Shown: positions 1 to 64,000 of the stretch, piece after piece
Numbering within the stretch: position 1 is the first letter of the stretch
How the letters are laid out: every line of letters begins with the position of its first letter
Assembly (NCBI GenBank): GCA_045535455.1
Contig: JAZSLQ010000253.1
Location: 906-64,905 of the forward strand
Length of the DNA stretch: 64,000 nt
Source: Kiritimatiellia bacterium
Lineage (GTDB): Bacteria > Verrucomicrobiota > Kiritimatiellia > RFP12 > UBA1067
Direction: 5' to 3'
Translations under genes and position numbers: made by a program
Notes under the pieces: model-generated
Told to the model about the DNA's origin: nothing
Database searches by the model: none
What the model saw: only the letters and a program-made list of their open reading frames with translations

Positions 1-1
1 C

Positions 2-1918
2 GATGCGAAGGAATGGGAGTCGGCGAGGCGCGGCGAACTGAAGACGTGGTTTCTCGAAAACGAGTACGGAGTTCCGCCTGCGGCGGCCAAGGTGCCGGAC
101 GTGACGTTCGCGGACGCCGCGCCGCCTCGCCCCGCGTTCGGCGGAACCGCCGTCGAGCGTCGCGTAATGGCGTCGTGCAGGGGGCCTTACGGAACCTTTT
201 CGTTCGAGTTCACGGCGTACATCCCCGTGAAGAAAGGTCCCTCCCCCGCGTTTCTCCTCATCGCCACGCGCGACATCAAGGACAAGGACAGAGACCTTGC
301 GAGGATGCAGAAGACAGGATACTGGCCGGCGAAGGAGATCGTCAGGCGCGGCTATGCGGCGGTGGCGTTCGTCAACTACGACGTGGCGGCCGATACCTAC
401 ACGTCCGAGACGGCGCTTGCAAGCGGCGTGTTCGCCGCATACGAGAGGCCGTCCGAGCGCACGCCGAAGAGCTGGGGCGCGCTGCGCGCCTGGGCGTGGG
501 GCGCGAGCCGGGTGATGGACTGGATCGAATGCGAACCGGCGATCGACGCGTCGCGCGTCGCGGTCGTCGGACATTCCCGCGGCGGAAAGGCCGCGCTTGT
601 CGCGGGCGTCACGGATGAGCGCTTCGCGATGGTGTGCTCCAACTGCTCCGGCACGGGCGGCGCGCGCATCATGCACATCGATCTCCCGAAAAGCGAGCCT
701 TGGACGAGCTGGGCGCATTTCGGCGTGCAGTACTGGTTCGCCCCGGCGGCGACCGAGCCGGGCTTTTCGTGGGAGAAGCACGACCAGCACCAGTTCCTCG
801 CGCTCATCGCTCCGCGGCTTCTTTGCGTCCGCTCGAAGACGCTGGACGACTGGGCGGGACCGGACGGCGAGCGCGAATGCGTCCGTTTTGCAAAGCCAGC
901 TTGGGATCTCTACGGAGCAGGCGACAACATCGGATACGCGCTTGCAAAGGGCAGGCATTCGCTCGATGCGCGCGACTGGTCCCGCTATATGGACTTTGCC
1001 GACAAGCGCATGACGACAGCATACGCCGAGTCAATGCGCGGCGCATTTGCCGCGGAATCGGGAGCAGGGGAGATCGTCCTCTGCGACCAGCTGAAGCAGA
1101 CGATCGACATCTACGACGCCGGCGGATCGAACGTCTGGCGCTGGTGCGCGAAGGACGACCCTGGACTGCAGGGCGGGGACAAGGGGGCCTTCATGAACAA
1201 TGTCGCGGAGTCCAAACCGTTTTGGGGCGGGTCAAAGATCGGCATGGTGTCGTGTGGCGGACGCTGGGCGGTGATCGACCGCGAGAAGTGCGCGGCTGTT
1301 GCGTGGGGCAGGAGCAAGGGACTTGCGCACTCAATTGAGCTTGTCGGCCCCGATGTCGTCGCAGTCGTCACGACTGACGGCGGCAATTCGCTCTACCTCT
1401 TCGACATCTCCGGCGATGCGGCGATGAATCCGTATAGGCAGAAGCAGTCTGCGCTTCTCTTCGACTCGCCGCACGGACTCCACTACGACGGCAGAAACCT
1501 CTGGCTTGTCGACACTCCAGGGCTCCACCGCTGCTCGATCTCGCGCGATGCGGACGGCACTCCTGTCGCAAAGGTCGAGAAGACGTGGCCATTCGCGGAA
1601 CTTGGCGTGATTCACGGACACGACCTCAGGCCCGTGCCGCGCACGACGCTCCTCGCAATGACGACGCACGAGAAGGTGCTGTTCTTCGACATGAAGACGG
1701 AGAGCTGGCGCGAGGACATGTTCATCGAGAGGCGGGACGTCAAGGCGTTCGATCCCTCGCCCGACGGAAAAAGCTTCCTCGTGACGACGGCGAAGACGAA
1801 GTGGTGGACAGATTCGCTCGAAGTCTGTACGCCGGGGGAAAAGGGCGGCGAGGCGGTCTTCGCCCCGTCCCTCGTCCTCCCGGGCGCGAAGATATACAAG
1901 GCCCGCTGGGTGAAATGA
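2..1918 (+). CDS. CE15-like glucuronoyl-esterase-type alpha/beta hydrolase with extra C-terminal domain (5' end outside window)
   Basis: The frame is open from base 2 (DAKEWESARRGELKTWFLENEYGVPP...), so the GTG at 92 in the ORF track is probably internal. Nucleophile motif VVGHSRGGKAALVAG resembles the CE15 G-[CH]-S-R-x-G-K motif. The C-terminal ~280 aa has no motif I can name. Confidence 0.6.
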   Translation, partial: DAKEWESARRGELKTWFLENEYGVPPAAAKVPDVTFADAAPPRPAFGGTAVERRVMASCRGPYGTFSFEFTAYIPVKKGPSPAFLLIATRDIKDKDRDLARMQKTGYWPAKEIVRRGYAAVAFVNYDVAADTYTSETALASGVFAAYERPSERTPKSWGALRAWAWGASRVMDWIECEPAIDASRVAVVGHSRGGKAALVAGVTDERFAMVCSNCSGTGGARIMHIDLPKSEPWTSWAHFGVQYWFAPAATEPGFSWEKHDQHQFLALIAPRLLCVRSKTLDDWAGPDGERECVRFAKPAWDLYGAGDNIGYALAKGRHSLDARDWSRYMDFADKRMTTAYAESMRGAFAAESGAGEIVLCDQLKQTIDIYDAGGSNVWRWCAKDDPGLQGGDKGAFMNNVAESKPFWGGSKIGMVSCGGRWAVIDREKCAAVAWGRSKGLAHSIELVGPDVVAVVTTDGGNSLYLFDISGDAAMNPYRQKQSALLFDSPHGLHYDGRNLWLVDTPGLHRCSISRDADGTPVAKVEKTWPFAELGVIHGHDLRPVPRTTLLAMTTHEKVLFFDMKTESWREDMFIERRDVKAFDPSPDGKSFLVTTAKTKWWTDSLEVCTPGEKGGEAVFAPSLVLPGAKIYKARWVK

Positions 1919-1938
1919 TGCCGTCGTGATTTGTGTGA

Positions 1939-1968
1939 TTGCAAGGTAGGTAGGATTTTTGGTAAAAT
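1939..1968 (+). promoter_or_regulatory. Putative promoter TTGCAA-N18-TAAAAT with TGG extension, ending 7 nt before the GH2 ATG
   Basis: TTGCAA 1939-1944, TGG 1960-1962, TAAAAT 1963-1968, ATG 1976. The 7-nt gap has no Shine-Dalgarno sequence, so a leaderless or near-leaderless transcript is predicted. Confidence 0.45.
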
Positions 1969-1975
1969 ACCTAAA

Positions 1976-4693
1976 ATGAACACGACAAAGAAAACGTCAA
2001 TATTGATGCTGGTCGCACTTGCGGCGTTTATTTCCTGCGCCGGGGCGATTCCGCTCCCTGAGCATCCGCGTCCCGACTGGGAGCGCGCCGAGTGGGTAAA
2101 CCTGAACGGCGAATGGGACTTCGCCTTCGAAGCGAAGGGCACGCCAGTCGACGCGCCGGCGCGTCCGGAGAAGTTCGACCAGAAGATCGTCGTTCCGTTC
2201 GGATGGGCCGCGCCGCTTTCGGGAGTGAAGGGCGAGGGGGACAGCGCGTGGTACAGGCGCGAGGTTGAGATTCCGGCGGACTGGAAGTCGCCGCGATTCT
2301 TCCTCGTTGTCGGCGCGTGCGACTGGCAGACCGACGTCTTCGTGAACGGGAAGTTCGTCGACAGGCATCAGGGCGGCTACGTTCCGTTCGAGGTAGAGCT
2401 CACCCCCTTCGCGAAGAAGGGCGGGAAGGCGACGGTCGAACTGCGCGTGTGGGACGCGCCTGCGCCCGTGGCCAACAAGGACTGGCGGCTTTACGGCAAG
2501 CAGGGCTACGGCAACGCGCGCGGCATCTGGCAGACGGTCTATCTCGAAGGACGCGGCGACAGCTATATCGAGTCCGTGCGCTTCGAGCCCTATTTCGCGA
2601 CGAGCCTCTGCGAAGACCACGTCCTTGTCAGCGTCACGCTGGGCGCGCCTGCGAAAGCGCCCCTCGATGTCACGATCGCCTTCAAACCGGAGGACGGCGG
2701 CGCGAAAGTCAGCGAGACTTTCGGAGTCGGGGAAATGGAGAGGGACATCAGCATACCAATAAAGGATGCGAAGGTCTGGGATCTCGACAATCCCTATCTC
2801 TACGAAGTGACGGTGAAGGCGGGCGACGACGAGGTGTCCACGTATTTCGGATTCCGCGAAATCGGCGTGGGGAAGAATCCGAACGGACACCCCTACGTGA
2901 CGCTGAACGGCAAGCCGGTCTATCTCCAGCTCACGCTCGACCAGAGCTACCACCCGGATGGATTCTACACCTTTCCGACGGACGAGTTCATGAAGAACGA
3001 GATACTTATTTCCAAGAAGCTCGGGCTGACCGGCAACCGCGTCCACATCAAGGCGGAGATTCCGCGCAAGCTGTACTGGGCCGACAAATTGGGGCTTCTC
3101 ATAATGGCCGACGTGCCGAACTGGTGGGGGCATGCAAGCGAGACTGCGTTCCGCGAGCATTGGGCGTGCTTCGAGGGAATGCTCAAGCGCGACTTCAACC
3201 ATCCGTCCGTCTTCGCGTGGGTGCTGTTCAACGAGACGTGGGGACTCTTCTCCGAGGGCCACGTCTACTCGGACGCAACGAAGCGCCGCGTGGCGGACGT
3301 GTGGCGCAGGGCGAAGGAGGCCGATTCGACGCGCATTATCGAGGACAATTCTCCGTGCAACAACGACCATGTCGTAACCGACATCAACACATGGCACTCC
3401 TATCTGCCGGGATGGAAGTGGGAGTCGAGGCTCGACGAATTCTGCTCGAAGACGTTTCCCGGCTCGAAGTGGAACTACAAGGGCGGTTTTGTTCAAAGGA
3501 CATTCGAGCCGATGATGAACTCCGAGTGCGGCAATGTCTGGGGTTACGATGGTTCGACGGGAGACTGCGATCTCACGTGGGACTACCACATGATGATCAA
3601 CGCTTTCCGCCGCCACATGAAATGCGCGGGATGGCTCTACACCGAGCACCACGACGTCATCAACGAATGGAACGGATACGTCCGCTTCGACCGCACCGAG
3701 AAGGAGTTCGGCATTGAGGAGCTCTTCCCCGGGATGACCTTCCGCGATTTCCACGCGGACGCATACATGCCGCTCGACAAGGAGCTCTGCCGCGAATTCA
3801 AGGCGGGCGACACATACGTCGTCCCTGTCGACATCTCGCTGACGACCGACCGCTATGCAGGGAAGAGGATTTCGGTTGGTTTTTCGGTCCGGTACATCAA
3901 CGGCGAGGGTGTGGCGCGCGACGGCCAGTGCGGCGGCATTCTGCCGAGTTCGTTTGTGGCGAAGGCGTGGCAGGAGGGGCATCTCGCGTTCCTTCCCGTG
4001 AAGCTCCCGGACTGCGACGCGTGCGGAACCGTGAACGTCACGCTCTATGCGGACGACGAGCCGATTGCGCGCAACTTCACGTGCTTCATCACGCGAAAGG
4101 CCGAGCCGAAGGAGGTGCGTCCGGTTAAGGCCGAGTGGTCGCTCGGTCGGTGGGATGTTCTCGGCGGCAAGAAGGACTGCGGCGCGGGCACGGGGTTCTT
4201 CGAGTACGAGTTCGACGCGCCGAAGGGCGAGTGCGTGTTCCGCGCCGAGGTCTCTTCCAAGCGTCTCAACGCGAAGGACTTCAAGAAGGACGCGTCCTCT
4301 GACACGGACATCGACTACATGCTCGGCGGACTCGCAGACCGCTCGCAGAACCCCAACAGCTATCCGCAGACGTCCGTCGCGCACAAGTATCCGGGCTCGG
4401 TCAAGGTGTACGCCAACGGCACGCTTGTCGCGACGGTCGAGCTTCCGGACGATCCCGCGGACCACCGCGGCATCCTGTCGTGGTTCTCGCAGGAACGCGC
4501 GAAGGACGGCAAGAACAGGCTCCACGAGGCGGGCAGCTACGGCTATCTCGTCGAGGCGAAGATACCGGCCGAAGTCGCCGCCGCGTCGAAGGACGGGAAG
4601 ATGACGATTCGGCTTGCGGCGGAGAAGACGGGGCTTGCCGTCTACGGCCCGCGCTTCGGCCGCATGCCGTTCGGTCCGCATCTCGCAGAGTAA
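1976..4693 (+). CDS. Glycoside hydrolase family 2 (beta-galactosidase/beta-glucuronidase-like), secreted
   Basis: 905 aa starting at MNTTKKTSILMLVALAAFISCAG (signal-like), 15 codons downstream of the track start. GH2-type sugar-binding region (WYRREVEIPADW..., VNGKFVDRHQGGYVPFEVELT) and catalytic-barrel pattern NHPSVFAWVLFNE. Confidence 0.85.
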   Translation: MNTTKKTSILMLVALAAFISCAGAIPLPEHPRPDWERAEWVNLNGEWDFAFEAKGTPVDAPARPEKFDQKIVVPFGWAAPLSGVKGEGDSAWYRREVEIPADWKSPRFFLVVGACDWQTDVFVNGKFVDRHQGGYVPFEVELTPFAKKGGKATVELRVWDAPAPVANKDWRLYGKQGYGNARGIWQTVYLEGRGDSYIESVRFEPYFATSLCEDHVLVSVTLGAPAKAPLDVTIAFKPEDGGAKVSETFGVGEMERDISIPIKDAKVWDLDNPYLYEVTVKAGDDEVSTYFGFREIGVGKNPNGHPYVTLNGKPVYLQLTLDQSYHPDGFYTFPTDEFMKNEILISKKLGLTGNRVHIKAEIPRKLYWADKLGLLIMADVPNWWGHASETAFREHWACFEGMLKRDFNHPSVFAWVLFNETWGLFSEGHVYSDATKRRVADVWRRAKEADSTRIIEDNSPCNNDHVVTDINTWHSYLPGWKWESRLDEFCSKTFPGSKWNYKGGFVQRTFEPMMNSECGNVWGYDGSTGDCDLTWDYHMMINAFRRHMKCAGWLYTEHHDVINEWNGYVRFDRTEKEFGIEELFPGMTFRDFHADAYMPLDKELCREFKAGDTYVVPVDISLTTDRYAGKRISVGFSVRYINGEGVARDGQCGGILPSSFVAKAWQEGHLAFLPVKLPDCDACGTVNVTLYADDEPIARNFTCFITRKAEPKEVRPVKAEWSLGRWDVLGGKKDCGAGTGFFEYEFDAPKGECVFRAEVSSKRLNAKDFKKDASSDTDIDYMLGGLADRSQNPNSYPQTSVAHKYPGSVKVYANGTLVATVELPDDPADHRGILSWFSQERAKDGKNRLHEAGSYGYLVEAKIPAEVAAASKDGKMTIRLAAEKTGLAVYGPRFGRMPFGPHLAE

Positions 4694-4757
4694 ACCGCGA
4701 GACCCTGGATCCGCCGTGTGAAGCTGTCCATTCTGTCCATTCTGGGCGCGGCAATTA

Positions 4758-4766
4758 TGGTATAAT
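4758..4766 (+). promoter_or_regulatory. Extended -10 element TGGTATAAT, 8 nt upstream of the argJ ATG
   Basis: TATGGTATAAT at 4756-4766, ATG at 4775, no SD in between. I found no good -35. Confidence 0.45.
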
Positions 4767-4774
4767 ATCTGCAA

Positions 4775-5995
4775 ATGGCAGTTTGCAGGAAAGTCAAGGG
4801 CGGCGTCTGTTCCGCCAAGGGGTTCCGCGCGGCGGGAGTCGCGGCGGAGATCAAGTACAAGGGGCGCAACGACGTGGCGCTGATCGTTGCCGATGCACCG
4901 TGCTCGGCGGCCGCGGTATTCACCACTAACAAGGTGGCCGCCGCGCCGGTCGTCTACGACCGCTCGGTCGTGAAGGGTGGCAAGGTTCAGGCGATTCTCG
5001 CCAATTCCGGCTGCGCGAACGCATGCACCGGCGAGCAGGGGCTCGAGGACGCTCGCCTCTCGGCGCTCGTCACCGCGGGCGAACTTGGGCTTGACCCGCA
5101 CCACGTGCTCGTCGCGTCCACCGGCGTTATCGGCCGTCGTCTTCCAGTCGATCGGCTTCTTGCTGGCATGAAAGCGGCTACCAAGGCGCTTGGACGCACC
5201 GGCGCTCATGGGCTTGCGGCGGCGAAAGCCATCATGACTACCGACACGCGTTCGAAGGAGGCGTGCGCTACCGTCACTATCGGTGGCAAAAAGGTGACAG
5301 TCGGCGGCATGTCGAAGGGTTCCGGGATGATCGAGCCAAACATGGCGACGATGCTCGGCTTTATCACTACCGACGCGGCGGTTTCGCCGCGGATGCTGAA
5401 ACGCGCCCTCCAGCTCGCTGTTGGCCGCAGCTTCAACCGCCTCGTAGTCGATGGCGACGAATCGACGAACGACTCCCTTTTCATCCTCGCGTCGGGCAAG
5501 GCGGGAAACCGCGAGATCGACGCCCCCGGCAAGGACTTCGACGCTTTCCGCGCCGCGCTTGAGACGGTGTGCATCTCGCTCGCCCGCCAGATGGCGACTG
5601 ACGGCGAGGGCGCGACGAAGTTCGTGACCGTCACCGTGAAGGGCGCGAAGACGGAGCGCGACGCCGAGCGCGCCGCGCGTGCCGTCGCGAAGTCGCCGCT
5701 TGCAAAGACGAGCTGGTTCGGCAAAGATCCCAATTGGGGACGCGTTCTCGCGGCCGTCGGCTACTCGGGCGCGGAAGTCGTGGACATGAAGTCGGAAGTC
5801 TTCTACGACGGCGTCTGGGCGTTCCGCTTCGGGAAGGTCGCAGACGAGAAGCAGCTCGCGCGGCTCGCGAAGGTCATGGAGAAGGATGCTTTCTCGGTCG
5901 TCGTCAATCTGCACCTCGGTTCGGCCGAGAGCACGATCTACACTTGCGACCTCTCGCTTGACTACGTACATATCAACGCCGACTATACGACGTAA
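4775..5995 (+). CDS. argJ: Bifunctional ornithine acetyltransferase / N-acetylglutamate synthase
   Basis: 406 aa. ArgJ self-cleavage/active-site context PNMATMLGFITTDA, and N-terminal KGFRAAGVAAEIKYKGRNDVALI typical of ArgJ. Confidence 0.92.
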   Translation: MAVCRKVKGGVCSAKGFRAAGVAAEIKYKGRNDVALIVADAPCSAAAVFTTNKVAAAPVVYDRSVVKGGKVQAILANSGCANACTGEQGLEDARLSALVTAGELGLDPHHVLVASTGVIGRRLPVDRLLAGMKAATKALGRTGAHGLAAAKAIMTTDTRSKEACATVTIGGKKVTVGGMSKGSGMIEPNMATMLGFITTDAAVSPRMLKRALQLAVGRSFNRLVVDGDESTNDSLFILASGKAGNREIDAPGKDFDAFRAALETVCISLARQMATDGEGATKFVTVTVKGAKTERDAERAARAVAKSPLAKTSWFGKDPNWGRVLAAVGYSGAEVVDMKSEVFYDGVWAFRFGKVADEKQLARLAKVMEKDAFSVVVNLHLGSAESTIYTCDLSLDYVHINADYTT

Positions 5996-6066
5996 AGTTT
6001 AAAGTTTAAAGTTGAAAGTTGAAAGTTTGAAGAGCAAAGTTTAAAGCAGAAGTTGAAAGGGGAAAG
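5994..6066. repeat. Tandem heptamer array AAAGTTK (about 10 units, degenerating 3') filling the argJ/tolB-like intergenic region
   Basis: aaagttt aaagttt aaagttg aaagttg aaagtttg aagagc aaagttt aaagcag aagttg aaagggg aaagac, then ATG at 6069. Confidence 0.9.
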
Positions 6067-6068
6067 AC

Positions 6069-7238
6069 ATGACAAATAAATTCTTGGTTTTTGCATGTGT
6101 GGTTGCGGCGGCGATTGCGGGGAACTGCGCTACCGTCGTCGACGTTACCGGCATAGGTGCGCACGACAAGCAGTCCGTCTCGATCAGTGTAAGCGGCAGT
6201 GGCGCAGATGCGTATATGAAGACGCTTAAGCGCAACCTCGAGCTCACAGGTTGCTTCAAGGTCGAGAACGGCGGCGCGATCAAGGTGTCCGGCGCGATCG
6301 GCGGGACGATCGTCGCCTCCGGAGCCGGCAAGACGATCAGCGTGATGACCCCTGCGGGCGACGACAAGGCGATAAGGATGGCCGCGCGTCGCATGAGCGA
6401 CGATATCTGCGCGGCGATGTCCAAGGACGGGCAGAAGGGCTTCGCATGCGACCGCGTCGTGTTCGTGTCACGCAAGAGCCCGCAGTCTTCCGAACTTTGC
6501 ATGTGCTATCCCGACGGACAGGATGTCCGCCAGCTTACGAGCGACGGCAAGGTGGCGGTCGGTCCTCGCTGGAAAGACGCGAAGACAGTTTACTACATCG
6601 GCTACCTGAACGGCGGCCAGCAGATCTTCGAGCACAACGTCGAGACCGGGGAGCGCAAGCTTGCGTTCAACCTGAAGGGAATCTCGTCGCCCGCGGCGAT
6701 TTCGCCCGACGGCACCAAGGTAGCGATTGCGGCGTCCTTCCAGGGCAATCCAGAGCTCTACATCCTCTCGGGCGGGCGCTATACGCGTCTTACGAACACC
6801 AAGACCGCGAGCGAGGGCCAGCCGTCGTGGAGCCCCGACGGCACGAAGATAGCGTACGTCTCCGACGAAACACGCCATCCGCAGATCTACGTCGTCGACG
6901 TCGCGACGAAGGCGAGCCGCCGCCTCACGGCAAAGGGCTCGCAGAACGTCGACCCCGACTGGGGCGCCGACGGCCGCATCGCGTACATCACGAAGCGCGG
7001 CGGGCTCGCCCAGGTGGCCGTCATGGATCCAAAGGTCGGCGACTCCTCAGCGAAGCTCGTGACGTCGCCCGGCAGCTGGGAGCATCCCGTGTGGTCGCGC
7101 GACAGCCGCCACCTCGTCGCGGGGCGCGACAAGGCGCTTTTCGTCGTTGACTCAGTAGAGGCGGCGGAGGGCGGCGACGAACCGCGGCAGATGTTCCGCG
7201 CCGCCGGAAACTGGATCACTCCGACATGGATTAGGTAG
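6069..7238 (+). CDS. TolB-like periplasmic beta-propeller protein
   Basis: Signal-like N-terminus MTNKFLVFACVVAAAIAGNC. Repeated TolB/WD40-like blades: AISPDGTKVAIAAS, PSWSPDGTKIAYVSD, DPDWGADGRIAYIT, HPVWSRDSRHLV. Confidence 0.75.
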   Translation: MTNKFLVFACVVAAAIAGNCATVVDVTGIGAHDKQSVSISVSGSGADAYMKTLKRNLELTGCFKVENGGAIKVSGAIGGTIVASGAGKTISVMTPAGDDKAIRMAARRMSDDICAAMSKDGQKGFACDRVVFVSRKSPQSSELCMCYPDGQDVRQLTSDGKVAVGPRWKDAKTVYYIGYLNGGQQIFEHNVETGERKLAFNLKGISSPAAISPDGTKVAIAASFQGNPELYILSGGRYTRLTNTKTASEGQPSWSPDGTKIAYVSDETRHPQIYVVDVATKASRRLTAKGSQNVDPDWGADGRIAYITKRGGLAQVAVMDPKVGDSSAKLVTSPGSWEHPVWSRDSRHLVAGRDKALFVVDSVEAAEGGDEPRQMFRAAGNWITPTWIR

Positions 7239-7254
7239 GAGTTAGGGGTCAGTA

Positions 7255-7545
7255 ATGAAAATTGATGTTGCGTATGTGGCGGAGCTTGCGCGGCTCGAGC
7301 TCACCGACGGGGAAAAGTCGGTGTTCCAGCCTCAGCTCGAGAACATCGTCAAGTACGTCGAGAAGATTTCGGAGGTCGACGTCGAGGGTGTGGAGCCGAT
7401 GATGCACGGGCGTACGCTCGTCAACGCGTTCCGCGAAGACGTGGTGCGTCCCTCGCTTGCGGTCGAAACCGCGCTTGCCAACGCGCCAAAGCGCGTGGGC
7501 GACGAATTCCTCCTACCCAAGATCGTCGAAGGAGCGGAGAGCTGA
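7255..7545 (+). CDS. gatC: Asp-tRNA(Asn)/Glu-tRNA(Gln) amidotransferase subunit C
   Basis: 96 aa with a GatC-like sequence (MKIDVAYVAELARLELTDGEK...), immediately upstream of gatA. Confidence 0.9.
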   Translation: MKIDVAYVAELARLELTDGEKSVFQPQLENIVKYVEKISEVDVEGVEPMMHGRTLVNAFREDVVRPSLAVETALANAPKRVGDEFLLPKIVEGAES

Positions 7546-7546
7546 C

Positions 7547-8962
7547 ATGGAACTCTACGAACTTGGAATCAAGGCGGCGCAGGACGGAATCGCGAAGGGC
7601 GAGTTCTCGTCGATCGAGCTGACTCAGGCGATTATCGACCGCTACCACGCGAAGAACGCCGAGATCGGCGCGTACCTCACGTTCGACGAGGAACAGGCGC
7701 TTGCGCTTGCGCGCGAGAACCCGAAGGCGGTGCCGATCGCGGTAAAGGATTTGATCAACGTCGCGGGCCAGCCCTGCACATGCGCGTCCAAGATATTGAA
7801 AGGGTATGTATCTCCCTACGACGCGACTGTTATCAAGAACATGAGGGCGCATGGGTTCATCCCCGCGGGGCGCGTCAACATGGACGAGTTCGCAATGGGC
7901 TCTTCGACCGAGAACTCTGGTCTTGGCGTGACGCGCAACCCCTACGACCTTGGGCGCGTTCCAGGCGGCAGCTCCGGTGGCAGCGCGGCGGCGGTCGGCG
8001 GTAATCTTTGCATCGCGGCGCTTGGCACCGATACGGGCGGCTCCATTCGCCAGCCGGCGAGCTTCTGCAATTGCGTTGGCGTGAAGCCAAGCTACGGGCG
8101 CGTGAGCCGCTATGGCGTCACGGCGTTCGCGAGTTCGCTCGACCAGGTGGGCCCGATGACGAAGTCCGTCGAGGACGCTGCGATACTCCTTGGGGCGCTC
8201 GCAGGCCACGACGAGATGGACGGCACGACGCCTAAAGACCCTGTTCCTGACTACGCATCTGCGCTTGAGGGCGCGTCGATGAAGGGCGTCCGGCTCGGCG
8301 TCGCGAAGGAGTATTTCGACGTCAAGGGGCTCGATCCCGAAGTGAAGCGCATTACCGAAGAGGCGATTTCGATGTGCGAAAAGGCGGGCGCGGAGCTCGT
8401 CGAGGTGTCGCTCCCGCACACCGAGTACGCGATGGCGGTTTACTACATCATCGCGCCGGCCGAGGCGAGCGCGAACCTTGCGCGGTTCGACGGCGTGCGC
8501 TATGGGCACCGCTCCGCCGAGGCGAAGGACGTCTTTTCCCTCTATACGAAGTCGCGCGCCGAGGGCTTCGGGCCCGAGGTAAAGCGCCGCATAATCATGG
8601 GGACTTACGTTCTCTCGAGCGGCTACTACGATGCGTACTACGGGCGCGCCCAGAAGGTCAGGACGCTCATAACGCGCGACTTCACCGAGGCGTTCGGGAA
8701 GTGCGACGCGCTTCTCTCGCCCTGCGCCCCGACGCCGGCGTTCAAGTTCAACGAACTTCAAGACCCGCTTACGATGTACCTCAACGACCTCTTCACGATC
8801 CCGTCGGCGCTCGCAGGCGTCTGCGCCTCGTCGGTCCCTGCGGGCTTCTCGCGCGACACGAAGATGCCGGTCGGCGTCCAGTTCATCTGCGGCGCGTTCG
8901 AGGAGGCGAAGCTCCTGAAAATTTCAAAAGCATTTGAAGAACTGCGGGGAAGTTTGGTATAA
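7547..8962 (+). CDS. gatA: Asp-tRNA(Asn)/Glu-tRNA(Gln) amidotransferase subunit A
   Basis: Start moved to [12 protein letters not shown] (ATG 7547, 1 nt after the gatC stop). Amidase signature [11 protein letters not shown] and [12 protein letters not shown]. Confidence 0.93.
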
Positions 8963-8963
8963 T
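8934..8963 (+). promoter_or_regulatory. Putative promoter TTGAAG-N18-TATAAT (TGG-extended) inside the 3' end of gatA, 7 nt before the cyclophilin ATG
   Basis: TTGAAG 8934-8939, TGG 8955-8957, TATAAT 8958-8963, ATG 8971, no SD. Leaderless configuration. Confidence 0.5.
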
Positions 8964-8970
8964 CTCGGCC

Positions 8971-9465
8971 ATGAAAGCTACCATCGAGACTTCAAAGGGC
9001 ACGATAACCCTCGAACTTGACGGAGAGAAGGCCCCGGCGACTGTGGCGAATTTCGCGCAATACGCGAAAAGCGGTTTCTACGACGGCACCATTTTCCACC
9101 GCGTCATCGACGGGTTCATGATCCAGGGCGGCGGTTTCACCCGCGACATGAACCAGAAGGAGACGCGCGAGCCGATCATGATCGAGTCGATGAACGGGCT
9201 TTCAAATGTGCGCGGCACGATTGCCATGGCCCGCACGATGAACCCGAACTCCGCGACGAGCCAGTTCTTCATCAACGTCGTGGACAACGGCTTCCTCGAC
9301 TTCACGGCGCCCACGGTGCAGGGGTACGGATACGCCGTGTTCGGCCGCGTAACCGACGGTCTCGACGTGGTCGACGCCATCGCGAAGTCGCGCACGAGGT
9401 CGGTAGGCCCCTACGAGAATGTGCCCGAGGAAGCCGTCGTGATACGCAAGGTTGTCGTAGATTGA
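8971..9465 (+). CDS. ppiB: Peptidyl-prolyl cis-trans isomerase, cyclophilin type
   Basis: 164 aa. Cyclophilin motifs [15 protein letters not shown] and [10 protein letters not shown]. Confidence 0.9.
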
Positions 9466-9468
9466 CGG

Positions 9469-9497
9469 TTGCCAAGTCGGCTGGGAAAGTTTATAAT
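9469..9497 (+). promoter_or_regulatory. Putative promoter TTGCCA-N17-TATAAT
   Basis: TTGCCA 9469-9474 and TATAAT 9492-9497, followed by SD AGGAG (9520-9524) and ATG 9531. Confidence 0.4.
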
Positions 9498-9530
9498 AAC
9501 CACAATACCACCAATATCCAGGAGTGACAA

Positions 9531-10142
9531 ATGAAGAAACTTATCGCAATAGCAGCGCTCGCCATTTTCGCGCTTCCCTTGTGTGCTGCGACCGCGGCGT
9601 CAGACATGGTGACGGCCGATGACGTCGCCGACGACCTCTTGGTCGACGAGAACAACGGGCTCGAAGTCAAGGTTGACGCGCCGCGCAAGAACGTCGCGCT
9701 GTGGCCGGCCTTCATCGCTATCTGGGACTTCCCCGAGACCCCAGATCTCGTTGGGCTCCGCATCACCGTCCCCTACTCCACAAAGCAGGAGAACGTGACG
9801 GGCATCGACGTCGGCTTCTGGGGCAGGTCCGAGTATTTCGAGGGCATCCAGGTTAACGTGCTCAGGAACGACGTCAGGGATTCCTGCGCTGGCATCCAGG
9901 TCGGCCTGTACAACTCGGTCGCCCGCGGGGACCTCTTCGGCATCCAGGTCGGCCTCTGGAACGAATCCCTGAGCCATCGCGGCTTCCAGGTTGGCTTGAT
10001 CAACGTCTCCGGCGACTCGCAGGGCTTCCAGATCGGCCTCATCAACCGCAGCGAGACGATGTACGGTTTCCAGGTCGGAGCCATCAACATAATCCGTGAC
10101 GCGGAATTCCAGTTCCTGCCGTTTCTCAACATCGGCTTCTGA
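9531..10142 (+). CDS. Secreted repeat protein with six G-[IF]-Q-[VI]-G-x-x-N repeats
   Basis: Signal peptide MKKLIAIAALAIFALPLCAATAA. Repeats GIQVNVLRN, GIQVGLYNS, GIQVGLWNE, GFQVGLINV, GFQIGLINR and GFQVGAINI at about 20-aa spacing. Confidence 0.7.
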   Translation: MKKLIAIAALAIFALPLCAATAASDMVTADDVADDLLVDENNGLEVKVDAPRKNVALWPAFIAIWDFPETPDLVGLRITVPYSTKQENVTGIDVGFWGRSEYFEGIQVNVLRNDVRDSCAGIQVGLYNSVARGDLFGIQVGLWNESLSHRGFQVGLINVSGDSQGFQIGLINRSETMYGFQVGAINIIRDAEFQFLPFLNIGF

Positions 10143-10148
10143 TAAAAA

Positions 10149-11342
10149 ATGAAGATACAGCCATTTGCGGCCGTCAGGCCGAACAAGGAGGACGCGGCGC
10201 TTGTCGCGTCCGTTCCTTATGATGTAGTCGACACAGCCGAGGCGAAGGCCCTCGCCGCAGGCAACCCCAAGAGCTTCCTGCACGTCTCGCGCCCCGAGAT
10301 CGACCTCCCCGAGGGGACTGACTGTTCGTCGCCCGAGGCGTATGCGCAGGCGCGTAAGGCGCTCGACCAGCTTATCGCCGACGGCGTCCTCGTGCGCGAC
10401 GCCGAGCCGAAGTTCTACGCCTACCGGCAGACGATGGGCTCGCACTCGCAGACGGGCATCGTCGCGACGTTCGACACCCAGGACTACCTCGCCGGCGTCC
10501 TGAAGCAGCACGAGAAGACGCGCAAGGACAAGGAAGACGACCGCACTCGCCACATCGAGACGCTTTCTGCGCACACGGGGCCTGCGTTCCTCACCTACCG
10601 CGACGACAAGGCGATAGACCTCATCGTGGCCGATGCTTGCCGCCGCGAGCCCCTGTACGACTTCGTCGCGCCCGACGGCATCGGGCACACGGTCTGGGAG
10701 ATCGCGTCTGGCTCTTCATGCGCGGCCGACGAGCTCCAGGAGCTCTTCGCGCGCATTCCCGTCGCCTACATTGCCGACGGCCACCACCGCAGCGCTGCGG
10801 CGTCGCGCTATGCAAAGGAACACGGCTTCGAGGGCGAGAGCCGCTGGTTCCTCGCAGTCGCCTTCCCAGCGAGCCAGCTCAAGATACTTGCCTACAACCG
10901 CCTCGTCGCCGACCTGAACGGGCTCTCGCCGTATGAATTCATGTCGCGCATCAGCGAGAACTTCACCATCGGCCAGAAGGGCGCTCGCAACTGCCGCATG
11001 TACTTCAACGGCCGTTGGACCGATCTCTCGTGGGACATCCCGTCCGGCGCGGATGTCGTCTCGTCTCTCGACGTCAGCTATCTCCAGGACAAGCTGCTCG
11101 CCCCCGTCCTCGGGATTGGCGATCCGCGCACCGACCAGAGGATTTCCTTCATGGGCGGGATCCGCGGTGACGCGGCGCTTGCTGCAAAGGTCGACTCGGG
11201 CGAAGCCGCCGTCGCGTTTGCGATGGAGCCAGTCACGGTCGAGGAGATGATGGCGATTGCCGACGCGGGGGCGATAATGCCGCCCAAGTCAACCTGGTTC
11301 GAGCCGAAGCTCCGCTCGGGGCTCTTTGTGCACACCGTCTGA
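10149..11342 (+). CDS. DUF1015 family protein
   Basis: 397 aa. N-terminal IQPFAAVRP and the ADGHHRSAAA motif are characteristic of DUF1015. Confidence 0.8.
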   Translation: MKIQPFAAVRPNKEDAALVASVPYDVVDTAEAKALAAGNPKSFLHVSRPEIDLPEGTDCSSPEAYAQARKALDQLIADGVLVRDAEPKFYAYRQTMGSHSQTGIVATFDTQDYLAGVLKQHEKTRKDKEDDRTRHIETLSAHTGPAFLTYRDDKAIDLIVADACRREPLYDFVAPDGIGHTVWEIASGSSCAADELQELFARIPVAYIADGHHRSAAASRYAKEHGFEGESRWFLAVAFPASQLKILAYNRLVADLNGLSPYEFMSRISENFTIGQKGARNCRMYFNGRWTDLSWDIPSGADVVSSLDVSYLQDKLLAPVLGIGDPRTDQRISFMGGIRGDAALAAKVDSGEAAVAFAMEPVTVEEMMAIADAGAIMPPKSTWFEPKLRSGLFVHTV

Positions 11343-11345
11343 CGT

Positions 11346-11858
11346 ATGGACGTGCGTGGCTATTTCCGGCGACTCCGCGAGAAGATGATTCGCGATCCTC
11401 TTCCGCCGGAGGACATAGCCGCCGGATGGGCCCTTGGCGTTTTCGTCGGGTGCGCGATTCCGTTTGGGCTGCAGCTCATCATCTCGATTCCGCTTGCAAT
11501 GATGATGCGCGTCAGCAAAATTGGCGCGACGCTCGGCACCTTCGTCACCAACCCGGTCAGCATATTCTTCATCTATCCCGCGCAGACGTTCGTCGTGAAC
11601 AAGCTTCTGTTTGACGGCTCGCTTACGTATTCTCGGCTTGCGGAGACAGAGTGGACGTGGGCGGCAGTACGGCGGCTCGGCGCGGAGGCGATGGCGTCGT
11701 TCTTTCTCGGGGGCTTTCTCCTCGCGATAGTGATGACGCCGATAGCGTACTTCACGGTCAAGCGTCTTGTCGTTCGCGCCCGCGCGTTTCGCGCAAAACT
11801 TGCCGCACGCAGGGCGGAGAAAGCGGCTGCGGCTCCTTCGGGGGCTGTCGCGCAATGA
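11346..11858 (+). CDS. DUF2062-like membrane protein
   Basis: 170 aa with several TM segments. GWALGVFVGCAIPFGLQLIISIPLA pattern. Confidence 0.6.
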   Translation: MDVRGYFRRLREKMIRDPLPPEDIAAGWALGVFVGCAIPFGLQLIISIPLAMMMRVSKIGATLGTFVTNPVSIFFIYPAQTFVVNKLLFDGSLTYSRLAETEWTWAAVRRLGAEAMASFFLGGFLLAIVMTPIAYFTVKRLVVRARAFRAKLAARRAEKAAAAPSGAVAQ

Positions 11859-12259
11859 TTTCCCCCGAGACGATAGAGCGCATCAAGGCGCTGATGGAAG
11901 AGGCGTCTGTCTTTGATGAAGACCTTGAGGAGAGCTTCATCCTCGGCGGCGGCCCGGGCGGGCAGAAGACGAACAAGACTTCGAACGTAGTGCGGCTTTC
12001 GCACGAGCCGAGCGGCCTCATGGTGCGTTGCGGCGAGACGAGGAGCCGCGAGACCAACCGCTGGCTTGCGCGGCGCATGCTCGCCGAGCTTATCCTCGAG
12101 CGGGAGAGAGGTCGCAAGTCAGCCGCGCGTCAGGCCGCCGAGAAGATTCGCCGCCAGAAGCGCCGCCGCAGTCGCCGCCAGAAGCAGAAGATGCTCGACG
12201 ACAAGCACGCGCACTCCGAAGTCAAGCGACTTCGCAGGACAATCCCGAGCGACGACTGA
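11855..12259 (+). CDS. ArfB-like GGQ-domain peptidyl-tRNA hydrolase (ribosome rescue factor type)
   Basis: Start moved to MISPETIERI (ATG 11855, ATGA overlap with the upstream stop). GGQ motif in GGPGGQKTNKTSN. Long basic C-terminal tail KIRRQKRRRSRRQKQK. Confidence 0.75.
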   Translation: MISPETIERIKALMEEASVFDEDLEESFILGGGPGGQKTNKTSNVVRLSHEPSGLMVRCGETRSRETNRWLARRMLAELILERERGRKSAARQAAEKIRRQKRRRSRRQKQKMLDDKHAHSEVKRLRRTIPSDD

Positions 12260-12264
12260 ATTTA

Positions 12265-12273
12265 TGGTATAAT
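12265..12273 (+). promoter_or_regulatory. Extended -10 TGGTATAAT upstream of tRNA-Pro
   Basis: TTATGGTATAAT at 12262-12273. The tRNA 5' end is 20 nt downstream. Confidence 0.5.
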
Positions 12274-12292
12274 ATAGCCCGTCTTCCCTACA

Positions 12293-12369
<77 letters not shown>

Positions 12370-12421
12370 TTCCCGTAGCAATATTAGGTTTTTCGTTTGC
12401 TACCATCGGAAACTATATATA

Positions 12422-12430
12422 TGGTATAAT
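12422..12430 (+). promoter_or_regulatory. Extended -10 TGGTATAAT at the start of the accessory region
   Basis: ATATGGTATAAT at 12419-12430, about 85 nt upstream of SD GGGAGAGG and ATG 12517. Confidence 0.4.
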
Positions 12431-12516
12431 GTCACCACATTGGCATTATGAATCTTTTTGCCCAGCTACTTGGAAACGGAAAGAATTACTTTGAATGAAG
12501 ACGGATAAGGGAGAGG

Positions 12517-13374
12517 ATGATGCGCAAGAAACTCAAGTTGCTCATGTTTTTCTTAGCCGGGTTTGCCGTTAGCGCCGGCGTGACATTTGTTACTCGGCCC
12601 GAGGCGATTGTCTCCCGTTGTCCGGAATGGGCCTTACCTTACATCAACCCCGTAAATTGGTCAATCCGGCATTTTGTTAAGGCGTTGGTGGCGGGGGATG
12701 CCGCGGCGCTGGCTGAGCATGTGATACTGCCGTTCGAGCGCCAATATCCCATTCCGAAGATTAATACAATGGATGAGTTCGTGGCGGCGATACCGTCGCT
12801 TTTGGGCAAAGATGCCGTGAAGCGACTCTCCGACTCAAGCGCATTTCGCGATTGGAGCCAGATTGGGGCAGGTTACGGGCACGATTCTGTTGGGATCTGG
12901 GTGACTGACGATATGCCAGTGCAATTAGAGGCCATAACCGAACTGACGCCGGCGGAAGCAGCACTTTGGGAAGAGTGTGCCAAGCGCGAAGTCGCCTCGT
13001 TGCATTCTTCGCTTCGGGACGGTGTGGCGCGTCCGATCCTGAGTTTCGTGACGGAAGACACGGCCTTTCGCGGGAGAATCGACTTGCTTGGCGAGAAGCT
13101 GGATGTCCGAGCAAGCGAGGCAGGGTTCAAATATCGTCTGGCCATATACAAGGCAGGGAATGCCATAACGAACGCCCCAGACAAGATTGTGATGTGCAAA
13201 TACGGGCATGACGGTTCTCCCGGCTATGACAGCTACACTAGCGAAGACGAGCAGTATCAAGTGACCGTGAACTATTGCGGACCTCTTGATTTCGCCGAGA
13301 TGGATTTCTACCGCCCTGGCATCGCCGAAGACGATGACAAGGCCCATCGCGCAAAATCCTGCGAATGGAAATAG
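12517..13374 (+). CDS. Hypothetical membrane-anchored/secreted protein
   Basis: 285-aa ORF with N-terminal hydrophobic helix LKLLMFFLAGFAVSAGVTFV and an SD upstream. No recognisable domain. Confidence 0.6.
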   Translation: MMRKKLKLLMFFLAGFAVSAGVTFVTRPEAIVSRCPEWALPYINPVNWSIRHFVKALVAGDAAALAEHVILPFERQYPIPKINTMDEFVAAIPSLLGKDAVKRLSDSSAFRDWSQIGAGYGHDSVGIWVTDDMPVQLEAITELTPAEAALWEECAKREVASLHSSLRDGVARPILSFVTEDTAFRGRIDLLGEKLDVRASEAGFKYRLAIYKAGNAITNAPDKIVMCKYGHDGSPGYDSYTSEDEQYQVTVNYCGPLDFAEMDFYRPGIAEDDDKAHRAKSCEWK

Positions 13375-13387
13375 GCAATGTCATCCT

Positions 13388-13675
13388 ATGAGTAAAAGGA
13401 AAATGCTATATTACCTTGGAATGAAATACCGAATCGTCATGTCGAGCGTACAACGTGAGTTCGCAATGGAGCGAAAGTCCCCTGCGTGTTACATCCGCCT
13501 CCACTCCAAGACAAAGACCTTCGTCCTTACCCACGAAAACTCCGACCTCGTCGTCGACAAGCGCGTTTACATGACGGCGGTTCTACGCACCCGCAACGAC
13601 AAGATCAAGGACGATGCGCAGAAAGAAGTAAAAACGCAGAAAAGCATCGCGTCCATGCCGAAGCTAAAGTTTTGA
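13388..13675 (+). CDS. Hypothetical small protein (95 aa, start uncertain)
   Basis: ORF between two better-supported genes. Local GC is higher than its neighbours, so it may be a fragment. No motif recognised. Confidence 0.3.
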   Translation: MSKRKMLYYLGMKYRIVMSSVQREFAMERKSPACYIRLHSKTKTFVLTHENSDLVVDKRVYMTAVLRTRNDKIKDDAQKEVKTQKSIASMPKLKF

Positions 13676-13690
13676 AAAGGAGATCAAGAA

Positions 13691-16006
13691 ATGGAACAAA
13701 GGAATAAAGATGCAGCAAATCAAATGAACTATGAGCAGAAGAATGTCTTCGAAATAATACGTCGCTCGATAAGAAGATTACTTGAATGGAAGTTCATGTA
13801 TGGGGTAAGCTTTAGCTCTGCTTTTTTGGGTATGTGTCTTGATTCTGTGGCGAATGTTGTTAAAAATGCTTATTGGTTTCAACGTGTTGCGTATGTTGTT
13901 GTCTTTTGTATAGTAGTAAGCATTTTGTTGTCAACGTTGGCATATGGGCGTAGAAGCATTAGTGACCGTTTGAAAAATGCGTTGCAGGAATTTTCTCGAT
14001 TTGGGCTATGCATGGCATGTGTTGTGGCTGGAGGGTTGGCGGCTTTGTGTGTTTCTAGTGTGCGTTCTCACATTGACAAAGAAACGACCGACTATGTGTA
14101 TTGTGAGAATGTAATAGACAACTATGGGATGTTTAAAGTGGCTGGCAAACAAAGCAATACGCCAATTTCTGGGTGGTATCGGTTTACATACAAAGGAACG
14201 CATTCCATAAATGAGAAGCATATACACAGGTATGATGCTAATAAAAGACTGTATGGATTTCTACCGTGGAGATACAGAACACTGCATAGTGTAGAACTTA
14301 TCGATGGTGCGAAGCATACGCTTCCTCCAGCGTTGTGCGCAGATATACCACCGGCGCGTATCATTTATAAATACAGACAAGATGGGCTTGACGTTGAAAT
14401 GTGGGAGTTTTCAATGCTGGATGCGGTCCTTGACAACGGTTTCAATCTTGAATTTGTACAGAAGTGGTACGATTCTGGGGATAATATTAATGTGGAATGC
14501 AGGATGGTTGATGGGAAAAATAGACGAGTATTCGCCCCGAGTTCCAGTACGGCGTCTTGGAATGAGATGGTGCCACTTGACGTTGTGTTGCCGCATAGTA
14601 AGTTTTCGTCATACAAGGTTGTTCGTGACGGATTGGGGCGGATGTCATCAGTATTAACCAGTGTCCCTGATCATGATGGTATCAAAAGGGTTGACTTTGA
14701 GTATGCCGACAATGATGAATATGAGCTTCCATACTTGAGGCGTGAGATGTACAACACAATAAATGCCGATGGAATCCAGCAGATTGAAAAAGAGTATAAT
14801 GGGACGTCGATTGACCTTAGGTATACAGGAGATTCACGGTTTGACATAAGGATAGATGCCATTTCTAGAAATGAGAATGCGTGGACAAACATGGTGGTTT
14901 CGCACTATAGCAATGGGATTGGAAATACAAATTATGTCATAAGGTACATGAGAAAAATCGATGACTTGGGGCGTGTTGTAAATGATGAGATATTTAGGCG
15001 AACGGAAAGCGGGGAAGTGCGTCTGGCGGAAAACAGATATTGTTGGACGGTCATGAACGAGGTTAATGTCGTGTCGGACATTGAATACAGGGATGGCGAG
15101 GGGAATTTGATTGAAAGACCGTTTTTACCACTTTCTGATGTGTTTGGCGCTTCAAGTACTAATATGCCGATGGCGGCAAGAATCAGATATGTTCAAGGCA
15201 AAGGACATGTTGATGTTATGCTGTTTGACGCGACAGGGACGAATGTTACGGATAGAATACGATTTTATGGAGAGAACAATGGCCGTGAACGCATTGAGTG
15301 GCGGAGCCATGATGGCGTGGGAGTCGTGCCTATTGGTATATGGAAGGACAGTGTAGCTGTTGCCTGGGAATCTATATCTTATCAAGATAAAGTTGGCGTC
15401 GCAAAGCCAAATAATGCCGGGCGTCTACAATGCATGGAGGTTCGATGGCTTAGTGCAAGTGGAGACCTTGCACAATGTCCAGCTGGCTGGGCCGTCCGTA
15501 GAATATACACGAATCCAGACTGCAATGATGATGTTGAAGACATTGGATTCTCTGAACAGGTGAGACGCATCGAATATCTTGGAACAGATGGAAAACTATG
15601 CCGTACGTTGGGGCTTGCGCCAATTCAGGAATTTGCCCACGATAAGAGCGGGCGAGTTGTCGAGATACGTAATCAAGACGCTGACGGCATGCCACTGGCA
15701 ACCATCGTCACGCAAAATGGGGGCATGCCGATTTCAGCCTGCATCAAGATAATATATGACAACTTTGGAAGGGTGACGAGGCGGCTTTACCTTGATGAAA
15801 AAGGTGCTCCTTGTGAACAATCGGAACTGGTTTTTGCTTATAATGGAACGTCTCGGATCGCATCCAAGGTTGAGATGGTGGGAAGAAGCGGCTCAAGAGT
15901 AGATGTTACAAAGAACCTATTCTTATTTCGCGAGGATGTAAGCCCACAGTTTAAGTTGCCAGTAGGGACGGGGCCAATAGGGCAAGAAGTCGAAGAACCA
16001 GATTGA
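13691..16006 (+). CDS. Membrane protein with YD/RHS-like repeats
   Basis: 771 aa with SD AAAGGAG upstream. 3-4 N-terminal TM helices. YD-repeat-like motifs YDNFGRVTRRLYLDEKG, HDKSGRVVEIRNQDADG, YLGTDGKLCRT, IDDLGRVVNDE. Low GC (about 40-45%). Confidence 0.6.
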   Translation: MEQRNKDAANQMNYEQKNVFEIIRRSIRRLLEWKFMYGVSFSSAFLGMCLDSVANVVKNAYWFQRVAYVVVFCIVVSILLSTLAYGRRSISDRLKNALQEFSRFGLCMACVVAGGLAALCVSSVRSHIDKETTDYVYCENVIDNYGMFKVAGKQSNTPISGWYRFTYKGTHSINEKHIHRYDANKRLYGFLPWRYRTLHSVELIDGAKHTLPPALCADIPPARIIYKYRQDGLDVEMWEFSMLDAVLDNGFNLEFVQKWYDSGDNINVECRMVDGKNRRVFAPSSSTASWNEMVPLDVVLPHSKFSSYKVVRDGLGRMSSVLTSVPDHDGIKRVDFEYADNDEYELPYLRREMYNTINADGIQQIEKEYNGTSIDLRYTGDSRFDIRIDAISRNENAWTNMVVSHYSNGIGNTNYVIRYMRKIDDLGRVVNDEIFRRTESGEVRLAENRYCWTVMNEVNVVSDIEYRDGEGNLIERPFLPLSDVFGASSTNMPMAARIRYVQGKGHVDVMLFDATGTNVTDRIRFYGENNGRERIEWRSHDGVGVVPIGIWKDSVAVAWESISYQDKVGVAKPNNAGRLQCMEVRWLSASGDLAQCPAGWAVRRIYTNPDCNDDVEDIGFSEQVRRIEYLGTDGKLCRTLGLAPIQEFAHDKSGRVVEIRNQDADGMPLATIVTQNGGMPISACIKIIYDNFGRVTRRLYLDEKGAPCEQSELVFAYNGTSRIASKVEMVGRSGSRVDVTKNLFLFREDVSPQFKLPVGTGPIGQEVEEPD

Positions 16007-16108
16007 AAGATGGACCGGAGGCGCTCACGGAGGTGACGAAAATGGTTGCGGCAGACGATTATTCCTCGCCATCCTCGTCGGTAACTTCATGACATACATG
16101 CAAAGGAA

Positions 16109-18649
16109 ATGATAAAAAAAGGCCATGAAATATCGGGTGTTCCGCTGTGTCTGCGAGGACATTCTGTGAAATCTGAATCTGGTGTCAGAACTGGCAAGAA
16201 AACTGGTGTGAAAGCCGTGTCTAGGCCTCGGTTCTGGGATATCGTGGAGAGTATCCCTGACGAGGTGACGGCGTTTTTCCGGAGACTGGAGGATGCGCGG
16301 AATAGGTTGGCGCTCGGGCCGGAGACCGAGGTGCTCAATGAGGTTGCACATGAAGAATATATTGCATGTGTGGGTAAAGGCGGGAAGTCGGTCGGACGGC
16401 CAACCGCGTTGATGCGGTGGTATGAGGTCTTTCGCGACATCTACATCCTGAGTCGGGCGAAGAAGTCGAACGACGGCGAGATAAGGAAGAACCCCAACGG
16501 ATTCACGACGTTCGCGCGCACTTTCGAACCACTTGCGTTTCTGTCGGATTTCTGGTTCGCGGCGAAGAGGAATGTGTCGTCGAGAGACATCCGCAGCCGT
16601 GGTCATGGGCTGCGGCTATCGTTCGAGAGGTTCCTCTACGAACGCGCTGGGGGTGGCGTCTGGGGGGCAATGGACTGGGAAATGAACCGCTTTCTCCAGT
16701 TGCGCATCTACGAGGCGCTCAAGTCTGATGAACAGGGCGCTCTCCGCCGAATTGCCGCGCTAGCGCTTGCCGCCCGAGCGGTAGCCGCAGGCGAGCTTGG
16801 GCTGTACGTCGAGGAACGCGACGACGTCACGCTCCCGCTTTCGGGGTTCTCCAATGTCCATAACGACTATCGAAAGCGCAATCCGCTTCTGAAGTACTAC
16901 CACTACGACCGCTTTACGCAGCTCTCATTCGCCCGTGAACACGAATTCGCGATGGATCCGAACGTGACTGGTACGCACATGCGCTTCGAGCGCCAGTGGG
17001 TCGCGATGGCGGTTCTCTCTGACGTTATACTCAAGGAGTCGGATGCACATTCGACAAATGCCGCCGCGACGCGCGTTATGCTGGAGTCCGTGGCCCAGTG
17101 CATGGTGCGGATCAAGAACAAGCTTCGCAAGTTGGGGACGCACAAGAAGATACTCAAGGCGGCAAATGTGATTTACGACTGGGTCGTTTCGCGCCCTGAT
17201 GAATTCGCACAAGTCGAGGAAGAGAAGTTGCTAAAGGAGATTGGCGTCTGCGAACGCCCTGTTGAAAGCTCCTTCTACCTTGACAAGTGCGGCTTCGCCA
17301 ATGCTTCTGCATTTTGGGCTGCGGTTATGCCGATTTTCCGTGAACTTGTCTATGCTTGCGATGTCAACCGCGACTGTGTCGTTGCAAAGTACACGGAACA
17401 GCAGCGCCGCGAAGCCTTCAATGACGCGAACTCGACTGTGCAGTTCGTGCGTGGCGTGCTCGACAGGGGCAACATCTCCGATCTGCCCGGATCGGTCGGC
17501 AAGACAGGTGTGCGCGATGCGCTGATGACCCTTATGTTGGAGGGGGCTGCGTCACTCCAGTACGCGGTGATGGACAAGGTGCTTACGGGGAACAAAAAGG
17601 CCTCGATGTCTCGAGTTTCATTCTTGAACGAGGAACGCTGTGCTGTGCGCGTCTTGCCGGAACGGATGCCTTTCTCCGGCGAAGAGACGCCGCAGTTCCG
17701 CGACTGGATAGTGCGATATCTTGCAGGCCTCTCAGCAAAATGCGCTGAAGAAAGGAACTCTGGACTTCAGGTGGAACGCGACGAATGGCTGCAGAACTGG
17801 CGGAAGAAGAACGGTGCTCTTGCGGCGCCGAAGCGAACCCCATTCCCGTCCGTAAGCCCGATTTCGTACAATGGCATTGATTTCAAGGAAGTCTGCGACA
17901 AGGCAGACGTGCTCTGGAATCTCTACTTTACGAGGGACGATATCTGCCTCGGGCGCTGGATCATGTCTATGGCCAAGGCGCTTGAAATCCTGCACGACAT
18001 GGACGCCAATCGCTATGTCAAGCATGCCTTCGCCGCCAATCTCACCTGGACGTGTACGCCAGAGATGCGCAGCGGATTGATTGCCCGCCTTGAGGCCGAA
18101 AAGGCGGAGCTCGTAGAGCGTGAACTCTGGCCGGACAACCTGGACGAACTCAAGGCGAAGCTCAAATCTGAGCCCCCATGCACGATAGACAACCAGCTTT
18201 CCGGCGAGTCGCGGATTCTTGTCATGATTGCCGTGTTCGCGCGCCTCATGGTGCATACTGCCGTGGCGCACGCCGCGCTCTGGGAGAGGAAAGCAGACCT
18301 CTTCGCATTCTTCACGCACATCCTCATCGCCTCTAATCACGATTTTGACTTCCCGTTCCCCTGGCATCTGGATATTGCGTCCGCGAGCTATCTTCGCACC
18401 GGGCGCACCCATGCGCGACAGACGAACGTTGTCGACGACATCGTCGGCGGGGCATTTTTCGACGAGTCTGAAAGGGCGCTTTTCATCGCCTTCGTCGCCC
18501 ACTATCTCGCTGGGCGGGCGGATGCGAGCGGTATTCTCGAAGCGATCCTCTCGAGCCCCCATATGACGGCTTATTTCGCGGATCACGATACGGATTTGGC
18601 CAAGCGCCGCGTCAAATTCCTTAAAACCCACTTCGACGGAATTCCTTGA
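16109..18649 (+). CDS. Large hypothetical protein (846 aa), no recognisable domain
   Basis: Long uninterrupted ORF with protein-like, mainly helical-looking composition. Start assigned to the first ATG after AAAGGA. No catalytic motif identified. Confidence 0.6.
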   Translation: MIKKGHEISGVPLCLRGHSVKSESGVRTGKKTGVKAVSRPRFWDIVESIPDEVTAFFRRLEDARNRLALGPETEVLNEVAHEEYIACVGKGGKSVGRPTALMRWYEVFRDIYILSRAKKSNDGEIRKNPNGFTTFARTFEPLAFLSDFWFAAKRNVSSRDIRSRGHGLRLSFERFLYERAGGGVWGAMDWEMNRFLQLRIYEALKSDEQGALRRIAALALAARAVAAGELGLYVEERDDVTLPLSGFSNVHNDYRKRNPLLKYYHYDRFTQLSFAREHEFAMDPNVTGTHMRFERQWVAMAVLSDVILKESDAHSTNAAATRVMLESVAQCMVRIKNKLRKLGTHKKILKAANVIYDWVVSRPDEFAQVEEEKLLKEIGVCERPVESSFYLDKCGFANASAFWAAVMPIFRELVYACDVNRDCVVAKYTEQQRREAFNDANSTVQFVRGVLDRGNISDLPGSVGKTGVRDALMTLMLEGAASLQYAVMDKVLTGNKKASMSRVSFLNEERCAVRVLPERMPFSGEETPQFRDWIVRYLAGLSAKCAEERNSGLQVERDEWLQNWRKKNGALAAPKRTPFPSVSPISYNGIDFKEVCDKADVLWNLYFTRDDICLGRWIMSMAKALEILHDMDANRYVKHAFAANLTWTCTPEMRSGLIARLEAEKAELVERELWPDNLDELKAKLKSEPPCTIDNQLSGESRILVMIAVFARLMVHTAVAHAALWERKADLFAFFTHILIASNHDFDFPFPWHLDIASASYLRTGRTHARQTNVVDDIVGGAFFDESERALFIAFVAHYLAGRADASGILEAILSSPHMTAYFADHDTDLAKRRVKFLKTHFDGIP

Positions 18650-18783
18650 TGGGCGACAGAACGACAGTTTCGACCACTCCGCTGGAATGGCGTTCGCGTG
18701 TTCGCGCTGCCGCGCAGGCTCGCCCTGTCGTGTTTAACGAGCGAGACATTGGACGAAGGATCCTTCTCTTGCGCAAAAGCATC

Positions 18784-19230
18784 CTAAGGGATTTCGCCGT
18801 CTCCCGGCGACGAAATAAAGTCAAGGTCGAGCTGGATCGCCTCGAGTCCGGCTGAGGCGTCACTTTCCTCCTGCCCGAACAGCTCTTTGGGGAGTCTGTC
18901 GATGTGATAGACCTTTACTGCGTGGTGCTTGATTGACGAGGTTGTGCATAGGAGAAGCGTCGCGGAGGTCCTTTTACAGATGTTGGCGCAGTTGTCCGGG
19001 TCGTCGTTGGAAATCTTGTACCACAGACCCCAGTCATAGCGGAGATAGAGGTGCATTTCGTCTATCCAGAATATCGCGGCATCCACTGGATACGGATTGT
19101 CGTCCGTTCCCACCTGCATCATGACGCCGTATTCGTTCCGCGCCGAGCATTGCGTCGACAGTTCGCATGACGACAGGAAGGCCCTGCCCTCTGACCAGTC
19201 CTCGAATTCTGGTTCCCACATTTTATTCAT
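18784..19230 (-). CDS. Hypothetical 148-aa protein translationally coupled to the upstream AAA+/M41 protease gene
   Basis: Start moved to MNKMWEPEFEDW. ATG 19230-19228 overlaps the protease stop (TAA 19225-19223) by 8 nt. No known motif. Confidence 0.55.
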   Translation of the reverse strand: MNKMWEPEFEDWSEGRAFLSSCELSTQCSARNEYGVMMQVGTDDNPYPVDAAIFWIDEMHLYLRYDWGLWYKISNDDPDNCANICKRTSATLLLCTTSSIKHHAVKVYHIDRLPKELFGQEESDASAGLEAIQLDLDFISSPGDGEIP

Positions 19231-22180
19231 TGCCGTGACTTCCTTTCCCTTTGACGACGGTGCCTCTCCTGCGGTGAAGTGCAGCTTCAACGTCTTCCTG
19301 GAAGAGAGTCCCGCACTGGACGAGGTCGTTGGCGACGATCTTCAGCGCGGTCTTGTGCTTTGTGAGAAGAGAGGACACGATCTTCATCCGGTCTGCGAGG
19401 ATTGCGTTTACCTTGGGGCGTATGCGCTCCCAGTAACGGCCTCCTTCGGCGAAGTTTGGCGTCACGGCAAGTTCGTCGCCTTCGCAGAAGCCGCCGCAGA
19501 CGATCCTCCTCGCGTAGCCGGTCGCGGCCACGAAGTCGCTTTTGCTCCCCTCTGAGACCGTTCCGAGAATTCGTTCTGCGGCGTTCCCCGCAAGAGCGAC
19601 GTCAATCTTCTCCTTGAGTTTCTCCATGGATTTTCCGATGCAACCGTCGTCCAGGTGCTCGAGGAATCCGAGGGTGTCTGCAAAGCCGTTTATCGTTACC
19701 TGAAACCAGTTTTGCTTGCGGAGGGTGGCGACGAGCGCGTGGCCCGCCTCATGGGTTGCCACATGCAGCTTTTCCTCGTCCGTCAGCTGCGGGCGCTGCG
19801 TTTCCTCGCCTGCAAATTCCGTGTTCCTGGCCTGCGCGAACATGCGGCGCGTTGGCGTTTCGTCGCCCGCGATGTCGAACATCTCGCGCAGGACGCTCAG
19901 GATGTTTGCCGGCGCCCATCCGTCCGTGGCCAGCGCGATAAGGGTCTTTAGCTTTTCTGGCATAGTGCGCTTTGCCTTTCGGCAGAAGATGTCGATGAGC
20001 TTCAGGCGGTCGTCGGGGCTGCGCAGGACATCAACCTTGATTCGGGTATGGAGGCGTCCTGGGCGCGTCAGGGCGGGGTCGAGCATGTCGGGCCGATTGG
20101 TCGCGCCGATTACGAGTACGTTGCTGTCCTCAAACCCGTCCAGCAGAGTTAGAAGCGTGTTGATGACAGGGGCCTGCGAGGCATTTGAATGTTCCCGCGA
20201 GCCGATGGCGTCGCATTCATCTATGAAGATTATGGACTGCGTTCTTTCCGCCGTTGCGAAAAGGTTCTGTATCCACCTGACGGCACGGTTGTCGTTGCGG
20301 GATGTCGTGAACTTTGCCGCATTGACGCAGATGAAGCTGCGGTTGAGCGTGTGGGCGATTGCCTTGGCAAAGGCGGTCTTGCCTGTGCCTGGGGGGCCAT
20401 ACAGGAGAATGTGGTCGGGCTTGAAACCCTCGGCTTTGTTGTTGTGCGTGCTTGCCAGGAACTTCCGTACGCGCGCCCATGCGGCTTCCAGCCCTACGAG
20501 GTCTTCTGGCCGTGTGTTTGGCGGACAGACGCTGAACCAGCCGGCATCTTCAATGGCCGGCATGACAGTGTGCCTGAGGTTTGTGATGCGCAATGTAGTT
20601 GCGCCGTCGGCGAAGGTCACTTTGATGTCGTATTCGAGCTGCAGTGCTTGCCGAAGTCTGGCCCACGTGCGCTTCTCCAGCGTCGAGAGCGCGCCATTGG
20701 ATTTCAGCGCGGGCGGGATGTCGAGCTCGGGAAGGTCGTCAACGACAATGGAGATTCGCGCGCCGTCGAGGTCTTTTGGGTCTGACGTGTCCAGCAGTTC
20801 CCTTTCAAGGCGCGTGACGAGGGTGTCCTCTATCACCTGTGCAATGCCGTGCGCCGAATCAAGATTCTGGAGCGTCTCGATGAAGAAGGCGATGAGCTTC
20901 TCTCGGTCGGCCTCGATTTCCGCCTTGAACAGTGACTTCACTTGCGCGAGCGTATTGTCGATGGCGTCGCCGATGATTGCAGACATCGAACGGACGTCAT
21001 GGCGCTTGAAGAGGATGGGGACATCTGCCTTCTTGAGGATTTCGGCGAGGATGCCGGCCTTCTCGGGCGTTTCCGTCTCAAGCGCGGCGGTTATGCCCTC
21101 GACGAGCTTTTCCCGTGGAATCGTCCCGCCATTGCGCGAGCAGAGATGGGCGAACTTCCCAGATTCGATGTAGGTTGTTCCCTGATTGGTTGTCAGGATT
21201 ACGATGTTCCTTGCAAACGAGACCTCCTTTGCTGTAAATTCATCAACAAGCTTTCCCGTGGTTAGCATGTTCGCTATTGGCACGAGGGCTCCTGGATGGG
21301 CCTTGTCTATGTTTTCGAGGATGATGACGCCATGCGGGAACTTAGCGGCGAGCCTGGTGACTTGTCCTTCCTTCCCGCCGTCTTTCCAGCAGGGGTCGCG
21401 TCCGCATATCTCAGTTATGAGCTGTTCTACAGAGAAGCGGCTCATATCGACGATGTCTGGCTTTCCGCCGCCGAACGCATGCGCCCATGCGTCGCGGAAG
21501 GCCGTGGCCATCATGGACTTGCCCGTTCCCGAGCCGCCAATAAAGGCCGCAGAGATGGGGCGGAAGCCTCGTGCCGACGGCGGTTCGATCATCGCTGTCG
21601 CGACATGGGCAATAAGCGCCTCGATGGCCTTGTCCTGCCCGCGGCAAGTTTTGGAGAGATCGGTCTTTATCTGCTTGAGCGTCCTCATCCTGTCTGCGCG
21701 TTCCTTTGCGTAGGACTTCTGAAACTCCGTGTCGGCGAGTTCTTGTGCCCTGGCCATTACGGCGTCAACGTACGAAGCGTTGTCCGACACTATGGCATTT
21801 AGCTGGAGAAGTTCGAGTACGGGGCCGCGGGGTTTGATCAGCATTGCCGCCGCGAGGTGCGGGAGCCCCAGCTCGATTACGGGTCCGAGCGCGTCTGAGA
21901 CGTCGTCCATTCTCCCGCCGTGCAGCGAGAGGATGCGGTTGACTTGAGAAGAGAGAAAGATCTCGCCGTCTTGCTCTCTCGGTTCGAATAAAAGGCTCTC
22001 CGGGCGTATAAGCCGCTTGACGCCGAGTATCTCGCGAAAGATGTCCGCATCAGTGTCGAGAAATGCCGCAAGAAGGTGCTTGAGGCGGAGGACGTTGTCG
22101 TCAGTCCCCGCTGCATAGCGAGTCGCGAGAGCGAGGATTTTTGAGTAGGCCTCTGAATACAATGGTTGCATTTCGCACAT
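19223..22180 (-). CDS. Soluble chimeric AAA+ protease: Clp-N-like domain + ClpA/B D2-like AAA module + FtsH-type AAA module + M41-like zinc protease
   Basis: 985 aa with no TM segment. D2-like module: GQDKAIEALIAHV..., Walker A GGSGTGKS, atypical Walker B VIILENIDKAH. FtsH-like module: LLYGPPGTGKT, IIFIDECDAIG, SRH VIGATNRPDMLDPALTRPGRL. Protease: HEAGHALVA plus GSKSDFVAATGYARRIV. Strong SD AAAGGAG 7 nt before the ATG. Confidence 0.8.
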   Translation of the reverse strand: MCEMQPLYSEAYSKILALATRYAAGTDDNVLRLKHLLAAFLDTDADIFREILGVKRLIRPESLLFEPREQDGEIFLSSQVNRILSLHGGRMDDVSDALGPVIELGLPHLAAAMLIKPRGPVLELLQLNAIVSDNASYVDAVMARAQELADTEFQKSYAKERADRMRTLKQIKTDLSKTCRGQDKAIEALIAHVATAMIEPPSARGFRPISAAFIGGSGTGKSMMATAFRDAWAHAFGGGKPDIVDMSRFSVEQLITEICGRDPCWKDGGKEGQVTRLAAKFPHGVIILENIDKAHPGALVPIANMLTTGKLVDEFTAKEVSFARNIVILTTNQGTTYIESGKFAHLCSRNGGTIPREKLVEGITAALETETPEKAGILAEILKKADVPILFKRHDVRSMSAIIGDAIDNTLAQVKSLFKAEIEADREKLIAFFIETLQNLDSAHGIAQVIEDTLVTRLERELLDTSDPKDLDGARISIVVDDLPELDIPPALKSNGALSTLEKRTWARLRQALQLEYDIKVTFADGATTLRITNLRHTVMPAIEDAGWFSVCPPNTRPEDLVGLEAAWARVRKFLASTHNNKAEGFKPDHILLYGPPGTGKTAFAKAIAHTLNRSFICVNAAKFTTSRNDNRAVRWIQNLFATAERTQSIIFIDECDAIGSREHSNASQAPVINTLLTLLDGFEDSNVLVIGATNRPDMLDPALTRPGRLHTRIKVDVLRSPDDRLKLIDIFCRKAKRTMPEKLKTLIALATDGWAPANILSVLREMFDIAGDETPTRRMFAQARNTEFAGEETQRPQLTDEEKLHVATHEAGHALVATLRKQNWFQVTINGFADTLGFLEHLDDGCIGKSMEKLKEKIDVALAGNAAERILGTVSEGSKSDFVAATGYARRIVCGGFCEGDELAVTPNFAEGGRYWERIRPKVNAILADRMKIVSSLLTKHKTALKIVANDLVQCGTLFQEDVEAALHRRRGTVVKGKGSHGNE

Positions 22181-22388
22181 GATTTTTCTCCTTTCTGTCT
22201 TTTATTCTTTCTCGGGTGCTTTGTCGTCTATTGATTCTCTATTGCAGATTCCTTTTCGATGACGAGGCGCCAAAAGCGTCGGTTTCGCCTTGCGCAAGCT
22301 ACCTCGTCAGGGTCGGATGTTATTTTCAGCTTTATGTAGCGAGAGTCGGCTCGTGACATCGCATTGCTGACAAAGCCGTAGTCGAGGT

Positions 22389-22715
22389 TTAGTTTTTTGG
22401 AGATGGCTTGCGTAACGCGGGCGGCTGTCCAGAGATTTGTGCACCCAAGGTGTCCTTGCGGATCGAGGGAGATTCTCCATCGCTCGCCAGTAACTGATGA
22501 TTCTGGTGTGGTGCTGCCGCCAGTCGGTGGCTTGAAGACAAGTGTGAATTCGTCTTCATAAAGGTCGCGGCAAGTATCGCCCAGCCCGCCGTCAATGCGA
22601 TTGCGTGGCTCGTCGTCAGTGCGGGCGCTGCAGCATGGACTGTTGCCATTCCGACAAGGCAGCACATCCTGGCCAGCGCGATCATAGCAGCCATTAGCTT
22701 TGTGTTGGTGTTCAT
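22389..22715 (-). CDS. Hypothetical small membrane protein (possibly the 5' part of a frameshifted gene)
   Basis: Strong SD GAAAGGAG 5 nt before ATG 22715. MNTNTKLMAAMIALARMCCLVGMATV... is hydrophobic, but the C-terminal half looks non-protein-like. The overlapping frame 22228.. looks globular. Confidence 0.3.
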   Translation of the reverse strand: MNTNTKLMAAMIALARMCCLVGMATVHAAAPALTTSHAIALTAGWAILAATFMKTNSHLSSSHRLAAAPHQNHQLLASDGESPSIRKDTLGAQISGQPPALRKPSPKN

Positions 22716-22858
22716 AGACTCTCCTTTCTGTGCGTTTCGTGTTATATTTTCCCATGAGTTTTTCACAAAGGCAATACGGATAACCTCTACACGGTCTTGC
22801 ACGTTTTAAAGGACCAATTTTTTGCCGTGCGTGCATGGAAGTGCGAGTGCGAGACGCA

Positions 22859-22887
22859 TTGTTGTCGGGCTTGTTATATTGTATAAT
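22859..22887 (+). promoter_or_regulatory. Putative promoter TTGTTG-N17-TATAAT
   Basis: TTGTTG 22859-22864 and TATAAT 22882-22887, upstream of the mini-lipoprotein ORF. Confidence 0.3.
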
Positions 22888-22932
22888 AGCGGCGTTCAAG
22901 GAACCGAGGTGTCGAAATGAAAGGAGTGTATC

Positions 22933-23058
22933 ATGGTGCATGAAACTAGAATTGGCAGAGCGACAATAGTCCGAAACCTTGTTCTGGCGGTCGGCTTTGG
23001 CGGTATGGCTGTCGCAGGATGCGGATTCAACGCCGCGTGGGAGGAAAGACAATGTTAA
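22933..23058 (+). CDS. Mini-lipoprotein (41 aa; predicted mature lipopeptide of 12 aa)
   Basis: Absent from the ORF track (<60 aa). SD AAAGGAG at 22919-22925, ATG 22933. MVHETRIGRATIVRNLVLAVGFGGMAVAGC has a lipobox VAGC. Mature part is CGFNAAWEERQC. The stop overlaps the next ATG (ATGTTAA). Confidence 0.45.
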   Translation: MVHETRIGRATIVRNLVLAVGFGGMAVAGCGFNAAWEERQC

Positions 23059-24299
23059 AGGTTCGTATTGGCAGGATTTGTTCCTGTGTTATTCTGCTGT
23101 TGTGTGCCGCGTGTTCGCGAGAGCAGGAAGAAATCGATCAGGCACTATGCGCAGATCAGGAAGATGCGGTCGCGCAGGCATCGGGAAACTCCGATTCCGT
23201 TGACCAGCAAGATGGACAGGATTCTGAGGGACCAGACGACCTCTATAAAGACCCATACGCCAATCCGAATGACAAGGTTGGACAGCAAATCTCGGAAAGT
23301 TTCGAGCCGGATGTTCTGCATGAGGGTCGGTATTCTGTATACTCCTATGAGTTCAATGGGAAAGGCCCTGCTCATAAGATGTCAGAAGTCAGGAAATACG
23401 GGTTGGATCATGCTGGGAGTCGCGGATCTGATGTGTCCGTCAAAGTGCACATCGAATGGCCTGAGGAACGTTCTGGTCTGACAAAGGATGCGCTCGCCAA
23501 GGTGCGGAAAGCAATTCTTTGGATGAATTTCGTAGCCGTGCCAATGACATGCCCGTATGTCAGCCCGGAGGCACTTGGCGAAACTCAGGAGACGCTTGAA
23601 AAGCTCAACAAGGAATTATGGGCAAAAGAAGGTGAAGACAGGGATCTGGAAGGCTTCGGCCTACAGCCTGCCGACTGGGCAACATTGTGTTGCGGCGTGC
23701 TGTCGTATGAAGCGGGGCGGCTTCCGGCAATAGATGACGGACGCGTTACAACCAAGTCGCTTGAATTGGGACTTGCTGATATTAAGACGTATGCTCGGGC
23801 TTGCTACAAATGCGAGTTACCGGAAACCAAGAATGACAGTGGGTGGCATTGCTGCAGCCAATGGTCTTATGACGTAGATCAGCATATTGACATGCCGTTT
23901 GGTCTTACAGCCAAGGAGAATCCCAAGTGGTACGAGCGTCCGGTTCTCTGCGTCTGGGTCGATGGATACGACAACGACGGTGGGAATGGATGCCATTCAA
24001 AATACTGCTCAAAGGTGTACAGTCTGCCAGATGGCACAGAACTTAGGTTGAAGGACTATTTTGCGGCTGGAAAGTTGAAGAAGCTGTCGGCGTTTGTCAC
24101 GAAGCGGCTTTGCAAGGAACTGCTGGAAGAGGACGAAGCGAAGGAGATATCGAAACATCCTCTTGATCTTGATGAAGCGTACATGCTGGTATCCAAGGAT
24201 GGCGTAAAGTGGACTTGGGGTGCGTATTCGATTCTTCCGGGATGCTACGGTACGCCGTCGGTATTTATCAAGTGGGAAGAACTCGAATCCTTCAAATGA
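23052..24299 (+). CDS. Probable lipoprotein with DUF3298/RsiV-like C-terminal region
   Basis: Start moved to MLKVRIGRICSCVILLLCAAC (SD GGGAGG 7 nt upstream). The C-terminal pattern (...YMLVSKDGVKWTWGAYSILPGCYGTPSVFIKWEEL) resembles DUF3298. The assignment is tentative. Confidence 0.5.
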   Translation: MLKVRIGRICSCVILLLCAACSREQEEIDQALCADQEDAVAQASGNSDSVDQQDGQDSEGPDDLYKDPYANPNDKVGQQISESFEPDVLHEGRYSVYSYEFNGKGPAHKMSEVRKYGLDHAGSRGSDVSVKVHIEWPEERSGLTKDALAKVRKAILWMNFVAVPMTCPYVSPEALGETQETLEKLNKELWAKEGEDRDLEGFGLQPADWATLCCGVLSYEAGRLPAIDDGRVTTKSLELGLADIKTYARACYKCELPETKNDSGWHCCSQWSYDVDQHIDMPFGLTAKENPKWYERPVLCVWVDGYDNDGGNGCHSKYCSKVYSLPDGTELRLKDYFAAGKLKKLSAFVTKRLCKELLEEDEAKEISKHPLDLDEAYMLVSKDGVKWTWGAYSILPGCYGTPSVFIKWEELESFK

Positions 24300-24311
24300 G
24301 GGGGTAAACCT

Positions 24312-24761
24312 GTGGGCGATGTAATCGACAGACCAAGGCCAACCTGTCTTCTGAAGATCCATCAAAAGTATTGCGACAAGATACTGTCAGGAGAGAAGAC
24401 GTACGAATACCGCAAGCGCTGCCCGGAATGGATTGTGCCTGGAAGCGAAATGGTGTTGTGCAGTTCAGACGAGCCCGCCGTATTGCTGGCCGTGTTTGAA
24501 GTCGGCAAAATCATCACTGGTACGCCCGAAGAGGTATGGGAACAGACGTGCAAGGCAGATGGTGTGAAGCGCGACGCCTTTCTCTCGGGTTACTATGAGA
24601 GCGAGCCGCAGGCGGTAGCGTTTGAGGTTCTGAATCCTCGGCCTCTGTCTGTTGACAAAATGGTCGCATCGGTATTCGGGGAGGACTATGTTCCTCATTC
24701 GTTCAAGCGCCTGTCCGACGAGGAAATCGTCAAAGTACAGGAACTTGCGAAAGGAGGGTGA
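24312..24761 (+). CDS. ASCH (PUA-like) domain protein
   Basis: 149 aa, GTG start. LLKIHQKYCDKILSGEKTYEYRKR... is the typical ASCH N-terminal pattern. Confidence 0.6.
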   Translation: MGDVIDRPRPTCLLKIHQKYCDKILSGEKTYEYRKRCPEWIVPGSEMVLCSSDEPAVLLAVFEVGKIITGTPEEVWEQTCKADGVKRDAFLSGYYESEPQAVAFEVLNPRPLSVDKMVASVFGEDYVPHSFKRLSDEEIVKVQELAKGG

Positions 24762-24909
24762 CGCTATGAGTAAGACCTACGAGCGAATAAAAAGCGTGGC
24801 CGCACACTGCGGATCCAGGCCACATCTTATAGGCGCAATAGTCAGCGACGGAACTCTCCACACCCCTGATTCCGATTGATATGCCATGCGGCTTGCGGCA
24901 TTATATCCT

Positions 24910-24940
24910 TCTGCAGACAGGCAATAGTGCCTGTCGCAGA
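24910..24940 (+). promoter_or_regulatory. Bulged 13-bp hairpin abutting the recombinase SD
   Basis: TCTGC-A-GACAGGCA atag TGCCTGTC-GCAGA (24910-24940), followed at once by AAGGAAAG and ATG 24952. No U tract. Confidence 0.3.
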
Positions 24941-24951
24941 AAGGAAAGTTC

Positions 24952-26220
24952 ATGGCAAGAAGAAAAGGAAGTCTCCAGTTAGAGAAGAATGGGATATGGA
25001 CGGCACGGGTTCGCGTCGACGGCAGAATGGTCTGCCGCTCGACGGGGACGGCGCTGCGTTCCGAGGCGGAGGAGTCGCTCGCACGCCTCGTAATCATCGC
25101 GGAGTGCGGGCGCAGACGGACGCTCGAATGCTCTGCCCTCCTGAAGGCGTGGCCGCGCTACGAGGCGTCGGCGGTGGCAGCACGGCTTGCGCCCGCGTCC
25201 CGCAAGACGAAATACAGGGTGTGGCTTCATTTCTCAGTGTGGATGCACGAGACCCATCCGAATGTGCGCGAGCCGCAGGAAGTCACGCGCTCGATGGCCG
25301 AGGAGTACCTGACGTTTTTTCAGGGCGGTCATGCCCCCGTCACGTGCAATCTGCGCATCTGCTACCTCCGCGAGATGTTCCGCCTCATGCTCGGCGAGGA
25401 CGGCGCGGCGGAATCCAACCCCTGGGAGGGAGTTCGGCTCCGCGCAAGCGACGGCTATACGCGGCGAGAGCTTTCGCTGGACGAGGTGAGGCGGCTCATT
25501 TTCGTTTCCGAGGCCTGCGGACGCGAGTGGAGGATGCTCTTCTCGCTTGCCGTTTATACAGGCATGCGCCTTGGCGACTGCTGCTGCCTTACTTGGGAGG
25601 CAGTGAACCTCTCATCGTCGATAATCCAGATTGTCCCTCGCAAGACGCGCCGCTATCTTGCGGCACGCCCAGTCACCATACCGCTGCACCCGGAGCTCGC
25701 CGACATGCTTAGGAAGACGCCGCCAGAGTTGCGCAACGGCTTCGTCATGGATTCCATCGCCAAGGACTTCACTCAGCGCCGCTGGGTCGTGAGCCGCACG
25801 CTCGAGAGGATATTCGAAAAGGCGGGCATAGAGACGAGTGTTATGCTGGAAGGTCGCGAGCGGAGAACTCCGTCTGCGACGTTTCACTCACTTCGCCACA
25901 CCTTCGTCTCAATTGCCGTGAACGCCGGTGTTCCGCTCGCCACCGTCCAGTCAATCGTCGGTCATACATCGACTGCGATGACACGGCATTACTACCATCC
26001 AAGCGAAGTCGCCTTGCGGCAGGCGGTGAACGCAATCCCTCCAATCGGCTCTGGCGTCGCGAATTTGCCGCGCCCGCGACCGAGAGGAGCCCGCTTGGCA
26101 GCGCCCCCTGCGCCGACATTTTGCTCGCGGCTCAGGGAGCTCGAAAAGGCGAAGAGTCGAGGGCTCATAAGCGCGGACGAGTTCCTGTCGCTTCGGCAGA
26201 AAGTTCTCGCAGAGGCATAG
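24952..26220 (+). CDS. Tyrosine site-specific recombinase with SHOCT-like C-terminal tail
   Basis: 422 aa. Catalytic signature residues in YTGMRLGD (R), HSLRHTF (H-x-x-R), VGHTSTAMTRHYYH (H...Y). The C-terminal LRELEKAKSRGLISADEFLSLRQKVL resembles a SHOCT motif. Confidence 0.88.
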   Translation: MARRKGSLQLEKNGIWTARVRVDGRMVCRSTGTALRSEAEESLARLVIIAECGRRRTLECSALLKAWPRYEASAVAARLAPASRKTKYRVWLHFSVWMHETHPNVREPQEVTRSMAEEYLTFFQGGHAPVTCNLRICYLREMFRLMLGEDGAAESNPWEGVRLRASDGYTRRELSLDEVRRLIFVSEACGREWRMLFSLAVYTGMRLGDCCCLTWEAVNLSSSIIQIVPRKTRRYLAARPVTIPLHPELADMLRKTPPELRNGFVMDSIAKDFTQRRWVVSRTLERIFEKAGIETSVMLEGRERRTPSATFHSLRHTFVSIAVNAGVPLATVQSIVGHTSTAMTRHYYHPSEVALRQAVNAIPPIGSGVANLPRPRPRGARLAAPPAPTFCSRLRELEKAKSRGLISADEFLSLRQKVLAEA

Positions 26221-26262
26221 CCATTTGACGGCAGAAAGCGGATCTTTACTGCACGAGAAAAG

Positions 26263-26428
26263 ATATACCACTTAGTTAGCAAGTTCTTTCCTGCCAACAC
26301 CCCTGATTTTATGGGGTTTACTACACTTTTGCGCGCACGTGGAAAACGAAACGAGAGCGAAGATTTCGGCAAGATATGGGCAGTTTTAAATGTTTCTACT
26401 TGCCAGCGCCGCTAACTAAGTGGTATAT
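26263..26428. promoter_or_regulatory. Putative invertible promoter segment (inverton): 130 bp bounded by perfect 18-bp inverted repeats
   Basis: IR-L ATATACCACTTAGTTAGC at 26263-26280 and IR-R GCTAACTAAGTGGTATAT at 26411-26428 are exact reverse complements. The recombinase gene ends 43 bp upstream and the NusG-like gene starts 135 bp downstream. Confidence 0.6.
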
Positions 26429-26429
26429 T
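26400..26429 (+). promoter_or_regulatory. Promoter TTGCCA-N18-TATATT (TGG-extended), -35 inside the invertible segment and -10 inside IR-R; ON orientation toward the polysaccharide locus
   Basis: TTGCCA 26400-26405, TGG 26421-26423, TATATT 26424-26429. This is the same TTGNNN-N18-TGGTATAAT architecture as at 8934, 28155 and 1939. Confidence 0.5.
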
Positions 26430-26562
26430 ATACACTTGTAACCCACAATAGGTTATGTATGGAATCTACTCCTTACCGGCACCCACAGGATGGGCAGACG
26501 TGAATTACGGTGAGTATTTGACGGGCACGGAGTGCTTTCTTTAATCATTTTGGGCAAATGCA

Positions 26563-27048
26563 ATGAGTGAAAGTTGGTACATTGTTTGCACAAAGTCGCG
26601 GTCGGAGAAGAAGTTGCAGGCCATATTGCGGACATTGCATGTGCTTAATGTCATGCCGACGTATGTGAAAGTTCGCAAGGTGCAGCGCCGCACGGTAAAG
26701 ACGGAAATCCCGATCTTCCCCGGCTACCTCATGGCGCGGCTTAGCGCCGAAAAACGGCTCACCGTCATCAAGACCAACCTAACGACGGCCGTCTTGCCAC
26801 TGCAAAACGCGCGTGCCGTCCTGAGGCAACTTCATCAGCTCGTCAAGGCGGCGATGCAGACGGAGGAATTCCGCCTCGTGGTGCCGACGGTGGCTGGCGA
26901 CGCCGTGCGTATCGTAAACGGGCCAATGAAGGGGCTCGAAGGCAGGGTCAAGACCGTGGATGGCAAGACGCTTTTGACCGTGGGCGTCGAGGCGTTTGGC
27001 GGCGCAATCGAGGTGCAGGTTTCGCCGGAAGACTGTGTCGCTGCCTGA
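26563..27048 (+). CDS. NusG-family (UpxY/RfaH-like) transcription antiterminator
   Basis: 161 aa. NGN-like N-terminus WYIVCTKSRSEKK...IPIFPGYLMARL and KOW motif GDAVRIVNGPMKGLEGRVKTVDG. First gene of a long co-directional polysaccharide locus. Confidence 0.8.
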   Translation: MSESWYIVCTKSRSEKKLQAILRTLHVLNVMPTYVKVRKVQRRTVKTEIPIFPGYLMARLSAEKRLTVIKTNLTTAVLPLQNARAVLRQLHQLVKAAMQTEEFRLVVPTVAGDAVRIVNGPMKGLEGRVKTVDGKTLLTVGVEAFGGAIEVQVSPEDCVAA

Positions 27049-27071
27049 TATAACGTTCTCTATACTCGTAA

Positions 27072-28007
27072 ATGGTCACTCAACTAAAGCTTCAGAACTT
27101 CAAGGTCGGCGAGCAGCGCACATTCTCCTTTGACAACAGGATTTCGTTTGTCGAAGGAGACGTCGGTGCTTCAAGGGCGCTTGCGATTGACGCGTTCCGG
27201 TTGCTCCTGATGGCCTCTCGAAGCGAAGACACCACGTCGTTCCCAAGCTCTTGGATTGCTGCGAGCGGCCCGACGCGGCTTTCCGTGTCCATTGCCAATT
27301 ACGACTTCTCGGAGCTCACCTATTCCGTCACCCTACGGCGTTTCGGCGGCGAGACGCAGATACTTGACGAGCAGCTCACCTCCGGGGAGAAGCAGATGCT
27401 GTCCCGCTTCGGGGGCTGGTATCACGCCGGCCCGCCGACTACCGACAAGAGGCGAATAGGCGACACTCGGCTCGCCTTTGCTGACGCGATTAGGTATCTG
27501 TCGAACAAGGACCCGGTACATGACATGAGGCGGGAGCTTCAGGACCTGTGGCTCGTCGCGCCAGACGCGTTTCGGATGGGAAGCGTCCTGAACGGCGATG
27601 TCGTCAATCCCAACGACGGCAGTTTTTCGCATCTCGCCACCTGCATCGCAGTCCAGGCCTATGCGAGAGAGTCGGTGCGGCGTTCGATGATTGACCATCT
27701 AAGGCGGCTTCAGTCGGCGGGGATAACTGGTTTCTCCGTAAGGGGCGATGCGGAAGGGAAGCTCGTGCTCATCGTCCACCACCGCAACGACCTTGATTCG
27801 AACGGGGTGCCGTTCGGGCGTCTCGACAACAGCGAGAAGATGCTTTTCCTCGCCGCGTTCGTCTGCGCGGTGAACGAGCATTCGCTCCCGCTTTCCGTCG
27901 TGTGGGACTCCCCGAGCAACTGGCTTGGCGGGCGTGGCGGCTCGGCGGTCGTCAAGATGCTCTGCCGCTCTTTCGTCCGTCGCGGCCAAATCGTCATGCT
28001 CTCGTAG
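27072..28007 (+). CDS. Degenerate ABC/SMC (RecF-like AAA_15/21-type) ATPase-fold protein, predicted catalytically inactive
   Basis: N-terminus LKLQNFKVGEQRTFSFDNRISFVEGDVGASRALAIDAF has the fold pattern, but Walker A is GDVGASRA (no GK[ST]). The signature/Walker B region LDNSEKMLFLAAF...LSVVWDSPSNWL lacks the D-E pair. Confidence 0.5.
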   Translation: MVTQLKLQNFKVGEQRTFSFDNRISFVEGDVGASRALAIDAFRLLLMASRSEDTTSFPSSWIAASGPTRLSVSIANYDFSELTYSVTLRRFGGETQILDEQLTSGEKQMLSRFGGWYHAGPPTTDKRRIGDTRLAFADAIRYLSNKDPVHDMRRELQDLWLVAPDAFRMGSVLNGDVVNPNDGSFSHLATCIAVQAYARESVRRSMIDHLRRLQSAGITGFSVRGDAEGKLVLIVHHRNDLDSNGVPFGRLDNSEKMLFLAAFVCAVNEHSLPLSVVWDSPSNWLGGRGGSAVVKMLCRSFVRRGQIVMLS

Positions 28008-28154
28008 AAAATGGAAAAGTGTTCCCTCTCGATTTGTGCAGATATGTGTGGATTTGTGGTTAAAAGTAAGTACAATCCAAGACCCTAAGTAACTCTAAAT
28101 CACCCTAACATCACTGTTTTGGATCGATTGATGAATGGTTAATCGAATTCGCGC

Positions 28155-28184
28155 TTGAATCAAACATCCGGGCTATGGTATAAT
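28155..28184 (+). promoter_or_regulatory. Putative promoter TTGAAT-N18-TATAAT (TGG-extended)
   Basis: TTGAAT 28155-28160, TGG 28176-28178, TATAAT 28179-28184, followed by SD GGAGG 28198-28202. Confidence 0.5.
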
Positions 28185-28208
28185 ATACTCGTAGATTGGA
28201 GGGTGCTT

Positions 28209-28508
28209 TTGACAGTCAGTTACACAGACTTTTCGCCGAATCTTTTTTGGGACGCCAATCCCAATGAAATTGATTTCGACAGAAACAAGAAATATGTCGT
28301 TCAGCGGGTAATTGAGCGAGGCACGTTGGATGATATGCGGCATATCTTCGCGCTTTATGGTTTTGACGATGTGGTTGATATTTCAAAGACCTTGCGCACT
28401 TTGGATCCGATGTCACTTTCATTCATTGCCAACCTTTCTGGTCAGCCGAAAGAATCATTTCGATGCTACACATTGAAACAGTCAGCCCAAGCACCTTGGA
28501 TTTATTGA
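28209..28508 (+). CDS. DUF6922-like small protein (the type usually found upstream of AbiEii-family nucleotidyltransferases)
   Basis: Start moved to TTG 28209, downstream of the promoter and SD. NLFWDANPNEIDFDRNKKYVVQRVIERGTLDDMRHIFALYG...LDPMSLSF...FRCY matches my recollection of this family. Confidence 0.5.
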   Translation: MTVSYTDFSPNLFWDANPNEIDFDRNKKYVVQRVIERGTLDDMRHIFALYGFDDVVDISKTLRTLDPMSLSFIANLSGQPKESFRCYTLKQSAQAPWIY

Positions 28509-28620
28509 CTAGGTTGCAGAAGAAGACCCAATGCCGGAGATGTTTGATGTGAATTTGACTTGGAAGTTTGTGAAGAACAAAGTAATCTCAGCGACTCGAG
28601 AAGTGATTCTGAACGCTTGA
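28463..28620 (+). pseudogene. Internally deleted remnant of an AbiEii/AbiGii-type nucleotidyltransferase gene
   Basis: N-terminal piece MLHIETVSPSTLDLLTRLQKK (ATG 28463). After a frame change comes a C-terminal-like tail PEMFDVNLTWKFVKNKVISATREVILNA (to 28620). The NTase core is missing. Confidence 0.45.
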
Positions 28621-29001
28621 CCATCTAAACTCTTAACCGGCGGTTCTGCCGCCACACTCTAATCAAATTCCGGCGACTGGTTCGCCACCCAAGCATGTAT
28701 CGCTACATGCATAATCGGTTTGTATCTTCGCTACACCCCGTCCTGCGCACCGTTGGAGGTTTTGGTGCGCAGCAAAAGTGATGAAAGGTAATCGAAAGGT
28801 TTGTGCCCAGCTGACTCACACCAGCACCACTTTGAGAAAAGGGTTGTATTTGTTGGGCGCGGCGTGAGGGCGGTGGGAACGAATGAATCGAATACGTATC
28901 GACGAACTGAACGGAAGGACATGATTTTTCGGAGTGCGAATCAACGCCCACGGACACAATGACCACAGACGAACGCAACAAAGATTTCAAAAGGAATACT
29001 A

Positions 29002-30069
29002 ATGATAGAAGTATCTAGATTTGTAGCAACACTCAAGGAGTCGGGAGTTGATTTCTTCACCGGTGTGCCGGATTCGCTGCTGAAGAGTTTCTGCGCGTAT
29101 GTTACGGATAATTGCGGCGAGAACCACGTGATTGCCGCAAACGAGGGTGGGGCGGTTGGATTGGCCGCCGGGCATTACCTCGCAACAGGCAAACCTGCGC
29201 TCGTCTATATGCAGAACTCGGGACAGGGCAATGCGGTGAATCCGCTCTGCTCGCTCGCTGATCCGGATGTCTACTCCATTCCGATGGTGTTGTTGGTCGG
29301 ATGGCGCGGCGAGCCAGGCGTGAAGGACGAGCCGCAGCATGTCAAGCAGGGCAAGGTAACGGTTTCGCTCTTCGAGACGCTGGGCATTCCGACGGAGATT
29401 CTGCCTGACGATGAAATTGCCGCGCTTGAATTAACGAGGAAGATGGTTGAGAGGGCTAAGGCAGAATCCCGCCCTGTCGCGCTCATCGTCCGCAAGGGGC
29501 TCTTTGCAGAATACAAGCTCCAGAACAAGAAACCCGACATCTCGGCGCTTCCACGTGAGCAGGCGATTGAAGAGATATTAAAGTCGCTTCCTGAAGAAGC
29601 GGTTGTCGTTTCAACCACCGGCATGATCTCCCGCGAAGTCTACGAGACGCGCGAACGCCTCGGACAAGACCATTCGTGCGACTTCCTGACGGTTGGTTCG
29701 ATGGGCCACGCAATCATGATCGCGCTCGGAATCGCCAAGGCGCAGCCGAGCCGTCGAGTCTTATGTCTCGATGGTGACGGCGCAAGCATCATGCAAATGG
29801 GCAACATGGCAATTGCCGGACAGTCTGGCTGCGCGAACCTAACGCATATAGTCCTCAATAACGCGGCGCATGATTCCGTCGGCGGCCAGCCGACAGTTGG
29901 CGGATCAATCAATCTCTCAGAAATCGCGGCGTCATGTGGCTACAATCGCCCTGGGGCGCCAGTGTTCAAGGAAATCAAGGTCGCCAAAGGTGCCCGCAAG
30001 GATCTTGGCCGTCCGAAGGAGCCGCCGCAAGTCAATAAGAAGCTCTACATGGGAACGCTTTCGAAGTGA
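29002..30069 (+). CDS. aepY: Phosphonopyruvate decarboxylase (ThDP-dependent)
   Basis: 355 aa. N-terminus VDFFTGVPDSLLKSFCAYV and ThDP motif LDGDGASIMQMGNMA...IVLNNAAHDSVGGQ. Clustered with PEP mutase and AEP transaminase. Confidence 0.85.
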   Translation: MIEVSRFVATLKESGVDFFTGVPDSLLKSFCAYVTDNCGENHVIAANEGGAVGLAAGHYLATGKPALVYMQNSGQGNAVNPLCSLADPDVYSIPMVLLVGWRGEPGVKDEPQHVKQGKVTVSLFETLGIPTEILPDDEIAALELTRKMVERAKAESRPVALIVRKGLFAEYKLQNKKPDISALPREQAIEEILKSLPEEAVVVSTTGMISREVYETRERLGQDHSCDFLTVGSMGHAIMIALGIAKAQPSRRVLCLDGDGASIMQMGNMAIAGQSGCANLTHIVLNNAAHDSVGGQPTVGGSINLSEIAASCGYNRPGAPVFKEIKVAKGARKDLGRPKEPPQVNKKLYMGTLSK

Positions 30070-30770
30070 AAGAAATTGCGATATTGATGGCAGCAGGATT
30101 AGGAAGCCGCATGAGACCGCTAACTGACACAACGGCAAAGCCGCTCGTGGAAGTGAACGGCATCCCGCTGATTGAGACGGTTCTTGCGGCGCTGAAGAGA
30201 CGTGGGGTGGAAGAGATTTATATCGTTACCGGATATAAGGCGGAACAGTTCAAGTCACTAGCAGACAAGGATGGCGCGGTTCGCCTTATCCATAATTCAG
30301 AATATGCTACAAAGAACAATATTAATTCTATTGCCGTTGTTGCCGACAGGATGATGAATGCTGATTGTTTCATCTGCGAGGCTGATTTGTTTGTTGCCAA
30401 CGATGCGGTTCTTTGCCGTGACTTGTCGCGGTCTGGTTATTTCGGGAAGATGGTGAAGGGGCATTCCGACGATTGGGTGTTTGATACAGATTCAGCAGGC
30501 CGTGTAACGCGCGTCGGAAAAAATGGTGACGATTGCTTCAACATGGTTGGCGTCAGCTACTTCCAGGCAACGGATGCTGCGAAGATCGCGGTTGCCGTTC
30601 TAGAAGATGTCAAGAGGCCCGAGAATGCCCAGCTTTTCTGGGATGAAGTCGTTGATCGACTTGTGAAACAGAGGGAACTTGATTTAGTTGTTCACGAAGT
30701 CTCGACAGATGAGATTGTCGAATGTGACACTGTAGAAGATTTACAGATATTGGAGGCAAGGTTAAGATGA
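30066..30770 (+). CDS. LicC-like nucleotidyltransferase (candidate phosphonate cytidylyltransferase)
   Basis: 234 aa. NTP_transferase motif AILMAAGLGSRMRPLTDTTAKPLV. ATGA overlap with the upstream gene. Confidence 0.75.
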   Translation: MKEIAILMAAGLGSRMRPLTDTTAKPLVEVNGIPLIETVLAALKRRGVEEIYIVTGYKAEQFKSLADKDGAVRLIHNSEYATKNNINSIAVVADRMMNADCFICEADLFVANDAVLCRDLSRSGYFGKMVKGHSDDWVFDTDSAGRVTRVGKNGDDCFNMVGVSYFQATDAAKIAVAVLEDVKRPENAQLFWDEVVDRLVKQRELDLVVHEVSTDEIVECDTVEDLQILEARLR

Positions 30771-31888
30771 CGATAAAGAGAAACATTTTGCTTAACCCGG
30801 GCCCGGCGACAACGACAGATACAGTGAAGCTCGCCCAGGTTGTTCCCGATATTTGCCCACGCGAAAAGGACTTTGCCGGGTTGATGAAGGGCCTTCGCCG
30901 CGACCTTGTAAAAATTGTGCATGGCGATGACCGCTACACCAGCGTTCTCTTCTGTGGGTCTGGGACGCTAAACATGGACGTGTGCCTCAATTCCCTCCTC
31001 CCGTCAGGTAAGAAGATCCTTGTGGCAAACAACGGAGCCTATTCGTCTCGTGCCGTCGAGATATGCAAGGCATACGGGATGCCGCATATAAATTTATCGA
31101 TGCCGATTGAACAGCCGATTGATGCTGCGGCGGTAGAGAAGGCCCTTGTTGAGAATCCCGACGTTGCCGTTGTATATACGACGCACCATGAGACAGGTTC
31201 TGGCGTTCTCAATCCAATACGCGAAATTGGGGCGGCAGCGCATCGCCACGATTGCACATTTATTGTTGATACGACTTCTACCTATGCGATGCGCCCAATT
31301 AACATCATCGATGACAATGTCGACTTCTTGATGGCAAGCGCACAGAAGGGCTTGCAGTCCATGACAGGGCTGTCCTTCGTCGTTGGCCGCGAGGACAAAA
31401 TACGCGAATCGGCTGCATTCCCAAAGCGTTCATACTACTGTAACCTCTTTTTTCAGTATGACTATTTCGAGAAGACAGGTGAGATGCACTTCACGCCGCC
31501 GGTCCAGACGGTTTATGCTACGATCCAGGCGTTGAAAGAATATTTCGCAGAAGGGGAGGTCGCGAAGTGGGCACGCCACACTCGCGTGTTTGAGGCCATT
31601 CATAAAGGGCTTGAAGGCCTTGGCTTCCGAAATCTAATCAAACGCGAATATCAAAGCGGGCTTGTCGTGTCCGTCTGCTATCCCGACGATCCGAACTGGA
31701 ACTTCGAGAAGGTCCACGACTACTGCTACGAGAGGGGCTTCACGATCTATCCCGGCAAGGTCGGCTCCGCCAAGACGTTCCGCCTCTGTGCGCTGGGGCA
31801 GATCGACGAACAGGATATAACGGATTTCTTCAAGGTTTTCAAGACGGCTTTGGACGAATATGGAATCGAGGTCAGATACAATGGCTAA
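30767..31888 (+). CDS. phnW: 2-aminoethylphosphonate:pyruvate aminotransferase
   Basis: 373 aa. LLNPGPATTTDTVK N-terminus and the PLP lysine context SAQKGLQS, typical of PhnW/AepZ. Confidence 0.85.
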   Translation: MTIKRNILLNPGPATTTDTVKLAQVVPDICPREKDFAGLMKGLRRDLVKIVHGDDRYTSVLFCGSGTLNMDVCLNSLLPSGKKILVANNGAYSSRAVEICKAYGMPHINLSMPIEQPIDAAAVEKALVENPDVAVVYTTHHETGSGVLNPIREIGAAAHRHDCTFIVDTTSTYAMRPINIIDDNVDFLMASAQKGLQSMTGLSFVVGREDKIRESAAFPKRSYYCNLFFQYDYFEKTGEMHFTPPVQTVYATIQALKEYFAEGEVAKWARHTRVFEAIHKGLEGLGFRNLIKREYQSGLVVSVCYPDDPNWNFEKVHDYCYERGFTIYPGKVGSAKTFRLCALGQIDEQDITDFFKVFKTALDEYGIEVRYNG

Positions 31889-33185
31889 AAAGGTATATAC
31901 GTGTTTTTGCACGGCGGTGATTCACAAAGGGCACCGTAACATTATAAATGAGGCGCGGAAACTGGGTGAAGTGACAGTTGGCGTTCTCTCCGACGAGGCG
32001 ATGATCCGCTACAACCGCTTTCCGTCCTGTTCGCTGGAGGAACGGATTTCCGCCGCACGATCAATTGATGGCGTTGCCAATGTCGTTGTCCAGAAGGACA
32101 TGTTCTATGACGAGGTGATTGCGGAAGAGCGCCCCGACTACGTCATCCACGGCGACAACTGGTGCAGTCCGGAAGCACCCGAATACGCCATCCGTCAGAA
32201 TGTCGAGAAATGCCTTGCCGAATACGGCGGCAAGGTCGTCGATGTCCCCTATACGTTCGACCCAGAGATACAGAAGATAGACGAAATCGAACGCGAGCGT
32301 CTTGCAATGCCGGAGTTCCGCCGCAAGCGCCTGCGCCAGCTCATAAAGCTGTGTCCCATCGTCAAGACGATAGAGGCTCATTCGGGGCTAACGGGGCTTA
32401 TTGCTGAGAAGACGGTTGCCCGTCAGGAGGACGGACGCCTCGACCAGTTCGACGCGATGTGGGTCTCTTCGCTCTGCGATTCCACGGCGAAGGGCAAGCC
32501 GGACATCGAGCTTGTCGACATGTCGTCTCGGCTCCGTACCATTGATGATATCATGGAGGTTACGACAAAACCCATCATCCTTGACGGAGATACCGGTGGA
32601 TTGACTGAGCATTTCGTGTATAACGTCCGGACGCTCGAGCGCATTGGCGTTTCGGCCGTTATCATTGAAGACAAGTGCGGATTAAAGAAGAATTCGTTGT
32701 TTGGAACAGAGGTCAAGCAGACGCAGGATACGATAGAGAACTTCTGCGCGAAGATTGCCGCCGGAAAGGATGCGCTTCGCACGAAGGAATTCATGATCAT
32801 TGCACGTTGCGAGTCTCTGATTTTGGAGCAGGGGATGGACGATGCCTTGACGCGCTGCCACGCATACGTCAAGGCCGGTGCGGACGGCATCATGATCCAT
32901 TCGCGCAAGAAAGACCCTGCCGAGATACTGGAGTTTTGCGACAAGTTCCGTGCGGCCGATCCGACAACGCCAATCGTCGTCGTTCCGACTTCGTTCAACT
33001 CGGCTACGGAGAGCGAGCTTGCCGCGCACGGCGTCAACATCTGTATCTATGCGAACCATCTCACCCGCGCCGCATTCCCCGCTATGCAGTCAGTCGCGCA
33101 GGACTTGCTGAAATACCATCGGGCGCAGGAGGTCGATTCGCGGCTTATGCCTTTCAAGAAGATCATAACACTGATAGACGGTTGA
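31881..33185 (+). CDS. aepX: Cytidylyltransferase-like domain fused to phosphoenolpyruvate phosphomutase
   Basis: Start moved to MAKKVYTC (ATG 31881, 8-nt overlap). N-terminal HxGH-type motif VIHKGH. C-terminal PEP mutase signature IIEDKCGLKKNSL and FMIIARCES. Confidence 0.85.
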   Translation: MAKKVYTCFCTAVIHKGHRNIINEARKLGEVTVGVLSDEAMIRYNRFPSCSLEERISAARSIDGVANVVVQKDMFYDEVIAEERPDYVIHGDNWCSPEAPEYAIRQNVEKCLAEYGGKVVDVPYTFDPEIQKIDEIERERLAMPEFRRKRLRQLIKLCPIVKTIEAHSGLTGLIAEKTVARQEDGRLDQFDAMWVSSLCDSTAKGKPDIELVDMSSRLRTIDDIMEVTTKPIILDGDTGGLTEHFVYNVRTLERIGVSAVIIEDKCGLKKNSLFGTEVKQTQDTIENFCAKIAAGKDALRTKEFMIIARCESLILEQGMDDALTRCHAYVKAGADGIMIHSRKKDPAEILEFCDKFRAADPTTPIVVVPTSFNSATESELAAHGVNICIYANHLTRAAFPAMQSVAQDLLKYHRAQEVDSRLMPFKKIITLIDG

Positions 33186-33189
33186 ATCC

Positions 33190-35085
33190 ATGGAATATCT
33201 TGTAAAATTCTTCGCGTGGTTGATGGAATGGTGTCACTCGTGGTGCCCCAACTACTGGGCTGATATCGTCATCTTCACATTCCTTACCAAAGTTCTCCAA
33301 TTCCCGGTATCGCTTTGGTGCCAGGTGAATTCCCTCAAGATGGTTTCGCTCATGCCGGCGACGAACCGTATCAAGATGGAGCGTTACGGCGACAATGACG
33401 CAATTGGAGAAGAAACGGCGGCATTGTTTAAACGCGAGAAGTACCATCCGATGCTTTCACTTGTGCCGCTGGCGATTCAGATTGTCATTCTGATGGCATT
33501 CGTCAAGGTCATTTATGGAATTGGCGATAAGCTCACAATCCCAAACGCGGCGAAACCGCTTATCGCTTGTGTTCCGTGGACGGATGGTGGTCTTGCATGG
33601 TTCATGCCGCTTTTTGCAGGCGCGGCGGCGTGGCTCCTTGGCTATACACAGAATATTTTCAATCCGCTCCAACACGAGCAGACGCGGACGCAGCAGATCA
33701 TAACGAACGGTATCTCCATCTGCATCTCGCTCTTTCTCGGCTGTTTCGTCGCGGCTGGCGTCGGCCTCTATTGGGCGACAAGTAATTTGTTCTCCATCCT
33801 CGTGCAGCTCTGTGAGAACGTTGTCATTCCGCCAAAGAAACATGTGGACTATCATGCGCTTCGCCGCTCTCAGGCCGAGCTGAAGAAGTTTGAAGAGAGC
33901 ATCAAGAAGAAGGCAGTTGTGTCGCCAGAGGACCGGAAGCGAGAGAAGATGGACTACAAACGCTTTTTTCATGTTGCCAACAAGCACCTTGTATTCTATG
34001 CCGAGGGCGGTGGCTACTATAAATATTTTCAGAGTGTTGTGGAGTGGCTCCTTGCACATTCGAACGTGACGATCCATTATGTGACAAACGACCCGAAGGA
34101 TGGTGTCTTTGCGTTGGCTGAGAAGAATCCGCACATTCGTGCCTATTACATTGGACAGGTAAAGATTATTCCGCTCATGATGAAGATGGATGCTGACATG
34201 GTTGTGATGACGACGCCAGATTTGAACACATACCAATTGAAGCGTTCGTATGTGAAGAAAGATGTGGAATACGTGTATCTCGACCATGGTCCGACGAGTG
34301 TCCATATGTGCTATCGCAAGGGGGCGTTTGACCACTTTGACACCATTATGGCGAATGGCCCATTTCAGGTTGCCGAACATCGTGCGACCGAGAAACTTTA
34401 CGGATTGAAAGCGAAGAAGATGGTCGAATCGGGGTATCCGATTTTGGATCTTCTGCTGTCAGTGCCGGCCTCCAAGAGGACGGAATCTGGTAGTCGCCGC
34501 ATAATGATTGCGCCGTCCTATCAGGCTGACTGCATTCCGGACTCGTGCCTTGATGCACTCGTTGATACTATAACATCTGCGAATCTGGGTTGCACGGTCG
34601 TATTCCGTCCGCATCCGCAGTATGTCAGGCGCTTCCCAGCGAAGATGCAAGCCATTGTGGAACGTTACAAAGACCGCGCGGATGTCGTGTTGGAGGACGA
34701 CTTCTCGAAGCCCTCGACGATGGATCAATCGGACGTCCTTGTGACTGACTGGTCGGGAATTGCCTACGAATACGCTTTTAAAACGAAACGTCCGGTCGTA
34801 TTCATCAACACGCCGATGAAGGTCATAAATTCAGAATGGAAGAAGATTGGTCTTGAGCCGACGGATATTTCCTTCCGTGACGAGGTTGGAGTGTCTGTTC
34901 CGCTTGACGATATTCTGGCGGCGGGTCGTGCTGTCGCCGACATGTTGGCAGATCCCGGTAAGTTCGCCGAAAAGATTGAGTCGCTTCTGCAGACACAATT
35001 CTACAATCCGGGACATGCGGGAGAAGTTGTTGGAAAGTATATTCTTGAAACACTCATTAACAAGAAAAAAGGAATAATGAAATGA
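33190..35085 (+). CDS. YidC/Oxa1-like membrane domain fused to a TagF-type (CDP-glycerol glycerophosphotransferase family) domain
   Basis: 631 aa. N-terminal part has YidC-like motifs (IFTFLTKVLQFPVSL..., GVGLYWATSNLFSILVQ). C-terminal part has the TagB/F-like motif SDVLVTDWSGIAYEYAFKTKRPVVF. Confidence 0.65.
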   Translation: MEYLVKFFAWLMEWCHSWCPNYWADIVIFTFLTKVLQFPVSLWCQVNSLKMVSLMPATNRIKMERYGDNDAIGEETAALFKREKYHPMLSLVPLAIQIVILMAFVKVIYGIGDKLTIPNAAKPLIACVPWTDGGLAWFMPLFAGAAAWLLGYTQNIFNPLQHEQTRTQQIITNGISICISLFLGCFVAAGVGLYWATSNLFSILVQLCENVVIPPKKHVDYHALRRSQAELKKFEESIKKKAVVSPEDRKREKMDYKRFFHVANKHLVFYAEGGGYYKYFQSVVEWLLAHSNVTIHYVTNDPKDGVFALAEKNPHIRAYYIGQVKIIPLMMKMDADMVVMTTPDLNTYQLKRSYVKKDVEYVYLDHGPTSVHMCYRKGAFDHFDTIMANGPFQVAEHRATEKLYGLKAKKMVESGYPILDLLLSVPASKRTESGSRRIMIAPSYQADCIPDSCLDALVDTITSANLGCTVVFRPHPQYVRRFPAKMQAIVERYKDRADVVLEDDFSKPSTMDQSDVLVTDWSGIAYEYAFKTKRPVVFINTPMKVINSEWKKIGLEPTDISFRDEVGVSVPLDDILAAGRAVADMLADPGKFAEKIESLLQTQFYNPGHAGEVVGKYILETLINKKKGIMK

Positions 35086-35273
35086 TGTTTGCATACGTTG
35101 ATCCGTCTGTCATGTCGTACACCGTCCAGGCGATTGCGGGAGTCGCTATTGCGCTTGGCGTTGTATTCGGTGTCGTCTGGCGGAAGGTCAAGAAGGGGGC
35201 GAACAAAGCTCTCGGTCGAGATGAGAATTCAGGTAAGGAAGTTGAGGAAGATATCGTTGCCAAAGAGGATTAA
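35082..35273 (+). CDS. Small single-pass membrane protein (63 aa)
   Basis: ATGA overlap with the upstream stop. One TM helix (VQAIAGVAIALGVVFGVVW) and a charged tail. Confidence 0.45.
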   Translation: MMFAYVDPSVMSYTVQAIAGVAIALGVVFGVVWRKVKKGANKALGRDENSGKEVEEDIVAKED

Positions 35274-35276
35274 GAG

Positions 35277-36944
35277 ATGGACAGGTTGAAGGCAAGATTT
35301 TCACAATTGCATTTTGTTCAGGCGGTGCTTTGCGCATTGGCCTTTTCGTTCTTCTTTACACTCGCATTGCCGTTGCAAAGTTATATTAGCAATAGGTTGA
35401 TGTTTGAATATGACCTTGGAGATTTGCTCTCGGAAGTTATTTTGATATTTTTTGTTAGTTTTATTGTGCTAACAATGTTATTGCTTGTGGCGGAGTACAT
35501 TTTTGGAAGGTTCCCGATTTTGCTAATGTTAATTGCAGGAATTTGTGGATATCTTGAGGTTGGAATCTTATCTATATGGCTGCCGCAATTAAATGGAGAA
35601 CTGTGGCTGTTTGCGAGACCGTCAATTCGCCTTTATTTAGATGTGATTGTTTTTATATTGCTTTTGGTTTTGGGGATATGGTATCGGAAAAGATTGTATG
35701 GATGGATGACATGGGGAGCCATAGGTTTCATTATTATGAGTATAGCGTTCATTATGGATACGAGTAGCGCAAGGTGTCAGAAAGTGATAAGGACAGCATT
35801 TGATGACGGATTTTGTCCTGCGTATGACATGGTGCGAAGTGTAGTATTCTCAACAAACCGCAATGTTATAGTGATAAGCATTGATTCTGCCCCAGCAGAT
35901 CTTACAGCGGAAATCATAGAGGAAGATAAAAACCTTAAAAGTCAGTTCCCTGGTTTTATAGAGTTTAAAAACAACATAGGTATGCATGATTGTACAACGC
36001 GAGGGACGCCAGCATTTGTAACTGGTAATTATCTTGAAAAAGAGACTTCGCTTCAAGAGAACGAAGCCTCATTCTGGGGCGATAACTCAGTTGTAAAGAG
36101 TTATCTTGATGCCGGGTACAATATGTTTGTTCGAATGGGTGCGGGGAAGAGCTACACAAACAGGAGAACTTTTGTATATTCTACCCCTAGCCACGATGAA
36201 TCTAAATGGCATCTGCTTCGGTATACAAAAGACACCCCATACATAACCCTTCTGGATGTACTTTGTTTTAGAATTGTTCCTTATCGTCGTAAGTTATGTG
36301 TTATAAACAAGGCAATTTGGCGAGGTGAAGCGATTAAGGGTAATGGTTTAAATATGGTTTATCGGGAGTGGCAGGTATATCCGATTTTGAAGAGTGCAGA
36401 AATTCTTAAAGAGCCAAAGGGAAAATGTTTTTGTTTGTTGCACACGGAGGGGGTTCATGTGCCAATCATAAAAGGTCGTCATGGTGAGGATTTTGTAGGG
36501 GATTCAAATTCTCGTGAGGCAATCAAAGCGGCATTACATTACATTCTTGATCAGTTTGCGGACCTGATGCGCACTTTTAGAGAAAGAGGAATATATGATA
36601 ATTCAATGATTGTATTTTCAACGGATCATGGTATTGTAAGAACGCCCAAATCTGCACTGCTGTGGGTTAAGCCATTTAATGACCGGGGCGAATTTTATTC
36701 CAGTGGCATTCCTACGAGTCACAGCAAGATATCTAATCTTTTGAAGAAATCTGTATCGGGTGATTTGTCGCGGGAGCAGATTATAGATGCCCTATCGCAA
36801 AAGGAAAGGAAACTTCGTATCAAGCAGCCATCGCCGGAGAAATGGTGGTATTTTGGACGAGTGATTGATACATACGATATTATATATGACGAGTTTGGAA
36901 ATGAAACCAAGAGGGAGAATCTTGGTGAGTTTAAGATAAACTAA
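35277..36944 (+). CDS. LtaS/EptA-like membrane sulfatase-family transferase
   Basis: 555 aa with about 5 N-terminal TM helices, then an alkaline-phosphatase-superfamily region (VIVISIDSAPAD, HTEGVHVPI, VFSTDHG). Low GC. Confidence 0.65.
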   Translation: MDRLKARFSQLHFVQAVLCALAFSFFFTLALPLQSYISNRLMFEYDLGDLLSEVILIFFVSFIVLTMLLLVAEYIFGRFPILLMLIAGICGYLEVGILSIWLPQLNGELWLFARPSIRLYLDVIVFILLLVLGIWYRKRLYGWMTWGAIGFIIMSIAFIMDTSSARCQKVIRTAFDDGFCPAYDMVRSVVFSTNRNVIVISIDSAPADLTAEIIEEDKNLKSQFPGFIEFKNNIGMHDCTTRGTPAFVTGNYLEKETSLQENEASFWGDNSVVKSYLDAGYNMFVRMGAGKSYTNRRTFVYSTPSHDESKWHLLRYTKDTPYITLLDVLCFRIVPYRRKLCVINKAIWRGEAIKGNGLNMVYREWQVYPILKSAEILKEPKGKCFCLLHTEGVHVPIIKGRHGEDFVGDSNSREAIKAALHYILDQFADLMRTFRERGIYDNSMIVFSTDHGIVRTPKSALLWVKPFNDRGEFYSSGIPTSHSKISNLLKKSVSGDLSREQIIDALSQKERKLRIKQPSPEKWWYFGRVIDTYDIIYDEFGNETKRENLGEFKIN

Positions 36945-37012
36945 ATAGTTTGCTTTGCAGACAGAAGTGCTTGCTTGTAGACATTTATTGATGCAATATA
37001 TGTAGGGTAGAA

Positions 37013-37138
37013 ATGTCACCCAGCCGTCGAATATTCTTGAACATTGTTGCTACGTACGGGCGGAGTTTGTATGCGCTTGTGTGTGGGCTGTTCATTGGTC
37101 GGTGGGTGTTGGTAGCGTTAGGCGACGTAGCAGGTTGA
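37013..37138 (+). pseudogene. N-terminal remnant of a second Wzx-type flippase gene
   Basis: MSPSRRILLNIVATYGRSLYALVCGLFIGRWVLVALGDVAG* aligns by eye with the N-terminus of the intact flippase at 39795 (TRIILNAVATYGRSVIAVILGLFSVRWIFMGIG). Only 41 codons, with higher GC than the surroundings. Confidence 0.6.
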
Positions 37139-37181
37139 AACTCATGATGGTCATCAACTCATAAGGTGAGGAAAATTTATA

Positions 37182-38039
37182 ATGCTTGGGAGAATTCGAT
37201 CAAAATTGGTTAGCGCATTTCGCAGGTTTTCATTAATGTTTAAAGTGCGCGTTCCTGTTTATGTGCCCGTATTGAAGAATGATCTTCTATCTGGCCGAAA
37301 AGCACTTATCACAGGAGGTACAGGGGGAATTGGCTATGCAATAGCAAAGGCCTTTCTTGAATGTGGCGCGATAGTTTGCATAACAGGACGAAGTGAGGAG
37401 CGGGTTAATTGTGCGATAAGGCTTTTGCAAGAGGATTTTACTATAGTTGGTGATGTGAAACGAAGGATCTATGGTATAGCGATGGACAATCTTGATGTCA
37501 TGGCATTCCCTGAAAAAGTTAAGACAGTTTGTGAGATGATGCAAGGGTTAGATATTTTAGTCAATAATGCAGGTGTGGTAGGAAGCGATGGCTCGGAGTC
37601 TAGTTATGACTTGGTTTTAGCAACCAATACGAAAGCGCCATATTTTTTATCAAATATAATAGCTAAGGACTGGATTTCAAAAGGAATTAAGGGGAATATA
37701 TTAAATGTTTGTTCGTCATCTAGCCTTAGGCCAGGGCAGAATCCATACATTATATCCAAATGGGGACTTCGTTCTATAACACTTGGCTTGGCTAGGTCAT
37801 TTGCAGCAAAAGGTATTGTTGTCAACGGGATTGCACCGGGACCGACAGATACTGAATCCATGAGAAAACTTTCTGGCATAGGCATAGATTGGACCAAGAA
37901 TCCGACAGGGCGCTTAGTGACAAAGCAAGAAATTGCAAATTTGGCGGTTGTTCTTGTCAGCGACTTGAGCCGAATGGTTATAGGTGATATTCTATATGTA
38001 TCTGGAGGTGCAGGAGTTGTCACCTTTGATGATGTTTAA
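37182..38039 (+). CDS. Short-chain dehydrogenase/reductase (SDR)
   Basis: 285 aa. TGGTGGIGYAIA cofactor motif and YIISK (YxxxK) catalytic motif. Confidence 0.85.
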   Translation: MLGRIRSKLVSAFRRFSLMFKVRVPVYVPVLKNDLLSGRKALITGGTGGIGYAIAKAFLECGAIVCITGRSEERVNCAIRLLQEDFTIVGDVKRRIYGIAMDNLDVMAFPEKVKTVCEMMQGLDILVNNAGVVGSDGSESSYDLVLATNTKAPYFLSNIIAKDWISKGIKGNILNVCSSSSLRPGQNPYIISKWGLRSITLGLARSFAAKGIVVNGIAPGPTDTESMRKLSGIGIDWTKNPTGRLVTKQEIANLAVVLVSDLSRMVIGDILYVSGGAGVVTFDDV

Positions 38040-38052
38040 GGAGATCCCCATC

Positions 38053-39798
38053 ATGCCCCACTATTCAGATGAAAAGAATGTACAGATTACGCTTTCACTT
38101 CTAAAAGCACATGGAATAAAGCGTATTATCGCAAATCCAGGATCGTCTAATTTTTCATTTGTAGGTAGCGTTCAGTCAGACCCCTACTTTTCGGTCTATT
38201 CTGGAGTGGATGAACGACACTCGGCGTATATGGCATGTGGAATGGCTGCGGAAAGCGGTGAGCCTGTTGTCCTTAACTGTACTGGTGCAACTTCAAGCCG
38301 TGATTATATGCCGGCGCTGACAGAGGCTTATTATCGAAAATTGCCGATTCTTGTCATCACGTCTTCACAAGTGAATTCCCATTTGGGACAACTTTGGGCA
38401 CAAATGACTGATCGCCTGCACCCCCCTTCGGATGTCGTCAAGTTGACTGTTGACTGCCCTGTGGTCAGAACTATTCAAGATGAACAAGATTGTGCACGCT
38501 TTATCAATCAGGCGATTTTGGAATTAAAACATCGTGGTGGTGGCCCTGCGCACATCAACCTTCAGATAAGCCACTGCACGAGTTTTTCAACGACCGATTT
38601 GCCCAAAGTTCGGAAGATAGATCGTGTGACGGTCTGTCAGGCTGACTGGCCTAATTTACCAAGGAACGCAAAGATACTGATATGGATTGGCACCCACAAG
38701 TGTTTTTCGCATGATGAAACCGCCGCAATGGCTGATTTTGTTACTAATCACAATGCTGTGGTTCTGTGTGATCATACGAGTTCGTATACGGGAAAGGGAG
38801 CGGTTACGTCGGCGATTGTTTGTTCGCAAGGAGTTCGCAATGTTCCTAAGTTCCATAAATTGACGCCTGATTTGATTATACATATTGGAGAAGTATCAGG
38901 AGACGCTCCAACCAATGGATATCTTGCAAGGCTTGCTCCCGTTTGGAGAATTAGTGAAGATGGGGAGATACGAGATCGTTTAGGTAAACTTGAATTTGTT
39001 TTTGAGATGCCAGAGAAGTTCTTTTTTGAAAAATATAAAGAGCAAGAACCTTGTGAAGGTTCATATTTCCAATCTTGGCGGGATGCGGTTGAATCATTAA
39101 GGAATTCAGTTCCAGAATTACCTTTCTCAAATCCATGGATGGCGCAGCGCTTGTGCGGTTCTCTGCCAAGAAACAGCACAATTCATTTCTCAATTCTTAA
39201 TAGCTTGAGAAGTTGGAATTACTTTGATAAAGATTTTTCTATTTCATCAATGTGCAATGTCGGTGGATTTGGAATTGACGGATGTACTTCCGCATTGGTT
39301 GGCGCATCACTCATTAATTCGAGGCGAATATACTTTTTAGTTACTGGCGATTTAGCATTTTTCTATGATTTGAATGCTCTTGGGAATCATCATATAGGAA
39401 AGAATGTCAGAATCTTGCTGATAAACAATGGTGCAGGAGGAGAGTTTCATATGTATAATAATGCTACTTCTCAGTTTGGTGAACATACAAGTGACTATAT
39501 CTCGGCCGGTGGGCACTTCGGTAATAAGTCGCGGACTTTTGTAAAACACATAGCAGAAGATCTTGGGTTTAAGTATATGACTGCATCCACAAAGAAAGAG
39601 TTCGATGAGTCCATGGAAGAGTTTCTTTCTTTAGATCTGGATAAATCGATAATATTAGAATGTTTTACAAAATTGGAAGACGAGTCTAAGGCATTGTTGG
39701 TTCTGAATACGTTAGATGAGGATGCCCAGCGCAAGGCGAAATTGTCACGGTATGTACCTACTCCTATCAAGAGTGTTGTTAAAAAGATATTGGGATGA
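38053..39798 (+). CDS. Thiamine-diphosphate-dependent enzyme (acetolactate synthase/MenD-like fold)
   Basis: Start moved to MPHYSDEKNV (ATG 38053, SD AAGGAG). N-terminal ThDP-pyrimidine domain pattern IIANPGSSNFSF and C-terminal GDLAFFYDLNAL...LLINNGAGGEF. Confidence 0.75.
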   Translation: MPHYSDEKNVQITLSLLKAHGIKRIIANPGSSNFSFVGSVQSDPYFSVYSGVDERHSAYMACGMAAESGEPVVLNCTGATSSRDYMPALTEAYYRKLPILVITSSQVNSHLGQLWAQMTDRLHPPSDVVKLTVDCPVVRTIQDEQDCARFINQAILELKHRGGGPAHINLQISHCTSFSTTDLPKVRKIDRVTVCQADWPNLPRNAKILIWIGTHKCFSHDETAAMADFVTNHNAVVLCDHTSSYTGKGAVTSAIVCSQGVRNVPKFHKLTPDLIIHIGEVSGDAPTNGYLARLAPVWRISEDGEIRDRLGKLEFVFEMPEKFFFEKYKEQEPCEGSYFQSWRDAVESLRNSVPELPFSNPWMAQRLCGSLPRNSTIHFSILNSLRSWNYFDKDFSISSMCNVGGFGIDGCTSALVGASLINSRRIYFLVTGDLAFFYDLNALGNHHIGKNVRILLINNGAGGEFHMYNNATSQFGEHTSDYISAGGHFGNKSRTFVKHIAEDLGFKYMTASTKKEFDESMEEFLSLDLDKSIILECFTKLEDESKALLVLNTLDEDAQRKAKLSRYVPTPIKSVVKKILG

Positions 39799-41378
39799 CG
39801 GATAAAACAAGGATAATTCTAAATGCCGTTGCGACATATGGCCGCTCTGTTATTGCGGTCATATTGGGCCTATTTAGTGTTCGGTGGATATTTATGGGAA
39901 TAGGTCAGGTTGATTGGGGGTTATATGGAGTTGTTGGAAGTTTGATTGTATTTATCACGTTTCTCAATACAACAATGGCAGGAGCCGTTTCTAGATTCTA
40001 TGCCTATTCTATTGGTTATGGAAAAACTGTCGCAAAGGAAATTGGGGATGCGGACATTTGCAGGTGGTTTAACACGGCTGTGACGATTCATTCAGCCCTT
40101 CCTATAATGCTTGTGTTGGTTGGATATCCTATCGGTGTTTATGCTATTAATAATTGGTTGGTAATCCCTGCCGAACGAACAATTGCGTGTCTTTGGGTTT
40201 TTAGGCTATCATTAATCTCGGCATTTGTAAGCATGATTTCTGTTCCATATATTGCAATGTTTCAGGCACACCAATTGATTTGGGAAGTGTCCATAATAGG
40301 AATCGTTCAAAGCTTCGTTTCGTTTGCATTTGCATATTCAATCTCTTTCGTTCCCAATGATAAGTTGATTTACTACGCTGGCTACATGTCGACAGTGACT
40401 ATCTTCTTTTCGGTTGCTCAGATTGTATGGGCATATGTGCGGTTTGATATGTGCCGAATAAGAAAAACATATTTATTTGATAAGAGTCGGCTAAGATCTT
40501 TTTTTACCTTTGCAGGGGCAAAGGTGTTTGGTGCGATATGCGTCATAGCTCGAACACAAGGTGGGGCACTATTGTTGAATATATTCTTTGGACCTCAGAT
40601 AAATGCGGCATATTCACTTTCAACGCAAGTCTCGGGGCATACGGCGGCACTATCTCAAGCATTGGTGGGCGCGTTGCAACCTGCAGTTGCTACGCGTGAG
40701 GGGGCTCAAAATCGAACAGGCATGATGCGACTTGCCGAATCCGCCTGTAGGATTTGTGTCGTTCTGGTCTTAGTTTTTGCGGTGCCGCTGATGGTTGAGA
40801 TTGATTGGGTTTTGAAGACTTGGTTGAATGATCCCCCCCAGTACGCTGCGGTTTTCTGTTCAAGCATGTTGATCATGCTTTTGTTTGACAAGTTGTCTGT
40901 TGGCTATATGCTTGCGGCGAATGCGTATGGAAAGAGAATAGTAGTTTATGAAATAACAAACGGTATCATTTTGGTAAGCGCAATCCCAATCTCATATTTC
41001 CTATTCAAGTATGGATTGCCGCCATATTGGTTGCCGTTAATCTTATGTGCGACCATGTTGCTATATGCTGTAGCAAGGGTTAACTTTTGTAGATGGCAGC
41101 TGAATGTGTCAGTTCGAAAGTGGTTGGAGTCAGTTGTTATTCCTGTTTGCATTCTGTCTTTCCTTGCAATTGTTCTTGGAATTTTTGTTTCAAGACAGGT
41201 GTCCCCGTCGTTTCTGCGAGTTTGCCTTGTTAGTCTTCTGACCGGTTTATTGATAATTGTGGGTGGAGTGTGGGGCGTTTTTAAGAGCGATGAGCGTGCG
41301 GCATTATTCGGTATTTTGAGGAGGCTTCCTTGCAGATTTTACCGAAATGGAGCAGCAAGGAATGGGCATGTCGAATGA
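39795..41378 (+). CDS. wzx: Wzx-type polysaccharide/oligosaccharide flippase
   Basis: 527 aa, polytopic membrane protein (12+ hydrophobic segments). ATGA overlap with the upstream gene, in a polysaccharide locus. Confidence 0.7.
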   Translation: MTDKTRIILNAVATYGRSVIAVILGLFSVRWIFMGIGQVDWGLYGVVGSLIVFITFLNTTMAGAVSRFYAYSIGYGKTVAKEIGDADICRWFNTAVTIHSALPIMLVLVGYPIGVYAINNWLVIPAERTIACLWVFRLSLISAFVSMISVPYIAMFQAHQLIWEVSIIGIVQSFVSFAFAYSISFVPNDKLIYYAGYMSTVTIFFSVAQIVWAYVRFDMCRIRKTYLFDKSRLRSFFTFAGAKVFGAICVIARTQGGALLLNIFFGPQINAAYSLSTQVSGHTAALSQALVGALQPAVATREGAQNRTGMMRLAESACRICVVLVLVFAVPLMVEIDWVLKTWLNDPPQYAAVFCSSMLIMLLFDKLSVGYMLAANAYGKRIVVYEITNGIILVSAIPISYFLFKYGLPPYWLPLILCATMLLYAVARVNFCRWQLNVSVRKWLESVVIPVCILSFLAIVLGIFVSRQVSPSFLRVCLVSLLTGLLIIVGGVWGVFKSDERAALFGILRRLPCRFYRNGAARNGHVE

Positions 41379-41393
41379 ATAATTCATATCTGT

Positions 41394-42500
41394 ATGAAAA
41401 AGATTGCAATATTAACAACTCATCGTGCCAATAACTTCGGGGCGATGTTGCAGGCATATTCTCTTGTTATGGCTTGCCGTGAATTAGGAGCCGATGCTGA
41501 AATTCTTGATTGGCGTTGTCCTTTTTTCGAGTGGTTGTATCATCGCGCGTGGCGGATTTATAGGAATCCTATCCCCGCAGTTAAGCATCTTCTTTGGTAT
41601 ATGGGAGCAGAACGTGAGTCAAGGAAACTTTTTAACTGTTTTCGCACGCGTTTCCCAATTAGTAGACCGATTTTTAGACATGAAGAACTCCTCGGAGTAA
41701 ATGGTGAATATGACGTGTTTATTGCAGGTAGTGATCAGATTTGGAATCCGCTGAACTCTGCAATCAACCCTAAAGATTGTGATCGTACATATCTTCTAGA
41801 TTTTGTGAAATCGCGGAAAAAGTATGCATATGCAGCGAGCATTGGGAAAAGAGAACTTTCACCGCCGGAATTGGAGGCAGAGTTTGTAGAGCTATGGAAA
41901 TCCTTTGATCGGATAACAATGCGTGAGATTGCAGGTTCTGATTATATAGGAAGGTGCCTTAATAGAAAAATTGAGACTGTTGTTGACCCAGTTCTTTTAC
42001 ATAATTATGAATATTGGCGAAAAGTTGCTGTGCGAAAAGACACCAATGGAGAATATGTTCTGATGTATAATATCAGGCGGTCTTCGTTGCTTCAGATGCT
42101 TGCGCATAGAGTTGCTAAAGAACGAGGCTTGCGAGTGATTGATTTACTTGTTCCCGGACAAGGGGAGGACAGTGGGGGTGGAAAGAGCAAGTTTGCTGCG
42201 GGGCCAAGTGAATTTCTATATTTAATAGATGGTGCGGAATGTGTATTTACCGGATCGTTCCATGCTTCAGCATTTTCTCTGATATTCGGTAAAAAACTAT
42301 ATGTTCAATTTCCATTGAGTCACGACAACACGAACTCCCGTATGGAGACCTTGTTCTCGTGGGCGATGTTGACTGGCAAAAATGTCGTAGAGGATGATCG
42401 CAGCCGTGTAATATTCTATGACTGTGCTGAAAAGAATAATAAAGTGCTCGACAATGAAATTTCCAGGTCGCGGAGAGTGTTGTCTGAAATGGTTTGTTGA
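41394..42500 (+). CDS. Polysaccharide pyruvyl transferase family protein
   Basis: 368 aa. The N-terminus MKKIAILTTHRANNFGAMLQAYSL and internal VFIAGSDQIWNP are typical of PS_pyruv_trans. Confidence 0.75.
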   Translation: MKKIAILTTHRANNFGAMLQAYSLVMACRELGADAEILDWRCPFFEWLYHRAWRIYRNPIPAVKHLLWYMGAERESRKLFNCFRTRFPISRPIFRHEELLGVNGEYDVFIAGSDQIWNPLNSAINPKDCDRTYLLDFVKSRKKYAYAASIGKRELSPPELEAEFVELWKSFDRITMREIAGSDYIGRCLNRKIETVVDPVLLHNYEYWRKVAVRKDTNGEYVLMYNIRRSSLLQMLAHRVAKERGLRVIDLLVPGQGEDSGGGKSKFAAGPSEFLYLIDGAECVFTGSFHASAFSLIFGKKLYVQFPLSHDNTNSRMETLFSWAMLTGKNVVEDDRSRVIFYDCAEKNNKVLDNEISRSRRVLSEMVC

Positions 42501-42588
42501 TATGTCCGATGTAAGGGGCACAGATCATGATGTGAGAGCCAGTCAATTGGGTTTGCAAATACGATTCTAAATAGGCAAGAGGTCTAAG

Positions 42589-43716
42589 ATGAAAAAAAAG
42601 ATTGCAGTGATTTTTGGTACACGTCCAGAAGCAATTAAGCTTTGCCCGGTTGTGTTGGCATTAAAGGCCGCCCCGACCTTTGATTGCAAGGTCTGCGTGA
42701 CAGGCCAGCATCGGGAGATGCTGCAGCAAGTACTGGATGTTTTTGGAGTCGCGCCAGATAAGGATTTGGCGCTAATGCGCCCAAATCAGACGCTCGGAGG
42801 ATTGACGAGCCGCGCAATTGCCGCGATAGATGAGTATCTTGCCGAAGAGAAGCCGGACATCGTGATGGTGCAGGGAGATACAACGACTGTCCTTGCCGGT
42901 GCGTTGGCGGCGTTCTATCACCACGTTCCCGTTGCGCATGTCGAAGCAGGACTTCGCACTTGGAATATGGAAAGCCCATGGCCGGAGGAGGCAAACCGCG
43001 TGCTGACGACACGCCTGGCCAAATGGCACTTCTGCCCTACGGAAAACAACAAGGCGAATTTGCTGAAAGAGGGTGTGCCCGAGAAAGATATTTATGTGAC
43101 GGGCAACACGGTAATAGACGCACTTTTGATGGCGAAAGAGAAAGTGAATGTTACCCCGCCTGCAATTGGTGACTTGCCAAATGACTTGATGGCATCTGGC
43201 GAGCGCATGGTGCTTGTCACTGGTCATAGACGCGAGAACTTTGGCGAGGGGTTCGAGAACATCTGCACGGCAATCAGGAATCTTGCCGAACGGTTCCCTG
43301 AGACACACTTTGTCTATCCAGTTCACCTTAACCCGAATGTGCGTGAACCAGTTGAACGTATCCTTGGTGCGTGTCGCGGCAAAAATGTCCATCTGATCGC
43401 TCCGCAAAGTTATCTTCCATTTGTTGCGTTGATGAATAGATCCTATCTTATTCTTACCGATTCGGGTGGAGTTCAGGAAGAAGCCCCCTCCCTTGGCAAA
43501 CCGGTGCTTGTTATGCGTGACACGACAGAGCGACCGGAAGCAGTGACGGCAGGAACCGTAAAGATAATTGGAACCATGCGGGAGACAATTGAGAAAGAGA
43601 CTGCAAAGTTGCTTGGTAATGTGAAGGAATACAAAAAAATGGCTGCTGCTGTCAATCCCTATGGTGACGGTCGTGCGGTCGGCTGTATAGTTCGGACTCT
43701 GGAGGCGACACGATGA
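42589..43716 (+). CDS. wecB: UDP-N-acetylglucosamine 2-epimerase (non-hydrolysing)
   Basis: 375 aa. FGTRPEAIKLCPV, VAHVEAGLRTWN, TDSGGVQEEAPSLGKPVLVMRDTTERPE. Confidence 0.92.
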   Translation: MKKKIAVIFGTRPEAIKLCPVVLALKAAPTFDCKVCVTGQHREMLQQVLDVFGVAPDKDLALMRPNQTLGGLTSRAIAAIDEYLAEEKPDIVMVQGDTTTVLAGALAAFYHHVPVAHVEAGLRTWNMESPWPEEANRVLTTRLAKWHFCPTENNKANLLKEGVPEKDIYVTGNTVIDALLMAKEKVNVTPPAIGDLPNDLMASGERMVLVTGHRRENFGEGFENICTAIRNLAERFPETHFVYPVHLNPNVREPVERILGACRGKNVHLIAPQSYLPFVALMNRSYLILTDSGGVQEEAPSLGKPVLVMRDTTERPEAVTAGTVKIIGTMRETIEKETAKLLGNVKEYKKMAAAVNPYGDGRAVGCIVRTLEATR

Positions 43717-44819
43717 AGGTTTTGTTTCTCATAACAGAGAATTTCCGCGATAGTCAGACGGGAGCAGGAACGCAGGTCCGTGAGACGGTCAATGCATTGA
43801 AAGTTATTGGTGTTGACGTTGCGCGTATTTATGTATCCTTTAGGCCGACTCGATTTATTGCCGAGGATGGAAGTGAATTGAGCCATGCTCATGTTGCTAT
43901 GATTAGCAAGGAGTACGATGTTGTTCACTTGATACATTGTTCACGATGGCTCGCCGAAGTCTGGCGCGCATTTCCGAAGATGCCGACCGTGGGATCAACA
44001 ATATACTGGGGAGGATGGGAGCGTGTCCAACTGGCTTTCAAGACGCATCCTTTTAGTTGGGAAGGTGCAAAAGCGGCATTAAATTATATCCGGGCGATGA
44101 TGTCATGCTATTTGGATCTACGCGGTGTTGATGTCTTATTACCTAACTCCCATGCGGAGGCTTCGAATTTGCGGAAATATGCAAGATTATCAAAGGGAGC
44201 GGTAGTGTTCCCCGTCAACAATGGATTCTTGCCGCCGTCATTCTCTTTGTCTGGGCTTGCACGATATGATTTGCTCCCTAATGGTGAATATATCGTGGTT
44301 CCTGGGATTTTTGTTAGTCGCAAAAACCAGTTGGGACTAATAAAGGCACTTAGGAATTCTCCGTATGAAATTGTTTTTGTGGGTGGTTATAACAAAGAAG
44401 ATTGGTATTTTCATGAATGTAAGAAATACGCAACTGATAAAATGCGGTTTGTTGGGTATGTGCAGCATGATTCGCAGGAATACTGGTCAATATTATATCA
44501 TGCAAGGTGTGCTGTTCTGGCCTCTGACTGCGAGACGCCTGGTATTGCGATGATTGAGGCAGCGTATGCTGGAGCTAGGCCGATTATAACAAAGTTTGGT
44601 GGAACGGTAGAGTACTACGGATTTGATGCTGAATATTTTGACCCACGGAGTAAGAAAGAGATATACGAAGCGGTCGAACGTGGGTGGAAGCGAGGCCGAC
44701 TACAGGCGGAACAGGCGGTATCATATTCAAGGTTTACATGGCAGTATTGTGCATCTCTAACTAGACAGGCATACGAGACGGCTTTGGGAATCACAAAAAG
44801 GCGGAGCAATGAAATATAA
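43713..44819 (+). CDS. Glycosyltransferase (GT4-like)
   Basis: 368 aa. C-terminal GT-B pattern ASDCETPGIAMIEAAYAGARPI. ATGA overlap. Confidence 0.7.
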   Translation: MKVLFLITENFRDSQTGAGTQVRETVNALKVIGVDVARIYVSFRPTRFIAEDGSELSHAHVAMISKEYDVVHLIHCSRWLAEVWRAFPKMPTVGSTIYWGGWERVQLAFKTHPFSWEGAKAALNYIRAMMSCYLDLRGVDVLLPNSHAEASNLRKYARLSKGAVVFPVNNGFLPPSFSLSGLARYDLLPNGEYIVVPGIFVSRKNQLGLIKALRNSPYEIVFVGGYNKEDWYFHECKKYATDKMRFVGYVQHDSQEYWSILYHARCAVLASDCETPGIAMIEAAYAGARPIITKFGGTVEYYGFDAEYFDPRSKKEIYEAVERGWKRGRLQAEQAVSYSRFTWQYCASLTRQAYETALGITKRRSNEI

Positions 44820-45441
44820 TTTCCCGGCGATATTTCCTGCTGTAATGGATAGGATATTATGCAAGGTCGTGTGCTGGTGGTTTAGATTGCGTTCGCCGAT
44901 TCTTTGCTGGCTGTGGGGAGTTGAAGTCGGGAGGAGCGTATCATTCCTTGGAAAGACAATTATTAGAACGCATGGAGGCGGAATTAAGATCGGGAATTAT
45001 GTTGTCTTTAATTCTGTCCCGCGAGCCAATCTGGTGGGCATGACTAACCCGACAATACTTGAAAATAGAGGAGGCGGAAAGATAAGGATAGGTAATAATT
45101 GTGGCTTTTCTTCGGTGATTATTCATTCTCGAAGTTCTGTAACAATTGGCAACAATGTGCTTTGCGGTGGAAATGTTCGAATTTACGACCATGACTTCCA
45201 TTCGCTTGAGGCGGATTATAGAAGGGGCGAAGAAGACGGGAAGCATATTCGCACAAAGGGGGTCTCAATAGATGACGATGTTTTTATCGGAACAAATGTG
45301 ACAATATTAAAGGGTTCTCATGTTGGAGCGCGCTCAATTATAGCTGCAGGCAGCGTTGTTTTTGGTATTGATATCCCACCAGACTCGATGGTGAAGGGGA
45401 ATCCTGCTCAAATTATCACAAGGAAGTCAAATAATGATTAA
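44809..45441 (+). CDS. Hexapeptide-repeat O-acetyltransferase
   Basis: 210 aa with left-handed beta-helix repeats (IGNNCGF..., IGNNVLCGGNVRIYD, IGTNVTILKGSHVGARSIIAAGSVV). Confidence 0.8.
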   Translation: MKYNFPAIFPAVMDRILCKVVCWWFRLRSPILCWLWGVEVGRSVSFLGKTIIRTHGGGIKIGNYVVFNSVPRANLVGMTNPTILENRGGGKIRIGNNCGFSSVIIHSRSSVTIGNNVLCGGNVRIYDHDFHSLEADYRRGEEDGKHIRTKGVSIDDDVFIGTNVTILKGSHVGARSIIAAGSVVFGIDIPPDSMVKGNPAQIITRKSNND

Positions 45442-46789
45442 CCAGTCGAGGCGTCATAGTGCGTTGTGGCTTTTCCTGATAGGGCTTGGTTCTATGACGC
45501 AAATTCATGTCGTAGGAAGCATAGGAATTTCAGAACTTGCAATATTTCTCATTGCACCATTTGTCTTCATTAAGGATTATAGGATATTGAAGAGCGATGG
45601 CTTTATGCCTTTTCTTGGCTTATCGCTTCTTACATGCATGGGGTGTATCGTGTCAAGTTGTGCAAATAAAACGCCACTAATATTTGCACTAAAAGGTTTT
45701 GCGCACCCTTATGCGATATTTGCAGTGACAGTTTTGATTCATCGGCTTCTAAGAAATGATTTCTATGCGTTTAAATGGTGTTTGCTTGGCTCTTTTCTCA
45801 CTAATATTGTAAGCGTGTTTGTGTTTCGCCCAGATACGTATACAGTTTCTGCGGGAGGAAGGCTTGAAGGAAATGAAGCAACTGCACATATGATGACAAA
45901 TCCTCTTTTCTGGACTGGACGAATTAAACAAGCGTTGCTACTTCCTTTTCAGATGTTTTATCTCAAAGTTCCTATTCTGTGCACGATGTTTTGCATTTTT
46001 GTGACTGTTGGTGTAGCACTTATGTTTTCTCATGGTAGTGGACGCGCACAAGCAATTGTATCGTTTTTAACATTCCTTTTTATTCTTATCGGAGGGAAGG
46101 CTAGAAGGCAAATGAAGCAAATCGGAAAGAATTTCATCTTTGTAATTCTCGTTATGGCTGTTGCACTGGTAGCATTTAAGTCTGTTTACGCTTATGCGGC
46201 AAAAAATGGGATCCTCGGTGTTGAAGCACAGCAAAAATATTACAGGCAAACCCGAGAAGGAACTTCTATCCTGAGAATACTTATGGCGGGGCGCATGGAG
46301 TTTTTTTGCGGAGTGGGCGCTTGTCTTCATCATCCATTATTAGGGTTTGGCCCAAAGGGCGAAGATAGAGAAGGGTATGTCGAGACGTATTTGAATGAAT
46401 ACGGTTCTTCCGAAGATTATTCTAATTTTGTGCAAGATATTGCGAATAGACGTAAAAGGGGTGAAAGTGTATATATTGCCATACCTGCGCATTCGCATAT
46501 TGCTATGTTTTGGATATATTATGGAATCATTGGGCTCATACTATGGCTATATGTTTACTATCTTATGTTTAAGGCAATTAATGGCTGGATTTCCGCAGTT
46601 CCACAGTGGTATGGTTTTATGGCATTTGGGATTTCTAGCGCATTTTGGGATATTCTTTTTAATCCATTCTCAAATAGGATTGGCATGCCACTTTTGGTTT
46701 CATGTATTTTGTTTTCAAAGATGGTAGTTGAGAAAAAGATGTTTTTGCCAGTAGATATGGAGATGGAGGCGCAAAAATATGGACGATAA
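45434..46789 (+). CDS. Wzy-like O-antigen/polysaccharide polymerase (polytopic membrane protein)
   Basis: 451 aa with about 10-12 TM segments and one larger loop. The call rests on position and topology only. Confidence 0.55.
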   Translation: MINQSRRHSALWLFLIGLGSMTQIHVVGSIGISELAIFLIAPFVFIKDYRILKSDGFMPFLGLSLLTCMGCIVSSCANKTPLIFALKGFAHPYAIFAVTVLIHRLLRNDFYAFKWCLLGSFLTNIVSVFVFRPDTYTVSAGGRLEGNEATAHMMTNPLFWTGRIKQALLLPFQMFYLKVPILCTMFCIFVTVGVALMFSHGSGRAQAIVSFLTFLFILIGGKARRQMKQIGKNFIFVILVMAVALVAFKSVYAYAAKNGILGVEAQQKYYRQTREGTSILRILMAGRMEFFCGVGACLHHPLLGFGPKGEDREGYVETYLNEYGSSEDYSNFVQDIANRRKRGESVYIAIPAHSHIAMFWIYYGIIGLILWLYVYYLMFKAINGWISAVPQWYGFMAFGISSAFWDILFNPFSNRIGMPLLVSCILFSKMVVEKKMFLPVDMEMEAQKYGR

Positions 46790-47624
46790 ACCGCTTCTTA
46801 GTATTGTTATTGCAAACTACAATTATGGGCGATTCCTTGAGGCGGCTATACGGTCGGTCCTTGATCAACAATGTCCAGAGGTGGAGTTGATTGTCGTTGA
46901 TGGAGGGTCGAAGGACGATTCTGTCAACATAATCAAGCAGTATGCTGATCGATTGGCGTGGTGGGTGAGTGAGCCGGATAGCGGCCAATCAAATGCTTTC
47001 AACAAGGGATTTGCGCATGCGAAAGGCAAGTATCTGACATGGGTGAATGCCGATGATATAATGGTGCCAGGTTGTTTGAAGAAAGTAGTGGCATCATTGG
47101 CGCGTTATTCCCAAACGGAATGGTTCACTGGAAACTTCTTAAGGTTTGATTCGCACGGGCACATTTTGGAAATTGGTTGGGGGCCGCATTTGTATCCCAA
47201 TTTCTTGCAGCGGAAGAACTCTCCGATTGTAGCGTTTGGGCCATCGACAATCTTCGCCAAGGCGCTTTGGGAGAGAGTAGGACGAATTGATGAATCGCTT
47301 CATTATATTATGGATACAGAGATGTGGATGCGCTTTATCGTAAAAGGCGTCAAGCAAAGACGTATCAATTGTTTCTGCTGGGCTTTTCGGATGCATGAAG
47401 ATTCAAAGACTGCGGAGTTTGGTGAACATACTCTTTCGAACACAGTAGCAGAGAAGATGAAGAACGAATTCGAGAGAGCGGTAGAGAAGAATGGATACAA
47501 CATGTCGAAGATAATGCATTTGATGCTTAATCTTTGGCGGATATTTGATGGTTCCTTGATTAGGCGATTCTTGTTGCGTTACAGATTTAGACATCTTCAT
47601 GCTATGATAGGGGAGGCGGTATGA
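46779..47624 (+). CDS. Glycosyltransferase family 2
   Basis: LLSIVIANYNYGRFLEAAIRSVLDQ and VVDGGSKDDS, with the DxD-type region WVNADD. Confidence 0.85.
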   Translation: MDDKPLLSIVIANYNYGRFLEAAIRSVLDQQCPEVELIVVDGGSKDDSVNIIKQYADRLAWWVSEPDSGQSNAFNKGFAHAKGKYLTWVNADDIMVPGCLKKVVASLARYSQTEWFTGNFLRFDSHGHILEIGWGPHLYPNFLQRKNSPIVAFGPSTIFAKALWERVGRIDESLHYIMDTEMWMRFIVKGVKQRRINCFCWAFRMHEDSKTAEFGEHTLSNTVAEKMKNEFERAVEKNGYNMSKIMHLMLNLWRIFDGSLIRRFLLRYRFRHLHAMIGEAV

Positions 47625-48646
47625 TTTGTTTTTGTTGGGTACAACTCCCGCAGTATGCGGCGCGGTGTATAGGGGCGTTCGTTAAAAGCACAACTGAAAA
47701 GGTAGTGGTCGTTGCGACACGTCCAAAGGTGCCGATTGAGGGAATGGATAATGTTGTGGGGTGCGATATAAAGTGGATCAATAGTGAATTGGAGGGACCA
47801 AGTCTTAAAGACCTTCTTGGCGAAGCACCGCGGGTTCTGTTCGTTTCTGGCTGGGCCATTCCAATTTTCAATCGCTATCGTGATGAGGTGCGCGCTACCG
47901 GAGGTAGGGTGTTTGCGATGTCCGATGGAAATGCAGCGTCGTGGTGGGTGACGGCAATGAGGGCGGTCAGGTTCCGGCTGAAGTATCGGGCCAAATACGA
48001 TGGGTATTTTGTTCCTGGAGAGTCTGGGTCTCGATTGTTTCGGGTGTTCGGCGTGAAACCACAGAAAATCGCCACAGGGCTCTATTCGGCCGATGCAAGT
48101 CTGTTTCATGATGGATTGCCGTTGCAACAACGTGAGAAACGTATGATATTTGTTGGTCGTTTTGAGGCAGTGAAGAATGTTATTGCGCTTTGCAAAGCAT
48201 TTCGAGATGCGGGGGGGGAGAGCAATGGATGGCGGCTTGACCTTTATGGGTGCGGTTCACTCCGAGACTACTTGAGAGATGGTGAAGGTGTGTCCATACA
48301 TGATTTTCTTCAACCCGCACAACTCGCGGATGCGTATCGTGGCGCGAGAGTATTTGTCCTGCCGAGCGTCCGCGAACCATGGGGGCTTGTGGTGCATGAA
48401 GCAGCATTAAGTGGATGTGTTTTACTTTTAAGTAATTGCATTGGCGCGGCGGAAGACCTGATGGGCACGCATAATGGCTTTCGGTTCAATCCTAAGAAAA
48501 TGCAAGAGATTGCAGAAGCTATGCGACGGACATTTAGAATGACCGATGGTGAGCTTGAAATCGCGCATCGCGAATCGCTGGAAAGGGCGGCAGGGATCAG
48601 TTTGGATAGGTTTGTTGATGGGGTGAAGGAACTTATGTCTCTATAA
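47621..48646 (+). CDS. Glycosyltransferase (GT4-like)
   Basis: 341 aa. FVLPSVREPWGLVVHEAALSGCVLLLS, an E-x7-E-type GT-B C-terminal motif. Confidence 0.75.
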   Translation: MICFCWVQLPQYAARCIGAFVKSTTEKVVVVATRPKVPIEGMDNVVGCDIKWINSELEGPSLKDLLGEAPRVLFVSGWAIPIFNRYRDEVRATGGRVFAMSDGNAASWWVTAMRAVRFRLKYRAKYDGYFVPGESGSRLFRVFGVKPQKIATGLYSADASLFHDGLPLQQREKRMIFVGRFEAVKNVIALCKAFRDAGGESNGWRLDLYGCGSLRDYLRDGEGVSIHDFLQPAQLADAYRGARVFVLPSVREPWGLVVHEAALSGCVLLLSNCIGAAEDLMGTHNGFRFNPKKMQEIAEAMRRTFRMTDGELEIAHRESLERAAGISLDRFVDGVKELMSL

Positions 48647-48655
48647 AGGCTGCCT

Positions 48656-49792
48656 ATGAAAGTCTTACAAGTTGTTCCAGGGATTGCCCATGAATCAAGC
48701 GGCGTGTCGCTCTATATGACAGCGCTTTGCAAGGGGCTGTATGCCGCTGGGTGCGACGTGACGCTATATTCGACGGGGCTTCCGAAGGATATAACTTTCC
48801 CCTGTAGGGCGGTTGAATGTGCCGTCAAATCTTTCCCAACGCCGAAGTTGGGTCGTTCTCCTGATATGTTCAGACGGTTGAAAGTGGCATGTAAGGATGC
48901 TGATATTGTCCACAATAACTCTCTATGGATGATGCCGAATGTCTATCCTTATTGGGCGGCGAGGGGGCAACGGATAAAGGTCGTGACCAGTCCGCATGGG
49001 ACAATGAACAAATGGGCATTGAAGCGCGGGTGGTTGAGGAAGACTATCTTTGGATGCATTCAATATCCTGCATTAAAACGCACTGATATGTTTCATGCGA
49101 CATGCGAGAAGGAACACGATGAGATACGTGCGCTGGGGTATAGTCAGCCGATAGCCATAATACCGATTGGTGTGGATATTCCACCTGAAGTAAGAACCGA
49201 TGTGCAATCTGGGGGAGGACTGCGGAAATTGGTTTTCTTTGGTCGCATTCATAAGGTAAAGGCCGTTGACAATCTCGTCAGAGCTTGGGGGCGCGTGGCG
49301 AATCGGTTTGACGGATGGGAACTTGTCATTGCTGGGCCTGATTGCGGTTTTAGACCAGAGCTGGAGACCATTATTTCAGAGGGTGGAATTCCGCGAGTAA
49401 GGTTTGCTGGGGAGATCAACGGGAACGCGAAGTATGAGTTCTTGTCAAATGCAGATTTGTGTGTGTTGCCTTCCCACACCGAGAATTTCGGTGCGACAGT
49501 TGCCGAGGCGTTGGCTTGCGGGACTCCTGCCATTGCCAGTCATGGAACCCCGTGGAAAGGGTTGATGGAAAATGGTTGCGGCTGGTGGATCCCAATCGGG
49601 GTGGAACCATTGGTCACGCAGTTGAACGAATCGCTTGCAATGGACGATGTCAAACTTCGGTCGATGGGCGCGAAAGGCCGCGAGTGGATGAAGCGTGATT
49701 TTGATTGGAATGCGATAGGCCGAGAAATGAAAGTTGCATACGAATGGTTGTTGGGTATGGCCGAGAGGCCAGAATGGGTTAGGGTGGATTGA
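48656..49792 (+). CDS. Glycosyltransferase family 4
   Basis: 378 aa. CVLPSHTENFGATVAEALACGTPAIAS motif. Confidence 0.8.
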   Translation: MKVLQVVPGIAHESSGVSLYMTALCKGLYAAGCDVTLYSTGLPKDITFPCRAVECAVKSFPTPKLGRSPDMFRRLKVACKDADIVHNNSLWMMPNVYPYWAARGQRIKVVTSPHGTMNKWALKRGWLRKTIFGCIQYPALKRTDMFHATCEKEHDEIRALGYSQPIAIIPIGVDIPPEVRTDVQSGGGLRKLVFFGRIHKVKAVDNLVRAWGRVANRFDGWELVIAGPDCGFRPELETIISEGGIPRVRFAGEINGNAKYEFLSNADLCVLPSHTENFGATVAEALACGTPAIASHGTPWKGLMENGCGWWIPIGVEPLVTQLNESLAMDDVKLRSMGAKGREWMKRDFDWNAIGREMKVAYEWLLGMAERPEWVRVD

Positions 49793-49841
49793 TATTTTCA
49801 AATGGTTTGAGTTAAAGATTATGGTAAAGAAGGGGAACTAA

Positions 49842-50267
49842 ATGGACGCAAAGATTCAGGACATTAAATTAATCCCACATGGTGACAGCAGAGGCCAATT
49901 GATTGCACTTGAGGCATTATCGGAGGAAATTCCTTTCGAGGTGAAACGTGTATATTACATCTATGATACTACCCCTGGTACAGTGCGCGGAAAGCATGCA
50001 CACAAAGCGCTTAAACAGGTTTTGATATGTGTATCGGGGGCTTGCACAATCGAGTGCGAACTGCCGAATGGCAGCAAGACCCAACACCGCCTTGATTGGC
50101 CCGATCATGCCTTGTTAATTGAAGGGTTAGTCTGGCGAGAGATGAAAGACTTCTCAAAAGATGCCGTCTTATTGGTGTTTGCAAGTGAGCATTATGATGA
50201 GAAGGATTACATTCGTGATTACGAGACATTCAAGACGGAATCACAAAAGGAGGTTCGTAATGTCTGA
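49842..50267 (+). CDS. fdtA: FdtA/WxcM-type dTDP-4-keto-6-deoxyhexose 3,4-ketoisomerase (cupin)
   Basis: 141 aa. HGDSRGQLIALEA...FEVKRVYYIYDT...VRGKHAHKALKQVLICVSG. Confidence 0.8.
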   Translation: MDAKIQDIKLIPHGDSRGQLIALEALSEEIPFEVKRVYYIYDTTPGTVRGKHAHKALKQVLICVSGACTIECELPNGSKTQHRLDWPDHALLIEGLVWREMKDFSKDAVLLVFASEHYDEKDYIRDYETFKTESQKEVRNV

Positions 50268-50718
50268 TTTGATACACCTATCGGCAGAGGTCCAATCTAA
50301 GGCGATCGGGGTAGATACGCGCATTTGGCAATTTGCAATTGTATTGAAAGGTGCTAAGATTGGTAAAGGCTGCAATATATGTGCCCATACATTTATTGAG
50401 AACGATGTAGTTATTGGAGATAATGTTACTGTAAAATGTGGAGTGCAATTGTGGGATGGCCTTAGAATCGGGAATAATGTCTTCATTGGTCCCAATACTA
50501 CATTCTGCAATGATAAGTATCCAAAGAGCGGAAACAAAAATTTTGATTGTCTTAAAACAATTGTTGAGGATGATGTTTCTATCGGTGCCAATGCAACAAT
50601 TCTTCCTGGTCTTCGTCTTGGTAAGGGCTGTGTCATAGGTGCTGGTGCAGTTGTGACCGAAGACGTGAAACCAGAAACAACGGTTGTTGGAAATCCTGCA
50701 AAGGAGATTTCAAAGTGA
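50260..50718 (+). CDS. fdtC: Hexapeptide-repeat N-acetyltransferase (FdtC-like)
   Basis: Start moved to [11 protein letters not shown] (ATG 50260, 8-nt overlap). LbH repeats, located between the FdtA-like and FdtB-like genes. Confidence 0.7.
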
Positions 50719-51824
50719 TTAAGTTTCTTGATTTAAAGAAGGTCAATGAGCGTTTCCGTACCGAATTGGATGCGGCGGTTAAACGCGTACTTGACGCTGG
50801 CTGGTATTTGCTCGGAAGAGAGGTTGAAAGGTTTGAAGAAGACTTTGCCGCGTACTGCGGCGTAAAGCATTGTATCGGTGTAGCGAATGGGCTTGATGCG
50901 CTCAACCTGATAATCAAAGCGTATGGTTTTGGACCAGGAGACGAGATTATTGTCCCGGCGAACACATATATTGCTAGCATACTTGCCATCAGTGAAAATG
51001 GATGCACGCCTGTTCTTGTTGAACCTAATTGGACAACACGTCTCATGGACGAAGATCTAATCGAGCAGGCGATTACGCCGCGGACGAAGGCAATCATGGT
51101 CGTTCACCTGTATGGGCGTGCCATGAACATGAAGAAGGTTTGGGCGTTGGCAAAAAAGTACAATCTTAAGGTGATAGAGGATTCGGCGCAGGCGCATGGC
51201 GCGAAGTTTGAAGGGCGCCGGTGTGGTAATCTGGGCGACGCGAGTGGGTTCTCCTTCTATCCGGGTAAGAATCTTGGTTGCCTTGGAGATGGCGGGGCGG
51301 TGACAACAAACGACGATGATCTCGCCACAAAGATACGTGCCATTCGCAATTATGGCAGCGATTACAAGTATCATCACATCTACAAGGGTACAAACTCGCG
51401 TCTTGATGAAGTTCAGGCGGCGTGGTTGGGGGTGAAGCTTCCGCATCTGGATGAAGACAATGCGATTCGCGCTAGAATCGCTGCGCGATATTGCGCGGAG
51501 ATAAAGAATCCGTTGATTGAGTTGCCGGATGACCCTAACAGCACAATGGAGATTGGGAACTCGTCCCATGTCTGGCATGTGTTTGCGGTCACTTGCAAAG
51601 AGCGGGAGCGGTTAAACAAATGGCTAACGGATCATGGCATTCAGACCAACATCCACTATCCAACGCCGCCCCATAAGCAAGGTGCGTATGCAGAGTTGTC
51701 GAACCTCAGCTACCCCGTCTCGGAGCGGATGCATCGGGAAATATTGAGCTTGCCGTTGAGTCCGGTCTTGACAGATAGTGAGATAGACGAGGTTATTCAA
51801 TGCATGAACTCTTTTGAGGGATGA
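50715..51824 (+). CDS. fdtB: DegT/DnrJ/EryC1-family sugar aminotransferase (FdtB-like)
   Basis: 369 aa. [14 protein letters not shown]-terminus and the PLP-lysine context [17 protein letters not shown]. Confidence 0.85.
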
Positions 51825-51827
51825 TTT

Positions 51828-52739
51828 ATGGATAAATTACCTATAACTGTTTTGATCCCAACGCTAAATGCGGCTGGGCATCTGGATGAGTTGCTTGACT
51901 CAATTGTGCCGTATGTCCAAGATATATATATTGTTGATAGTCTTTCGATTGATCGAACAGTGGGGATTGCACTTGAAAGAGGCATAAAGATTGTTCAAAG
52001 GAAGTATATTACGTCTAGCGATCAGTTCGGATGGATGTTTAAAGCCATCCCAGTGTCAACTCAATGGATATTCTTTATGGCTCAAGACGAGCGATTCTCT
52101 TTGTCGCTTGTGGAGGCATTGTCTGCTCTTTTCCGGAATGGCATCGCAGATGATGTGGACGGTTTTACAGTTGACTGGCGCCTCTGGTTTATGGGGGCGC
52201 CTTTGCATGCGGTTGTTCCAAATCTGCGCTTGATGCGCGTTGGACAATGTGGCGTTACTAATGTTGCATGTAACGAGCACTTTGTGGTAAGTGGGAAGGT
52301 TAGACATGTTGCAGGGATCTTGGAACATAAGGATACTCTTAATCTTCATGAATGGTATGAAAAGCAAAACTTGTGGACGACCCGTGAAGCAATACAGCGG
52401 ATTAGACCGCCAAGTGATGATGAATTGCCGAGATTTTTTGGGACTCGGCGGCAACGTAAAGCATTTGTCAAGCAGTTTCTAATCCACATGCCCATTGGCG
52501 AGACTATTCTGTTTTGGTATTATTATCTCAAATTTGGTGCATGGCGTGATGGCCGGACTGGTTGGGTTTGGGCTTCTCTTAGGGTTTGGGTGCATCATGC
52601 GACTACGTTAAAAGAAAAGGAGATGCGTAAATTTGGCATCCCGAAGAAGATGCCAGAAGGGCGACATGGCGAGTTTGATCCCCGCATTCTCGCGAGCGAC
52701 TTGCAACGCCAGTTGCTTCCAGAGACGATGGGGGAGTAG
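51828..52739 (+). CDS. Glycosyltransferase family 2
   Basis: 303 aa. ITVLIPTLNAAGHLDELLDSI and YIVDSLSIDRT. Confidence 0.75.
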   Translation: MDKLPITVLIPTLNAAGHLDELLDSIVPYVQDIYIVDSLSIDRTVGIALERGIKIVQRKYITSSDQFGWMFKAIPVSTQWIFFMAQDERFSLSLVEALSALFRNGIADDVDGFTVDWRLWFMGAPLHAVVPNLRLMRVGQCGVTNVACNEHFVVSGKVRHVAGILEHKDTLNLHEWYEKQNLWTTREAIQRIRPPSDDELPRFFGTRRQRKAFVKQFLIHMPIGETILFWYYYLKFGAWRDGRTGWVWASLRVWVHHATTLKEKEMRKFGIPKKMPEGRHGEFDPRILASDLQRQLLPETMGE

Positions 52740-52805
52740 TGGGCGGGAAGAGATGCGATGTGTAGCGTTTCGTGTAACGGGAATGAATGGGCGGCGAATG
52801 GATGA

Positions 52806-52982
52806 ACCACGATTTTAGCGGAGCAGGGTAAAGCGACCCTTTATGTGACGGCGAAGGATGGTGTGGTCGCAAGCGATCTTGCAGAGTTGTTTGAGCTTAC
52901 GAATGTTGATATCGATTTTGATTTCAAGATCATTGATAAACCGATAAGAACGGCTATGGGGAAGCTGAAGTTGAGGGTTTAG
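52806..52982 (+). pseudogene. C-terminal remnant of an adenylate-forming (CapK/PaaK-like) enzyme gene
   Basis: A 58-codon open stretch without a start: ...GKATLYVTAKDGVVASDLAELFELTNVDIDFDFKIIDKPIRTAMGKLKLRV*. It resembles the C-terminal lid of CapK/phenylacetate-CoA-ligase-type proteins, and lies at a GC-block junction. Confidence 0.35.
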
Positions 52983-52984
52983 GG

Positions 52985-53944
52985 ATGAGAATAGTTGGGA
53001 TAGATTTATTGAGAGGGGTGGCGGCGTTCGGGATTGTGGGATGTCATTTGTCGCTTGCGCCCCGGACGGAGTGCGGCAATTTGGTTACGGCGCTGTGTGA
53101 TTTTAATGTTGCGGTGTTTGCGGCGGTGGCGGGATTCCTTATGTGTCGTAGTGATAAAACAGATCAGATCGGATTTGCTGCATATATAGCGAAGAGGGCG
53201 AAGCGGCTGCTGCCGACATACTTCTTCTGGAGTCTTGTCTTTGTGTTTGCGACGGTTTCGTTTGATCTTCTTTTCGATGGCGGACAGCTGAATCCCAAAT
53301 ATGGCACTGTGCCGTTCTGGGTGCGTGTTGTTTTCGGCGGCGATGCGTCGACGCACCTGTGGTTTCTGGTGTGCTTGTTCTACGCCCAGGTGGTTTTGTG
53401 GCGGGGCTTCAAGGGTTGTTGCGGCATGTGGTGTGGCGTAATGTGGATTGCGTTAGGTGGGGTGGCTATTGGCGGAAGCGTGATGATAGGTGGCTGGTTT
53501 GGACGGTACCCTTTGCGCTTGGTGGCGTTCATGATGACGGGGCATGGCCTCAGATGTTGTCTGCGTGAAGGGATGGTGGATTTCGTTAATAGGCACAGGG
53601 CAAGTGTCTGTTGCCTTGCGGGTGTTGCGCTTGTTGCCCATGTGATGTCCAGAGGGATCGCGCCGGGATTCATACGAGACTGGATTGCGGTTATTCCTGT
53701 TCTGATGGCGTTTGTGGTGCTTGATGCGCGGAGCGAGAGGTTCGTGAAAATCGCGGCATTCTTTGGCGCATCAAGCATGGGCGTCTATCTTATTCATCCG
53801 CTTATAACGCGTGGATTGTCTGTTGTCGTTACTCGGCTTGTTCAGCCGCCGTATTCCGCGCAGGTCGTCTTGTTTGAATGGATGGTTGCTGGGGGGGGCT
53901 TCGCTATCCGCAGCGTATTTGCTGGGGCACACGCCGTATGTTAA
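52985..53944 (+). CDS. Acyltransferase family 3 (membrane O-acyltransferase)
   Basis: 319 aa. IVGIDLLRGVAAFGIVGCH N-terminus and about 10 TM segments. Confidence 0.8.
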   Translation: MRIVGIDLLRGVAAFGIVGCHLSLAPRTECGNLVTALCDFNVAVFAAVAGFLMCRSDKTDQIGFAAYIAKRAKRLLPTYFFWSLVFVFATVSFDLLFDGGQLNPKYGTVPFWVRVVFGGDASTHLWFLVCLFYAQVVLWRGFKGCCGMWCGVMWIALGGVAIGGSVMIGGWFGRYPLRLVAFMMTGHGLRCCLREGMVDFVNRHRASVCCLAGVALVAHVMSRGIAPGFIRDWIAVIPVLMAFVVLDARSERFVKIAAFFGASSMGVYLIHPLITRGLSVVVTRLVQPPYSAQVVLFEWMVAGGGFAIRSVFAGAHAVC

Positions 53945-53987
53945 GCGGTTTATGCAATGAATTGATCGCAAATTATGAAGGAAACAT

Positions 53988-56204
53988 ATGAAACAGATAT
54001 TGCAATCATTCAAGACAGGTGAAATGTGGCTCGCTGAAGTGCCGGCGCCGCTTTGCAAGGGCAAAGGGGCGGTGGTGCAGACAGCCGCAAGCTTCGTGAG
54101 CGCGGGGACGGAGCGTATGCTCGCCGAGTTCGCCAAGAAGGGACTCGTCGGCAAGGCGCTGCAAATGCCAGACCAAGTGAAAAAGGTCATCCGCAAGATG
54201 AAGACGGAGGGCGTCTTCGCCACTCTTGAGAAAGTGCAGGCGAAACTCGATCAGCCGATTCCGCTTGGCTACTCATCGGCGGGTGTTGTCGTTGAGGCGG
54301 GACGAGATTCGGGCTTCAATGTTTGCGACCGTGTTGCCTGTGGTGGCGCGGGATTCGCAAATCACGCGGAGTTCAACTATGTGCCGCGCAACTTGATGGT
54401 TAAGATTCCGGATGGCGTGAGCTTCGAGGACGCGAGCTGCGCGACGGTCGGATCGATCGCGCTGCAGGGCGTTAGGCAGTGCGAGGTGAATCTCGGAGAG
54501 ACGGTCGCGGTGATCGGACTGGGGCTTATGGGCATTCTTGCCGTCCAGATGCTGAAGGCGAGCGGATGTCGAGTAATCGGGTTCGATCCGAATTCAGGGC
54601 GTTGCAAGCTCGCGGAGGAGATGGGCTGCGATAGGGCGGTCAGCGACAATTTTGCCGCGGAGTGTATGGCGTTCTCGGGTGGCTTCGGCGTCGATGCGGT
54701 GCTTATTACTGCGGCGACGCATTCTGACGAGCCGGTGACAGTCGCGGCGGAGATCAGCCGCAAGAAGGGCAAGGTCGTTGCGACGGGGCTTGTGGGGATG
54801 AATTTGCCTCGCGACCAATACTACAAGAAAGAAGTTGATTTCCGGCTTAGCTGCTCCTACGGCCCTGGACGCTATGACCCTGTGTATGAGGAGCAGGGTA
54901 TTGATTATCCGTTTGGCTATGTTCGTTGGACGGAGCAGCGAAACATGGCGGCATTTTTGCAGCTTGTCGCGGAAGGGAAGGTTACACCGTCGAAGCTTGT
55001 GACGCATAGATTCAAGTTTGATGACGCGCTTGATGCCTACCAGGTGCTGCTGGGAATCAAGAAGGAGCCGTATCTTGGTATCGTCTTGGAGTATGGAGAT
55101 GTTTTAACGCAGAGGCGCGAAGGCGCAGAGGACGCAGAGATTTGCAGGAGGGTAGATTTTGGTCGCCCCTCTGCACTAAAAACAGAAAATGTAGGCGTGT
55201 CGTTTATAGGGTGCGGGAATTTTGCGAAGGCGGTGCTGCTTCCGACGCTAAAGAAAACGAAGGGAGTAGCCTTCCGCGGCGTTTCCACCGCGACAGGAAT
55301 GAGCGCCACAGACACCGCAAAGAAGTACGGCTTTGCATTCGCCGCAACGGATCAGGCCGAGGTGCTGAAGGATGCGGAAACGAACCTCGTTATGGTGACA
55401 ACACGCCATGATATGCATGCCACACAGATCAAGGCGGCGCTTGATGCCGGGAAGTACGTATTCTCCGAAAAGCCACTTTGTATCAATGAGGAACAGTTAG
55501 AGAAACTTTTAGCCACAAAGGACACAGAGATCACAAAAGAGTCCTCTGCAACTCTGCGACTCTGCGACTCTGCGTTAAAAAATCGCGTTATGATCGGCTT
55601 CAATCGCCGCTTCTCGCCTCATGCCAAGTTGCTGAAGGAGTATTTCTCGAAGCGGACGCTGCCGCTTGTGATGCACTATCGCGTCAACGCGGGGTCGATT
55701 CCGAAGGACATCTGGCTTCAGGACCCGGAAGTTGGCGGCGGACGTATGGTTGGCGAAGGATGTCACTTCATTGACTTCATGAGCTATGTCTGCGGTGCGC
55801 CGGTTGAGAAGGTTCAGGCGATGTGCATCAAGACGGCAAATGGGGCCGAGACGCCGGAGGACTCGATTAGCGTCAATCTCCAGTTTGCGGACGGCAGCGT
55901 GGGAACGCTTGAGTATGTCGCTCTCGGCGACACGACGCTGCCGAAGGAGTTCTGCGAAATACACGGCGAGGGCTCGACGGCGACGATGGACAACTTCTGC
56001 AAGACCGTCTGCTCCGGCAAGCTTGGAAAGCGCAAGCTGAAAGGCAAGCAGCAGAAGGGGTTCAGGGAGGAGTTGGAGGCGACGATTGAGGCGGTGAAGA
56101 ATGGGAAAGCGATGCCGATTCCGTTTGACCAGATTCTCAATGTCACGAAAACAACTTTTGCTGTACTCAAGGCCGTCAAGTCTGGGCAGAGCGAAGAAGT
56201 CTAA
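53988..56204 (+). CDS. Bi-domain oxidoreductase: MDR/alcohol-dehydrogenase-like N-domain + Gfo/Idh/MocA C-domain
   Basis: 738 aa. The N-terminal half has an MDR pattern (GYSSAGVV..., VAVIGLGLMGILAVQ). The C-terminal half has VSFIGCGNFA Rossmann and GFNRRF motifs. Carries two heptad-array repeats in linker regions. Confidence 0.8.
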   Translation: MKQILQSFKTGEMWLAEVPAPLCKGKGAVVQTAASFVSAGTERMLAEFAKKGLVGKALQMPDQVKKVIRKMKTEGVFATLEKVQAKLDQPIPLGYSSAGVVVEAGRDSGFNVCDRVACGGAGFANHAEFNYVPRNLMVKIPDGVSFEDASCATVGSIALQGVRQCEVNLGETVAVIGLGLMGILAVQMLKASGCRVIGFDPNSGRCKLAEEMGCDRAVSDNFAAECMAFSGGFGVDAVLITAATHSDEPVTVAAEISRKKGKVVATGLVGMNLPRDQYYKKEVDFRLSCSYGPGRYDPVYEEQGIDYPFGYVRWTEQRNMAAFLQLVAEGKVTPSKLVTHRFKFDDALDAYQVLLGIKKEPYLGIVLEYGDVLTQRREGAEDAEICRRVDFGRPSALKTENVGVSFIGCGNFAKAVLLPTLKKTKGVAFRGVSTATGMSATDTAKKYGFAFAATDQAEVLKDAETNLVMVTTRHDMHATQIKAALDAGKYVFSEKPLCINEEQLEKLLATKDTEITKESSATLRLCDSALKNRVMIGFNRRFSPHAKLLKEYFSKRTLPLVMHYRVNAGSIPKDIWLQDPEVGGGRMVGEGCHFIDFMSYVCGAPVEKVQAMCIKTANGAETPEDSISVNLQFADGSVGTLEYVALGDTTLPKEFCEIHGEGSTATMDNFCKTVCSGKLGKRKLKGKQQKGFREELEATIEAVKNGKAMPIPFDQILNVTKTTFAVLKAVKSGQSEEV
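55104..55148 (+). repeat. Heptad-array repeat, type A (CGCAGAG orientation)
   Basis: TTAACGCAGAGgcgcgaagGCGCAGAGgaCGCAGAGatttgcagg, translated in frame as LTQRREGAEDAEICR. Confidence 0.85.
55543..55578 (-). repeat. Heptad-array repeat, type A (CTCTGCG orientation), convergent partner of 55104-55148
   Basis: cctctgcaaCTCTGCGaCTCTGCGaCTCTGCGTTAA, translated as SSATLRLCDSALK. Its reverse complement shares TTAACGCAGAG plus further heptads with 55104-55148. Confidence 0.85.
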
Positions 56205-57688
56205 TGGCGATCGGTAGATTAGTTAGAACGTTGCAATATCTGAAGCTCCGTCAGATCTGGTATCAGGTTTGGCGTAGGATTCAGAAGGGGCTTGAAGCAC
56301 ATCCGAAGTGTGGAGGCGAAGAGCTGCCGGAGTTTACATTTCTCAATCTGACGGCGAAGCCGAAGGGATGGAATGACGAGTCACTGGATATGCTGTGGAG
56401 GTATAACCTGCATTACTTCGATTGGGTTTTAACGCAGAGGCGCAGAGACGCGGAGTACGCAGAGAATCTACTGGAGAGGTGGATAAAAGATAATCCTAAA
56501 GGTTGCGTCCCTGGTTGGGATCCATACCCCACGAGCCTTCGTATTGTCAATTGGGTTAAATATCTACAAACCCGCTCTGCGCACTCAGCGTCTCTGCGCC
56601 TCTGCGTTGAAAACTCCTTGCGCGCTCAGCTCGATTACCTCGCTAAGCACATAGAATGGCACATCCTTGCGAATCACCTCCTCGCCAACCTCAAGGCACT
56701 TGTAATCGGGAACAGGTTTCTTGGACGTGATTGTGATAAATGGATGCGGCTCTACGAGAAACAGATTGGTGAGCAGGTGTTGCCAGATGGTGGACACTAC
56801 GAGCGTAGCGTCATGTACCATGCAATCATCCTGGAGGATGTGTTGGATGTAATCAAGTTCTGCGGCGAAGATGCCGCTTGGCTAAGGCCGGTTGCGGCGA
56901 AGATGCTGCGCTATCTAGTCAACATGACCGGTCCGGACGGAAAGATTGCCATGTTCAACGATGCTGCCGATGCTATTGCCAAGCCTACAGATTGGATTGT
57001 CAGTTACGCAAATAAACTTGGCTTTGAAGCACCGATTGCAGAGCCGTTTGTCGATTTTCCTGATACGGGCTACACGCGAATGACTGTGGGAGATTTCGTT
57101 TTATTTGTAGATACTGCTCCGATAGGTCCCGACTACCAGCCGGGGCATGCGCATGCCGATACGCTCACCTACGAGTTGTATTACAAGGGGCGGAAGGTTG
57201 TGACAGATTCCGGTACTAGCGAATATCGCGGCAAAAGACGTGCATTCGAACGTTCGACCGCCGCCCACAATGTCGTGGAGGTCGGCGGACGCAATTCAAG
57301 CGAGGTTTGGAGTTCGCACCGTGTCGGGGCGAGAGCGAGAATTGTGAAGCGCGGGGTCGAACAGGGACGAATTTTCGCCGCGCACGATGGATACGGGTTT
57401 GAGGTCGGAAGGGAATGGCGACTCACGAATGAAGGACTTTCTGTAACGGAGCGGGTAAAGAGCTCGGGCAATTGTGTCACGAGGGTCCACATGAGTTTAG
57501 CCGCAAAGGACGCAAAGTTAGCAAAGGAAGAAATTTGTTTTGAGACTACTGGGATTAATGTCAAAGGGCTTGTTGATTTTAAAGAGTATGAATATGCTGT
57601 TGAGTTTGGCAAGTCGGAAAAAGGTGTGTGTATGTCTAGTGCTTTCAATGGAGGAGAGTTCTCGTATTCAATAATCCCTACGGTTTAG
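56204..57688 (+). CDS. Heparinase II/III-like family protein (polysaccharide-locus type)
   Basis: 494 aa. LWRYNLHYFDW, GWDPYPTSLRIVNWVKY and WHILANHLLANLKAL match my recollection of this family. TAATG overlap with the upstream gene. Confidence 0.75.
   Translation: MAIGRLVRTLQYLKLRQIWYQVWRRIQKGLEAHPKCGGEELPEFTFLNLTAKPKGWNDESLDMLWRYNLHYFDWVLTQRRRDAEYAENLLERWIKDNPKGCVPGWDPYPTSLRIVNWVKYLQTRSAHSASLRLCVENSLRAQLDYLAKHIEWHILANHLLANLKALVIGNRFLGRDCDKWMRLYEKQIGEQVLPDGGHYERSVMYHAIILEDVLDVIKFCGEDAAWLRPVAAKMLRYLVNMTGPDGKIAMFNDAADAIAKPTDWIVSYANKLGFEAPIAEPFVDFPDTGYTRMTVGDFVLFVDTAPIGPDYQPGHAHADTLTYELYYKGRKVVTDSGTSEYRGKRRAFERSTAAHNVVEVGGRNSSEVWSSHRVGARARIVKRGVEQGRIFAAHDGYGFEVGREWRLTNEGLSVTERVKSSGNCVTRVHMSLAAKDAKLAKEEICFETTGINVKGLVDFKEYEYAVEFGKSEKGVCMSSAFNGGEFSYSIIPTV
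56429..56464 (+). repeat. Heptad-array repeat, type A (CGCAGAG orientation), left arm of a 36-bp inverted repeat
   Basis: TTAACGCAGAGGCGCAGAGACGCGGAGTACGCAGAG, translated as LTQRRRDAEYAE. Confidence 0.9.
56575..56610 (-). repeat. Heptad-array repeat, type A, right arm (33/36 reverse-complement match to 56429-56464)
   Basis: CTCTGCGCACTCAGCGTCTCTGCGCCTCTGCGTTGA. Its reverse complement TCAACGCAGAGGCGCAGAGACGCTGAGTGCGCAGAG differs from the left arm at 3 positions. Translated as SAHSASLRLCVE. Confidence 0.9.
57500..57527 (+). repeat. Heptad-array repeat, type B (CGCAAAG orientation)
   Basis: GCCGCAAAGgaCGCAAAGttaGCAAAGG in the 3' part of the heparinase-like gene (LAAKDAKLAKE). Confidence 0.8.
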
Positions 57689-57698
57689 GAAACCGTAG
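57678..57698 (+). other. Perfect 9-bp hairpin overlapping the heparinase-like gene stop codon
   Basis: CTACGGTTT agg AAACCGTAG. The stop TAG is at 57686-57688. There is no U tract, so it is not a canonical intrinsic terminator. Confidence 0.4.
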
Positions 57699-57725
57699 GT
57701 CGTGTGTGTCGCATATTGTAAAATT

Positions 57726-57752
57726 CTTTGCGACCTTTGCGTTCTTTACGGC
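57726..57752 (-). repeat. Heptad-array repeat, type B (CTTTGCG orientation) in the 5' UTR of the GT4 gene
   Basis: CTTTGCGACCTTTGCGTTCTTTACGGC. Its reverse complement GCCGTAAAGAACGCAAAGGTCGCAAAG matches 58981-59007 at 25/27 positions. Confidence 0.9.
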
Positions 57753-57765
57753 TAAAACCAAAACA

Positions 57766-59016
57766 ATGAAAATCCTATTTTTTTCTCATTACTATACTCC
57801 TGAGGGCAATGCCCCGGCAACGCGAGTGAGCGCATTGTGTGAGCGCTGGGTAAAGGCCGGGCACGATGTCACGGTCGTGACATGTCCGCCGAATGTTCCG
57901 AATGGAATCGTCTATGACGGCTACGCCAACAGGCGTACTAGCGAAGTCATCAACGGCGTCAAGGTCGAGCGCGTGAAGCTCTACATCGCCGCCAACAAGG
58001 GTGCGGTCAAGCGCATGTTCAACTTCGTCAGCTACTTTCTGAAGGCGCTCTTAGCAGCGTTGCGGTTGCCGAAGCCGGATGTCGTCGTTGCGACGAGTCC
58101 GCAGATATTCTGTGGCTATGCTGGAGTATGGTACAAGCGATTGAGGCATGTACCGTTGGTGATTGAGATACGTGATATCTGGCCTGAGTCGATGGGCGCG
58201 GTTGGCGCGAACATCCCGAAGATCGCCTACTGGAATCTCGAGCGAATAGAGAAGGCGATGTACAAGAAATGCGACCGGCTCGTTACGCTTGGACAAGGAT
58301 ACTATGACCGCCTTGCCGAAAAGGGTGTGCCGAAGGAGAAGATGTCCATTGTCATGAACGGCACCGACCTCGCGGTATATTCGCCGCGAGAGAAGAATGC
58401 AGAGCTGCTGAAGAAGTTTGGCCTAGAGGATAAGTTTGTTGTGAGCTACATCGGGACTGTTGGCATGGCCTGCGGACTGGAGGTTGTATTGGATGCGGCG
58501 GAAATTATTAGCCGCAAAGATCGCAAAGAGGTAGTGTTTGTGGTTGTGGGAGACGGTGCACACAGGGAGCGATTGGAGTCGGAGGCGAAAAAGCGTGGAC
58601 TGGCAAATGTAGTATTCACGGGACGACAGCCGAAAAGTTCGATGCCGGATTGGGTGAGTTCGAGCGATGCAAGCCTCGTTCATTTGAAGAAGACCGAGCT
58701 GTTTACGACGGTGATGCCGAGCAAGATATTCGAATCAGCAGGGTGCAAGCGACCGATCATAATGGGCGTGGACGGTTTTGCGAAGAAGCTTGTGATGGAT
58801 GCGAATGCTGGACTCGACATGACACCCGAAAACGCCGATTCGCTTGTTGAGTGCGTTGAGAAGTTGGTCGGAGACCCTGAGCTTTGTAAGCAGCTGGGTG
58901 AAAACGCCTACAACAACATCGCCAAAGTCCATAACCGCGACAAGCAGGCAGAAGATTATCTGAAGACTCTTGAGATGTTAGCCGCAGAGAACGCAAAGGT
59001 CGCAAAGCCTTTGTGA
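57766..59016 (+). CDS. Glycosyltransferase family 4 (WbuB-like)
   Basis: Start moved to MKILFFSHYYTPEGNAPATRV (ATG 57766), the typical WbuB-type N-terminus. C-terminal GT-B motif region. Confidence 0.85.
   Translation: MKILFFSHYYTPEGNAPATRVSALCERWVKAGHDVTVVTCPPNVPNGIVYDGYANRRTSEVINGVKVERVKLYIAANKGAVKRMFNFVSYFLKALLAALRLPKPDVVVATSPQIFCGYAGVWYKRLRHVPLVIEIRDIWPESMGAVGANIPKIAYWNLERIEKAMYKKCDRLVTLGQGYYDRLAEKGVPKEKMSIVMNGTDLAVYSPREKNAELLKKFGLEDKFVVSYIGTVGMACGLEVVLDAAEIISRKDRKEVVFVVVGDGAHRERLESEAKKRGLANVVFTGRQPKSSMPDWVSSSDASLVHLKKTELFTTVMPSKIFESAGCKRPIIMGVDGFAKKLVMDANAGLDMTPENADSLVECVEKLVGDPELCKQLGENAYNNIAKVHNRDKQAEDYLKTLEMLAAENAKVAKPL
58511..58530 (+). repeat. Heptad-array repeat, type B (short copy) inside the GT4 gene
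   Basis: GCCGCAAAGatCGCAAAGAG, translated as SRKDRKE. Confidence 0.55.
58981..59007 (+). repeat. Heptad-array repeat, type B, at the 3' end of the GT4 gene
   Basis: GCCGCAGAGAACGCAAAGGTCGCAAAG, translated as AAENAKVAK. Inverted partner of 57726-57752 and of 59022-59035. Confidence 0.9.
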
Positions 59017-59021
59017 TCTGT

Positions 59022-59035
59022 GCGTTCTTTGCGGC
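59022..59035 (-). repeat. Half-copy of the type B repeat forming a 14-bp stem with 58981-58994 across the GT4 stop codon
   Basis: GCGTTCTTTGCGGC is the reverse complement of GCCGCAAAGAACGC, with one G-U position against 58981-58994. The loop is 27 nt and contains the stop at 59014-59016. Confidence 0.8.
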
Positions 59036-59048
59036 AAAAGGAATATTT

Positions 59049-60203
59049 ATGAAAATAGTATCAGTAGTAGGGGCGCGGCCGAACTTCATGAAGGTTGCGC
59101 CGTTCTGTCGTGCGCTTAAGGCATATCCTGACGTAAAGCACGTACTGGTCCATACGGGGCAGCACTATGACGTCAGGATGAGCGAGCAGTTCTTCAAGGA
59201 GCTGGACATCCCCAATCCCGACATCAATCTCGAGATTGGTTCTGGGTCTCATGCCGAGCAGGTCGGGCGCACGATGATTGCGTTCGAGAAGGTGCTACGC
59301 GAGGGGAAGCCCGATTGGGTTGTGGTGCTGGGCGATGTCAATGCGACGTGCGCGTGTTCCATTACGGCGAAGAAGGAGCATATCAAATGTGCTCATATTG
59401 AGGCGGGTTTGCGAAGCCGCGACATGGACATGCCTGAGGAGATAAATCGACTCGTGACAGACCGACTCAGCGACCTTCTGTTGACGCCCGATCGGCTGAG
59501 CAATGCAAATCTCAAGGCAGAGGGTGTGCCAGATGAGAAGGTCAAGTTTGTCGGCAACATCATGATCGACACTCTTGAACGCGAGCGTGAGAAGGCGGCG
59601 GCGCTTGATCTGTCCAAGATTGTAGCAGACAATCTTATAGATGAATATCCAACCTCCGCCTCTCTGCGCCTCTGCGCCTCTGCGTTAAAAGATAGAAAAT
59701 ATGTTGCAATGACGATGCATCGTCCGAGCAATGTGGATCAACGCGAGACACTGGAGCCGGCAATGAGGTTCTTTCTCGACGAGATTACGAAGGAATATCC
59801 GATTGTCTGGGCGATACACCCGCGCGCGCAGAAGATGCTGAAGGAGTTTGGGCTCTGGGACGAGGTTGTGGCTAATGAGAATATGATCCTTGTCAAGCCG
59901 CTTGGCTATCATGCGATGCTGCGGCTCAACATGGGTGCGCGGCTCTTCATGACCGACTCCGGTGGCCTTCAGGAGGAATGTTGCGTACTTGGGACGCCAT
60001 GTCTCACGATGCGGTGGAACACCGAGCGTCCGATCACGCTGATGGAAAATGGCGGCGCATCCATCCTCGTCGGCAATGCGGTCGGGAAGATGCGCGATGC
60101 CTATCGGTCGCAGATTGATGCGCCACGTCATGCGATGCGCCCCGAACTTTGGGACGGACATACGGCGGAAAGAATCGCGGAATGCATTGTAAAAGGAATG
60201 TAA
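59049..60203 (+). CDS. UDP-N-acetylglucosamine 2-epimerase (non-hydrolysing), second paralog
   Basis: Start moved to MKIVSVVGARPNFMKVAP (ATG 59049). CAHIEAGLRSRD and TDSGGLQEECCVLGTPCLTMRWNTERP. Carries a type A repeat in the interdomain linker. Confidence 0.88.
   Translation: MKIVSVVGARPNFMKVAPFCRALKAYPDVKHVLVHTGQHYDVRMSEQFFKELDIPNPDINLEIGSGSHAEQVGRTMIAFEKVLREGKPDWVVVLGDVNATCACSITAKKEHIKCAHIEAGLRSRDMDMPEEINRLVTDRLSDLLLTPDRLSNANLKAEGVPDEKVKFVGNIMIDTLEREREKAAALDLSKIVADNLIDEYPTSASLRLCASALKDRKYVAMTMHRPSNVDQRETLEPAMRFFLDEITKEYPIVWAIHPRAQKMLKEFGLWDEVVANENMILVKPLGYHAMLRLNMGARLFMTDSGGLQEECCVLGTPCLTMRWNTERPITLMENGGASILVGNAVGKMRDAYRSQIDAPRHAMRPELWDGHTAERIAECIVKGM
59653..59688 (-). repeat. Heptad-array repeat, type A (CTCTGCG orientation), solo copy
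   Basis: cctccgcCTCTCTGCGcCTCTGCGcCTCTGCGTTAA, translated as TSASLRLCASALK. I saw no convergent partner within the gene. Confidence 0.85.
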
Positions 60204-60216
60204 AGGAGAAACAACA

Positions 60217-60972
60217 ATGGTAAAAGTAGGAATAGTTGGCTGTGGTTTTGTGGGCGGAGCCCTAAAGGCATGGCTTGAAGAGAACAACAAGGACGCCCAA
60301 ATCTTTGTGAGTGATCCGCCAAAGGGATATAATGACGACCTTTCGCAGATCGACATCGCGTTTCTGCAGATACATGTCCCTACCGAGGATGACGGAACAC
60401 AGGATCTGACTCTGATGAAGCAGCTCATCAAAGGGCTGCCGAATGTCCCAGTGTTCGTCAGAACGACGATTCTCCCAGGAACGAGCGATATGCTTTCGAA
60501 GGAGACTGGACATCAAGTCTGCTATATGCCGGAGTTCTTAACGGAGAGGACGCATATCGAGGACTTCAAGAAGCAGACGATGGTGTTCACCGGAGCGGTA
60601 GACCTGCTGGTGAAAGTTTTCCCAGGCAAGAAATTCACCGTGATGAGTCCGTTGGAGGCAGAACTTACGAAGTACATCCACAATGTCTTCGGGGCGTACA
60701 AGGTCACCTACTTCAACGCGGCGAAGGAGTATGTCGAGAAGATGGGTGGCGATTGGGCGAAGGTCCACACAGGTGTTCTCCTCTCTGGCTACATCAACGA
60801 CACGCATACATATGTTCCTGGCCCAGATGGAAAGTGCGGATATGGCGGCAAGTGCTTCCCTAAGGACGTCAATGCGTTTGCGAAGATGACGAAGGGTACG
60901 TCGATGGGAACGCTACTGGCTCCGCTCCACGAGTTGAACGTCCACTTCCGAGGCTTTGAAGAGCACATCTAA
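60217..60972 (+). CDS. Short UDP-glucose/GDP-mannose-dehydrogenase-family-like NAD-binding protein
   Basis: 251 aa. Rossmann motif VGIVGCGFVGGAL and catalytic-Cys context GYGGKCFPKD. Appears to lack the C-terminal UDP-binding domain of full-length enzymes. Confidence 0.6.
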   Translation: MVKVGIVGCGFVGGALKAWLEENNKDAQIFVSDPPKGYNDDLSQIDIAFLQIHVPTEDDGTQDLTLMKQLIKGLPNVPVFVRTTILPGTSDMLSKETGHQVCYMPEFLTERTHIEDFKKQTMVFTGAVDLLVKVFPGKKFTVMSPLEAELTKYIHNVFGAYKVTYFNAAKEYVEKMGGDWAKVHTGVLLSGYINDTHTYVPGPDGKCGYGGKCFPKDVNAFAKMTKGTSMGTLLAPLHELNVHFRGFEEHI

Positions 60973-60974
60973 AG

Positions 60975-61808
60975 ATGTACTATCTCAACAAGATAATCGG
61001 TTTTCTTGTAAGTCCAATTGGGGGTGCGATTGCAGGAGGCATTGCCGCGGTTGTCTGTGCGCGGCTGGGGCGTAAGCGTCTCGCCAAATGGCTCGGTGGG
61101 CTTACGGTCGCATGGTTGTGGCTCTGGATGACGCCGATCATGACATGGGTTGTCGGCGTGCCGCTTGAGCGCGAATTTCTTGTCGACGGAAGGGTGCCGG
61201 CGGTTGAGACATTTTCGGAGACTGACGCTATCGTGCTTCTTGGCGGAAGCATGGGAGTCGAGACGAATCTAAGCCAGTATGCCGAGATGTGGACAAGCGC
61301 GGATCGTGTATGGCAGGCGGCGCGGCTCTACAAGGCAGGGAAGTCGAGTAAGATTATCGCGACTGGAGACTATGCGAAGGATACGACGCTGCCGCTGCTG
61401 AAGGAGTTTGGAGTGGGGGAAGAGACGGTGTCGTTTCTCGATGCGAGGACTACGGAGGAAGAGGCGAAGGGGATTAGGGAATTATTTAGCCGTGTAGAAC
61501 ATGTAGATCGTGTAGATGGGGGGATTGGCAGCCGCAAAGAACGCAAAGATGATAGTCGTGTAGAAGGGGGAGAGGTGAAGGTATTTTTGGTGACGAGTGC
61601 GTGGCACATGAAGCGAGCGAGGTTGATGTTCAATAAGTATGCGCCAGAGATTGAGGTTGTCTGTGCGCCAGCGGACTTCGAGAATACTTTTATGGCATGT
61701 CAGACGCCTTTCTTTAAGGTTGTCCTACCTGACTCAACAATATTTTACTTGAACTCCGTTGCTTTTCACGAGTGGGTAGGTATTGTTGGGTATTCGATTT
61801 TCAGATAA
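60975..61808 (+). CDS. DUF218 (YdcF/ElyC-like) protein with an in-frame repeat insertion
   Basis: 277 aa with N-terminal TM helices and the DUF218 motif FLVTSAWHMKRA. A 9-bp-periodic repeat block sits just upstream of this motif. Confidence 0.75.
   Translation: MYYLNKIIGFLVSPIGGAIAGGIAAVVCARLGRKRLAKWLGGLTVAWLWLWMTPIMTWVVGVPLEREFLVDGRVPAVETFSETDAIVLLGGSMGVETNLSQYAEMWTSADRVWQAARLYKAGKSSKIIATGDYAKDTTLPLLKEFGVGEETVSFLDARTTEEEAKGIRELFSRVEHVDRVDGGIGSRKERKDDSRVEGGEVKVFLVTSAWHMKRARLMFNKYAPEIEVVCAPADFENTFMACQTPFFKVVLPDSTIFYLNSVAFHEWVGIVGYSIFR
61488..61575 (+). repeat. Composite 9-bp-periodic repeat block (CGTGTAGA units plus a type B CGCAAAG array) inside the DUF218 gene
   Basis: CGTGTAGAaCATGTAGAtCGTGTAGAtgg (61491-61519), GCCGCAAAGAACGCAAAG (61531-61548), CGTGTAGAagg (61557-61567). 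Translated as SRVEHVDRVDGGIGSRKERKDDSRVEGG. Confidence 0.8.
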
Positions 61809-61843
61809 AATTCTCAGAGTACAGTGCGATACTGCCCTAATAC

Positions 61844-62596
61844 ATGTTGAGCTCTCCTTTATTCAGCTGCGTAATTCCAGTGAAAGGCGAAAGGCCTTTC
61901 TTTGGTGACGCTATTGATTCGCTTAAAGCTCAGGGGCTTGGCGATGGACTTGAAATCATCATTCAAGATGCAGATGTTGAACCAGATGAAGGTCAGAGCG
62001 ATGCGTTGAATAAGGGATTCGCAAAGGCGAAGGGCGCGTGGCTGTTTTGGTTGAATGCGGATGATGTCCTGCTTCCGGGAACATTGAAAAAGGTTTTGGA
62101 CAGGATTAACAAGACCGACCGTATTGAATGGATTGCAGGGAATCAGTTGTTGATCGATGATAGGGGTAGGATTCTAAAGTGTTCCATTGGTAACAAGTGG
62201 CATGATTGGCTGTACCGTCATGCGGTACCGCATGTGTATGGACCGAGCAGTTTCTTTAGGCGGGAATTGTTTGATCGTGCTGGTGGGTTTGATGTTAGCC
62301 TCAAATATTGCATGGATTGGGACCTGTGGATAAAGTTCAAGAAGGCGGGCGCACGTTTCGAGCGAATGCCAGACTATCTTTGGGCACAGCGCCAATGGGC
62401 AGGGAGCAAGACGCAACGCAAGCTAACGGTTGAAGAACTACAGGAACATCTTGCAGAAGTGAAACGCATGGCCAACTCCAATAAGTTTGAGATTACAAGT
62501 AGCGGTGTGTGGTGTACGCGAGGGGTGAGACTTTTCGGCGGCTGTTATTTGCGCGAGTTCATGGACGGCATTCGGTTGAAAGGCAAGACTCTGTGA
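61844..62596 (+). CDS. Glycosyltransferase family 2
   Basis: 250 aa. FSCVIPVKG... and WLFWLNADDVLLPG. Paralogous in pattern to the GT2 at 46779 (YLTWVNADDIMVPG). Confidence 0.75.
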   Translation: MLSSPLFSCVIPVKGERPFFGDAIDSLKAQGLGDGLEIIIQDADVEPDEGQSDALNKGFAKAKGAWLFWLNADDVLLPGTLKKVLDRINKTDRIEWIAGNQLLIDDRGRILKCSIGNKWHDWLYRHAVPHVYGPSSFFRRELFDRAGGFDVSLKYCMDWDLWIKFKKAGARFERMPDYLWAQRQWAGSKTQRKLTVEELQEHLAEVKRMANSNKFEITSSGVWCTRGVRLFGGCYLREFMDGIRLKGKTL

Positions 62597-63651
62597 AAGC
62601 GGCTGTCATACTGACTCATCCCGCACCTTACAGGGAGGCGGTGCTAAAAAGAATTAAGGAGGATACTCGCATCCAAATCGATTCTCCGTCCATTTTCTCT
62701 TGCGATTTCGGGCATCATGACATGGGGCTAGGCGAGGATTCTGCAGCAATAGCAGCAGATGTGCAGACTTTGTATCCAAGATTTTGCGATGGGCTTAAGG
62801 TTGCTTGGCGGTTGATTCGTCGATTTTCAGGGCGAAAATATGATTTTGTGGTATGGCCGGCTTATGCTCCCTGGTGGCTGACTTTTCCCGTTGCTGTACG
62901 AGCGGCATTTGGTAGGCGCTATGCCATTGCTCTTGATACGGTGAGGGAGGCGGGCGGGTTGTTCTCGCGAGCCGTAAAAAGCTGGTTTTTCCGAAAGGCC
63001 GACTTCTTGTGGGTCCCTGGACTTGCCGCGCGAAAGTATCTCGTCGGCCACTATGGAGTGCCGGGGAAGAAAATCGTTGGAGGCCTTTACATTCAAGAGT
63101 TCGTGCCACATCAACGTAGGTGCATGTGTAGTGAAGGCCCAGTCTTTTTAATGGTGGCGAATAATCGTCCGTTCCGAAGGATGGATGCCGTAGCTGATGG
63201 ATTTCGGAAATATCTTACTGAAGGCGGGAAGGGCCGTCTGATCTTTTGCGGAATGGGTACAACAGCATTTGCCAGTAGCGGCATTGAGGCGATTGAGGGT
63301 GTGTCAAGTTCTGAGCTCCCAGAGCTGTATTCAAGGGCTGATGTTTATGTGCATAATGGAGATGAGCAGTTTTCAGTAGCACTTCTTATGGGTGCTATGA
63401 CGGGATTGCCAATTCTCGCCGGGACGGATGTCGGCGCTGTTGCAGATATTTTACCCGATGACGGCAGTGCTGGTTTTAAGGTGAGCGATTGGAGTAGTCC
63501 AGATTCATGGGCTATAGCATTTAGATCTATGACAGAAAAAGCCACTTGCTGGTCTTCGATGTCCGAGGTTTCCAGCAGTCGGGCTGCGGCCTTTAATCCA
63601 AAGCGCGTGGCCGCCGAGGTTGTAGCGCTTATTTCCCAAGACAATCACTAA
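62593..63651 (+). CDS. Glycosyltransferase (GT-B, GT4-like)
   Basis: Start moved to GTG 62593 (GTGA overlap with the upstream stop), giving VKAAVILTHPAPYRE.... C-terminal pattern RADVYVHNGDEQFSVALLMGAMTGLPILAG. Confidence 0.6.
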   Translation: MKAAVILTHPAPYREAVLKRIKEDTRIQIDSPSIFSCDFGHHDMGLGEDSAAIAADVQTLYPRFCDGLKVAWRLIRRFSGRKYDFVVWPAYAPWWLTFPVAVRAAFGRRYAIALDTVREAGGLFSRAVKSWFFRKADFLWVPGLAARKYLVGHYGVPGKKIVGGLYIQEFVPHQRRCMCSEGPVFLMVANNRPFRRMDAVADGFRKYLTEGGKGRLIFCGMGTTAFASSGIEAIEGVSSSELPELYSRADVYVHNGDEQFSVALLMGAMTGLPILAGTDVGAVADILPDDGSAGFKVSDWSSPDSWAIAFRSMTEKATCWSSMSEVSSSRAAAFNPKRVAAEVVALISQDNH

Positions 63652-63663
63652 GTTTTGCTCCCG

Positions 63664-64000
63664 ATGTCTATTCTTCATATAGTGTCTGGTATGTCTGACG
63701 TCGCGAATGGAATGGTCGTCGTGGCGAAGTTGCTTGCGAAGGAACAGGGTGATGCAGAGGTGATCGATCTGAACCATGGAATACACAGAATACACGGAAG
63801 TGATGTTGAAGAAATCTGGGTGCATGGTATGTGGCTTCCGAAAGAATGGTTTGCATGCCGGAATGCATTCAAGCTTGGTAAGAAACTTGTGCGCATGACA
63901 CATGGCAGTCTGAGTCCTATTTATCTCACGCAACAGAGCCCGTTGAAAAAGCGGCTTGTTTCTTCCATTGAACGCCATTTCCTACGAAAGGCCGACAAAG
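63664..64000 (+). CDS. Glycosyltransferase family 4 (3' end outside window)
   Basis: Not in the ORF track because it runs off the window. ATG 63664, MSILHIVSGMSDVANGMVVVAKLLAKEQ...WVHGMWLP... is a GT4 N-terminal-domain-like sequence, open to base 64000. Confidence 0.6.
   Translation, partial: MSILHIVSGMSDVANGMVVVAKLLAKEQGDAEVIDLNHGIHRIHGSDVEEIWVHGMWLPKEWFACRNAFKLGKKLVRMTHGSLSPIYLTQQSPLKKRLVSSIERHFLRKADK

Follow-up and report, generated by a model that had tools for sequence, protein, structure and literature searches.

Heptad arrays in the polysaccharide genes of a Kiritimatiellia bacterium are probably decaying relics of a small hairpin-type insertion element

The short periodic arrays scattered through a block of polysaccharide genes in the window (the 64-kb stretch of Kiritimatiellia DNA analysed here) would be copies of a small hairpin-type insertion element, mostly decayed into half-copies. 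Taken as a whole, this reading, to which we give a probability of roughly 0.7, makes them decaying, ORF-less relics of a selfish IVS-like or MITE-like element whose mode of spread we infer. That the arrays are insertion relics of a family of hairpin elements is highly probable in itself, and the nuclease-driven mechanism, taken by itself, is a tentative, rather doubtful proposition.

The CGCARAG heptad occurs 48 times in the window versus 26.0 +/- 4.9 expected, a count reached in none of 100 shuffles. Of these occurrences, 28 fall within 55108-61548, and scanning the window finds multi-unit arrays with 8-9 nt spacing only in the 55.1-61.6 kb block, in line with the sequence-only reading. A motif-blind detector of period 8/9 arrays returned 11 in the 64 kb, nine of them at 55.5-61.5 kb, versus 0-3 in triplet shuffles. 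The 11 copies listed in that reading become 12 arms, all at 55.1-61.6 kb with none in the remaining 55 kb, a CACARAG copy at 55507-55540 (+) having been missed. Each window arm consists of a terminal box (TTTTAAC or TTTAGC), overlooked at first, followed by 2-4 heptads at 8-9 nt spacing (CGCARAG, CACARAG or CGTGTAGA), and a single arm has no self-complementarity. The initial split into A (CGCAGAG) and B (CGCAAAG) types is not clean, the unit at 58983 being a CGCAGAG within a 'B' arm. Nine arms are translated in frame, and the host set comprises five adjoining sugar-polymer genes (oxidoreductase, heparinase-like, GT4, wecB and DUF218). Convergent pairing, described as usual, applies to four neighbouring pairs (spacers of 0, 1, 110 and 194 nt), the other arms being solo or same-strand; such pairs are no special paired unit: they either make up a single hairpin element or are separate copies of the same master sequence.

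Across five orthologous operons with proteins 71-95% identical, all copies lie within the sole hypervariable indel sites; at the same codon positions, these may be empty or hold one arm only, both arms as a full hairpin, or a different flavour of repeat. On the evidence of these alignments, the window arrays are insertions and their sites are polymorphic between orthologues; as the sequence-only reading had suggested looking for, the same sites are empty in some relatives, such as L208.

In the bi-domain oxidoreductase gene (53988-56204), site F1 is an A-type arm (55102-55139, +) made of TTTTAAC and four units (CGCAGAGG, CGCGAAGG, CGCAGAGGA and CGCAGAG). Its peptide, LTQRREGAEDAE, occupies the linker from the ADH_zinc_N half to the GFO_IDH_MocA half, the sole hypervariable stretch of a protein otherwise 85-90% identical among five orthologues, where other flavours are also found. 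Site F2 (55507-55584) is a compound degenerate hairpin, in frame between the N- and C-terminal GFO domains: the CACARAG arm (TTTTAGC-CACAAAGGA-CACAGAGAT-CACAAAA) is directly followed by an A-type arm (55541-55584, -) ending in CTCTGCGTTAAAA. The F2 span measures 36 nt in L204, 51 in L208, 57 in L209, 90 in the window, 105 in L205, with the GATTGTTT flavour, and 195 in L207, with a full A hairpin.

The heparinase II/III-like gene (56204-57688) carries three arms. H1 (A-type, 56427-56464, +; TTTTAAC plus four units, peptide LTQRRRDAEYAE) comes right after the invariant NLHYFD motif, and its site is empty in L208 (27 nt), filled by a B-type arm in L204, L205 and L209, and by a CACAAAG arm in L207. 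H2 (A-type, 56575-56612, -; peptide SAHSASLRLCVEN) is complementary to H1 at 92%, the two being separated by 110 nt of conserved coding sequence; it is shared by L207, decayed in L209 and absent from L208, and L204 and L205 have a (+) CACAAAG/CGCAAAG arm in its place. H3 (B-type, 57496-57526, +; TTTAGC with CGCAAAGGA, CGCAAAGTT and AGCAAAG, peptide LAAKDAKLAK), about 60 codons upstream of the gene end, is present in L204 and L209 and missing from L205 and L208. Its complement, a B-type arm at 57721-57757 (-), lies 194 nt away and 9 nt before the GT4 start; it is found in L204 and L209 but neither in L205 (37-nt spacer) nor in L208 (overlapping genes). Since orthologues begin MKILFF, the true GT4 start is ATG 57766, and this arm is therefore intergenic, as had been stated. 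The peptides first quoted do occur in ORF translations, though FFATFAFFTAK stems from a GTG-started upstream extension.

Within the GT4 gene (57766-59016), site G1 holds a short B-type arm (58508-58529, +; TTAGC plus two units, peptide ISRKDRKE); the site is empty in L204 and L208 (18 nt), has three units in L205 and L209, and holds a 114-nt full hairpin in L207. At the GT4/wecB junction stands a full B-type hairpin (58978-59039), whose (+) arm (58978-59007) encodes the final GT4 codons (LAAENAKVAKPL); the (-) arm (59009-59039), initially considered intergenic, covers the GT4 stop codon and the two codons before it, with the wecB ATG (59049) 10 nt further. This hairpin is shared, with uncompensated mismatches, by L204, L205 and L209, and is lacking in L208, where the genes overlap. 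In the UDP-GlcNAc 2-epimerase gene wecB (59049-60203), the solo A-type arm W1 (59653-59693, -; peptide TSASLRLCASALK) falls between the two Rossmann halves, where the solved epimerase 4NEQ has gaps in the alignment; L204 and L208 have nothing at this site, L205 and L209 have a B (+) arm, and L207 has a full hairpin of 108 nt. Finally, site D1 (61485-61565, +) in the DUF218 gene (60975-61808) strings together three same-strand arms, in frame (peptide SRVEHVDRVDGGIGSRKERKDDSRVE): a C-type arm (61485-61517; TTTAGC with CGTGTAGAA, CATGTAGAT and CGTGTAGAT), a B-type arm (61528-61550; GCAGC with CGCAAAGAA and CGCAAAGAT) and an extra CGTGTAGAA unit of the CGTGTAGA array (61557-61565). Compared with the DUF218 homologues of L204 and L209, whose identity is only 38%, it is an insertion of 28 residues.

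The oxidoreductase/heparinase junction, where the window, L208 and L209 have a gene overlap of 1-4 nt, accommodates a GxxExxY (PDDEXK_3) gene between CACAAAG arms in L207, and a 23S_rRNA_IVP gene between GATTGTTT arrays in L205/L206. In L205 and L209 the same CGCAAAG-AA-CGCAGAG-RR-CGCAAAG order recurs at several sites, and the copies, judging by their sequences, derive from a within-genome master. The L207 core (~115 nt) is conserved among copies, and (+) and (-) arms of different flavours follow each other there in the same order, not mirrored, an arrangement that a simple nested-hairpin element does not predict. The evidence on mobility consists of presence or absence between orthologues at 71-95% protein identity, and the comparison of sites defined neither a target-site duplication nor a clean empty/filled boundary. 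As the operon is clearly recombining, with mosaic alleles, some of the apparent turnover of arrays may be allele shuffling.

Could the arms instead be functional RNA stems, pairing in the polycistronic mRNA to create sites of RNase III processing or insulators between genes, or to gate translation of the downstream gene? The predicted stems are very strong (z = -7.95 and -40.9 kcal/mol for GT4/wecB, z = -9.7 for H1/H2, z = -5.7 for H3/57721), two of them span a stop codon and leave 9-10 nt to the following start codon, and RNase III cuts IVS stems of the same anatomy (PMC4990558). However, across orthologues both stems show no compensatory change, 4/24 and 5/29 of their pairs being broken, and, as far as these alignments tell, arm pairing is neither maintained nor under selection. 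Moreover, several arms are solo, the same operon in L208 has overlapping genes and is devoid of intergenic arms or hairpins, the L207 arm order would need crossing pairs, and ribosomes would open stems within translated regions, so that this explanation is unlikely.

Two other explanations start from the repeats as switches of surface-polysaccharide genes or as recombination sites, and both are very improbable. If they were contingency (phase-variation) repeats, slipped-strand mispairing would add or remove 8-nt units and so toggle these genes, and tandem 8-nt units do lie within polysaccharide biosynthesis genes, where a change in unit number would shift the frame. Yet the arrays have only 2-4 imperfect units, the 9-nt period of B and C arrays causes no frame shift, all 34 aligned homologues and all five orthologous operons are in frame and differ by whole-arm replacement rather than unit number, and the same arms occur outside genes in many phyla. 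As invertons, convergent arms would be the inverted repeats of intragenic segments flipped by a site-specific recombinase; this accords with inverted repeats of 30-38 nt around 110-420 nt inside genes, and with a reading frame that stays open if 56427-56612 is inverted. Conversely, inverting H1-H2 would destroy the invariant WDPYP...NW core, inverting F1-F2 brings in a stop codon, no inverted allele exists among the 34 aligned homologues, many arms are solo, and elsewhere the same arms bracket whole genes.

Beyond the window, a search for the exact A-type arm gave more than 117 genome stretches belonging to many phyla, including Acidobacteriota, Verrucomicrobiota, Kiritimatiellia, Victivallales, Planctomycetota, Chloroflexota, Desulfobacterota, Nitrospinia, Gemmatimonadota and Spirochaetota. 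Its pattern specifies 25 bases, for which we calculate fewer than 0.01 hits by chance in 596 Gb, and matches of this kind show that the repeat family spans many phyla. Simple inheritance with the locus, raised earlier as a refutation, would probably account in part for the restriction to five genes. Elsewhere, A-type arms are chiefly extragenic, in convergent pairs around a core that varies between genomes: only 28% of arrays (n=186) lie in long open frames versus 75% of random positions, and neighbouring arrays are convergent in 41 cases, divergent in nine and direct in five, with spacers of 13-476 nt.

Arms of this kind tightly enclose small, high-copy genes, and in two of the convergent array pairs the enclosed gene is GxxExxY. 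In a survey of 80 independent metagenome loci, with displaced intervals as controls, a flank-to-flank inverted repeat (score >= 30) was found at 53/75 GxxExxY loci versus 0/96 control intervals, and at least three periodic units upstream at 44/77 versus 4/114. Genes of the four-helix-bundle 23S_rRNA_IVP family have analogous inverted arrays of another flavour, short-period and present in 6/7 independent loci. GxxExxY (PF13366/TIGR04256; model pLDDT 91.7) best matches Cas4 SSO0001 in the PDB (TM 0.54), then lambda exonuclease and RecE, and has invariant residues D73, E83 and K85; in the predicted structure it looks like a minimal Cas4/RecB-like PD-(D/E)XK fold, by appearance a DNA nuclease. It may nevertheless be a passenger rather than the driver, because other cargo, such as a Polbeta nucleotidyltransferase gene in L207, can likewise follow an arm. 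Heptad flavour is only weakly linked to GxxExxY sequence (59.9% against 57.1% identity), a link confounded by host relatedness. All-against-all clustering of neighbouring ORFs yielded no recurrent neighbouring gene family, and no parent insertion sequence or DDE transposase. No paper describing the element was found in the literature, and the hairpin repeat in its complete form around a GxxExxY gene is apparently undescribed so far.

Small genes between arms also evoke integron cassettes, the arms then being attC-like recombination sites. The attC R''/R' box consensus resembles the YYYAAC...GTTRRR of the element termini, and the cargo consists of small genes, a nucleotidyltransferase gene among them. 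The arms are however complementary to each other across a gene, instead of forming a self-folding site after each cassette; they are long, near-perfect and lack the unpaired spacer; cassettes lined up in one direction were not seen, no neighbour family recurs in the ORF clustering, and copies are located within conserved genes, leaving this possibility as slim as the two recombination- and slippage-based ones above.

Among known systems, the closest anatomy to the hairpin-type element is IVS-like or REPIN-like, and not that of RPEs. The IVSs of 23S rRNA with an S23p/23S_rRNA_IVP ORF, known for example from Coxiella and Leptospira, have complementary termini forming a ~28-40 bp stem and a loop that is empty or holds one small ORF (PMC4990558); they likewise insert into a gene that stays functional, occur sporadically across lineages, exist with and without the ORF, and are echoed by the PF05635 gene of the same anatomy in the corresponding operon of L205/L206. 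They differ in residing in helix 25 or 45 of 23S rRNA instead of a protein-coding operon, and in stems excised by RNase III rather than translated; 7-9-nt periodic units build the present arms, in which alone periodicity was assessed. REP/REPIN-RAYT systems share short repeats that form inverted doublets of variable spacing (PMC3116915, PMC3733652), genome-specific flavours, a mostly extragenic location and a small nuclease-type gene between repeats, but REPs are palindromic with a GTAG or CGTC tag, RAYT is a Y1 HUH transposase and not a PD-(D/E)XK protein, and present copies also lie inside genes. Rickettsia RPEs, to which the sequence-only reading had likened the arrays, are selfish palindromic repeats, both intergenic and in frame within unrelated genes (PMC10969869), adding peptides at structurally tolerant places; the likeness ends there, as RPEs are ~100-150 bp long, encode a conserved peptide, are restricted to Rickettsia and have neither a known associated gene nor heptad periodicity (PMC10969869), whereas the present arms measure 25-40 nt, span many phyla in several flavours and in full form bracket GxxExxY or IVP genes. 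Terminal inverted repeats around a non-coding core, which is conserved among copies in the case of L207, are also a trait of bacterial MITEs (Correia, ERIC, Nezha and others), some of which have in-frame intragenic copies, but here no target-site duplication, parent insertion sequence or DDE transposase was found, and arms are conserved across phyla while cores are not conserved between genomes.

Taken together, orthologue polymorphism, cross-phylum scatter and complete gene-bracketing versions agree with the earlier suggestion of selfish palindromic elements colonising coding sequence. An arm comprises a terminal box (TT-A/T/C-A-A/G-C) and 3-4 heptads (C-R-C-N-R-A-G, or CGTGTAGA) with 8-9 nt spacing, and a full element is two inward-pointing inverted arms around a variable core, holding in complete versions a small gene, usually GxxExxY. 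ORF-less versions would have inserted at tolerant points of the polysaccharide operon, namely an inter-domain linker, loops, the 3' ends of genes and intergenic spacers. The associated nuclease would drive their spread in trans, by way of double-strand-break repair or gene conversion from arm to arm, in homing-like fashion, with DDE transposition a disfavoured route. Because the 64-kb window has no GxxExxY or IVP gene, the mobilising enzyme would act in trans or belong to the past. Confinement to five genes probably reflects the history of the block, which is conserved, higher in GC than its flanks and common to array-rich relatives. Arms may persist in coding sequence because most orientations (A(+), A(-), B(+), B(-) and C(-)) have two of three frames stop-free, C(+) having a single open frame, the one used in the DUF218 gene, and because of their location in loops, linkers and the ends of genes. 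Selection would spare only copies of a length divisible by three, which would later decay or be replaced, and for the host genes themselves the arrays would be functionless.

Each array in the window consists of a terminal box followed by two to four heptads, here called an arm, and a full element comprises two inward-pointing inverted arms around a variable core, which is either free of open reading frames or holds a small gene. The 48 CGCARAG heptamers of the window compare with 26.0 ± 4.9 in dinucleotide-preserving shuffles, none of 100 of which reached 48, and the excess over composition-matched expectation that the sequence-only reading had named as a test is therefore present. Between 55108 and 61548 lie 28 of the 48, and arrays with at least two CGCARAG units at 8–9-nt spacing are confined to this region of the 64-kb window, in agreement with the earlier remark that no copies were noticed elsewhere. 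A motif-blind detector (any 7-mer, at least three copies, period 8 or 9) returned 11 arrays per 64 kb, nine of them at 55.5–61.5 kb, as against 0–3 in triplet-shuffled windows. A terminal box precedes every array in the window: A arms combine TTTTAAC with CGCAGAG units at a period of mostly 8 nt, B arms combine TTTAGC with CGCAAAG units at a period of 9 nt, and the CGTGTAGA array (type C) of the gene for a DUF218 protein is built alike, from TTTAGC and three 9-nt units. The eleven copies first counted are real, and a CACARAG arm at 55507–55540 had been overlooked, which brings the total to twelve arms, plus CGTGTAGA arrays; these arms have at least three C-R-C-N-R-A-G units at 8–9-nt spacing, apart from two arms with only two units. 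Convergent pairing, proposed as the usual state, is found for four neighbouring pairs, with a complementarity of 81–92% where computed, but the remaining arms are solo or on the same strand. The adjacent arms at F2, the second of two sites in the oxidoreductase gene, fold weakly (z = -1.2), and the solo arm at 59640–59700 is no more stably folded than shuffled sequence (z = -0.9).

The genes that bear arrays form part of a conserved block and encode a bi-domain ADH/GFO oxidoreductase, a heparinase II/III-like protein, a GT4 glycosyltransferase, a UDP-GlcNAc 2-epimerase and the DUF218 protein; the block also includes the gene for a short UDP-glucose-dehydrogenase-like protein, which has no array. 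Nine arms are in frame, the arm at 57721–57757 lies between genes, as had been noticed for the copy at 57726, and the hairpin at 58978–59039 spans the GT4 stop codon. Two of the three frames are free of stops in the A(+), A(-), B(+), B(-) and C(-) orientations, and C(+) has one open frame, exactly that read in the DUF218 gene; the predicted arm-encoded peptides include LTQRRRDAEYAENLLER, SAHSASLR and VEHVDR. An Rfam scan of 54.5–62.5 kb (E ≤ 1) gave two sub-threshold chance matches only, and no rRNA match. At 57677–57700 the stop codon that ends the heparinase-like gene is overlain by a perfect 10-bp hairpin (ccctacggtt-tag-gaaaccgtagg), which is kept in L204 and L209, two orthologous operons, and has no kinship to the heptad arms.

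An alignment of 34 heparinase-like homologues has three indel hot spots, which are the positions of the three arms in this gene (sites H1 to H3), and depending on the homologue these hold LTQRRRDAEYAE, LAAKNAEDAK, HKEHKDHKEH, NRVEHVERVE, PQIGTNRHKSEDGVCEDKCGFVV, or nothing. Five orthologous operons (L204, L205/L206, L207, L208 and L209), with proteins 71–95% identical to those of the window, differ in length, and all these differences are located at array sites. For example, site H1 spans 51 nt with an A(+) arm in the window, 39 nt with a B(+) arm in each of L204, L205 and L209, and 69 nt with a CACAAAG(+) arm in L207, and is empty, at 27 nt, in L208. The epimerase site W1 carries a solo A(-) arm in the window, a B(+) arm in L205 and L209 and a 108-nt full hairpin in L207, and is empty (51 nt) in L204 and L208; site G1 of the GT4 gene has two units in the window, three in L205 and L209 and a 114-nt full hairpin in L207, and is empty (18 nt) in L204 and L208. 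Across the window and its orthologues F2 ranges from 36 to 195 nt, H2 is visibly decayed in L209, the genes of L208 overlap where the window has spacers filled by arrays, and the solved structure 4NEQ has alignment gaps where the epimerase arm lies. The orthologue comparison that had been called for finds sites that are empty, or filled by a solo arm, a full hairpin or another flavour, and the aligned sequences identify the arrays as insertions at a few hypervariable sites. Since L207 has full hairpins at the same codon, the solo arms of the window are the counterparts of two-arm hairpins, and its solo and same-strand arms are best read as putative halves remaining after decay.

The heparinase-like genes are also mosaic in the 34-homologue alignment (window 57496–57757 compared with L205): the last ~60 codons and the B arms on either side of them occur as a set in the window, L204 and L209, and are jointly replaced by a divergent arm-less tail in L205 and in the homologues P0003 and P0010. 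The state of H2 unites the window with L207 and L209, yet the heparinase-like gene as a whole is closest to L204, and recombination breakpoints and arms may coincide. A second hairpin family, found at 6205–6285 of L207 as three copies of ACCACAAATC and, on the other side, GGATTTGTG, reads in frame as PQIGTNRHKSEDGVCEDKCGFVV and sits at the same two heparinase-like hot spots in some homologues (proteins P0040 and P0046).

Paired arms have a very high predicted stability, and they could be functional RNA stems, such as the RNase III sites formed by the stems of rRNA intervening sequences (IVS; PMC4990558). We consider this unlikely: across orthologues, the GT4/wecB and H3/57721 stems show four to five pair-breaking changes and no compensatory change, solo arms occur, L208 has neither intergenic arms nor hairpins, and the in-frame (predicted) translation of arms speaks against their removal from the transcript by RNase III. 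Selected RNA pairing was rejected, as the stems show no covariation across orthologues. Slipped-strand phase variation, as at contingency repeats, is rejected because it is the presence or type of entire arms that varies among relatives, and at no site the number of units, while every relative stays in frame. Intragenic invertons are discarded as well, since inversion between H1 and H2 would destroy invariant residues and inversion between F1 and F2 would create a stop. The 494-codon frame does stay open when 56427–56612 (62 codons) is reverse-complemented, probably by chance, and invariant motifs would be lost.

Are these arrays restricted to one locus? The exact A-type pattern TTAACGCAGAG-N1-2-CGCAGAG-N1-2-CGCAGAG, with 25 specified bases, matches species-representative genomes at more than 117 stretches; in 596 Gb, the chance expectation, by our own arithmetic, is far below one match. 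Hosts among the matches listed include Victivallales and Kiritimatiellia from rumen samples, Acidobacteriota, Verrucomicrobiota, Planctomycetota, Chloroflexota (with the isolate Herpetosiphon), Desulfobacterota, Nitrospinia, Gemmatimonadota, Spirochaetota, Armatimonadota and Proteobacteria, and several matches are on contigs of 0.4–4.8 Mb. Judged from these matches, the heptad-array family spans many phyla and is not local. Neighbouring arrays among the matches listed are convergent in 41 cases, divergent in 9 and direct in 5, with spacers of 13–476 nt that show no conservation, and the prefix TTTAA is present in 112 of 186 arrays, the scan pattern itself beginning with TTAAC. Long open frames hold 28% of these 186 arrays (117 loci listed), a share that includes some upstream read-through, compared with 75% of random positions. 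Six contigs of viral or proviral origin in IMG/VR (L001–L006) likewise carry the exact A-type arm.

What do paired arms enclose elsewhere? Convergent pairs in L012 (Kiritimatiellia) and L016 (Chloracidobacterium) surround, within a few bases, a gene for GxxExxY, a small PF13366/TIGR04256 protein (TIGR04256, E = 1e-39 and 1e-43, respectively); the family counts at least 7979 proteins at E ≤ 1e-10 among 8000 candidates scored, and the function of PF13366 is given as 'Unknown' (PMC3424549). In a sample of 80 GxxExxY loci from JGI metagenomes, an inverted repeat between upstream and downstream flanks, at a score threshold of ≥30, is present at 53 of 75 loci and at 0 of 96 displaced control intervals, and three or more period-8/9 units occur in the upstream flank of 44 of 77 loci, compared with 4 of 114 controls. 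The units are CGCAGAG, CACAGAG, CGCCGAG, CACGAAG, CGCAAAG, CACCAAG and others, with the terminal boxes TTAAC, TTCAC, TGAAC and TTTAC. Where the oxidoreductase gene meets the heparinase gene, with a 1–4-nt overlap in the window, L208 and L209, L207 has a PDDEXK_3/GxxExxY gene flanked by CACAAAG arms, and L205/L206 have a 23S_rRNA_IVP (PF05635) gene flanked by inverted GATTGTTTGATT arrays. IVP genes lie between inverted short-period arrays in six of seven independent loci, again within operons; a second flavour, GATTGTTT(GATT) with a 7–8-nt period, encloses 23S_rRNA_IVP genes sited between operon genes (L205 9445–10010 and 8771–8837; also L210, L212, L213 and L218), and in L205 it is found in frame inside the oxidoreductase gene, where it is read as NQTIKQSNNQTI. 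By the positions of genes and arrays, GxxExxY and IVP genes are tightly enclosed by arms, and they are the only genes found between arms, those of a nucleotidyltransferase gene in L207 being solely upstream. This Polbeta-type gene, at 11591–12831 between the heparinase and GT4 genes, has CGTGTAGA and CGCAGA arms on its upstream side and is followed by what is probably a partner ORF, running into the GT4 start. In the 64-kb window, tblastn found no GxxExxY gene, and no IVP gene is present; with no GxxExxY gene between arms, the window copies are therefore ORF-less.

All-against-all clustering of the ORFs at the 117 array loci listed gave generic families only, with no transposase or recombinase. 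It bears on the idea that the arms are integron attC-like sites, which they resemble in a single feature, the terminal YYYAAC/GTTRRR; however, they pair with each other across a gene, whereas an attC site folds on itself behind every cassette, no array of cassettes was observed, and the clustering gave no recurrent family, so that attC-like sites are highly improbable.

The structure predicted for GxxExxY has high confidence (pLDDT 91.7); the solved folds nearest to it are Cas4 SSO0001 (TM 0.54, probability 1.0), lambda exonuclease, RecE and the nuclease domain of AddAB, and the D...E-x-K residues of GxxExxY are invariant. On these grounds GxxExxY is predicted to be a minimal RecB/Cas4-type nuclease acting on DNA ends. 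Searching the PDB by sequence gave no match, and only the fold comparison brought out Cas4 and lambda exonuclease. Because GxxExxY is a predicted nuclease of this type, we infer a homing-like spread, in which the element would move through repair of nuclease-triggered breaks or through gene conversion between arms, and deletions in it would give rise to ORF-less hairpins and solo arms. This mechanism is weakened by the unmirrored arm order in L207 described below, by the cargo other than GxxExxY or IVP (the Polbeta gene of L207) and by the weak match between arm flavour and protein sequence, the correlation of heptad flavour with GxxExxY sequence being significant but small, and confounded. 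No target-site duplication is definable at empty and filled sites of the orthologous operons, because the flanks have diverged.

In L205 and L209, the unit order CGCAAAG-AA-CGCAGAG-RR-CGCAAAG recurs at F1, H1 and F2, and because so odd an order recurs across sites of one genome, the copies stem from within-genome masters or have been homogenised. A spacing of 8-8-9 is common to the A arms of the window, to L205 (16889) and to L007, another array-bearing locus; it is the master pattern of the family, which rules out H1 and H2 as a co-evolving pair, and their 92% complementarity arises because both copy one master, in opposite orientation. Outside the conserved block, there is no array in the window, L204, L208 or L209, L205 has only two, just downstream, and L207 is rich in arrays throughout (~2 per kb). 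The GC content of the block is above that of the flanks in all five cases (window, L204, L205, L208 and L209; 0.53–0.56 compared with 0.46–0.50). On the simplest reading, the conserved block circulates among these bacteria, array-rich lineages included, and the window copies are inherited relics, some of them replaced later. This is in part the simple inheritance that the sequence-only reading had set against its own proposal, and it accounts for the location of the arrays, but not for their identity. The window as a whole is a GC mosaic (0.61–0.64 at 1–12 kb, 0.42–0.49 at 34–52 kb and 0.50–0.56 at 54–64 kb), and the polysaccharide locus looks like an assembly of pieces with different origins.

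Compound elements are found at 2690–2965, 4300–4635 and 6120–6640 of L207, with several (+) arms of mixed flavours (CGCAGAG, CGTGTAGA, CACAAAG), then a conserved core of ~115 nt with two small hairpins, then (-) arms. The (+) arms A, C, B' and the (-) arms A, B', C follow the same order, not a mirrored one, and like-with-like pairing would produce crossing helices; this arrangement is a better fit to putative, oriented sites of protein binding on DNA than to a single nested hairpin.

In anatomy, the heptad element is closest to 23S rRNA IVS and REPIN/RAYT. With the former it shares a stem made by complementary termini, whose loop may or may not contain an S23p/IVP ORF, and the IVP ORF between inverted arrays in L205/L206 and five further loci; however, 23S rRNA IVS sit in helix 25 or 45, whereas the window copies are all in or between protein-coding genes. 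REP units are imperfect palindromes with a GTAG or CGTC tag, which a solo heptad arm is not, and A and B arms lack GTAG, the C flavour alone having it, within its repeated unit. The gene associated with REPINs encodes a Y1 HUH transposase (RAYT), whereas the gene enclosed by heptad arms encodes a PD-(D/E)XK fold, and the ORF clustering of the 117 loci listed detected no recurrent mobile-element gene. Terminal inverted repeats are shared with MITEs, but no parent insertion sequence with a transposase is found among the neighbours of these loci. Selfish palindromic repeats lying in frame in genes are already known as RPEs (PMC10969869), which likewise insert into unrelated genes at tolerant sites; RPEs have a ~100–150 bp consensus and a conserved encoded peptide and belong to Rickettsia, whereas the heptad elements have arms of 25–40 nt, a full length of 60–200 nt, several flavours and reading frames, and hosts that are Lentisphaerota-like or from many other phyla.

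Taken together, one tentative reading, with a probability of roughly 0.3, is that heptad arrays serve for recognition in a class of mobile elements that spans phyla and has gone unrecognised, whose arms carry minimal Cas4/RecB-like GxxExxY nucleases or 23S-IVS four-helix-bundle proteins, so that the large swarms of GxxExxY paralogues, rRNA IVS and in-frame peptide insertions would be three aspects of one element. A full-text literature search for the array sequences found no paper containing them, and the handful of papers on GxxExxY, PF13366, TIGR04256 and PF05635 include none linking these to flanking periodic repeats. The inverted heptad arrays, which nearly always surround GxxExxY genes, together with ORF-less arms in many phyla, give this family a testable role in mobile DNA, and the shared anatomy links its genes with the unexplained 23S rRNA intervening sequences. 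The arrays also account for odd charged or Cys/Leu-rich peptides in proteins from metagenome-assembled genomes (TQRRRGAE, SASLRLC, AAKNAKDAK, RVEHVERV) and for spurious N-terminal extensions in annotation, and they indicate that selfish DNA repeatedly rewrites conserved enzymes at the same loops and linkers. If the reading is true, gene conversion or the repair of nuclease-triggered breaks would spread the element, and the translatable arms that it leaves behind would remodel proteins and operons.

Follow-up and report, generated by a model that had tools for sequence, protein, structure and literature searches.

A dispersed octamer-array repeat probably underlies the intragenic inverted repeat of a heparinase-like gene

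Rickettsia palindromic elements are palindromes of 100-150 bp that are confined to one genus, and the attC sites of integrons have a consensus of R''/R' boxes, with a ...YYYAAC 5′ end and a GTTRRR... 3′ end. Both in-frame MITEs (e.g. those of Coxiella) and the Rickettsia palindromic elements are selfish hairpin repeats whose in-frame insertions into protein-coding genes lie at positions that the protein fold tolerates. For REPINs, the replicating unit is described as an inverted doublet around a spacer that forms a long hairpin, with singlets as its remnants, and the populations as lineage-bound and vertically inherited (PMC3337134, PMC3116915). In G. metallireducens, sites of 3-5 tandem units of 7-9 nt lie in opposite-strand pairs at variable distance (Aklujkar et al. 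2009, PMC2700814); they include paired runs of 3-4 tandem octamers, and four-heptamer elements within genes, and were called species-specific and read as IHF/HU or "global regulator binding sites" (PMC2700814). Coding inverted repeats with both arms translated, perfect up to 284 bp, are described for mitochondrial genes of Nematomorpha (PMC6649704).

The window, i.e. the whole 64-kb stretch of DNA analyzed, carries an inverted repeat inside a heparinase-like gene. A first-pass annotation had described arms of 36 nt that match at 33 of 36 positions, are both translated in frame and lie beyond chance expectation, and all three points were confirmed. A repeat search of the window extended the repeat by two bases per side, to arms of 38 nt each that are 92% complementary and 110 nt apart, both inside the ORF. 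A search for 30-nt arms with ≤3 mismatches and a spacing of ≤500 nt gave no hit in any of 20 first-order shuffles, against 2 clusters in the real sequence. The independence assumption of such a chance calculation fails, because the arms are copies of one repeat that is represented five times in the window. The motif AACGCAGAGNCGCAGAG was counted 11 times in the window, with 0.8 matches expected.

Both arms fit an octamer-array element, in which an A/T-rich head with a terminal AAC precedes an array of 3-4 GCAGAGRC units in tandem. When the five type-A elements of the window (those starting at 55101, 55543, 56427, 56575 and 59654) were aligned from the head, the consensus was WWTTHAAC-(GCAGAGRC)3-4.

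Table. Coordinates of the host gene, the two arms and the related repeat copies in the window
Feature	Coordinates	Strand	Details
Type-A copy, ADH-GFO inter-domain linker of ORF 53988-56204	55101..55139	+	VLTQRREGAEDAE
Decayed one-unit type-A remnant, other side of ancestral RRVDF linker peptide	55166..55183	-	CCTCTGCACTAAAA
Type-D copy, abuts next element directly	55507..55541	+	TTTTAGC CACAAAGGA CACAGAGAT CACAAAAG
Type-A copy, linker joining N and C domains of GFO	55543..55584	-	SSATLRLCDSALKN
Host gene, heparinase II/III-like (alginate-lyase superfamily), polysaccharide cluster	56204..57688	+	494 aa; Pfam Hepar_II_III_N and Hepar_II_III_C
Arm 1, type-A octamer-array element	56427..56464	+	Head TTTTAAC, then GCAGAGGC GCAGAGAC GCGGAGTAC GCAGAG
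Spacer of 110 nt, ancestral host coding sequence	56465..56574	+	NLLERWIKDNPKGCVPGWDPYPTSLRIVNWVKYLQT; holds invariant family residues (alignments)
Arm 2, type-A element, reversed	56575..56612	-	Reverse complement TTTCAAC GCAGAGGC GCAGAGAC GCTGAGTGC GCAGAG
Type-B copy, close to 3′ end of heparinase-like ORF	57495..57530	+	GTTTAGC CGCAAAGGA CGCAAAGTT AGCAAAG; SLAAKDAKLAKEE; pLDDT dip, residues 431-450
Type-B copy, spacer directly upstream of GT4 start codon (57766)	57726..57758	-
Two-unit type-B copy within GT4 gene	58505..58528	+	IISRKDRKE
Full heads-out hairpin, type B(+)/B(-), nearly loopless, across GT4 stop codon and spacer before epimerase start	58977..59041	.
Type-A copy in UDP-GlcNAc 2-epimerase, variable segment between two Rossmann domains	59654..59691	-	TSASLRLCASALK
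Three forward copies (type C, type B, type C/I), insertion in DUF218 protein ORF 60975-61808	61484..61573	+	Type C: CGTGTAGAA

Arm 1 is translated to VLTQRRRDAEYAE (residues 75-87) and arm 2 to SAHSASLRLCVE (residues 125-137). Between them lies the invariant block GWDPYPTSLRIVNW; family alignments place W105, Y108, S111, R113, N116 and W117 in the spacer-encoded segment. The ortholog alignment bore out the proposal that the arms occupy variable regions on either side of a conserved block, and at exactly these two loops homologs have other repeat-derived peptides or none. The repeat-encoded segments rank among the lowest-pLDDT blocks of an otherwise confident AF2 model: residues 71-80, in the arm 1 region, are its least confident block (pLDDT 67), and a dip at residues 121-130 corresponds to arm 2.

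The earlier claim that the feature exists at the DNA level, and does not follow from protein constraint, also held. In the L003 ortholog (70% identical) the arm 1 DNA is the same and is read in a different frame (FNAEAQRRRE vs LTQRRRDAEYAE). The third-codon-position identity of arm 2 was 0.92 and 0.77, and that of neighboring sites was 0.44-0.59.

Related repeats occur elsewhere in the window, where ∼14 copies, counting all related unit types, are found only within 55.1-61.6 kb, spread over five or more neighboring genes and the spacers that go with them. Since all of them fall within 6.5 kb, the window's own genome may lack an active family. The genic copies lie in variable loops or inter-domain linkers; those of the ADH/GFO gene are between Pfam domains, and that of the epimerase is in a region gapped relative to 4NEQ. 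The RRVDF peptide at the ADH/GFO linker is flanked by a heads-out pair of the same type, which is type A in the window and in L003, and type G in L001 and L134. At 58505..58528 in the GT4 gene, where the window has two units, L129 has three, and other lineages have different unit types at the identical nucleotide position.

In a genome scan, the type-A element was found in at least 118 loci from many phyla, isolates included, and among the matches listed the octamer hardly differs across a range that extends from Acidobacteriota to Gammaproteobacteria. In 140 independent copies, the head has T at 62-65% at positions -2/-3, an array comprises 3-4 units, and a purine occupies the spacer position. 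The GCAGAGRC unit is free of stop codons in all six frames. The motif occurs in 17 stretches of viral contigs vs 1 for a composition-matched control, copies are present but unannotated in Thiodictyon and Nostoc plasmids, and the contig of the relative L003 carries more than 50 arrays in 15 kb, both in CDSs and in spacers.

Copies tend to be paired with their heads outward. Among the matches listed, adjacent copies ≤400 nt apart were oriented +- in 73 cases, -+ in 11, ++ in 20 and -- in 32; the loops of the +- pairs measured 4-195 nt, and inverted partners accompanied 44% of type-A arrays, direct partners 15%. A 217-nt module with type-A arms, a conserved interior and a predicted long-hairpin fold is present in three copies in L003. 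Whole hairpin modules lie in frame in relatives, at both heparinase sites in L123 and in the GT gene in L003 and L002. In-ORF residence of pairs as a general rule in other phyla was dropped, as most of the "in-ORF" pairs there lie at the ends of stop-to-stop ORFs, that is, at gene boundaries. No Rfam family matched the region or 15 hairpin loci, and the window gave just a sub-threshold chance match (19.7 vs 72 bits). A full-text literature search for the raw motif strings returned no papers, and searches on repeats of the PVC group likewise gave nothing relevant.

Relative to the described systems, the octamer family resembles REPs and REPINs in that short (∼25-40 nt) repeats are dispersed, heads-out doublets are over-represented and solo arms coexist with them. 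It differs in that its arms are direct tandem arrays with no internal palindrome and a TTTTAAC head, whereas each REP is an imperfect palindrome that starts with a conserved 5′ tetranucleotide of the GTAG type. In addition, its pairs are spaced by 4-195 nt (among the matches listed), and its copies are frequent in coding sequence and cross phyla. The Geobacter analogue, reported in passing in PMC2700814, is the only description found in the literature searched; cross-phylum spread, an in-frame coding analysis and the T-rich AAC head are absent from that report. As with Rickettsia palindromic elements, octamer copies are in frame at structurally tolerant sites and leave the ORF undisrupted. The window pair is not one inserted palindrome, however, because its arms are in two separate loops and its spacer is ancestral host sequence. 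The same host-coding interior, which is not family-specific, separates it from a MITE, whereas the 217-nt module of L003 does have a conserved interior. The coding palindromes of Nematomorpha are mitochondrial and lineage-specific, in contrast to a dispersed octamer-array family. Octamer pairs share with integron attC sites the heads-out arrangement, AAC...GTT ends, a variable center and a total length of ∼60-260 nt, but their arms are tandem, they form no cassette arrays and copies lie within conserved genes. An attC reading was rejected, as there is no integrase or cassette and the window recombinase scores 33 bits against the 265-bit cut-off of TIGR02249.

The best explanation, to which we give a probability of about 0.78, is that the inverted repeat at 56427-56612 represents two opposed copies of a dispersed octamer-array repeat that reside in tolerant loops, and not a purpose-built switch. 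Its description as a device specific to the heparinase-like gene did not stand, as the same repeat is present in neighboring genes and in many phyla. The family behaves like the non-autonomous repeats of the REPIN/MITE kind that form hairpins. It is typically present as a heads-out inverted pair, which may be a short hairpin or a longer module of ∼170-220 nt; solo arms, changes in unit number (slippage) and turnover of unit type are all common. We infer that it spreads by the copying of hairpin modules, which would then decay to solo arms, and that homologous recombination reshuffles the haplotypes. In the Kiritimatiellae polysaccharide cluster, copies have become fixed only at sites where the protein tolerates them, on surface loops and in the linkers between domains. 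The heparinase-like gene has one copy in the loop before the conserved GWDPYP helix-hairpin and an inverted copy in the loop after it, and the two jointly create a 38-bp inverted repeat that encloses 110 nt of essential coding sequence.

Mobility is deduced from the distribution of the copies, because no transposase or RAYT was identified (no Y1 transposase among the scanned ORFs of the 64-kb window) and no target-site duplication was definable at the compared copies. In L025, where the members of a pair are 3.3 kb apart, no transposase is enclosed, and the genes in between are ordinary biosynthetic ones. Telomerase-like and two-ended insertion models for arms that bracket host DNA were rejected; each of them predicts a duplication of the spacer, which is absent.

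If two copies colonized two tolerant loops, the inverted repeat is a by-product and needs no special function. Very distant phyla nevertheless share one 8-nt unit, preceded by a defined head. The repeat is unannotated in finished records and absent from Rfam, and it occupies coding sequences so often that much of the length variation between orthologs is due to it. In practice the repeat gives rise to spurious "hypothetical proteins", low-complexity inserts and long intragenic RNA duplexes and confounds loop alignment and structure prediction, and it may also seed recombination or assembly errors.

Two observations, the conservation of arm 2 and the strong over-representation of heads-out pairing, do not follow from the reading as two lodged copies. 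The conservation of arm 2 is unlike that of a passive fossil, and would require that the arm was converted by other copies, transferred recently or kept by selection. A test for concerted evolution of partner arms gave no signal (identity 0.66 for partners vs 0.67 for non-partners, p = 0.16). The same-type pairs around RRVDF seem more than independent solo insertions would easily yield, and the near-identity of the octamer across phyla would poorly fit a lineage-bound selfish element. The conservation of arm 2, the pairs around RRVDF and the near-identity of the octamer fit an actively maintained cross-phylum system better than they fit simple decay. In such a system a conserved machinery would write or refresh heads-out pairs, sometimes around pre-existing host segments of up to ∼200 nt. 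The machinery could be a RAYT-like enzyme, another nuclease/polymerase or a form of templated repair. We regard such a system as unlikely. Were it real, arms would stay near a universal consensus even inside genes, and conditional long-range RNA or DNA hairpins might punctuate operons or permit rare recoding inversions; an active process behind the DNA-level conservation of the arms would amount to new genome-maintenance or mobile-element biology across bacteria.

It is rather improbable that the stem is a selected mRNA structure, in which 36 bp would loop out the 110-nt block and serve as an RNase III site or a translation brake that tunes the operon. The predicted fold of 56415-56625 is very stable (-99.2 kcal/mol vs -61.5 for shuffles, z -8.35). 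Duplexes of more than 20 bp are the standard substrate of RNase III, and the predicted duplex is long enough. In any transcript of a heads-out pair the purine-rich arm comes first, on the 5′ side of the pyrimidine-rich one, so that the heads-out bias among the matches listed could reflect selection at the RNA level, and the sole change that sets the arms of the window apart from those of L001/L002 (CGC to CGT) retains a G-U pair. The arms, however, are not co-conserved: an intact arm 2 accompanies type A, an A-variant, type B or type D at site 1, and arm 2 decays in other lineages (ASQRLSIE). Because haplotype P0245 uncouples the arms and the arm 2 change in P0253-P0255 is uncompensated, the stem is not co-maintained. 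Of the three mismatches between the arms, G.A and A.C disrupt pairing and the remaining one is a U-G wobble; the absence of an Rfam match also counts against a selected structure. We infer that the stem is a tolerated by-product and not a selected device.

A reading as an intragenic inverton, in which recombination between the arms would flip the 110-nt block and turn the enzyme off through recoding, appears very improbable. Inversion had been expected to truncate the protein, since 110 is not a multiple of 3; this was wrong, because the length does not change and no stop codon arises within the 494 codons of the inverted allele, which remains a full-length ORF that lacks the GWDPYP motif. As in known invertons, the arms enclose a segment of 100-200 bp in a polysaccharide locus, and inversion would recode the protein. 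The arms are long and similar enough for homologous or site-specific inversion, loci for surface polysaccharides are often phase-variable, and one ORF of the window (24952-26220) encodes a tyrosine recombinase. No other recombinase is encoded in the window, and this one lies at a distance of 30 kb, with a perfect and unrelated 18-bp inverted repeat of its own immediately downstream. All 15 distinct allele-group sequences from NCBI, ENA and Logan assemblies were in the forward orientation, as were five loci, L001-L003 and L122 among them; any inversion would be at low frequency. In the inverted orientation of 56427-56612 one junction would read CGCAGAG/CGGGTTTGTAGATATT. A search with the inverted-allele peptide gave no candidates but also missed P0001-P0003, which share the flanks, and so carries no weight here. 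The same arms also occur solo, in spacers and in many phyla, where flipping is meaningless, and P0245 lacks arm 1 and retains arm 2. The window has a candidate switch of its own at 26263-26428, next to the tyrosine recombinase.

There is equally little to recommend a role as a recombination anchor, in which dispersed arms would offer portable homology for the exchange of cassettes at this polysaccharide locus. Mosaicism of the gene is strong, with both arms in a tract that is 97-100% identical to L001/L002 and a remainder of 70-85%, and the alleles P0038, P0244 and P0245 are chimeric. This suggestion of the first-pass annotation was nonetheless not supported, as the breakpoints (∼56330-56390 and ∼56750) fall 40-140 nt beyond the arms and that of P0245 lies within the conserved block; homologous recombination of the ordinary kind, in conserved coding sequence, is enough to account for the mosaics.

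Neither an artefact of sequencing or assembly nor convergence on the arm peptides at the protein level is a serious candidate: low-complexity tandem units can in principle confuse assemblers, but the ORF is intact and the same arms stand at the same codons in independent assemblies from three sources, and convergence is ruled out by the third-position identity and the frame shift in L003. In L072 the copies recur with a period of 70 bp, and a CRISPR-like reading was considered; the "spacers" proved to be identical, so that this array is a plain tandem repeat.

The 36-bp inverted repeat that the first-pass annotation had reported at 56429-56610 was borne out, and its arms could be extended to 38 nt, with 92% complementarity and a spacing of 110 nt. 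As had been proposed, both arms are translated in frame, within an ORF of 494 aa (56204-57688) that matches Pfam Hepar_II_III_N and Hepar_II_III_C, and the 110-nt spacer encodes a conserved block in which W105, Y108, S111, R113, N116 and W117 are invariant among 75 aligned homologs. A chance origin was not supported: with 30-nt arms, ≤3 mismatches and ≤500 nt spacing, 2 clusters were found in the real window and none in 20 first-order shuffles. The inverted repeat is true and non-random, and its explanation is ordinary for this heparinase-like gene.

The arms are type-A arrays, i.e., an A/T-rich head ending in AAC followed by tandem octamer units. When oriented and aligned, the five type-A copies of the window read (G)TTTTAAC and then 3 or 4 GCAGAGNC units, and a motif scan gave 11 matches to AACGCAGAGNCGCAGAG where 0.8 were expected. 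Arrays with the same build and other units are also present (see the table). Counting all types, ∼14 copies lie within 55.1-61.6 kb, spread over five genes and their spacers, with orientations that begin + - + - + - + -; in the remaining 57 kb of the window, array matches were at chance level only. Beyond 55-62 kb there is a single plausible copy of the superfamily, at 28020-28130: a partial CACAAATC-type array on the reverse strand, headed by GGTTAAAAG and adjoining a ACCCTAAATC 10-mer repeat. A TAAAGTT tandem heptamer (5993-6046; 7.7 copies, TRF score 66), directly upstream of a PD40-repeat ORF at 6069, is unrelated to the octamer family. The GC content is uneven along the window (0.61-0.64 at 1-12 kb, 0.42-0.50 at 34-52 kb and 0.50-0.56 at 54-62 kb). 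The last block holds all repeat copies and is common to, and mosaic with, L001-L003 (loci from other assemblies), which is consistent with import of this sub-cluster from a repeat-rich lineage. Two UDP-GlcNAc 2-epimerase paralogs occur in one cluster (42589-43716 and 59049-60203), with a repeat copy only in the second.

Repeat copies and phosphonate-type genes in the window
Feature	Position	Strand	Context or source
Arm 1 (site 1)	56427-56464	+	heparinase-like ORF; repeat search of window
Arm 2 (site 2)	56575-56612	-	heparinase-like ORF; repeat search of window
Type-A copy	55101-55140	+	ORF upstream of heparinase-like gene; repeat search
Type-A copy	55543-55584	-	ORF upstream of heparinase-like gene; repeat search
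Type-A copy	59654-59690	-	downstream epimerase; motif scan
TTTAGCC-(GCAAAGNNC)n arrays	57495, 57726 (-), 58505, 58977, 59009 (-)		same build, other unit
TTTTAGC-(CACAAAGNN)n array	55507		same build, other unit
TTTAGCC-(GTGTAGAAC)n array	61484		same build, other unit
PEP mutase fused to cytidylyltransferase-like domain	31860-33185		
TPP-dependent decarboxylase-like genes	29002, 37984		
Aminotransferase			within phosphonate-type gene group
YidC-like/glycerophosphotransferase fusion	33190-35085		

Comparison at the DNA level agrees with the earlier view that the arms are not accounted for by constraint on the protein. In L003, whose ortholog shares 70% nucleotide identity with the window's gene, arm 1 encodes FNAEAQRRRE and not LTQRRRDAEYAE, because +1 and -1 indels shift the frame of the same DNA. 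Compared with L003, arm 2 of the window has 97% identity (92% at third codon positions), and compared with locus L122 it has 92% (77%), as against 44-59% at third codon positions of the gene around it. Arm 2 is also more conserved than a passive insertion should be.

The arms had been placed in variable regions, and the homolog alignment showed, at both positions, very different low-complexity peptides (e.g., CLAAKNAEDAK, GLFNAEAQRRRE, SSHKDHKEHKEH and a 40-residue insert starting with PQIGTNRHKSEDGVCE), or none. The DNA that encodes these peptides belongs to the repeat superfamily of the arms, in other forms: three type-A copies in tandem at site 1 of L122, a whole hairpin module at each site of L123, and CGTGTAG-type copies at both sites of L131, L134 and L135; L128 combines a copy of CGCAAAG type (site 1) with a decayed one of type A(-) (site 2). 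Homologs without repeats already span 60-93 nt at the arm sites, where the window has 90 and 105 nt, so the arms partly substitute for loop sequence. In the confident AlphaFold model (pLDDT 89, pTM 0.91) the 10-residue blocks predicted with least confidence are 71-80 (arm 1), 121-130 (arm 2) and 431-450 (a type-B copy); an additional dip at residues 311-320 has no repeat beneath it. Copies in the ADH/GFO fusion fall between Pfam domains, and the epimerase copy lies between the two Rossmann domains, where 4NEQ, the best solved relative, is gapped. Read off the sequence, the octamer unit has a stop codon in none of the six frames.

At one GT4-gene site, two CGCAAAG units are present in the window and three in L129, GTGTAG/GTGGAG units in L137 and L135, two type-A copies plus one inverted in L003, and no array in L126 and L134; all arrays there begin at the identical nucleotide. 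In the ADH/GFO linker, L124 and L138 carry no repeat but have the ancestral peptide RRVDF. On either side of this peptide lie type A+/A- arms in the window and L003, copies of another unit, AGGATTGAC, oriented +/-, in L001 and L134, and arms of mixed type in L128 and L131. These comparisons indicate that tolerant sites were filled independently, with an excess of same-type heads-out pairs, i.e., a (+) copy followed by a (-) copy, around host sequence.

Among the genome-scan matches listed, adjacent type-A arrays ≤400 nt apart were heads-out in 73 cases, heads-in in 11 and in the two direct orders in 52; the heads-out loops measured 4-195 nt in all but two, and an inverted partner lay within 300 nt of 44% of type-A arrays, a direct one within that distance of 15%. 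Short arrays of other kinds had no inverted-partner bias. L003 carries three times (94% and 78% identity) a 217-nt module, made of a type-A arm, a 113-nt structured interior and an inverted arm, for which one long hairpin is predicted (z = -8.8). Together with the pairs and solo copies, these modules show that the family occurs as complete modules, as short hairpins and as single arms; the same pattern of forms is described for REPINs and REP singlets in PMC3337134 and PMC3116915. Three stretches of L003 (2469-2822, 5544-5732 and 9720-9968) are called as genes of 62-117 aa without a Pfam match, lie wholly on repeat-module arrays and are probably spurious ORFs arising from stop-free units. Elements are rarer in long ORFs (≥200 codons; 46% versus 88% of random positions), and in other phyla most seemingly in-ORF pairs are located at ORF ends, both among the genome-scan matches listed; deep in-gene residence is therefore mainly a trait of the window's own lineage.

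The functions suggested for the inverted repeat are not supported. For an mRNA stem, the RNA fold predicted across the arms is very stable (-99.2 kcal/mol, z -8.35), enough that the duplex could form without ribosomes present, but the arms are not co-maintained: in allele P0245 an intact arm 2 is combined with a type-B copy at site 1, P0253-P0255 have in arm 2 an L-to-Q change that is not compensated, and other lineages show decay of this arm. A recombination anchor would suit a mosaic gene, as this one is, yet the breakpoints (∼56330-56390 and ∼56750) lie outside the arms, and that of P0245 falls inside the conserved block. Against an inverton, the forward orientation was found in 15/15 distinct allele-group sequences (three sources) and in five loci. 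The only recombinase gene in the window (24952-26220; tyrosine recombinase, Pfam Phage_integrase 5e-24) is 30 kb distant and has directly behind it its own perfect 18-bp inverted repeat, ATATACCACTTAGTTAGC (26263-26280 / 26411-26428, 130 nt between), unrelated in sequence to the octamer arms and located at the start of the polysaccharide cluster (29-64 kb); 24952-26428 is a candidate recombinase-linked invertible promoter. The argument that inversion would truncate the protein was mistaken, because inversion preserves length and the inverted allele stays open for 494 codons.

The closest description of the octamer-array family is that in the Geobacter metallireducens genome paper (PMC2700814), where arrays of 3-5 consecutive 7-9-mers are "mostly found in pairs", one on each strand and with varying separation, and where a four-heptamer family occurs "within genes ... 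as well as between genes"; its authors proposed putative regulator or IHF/HU sites. Reverse-complemented, one of the units of that genome, TCTCCGTS[Y], gives a near-variant of the window's octamer. In behaviour the family is like REPINs and MITEs, and in coding residence like Rickettsia palindromic elements. However, the arrays have neither the palindromic unit nor the GTAG head of REP, and, unlike in a MITE, the interior of the heparinase-gene pair is host sequence. We therefore place them among "short dispersed hairpin-forming repeats", as a new form. An attC identity was rejected for the family, with neither integrase nor cassettes present.

A genome scan for AACGCAGAGNCGCAGAGNCGC, with one genome per species, returned at least 118 loci. 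The matches listed include Acidobacteriota, Planctomycetota, Verrucomicrobiota, Kiritimatiellia, Victivallales, Chloroflexota, Gemmatimonadota, Myxococcota, Desulfuromonadales, Cyanobacteria, Chlamydiales, Alpha- and Gammaproteobacteria and one Firmicute MAG, and the isolates Chitinilyticum litopenaei DSM 21440 and Thiohalobacter thiocyanaticus Hrh1. In 140 independent copies, mostly with 3-4 units and A or G as the spacer base, the bases upstream of AAC, which were outside the selection motif, are T-rich (62-65% T at -2/-3 versus 20% background). Viral contigs gave 17 motif stretches versus 1 for a composition-matched control, and the motif lies unannotated on finished plasmids of Ca. Thiodictyon syntrophicum and Nostoc sp. 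HK-01. No Rfam family matches the element, and a full-text literature search for the motif strings returned zero matches. The family is poorly described, and worth following are the near-identity of the octamer across phyla, the heads-out pairing, sometimes bracketing host sequence, and the conservation of the arms above the synonymous rate. On Ca. Thiodictyon syntrophicum pTs485 (L220), a heads-in perfect palindrome of the CGCAGAG array upstream of an unannotated cation-antiporter-like ORF is near an inverted pair made from another tandem unit, (CGTTGT)n ... (ACAACG)n (3960-4030 and 5050-5170), so that the inverted pairing of short tandem arrays may be a general design that uses many different units.

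Within the polysaccharide cluster, the phosphonate-type biosynthesis genes at 29002-35085 suggest that it makes a phosphonate-decorated surface glycan. At 13691-18649, where GC is low, two long ORFs of 771 and 846 aa gave no Pfam or NCBIfam match. An at least 90% identical copy of the heparinase-like protein that has both arms is on record as "alginate lyase family protein [Paludibacteraceae bacterium]" (MBO6306779.1; P0242, in the P0002 cluster). Since the housekeeping GatA of the window is 85-88% identical to proteins named Kiritimatiellae, P0242 would reflect either mis-binning of its contig or a recent transfer of the cluster between phyla.
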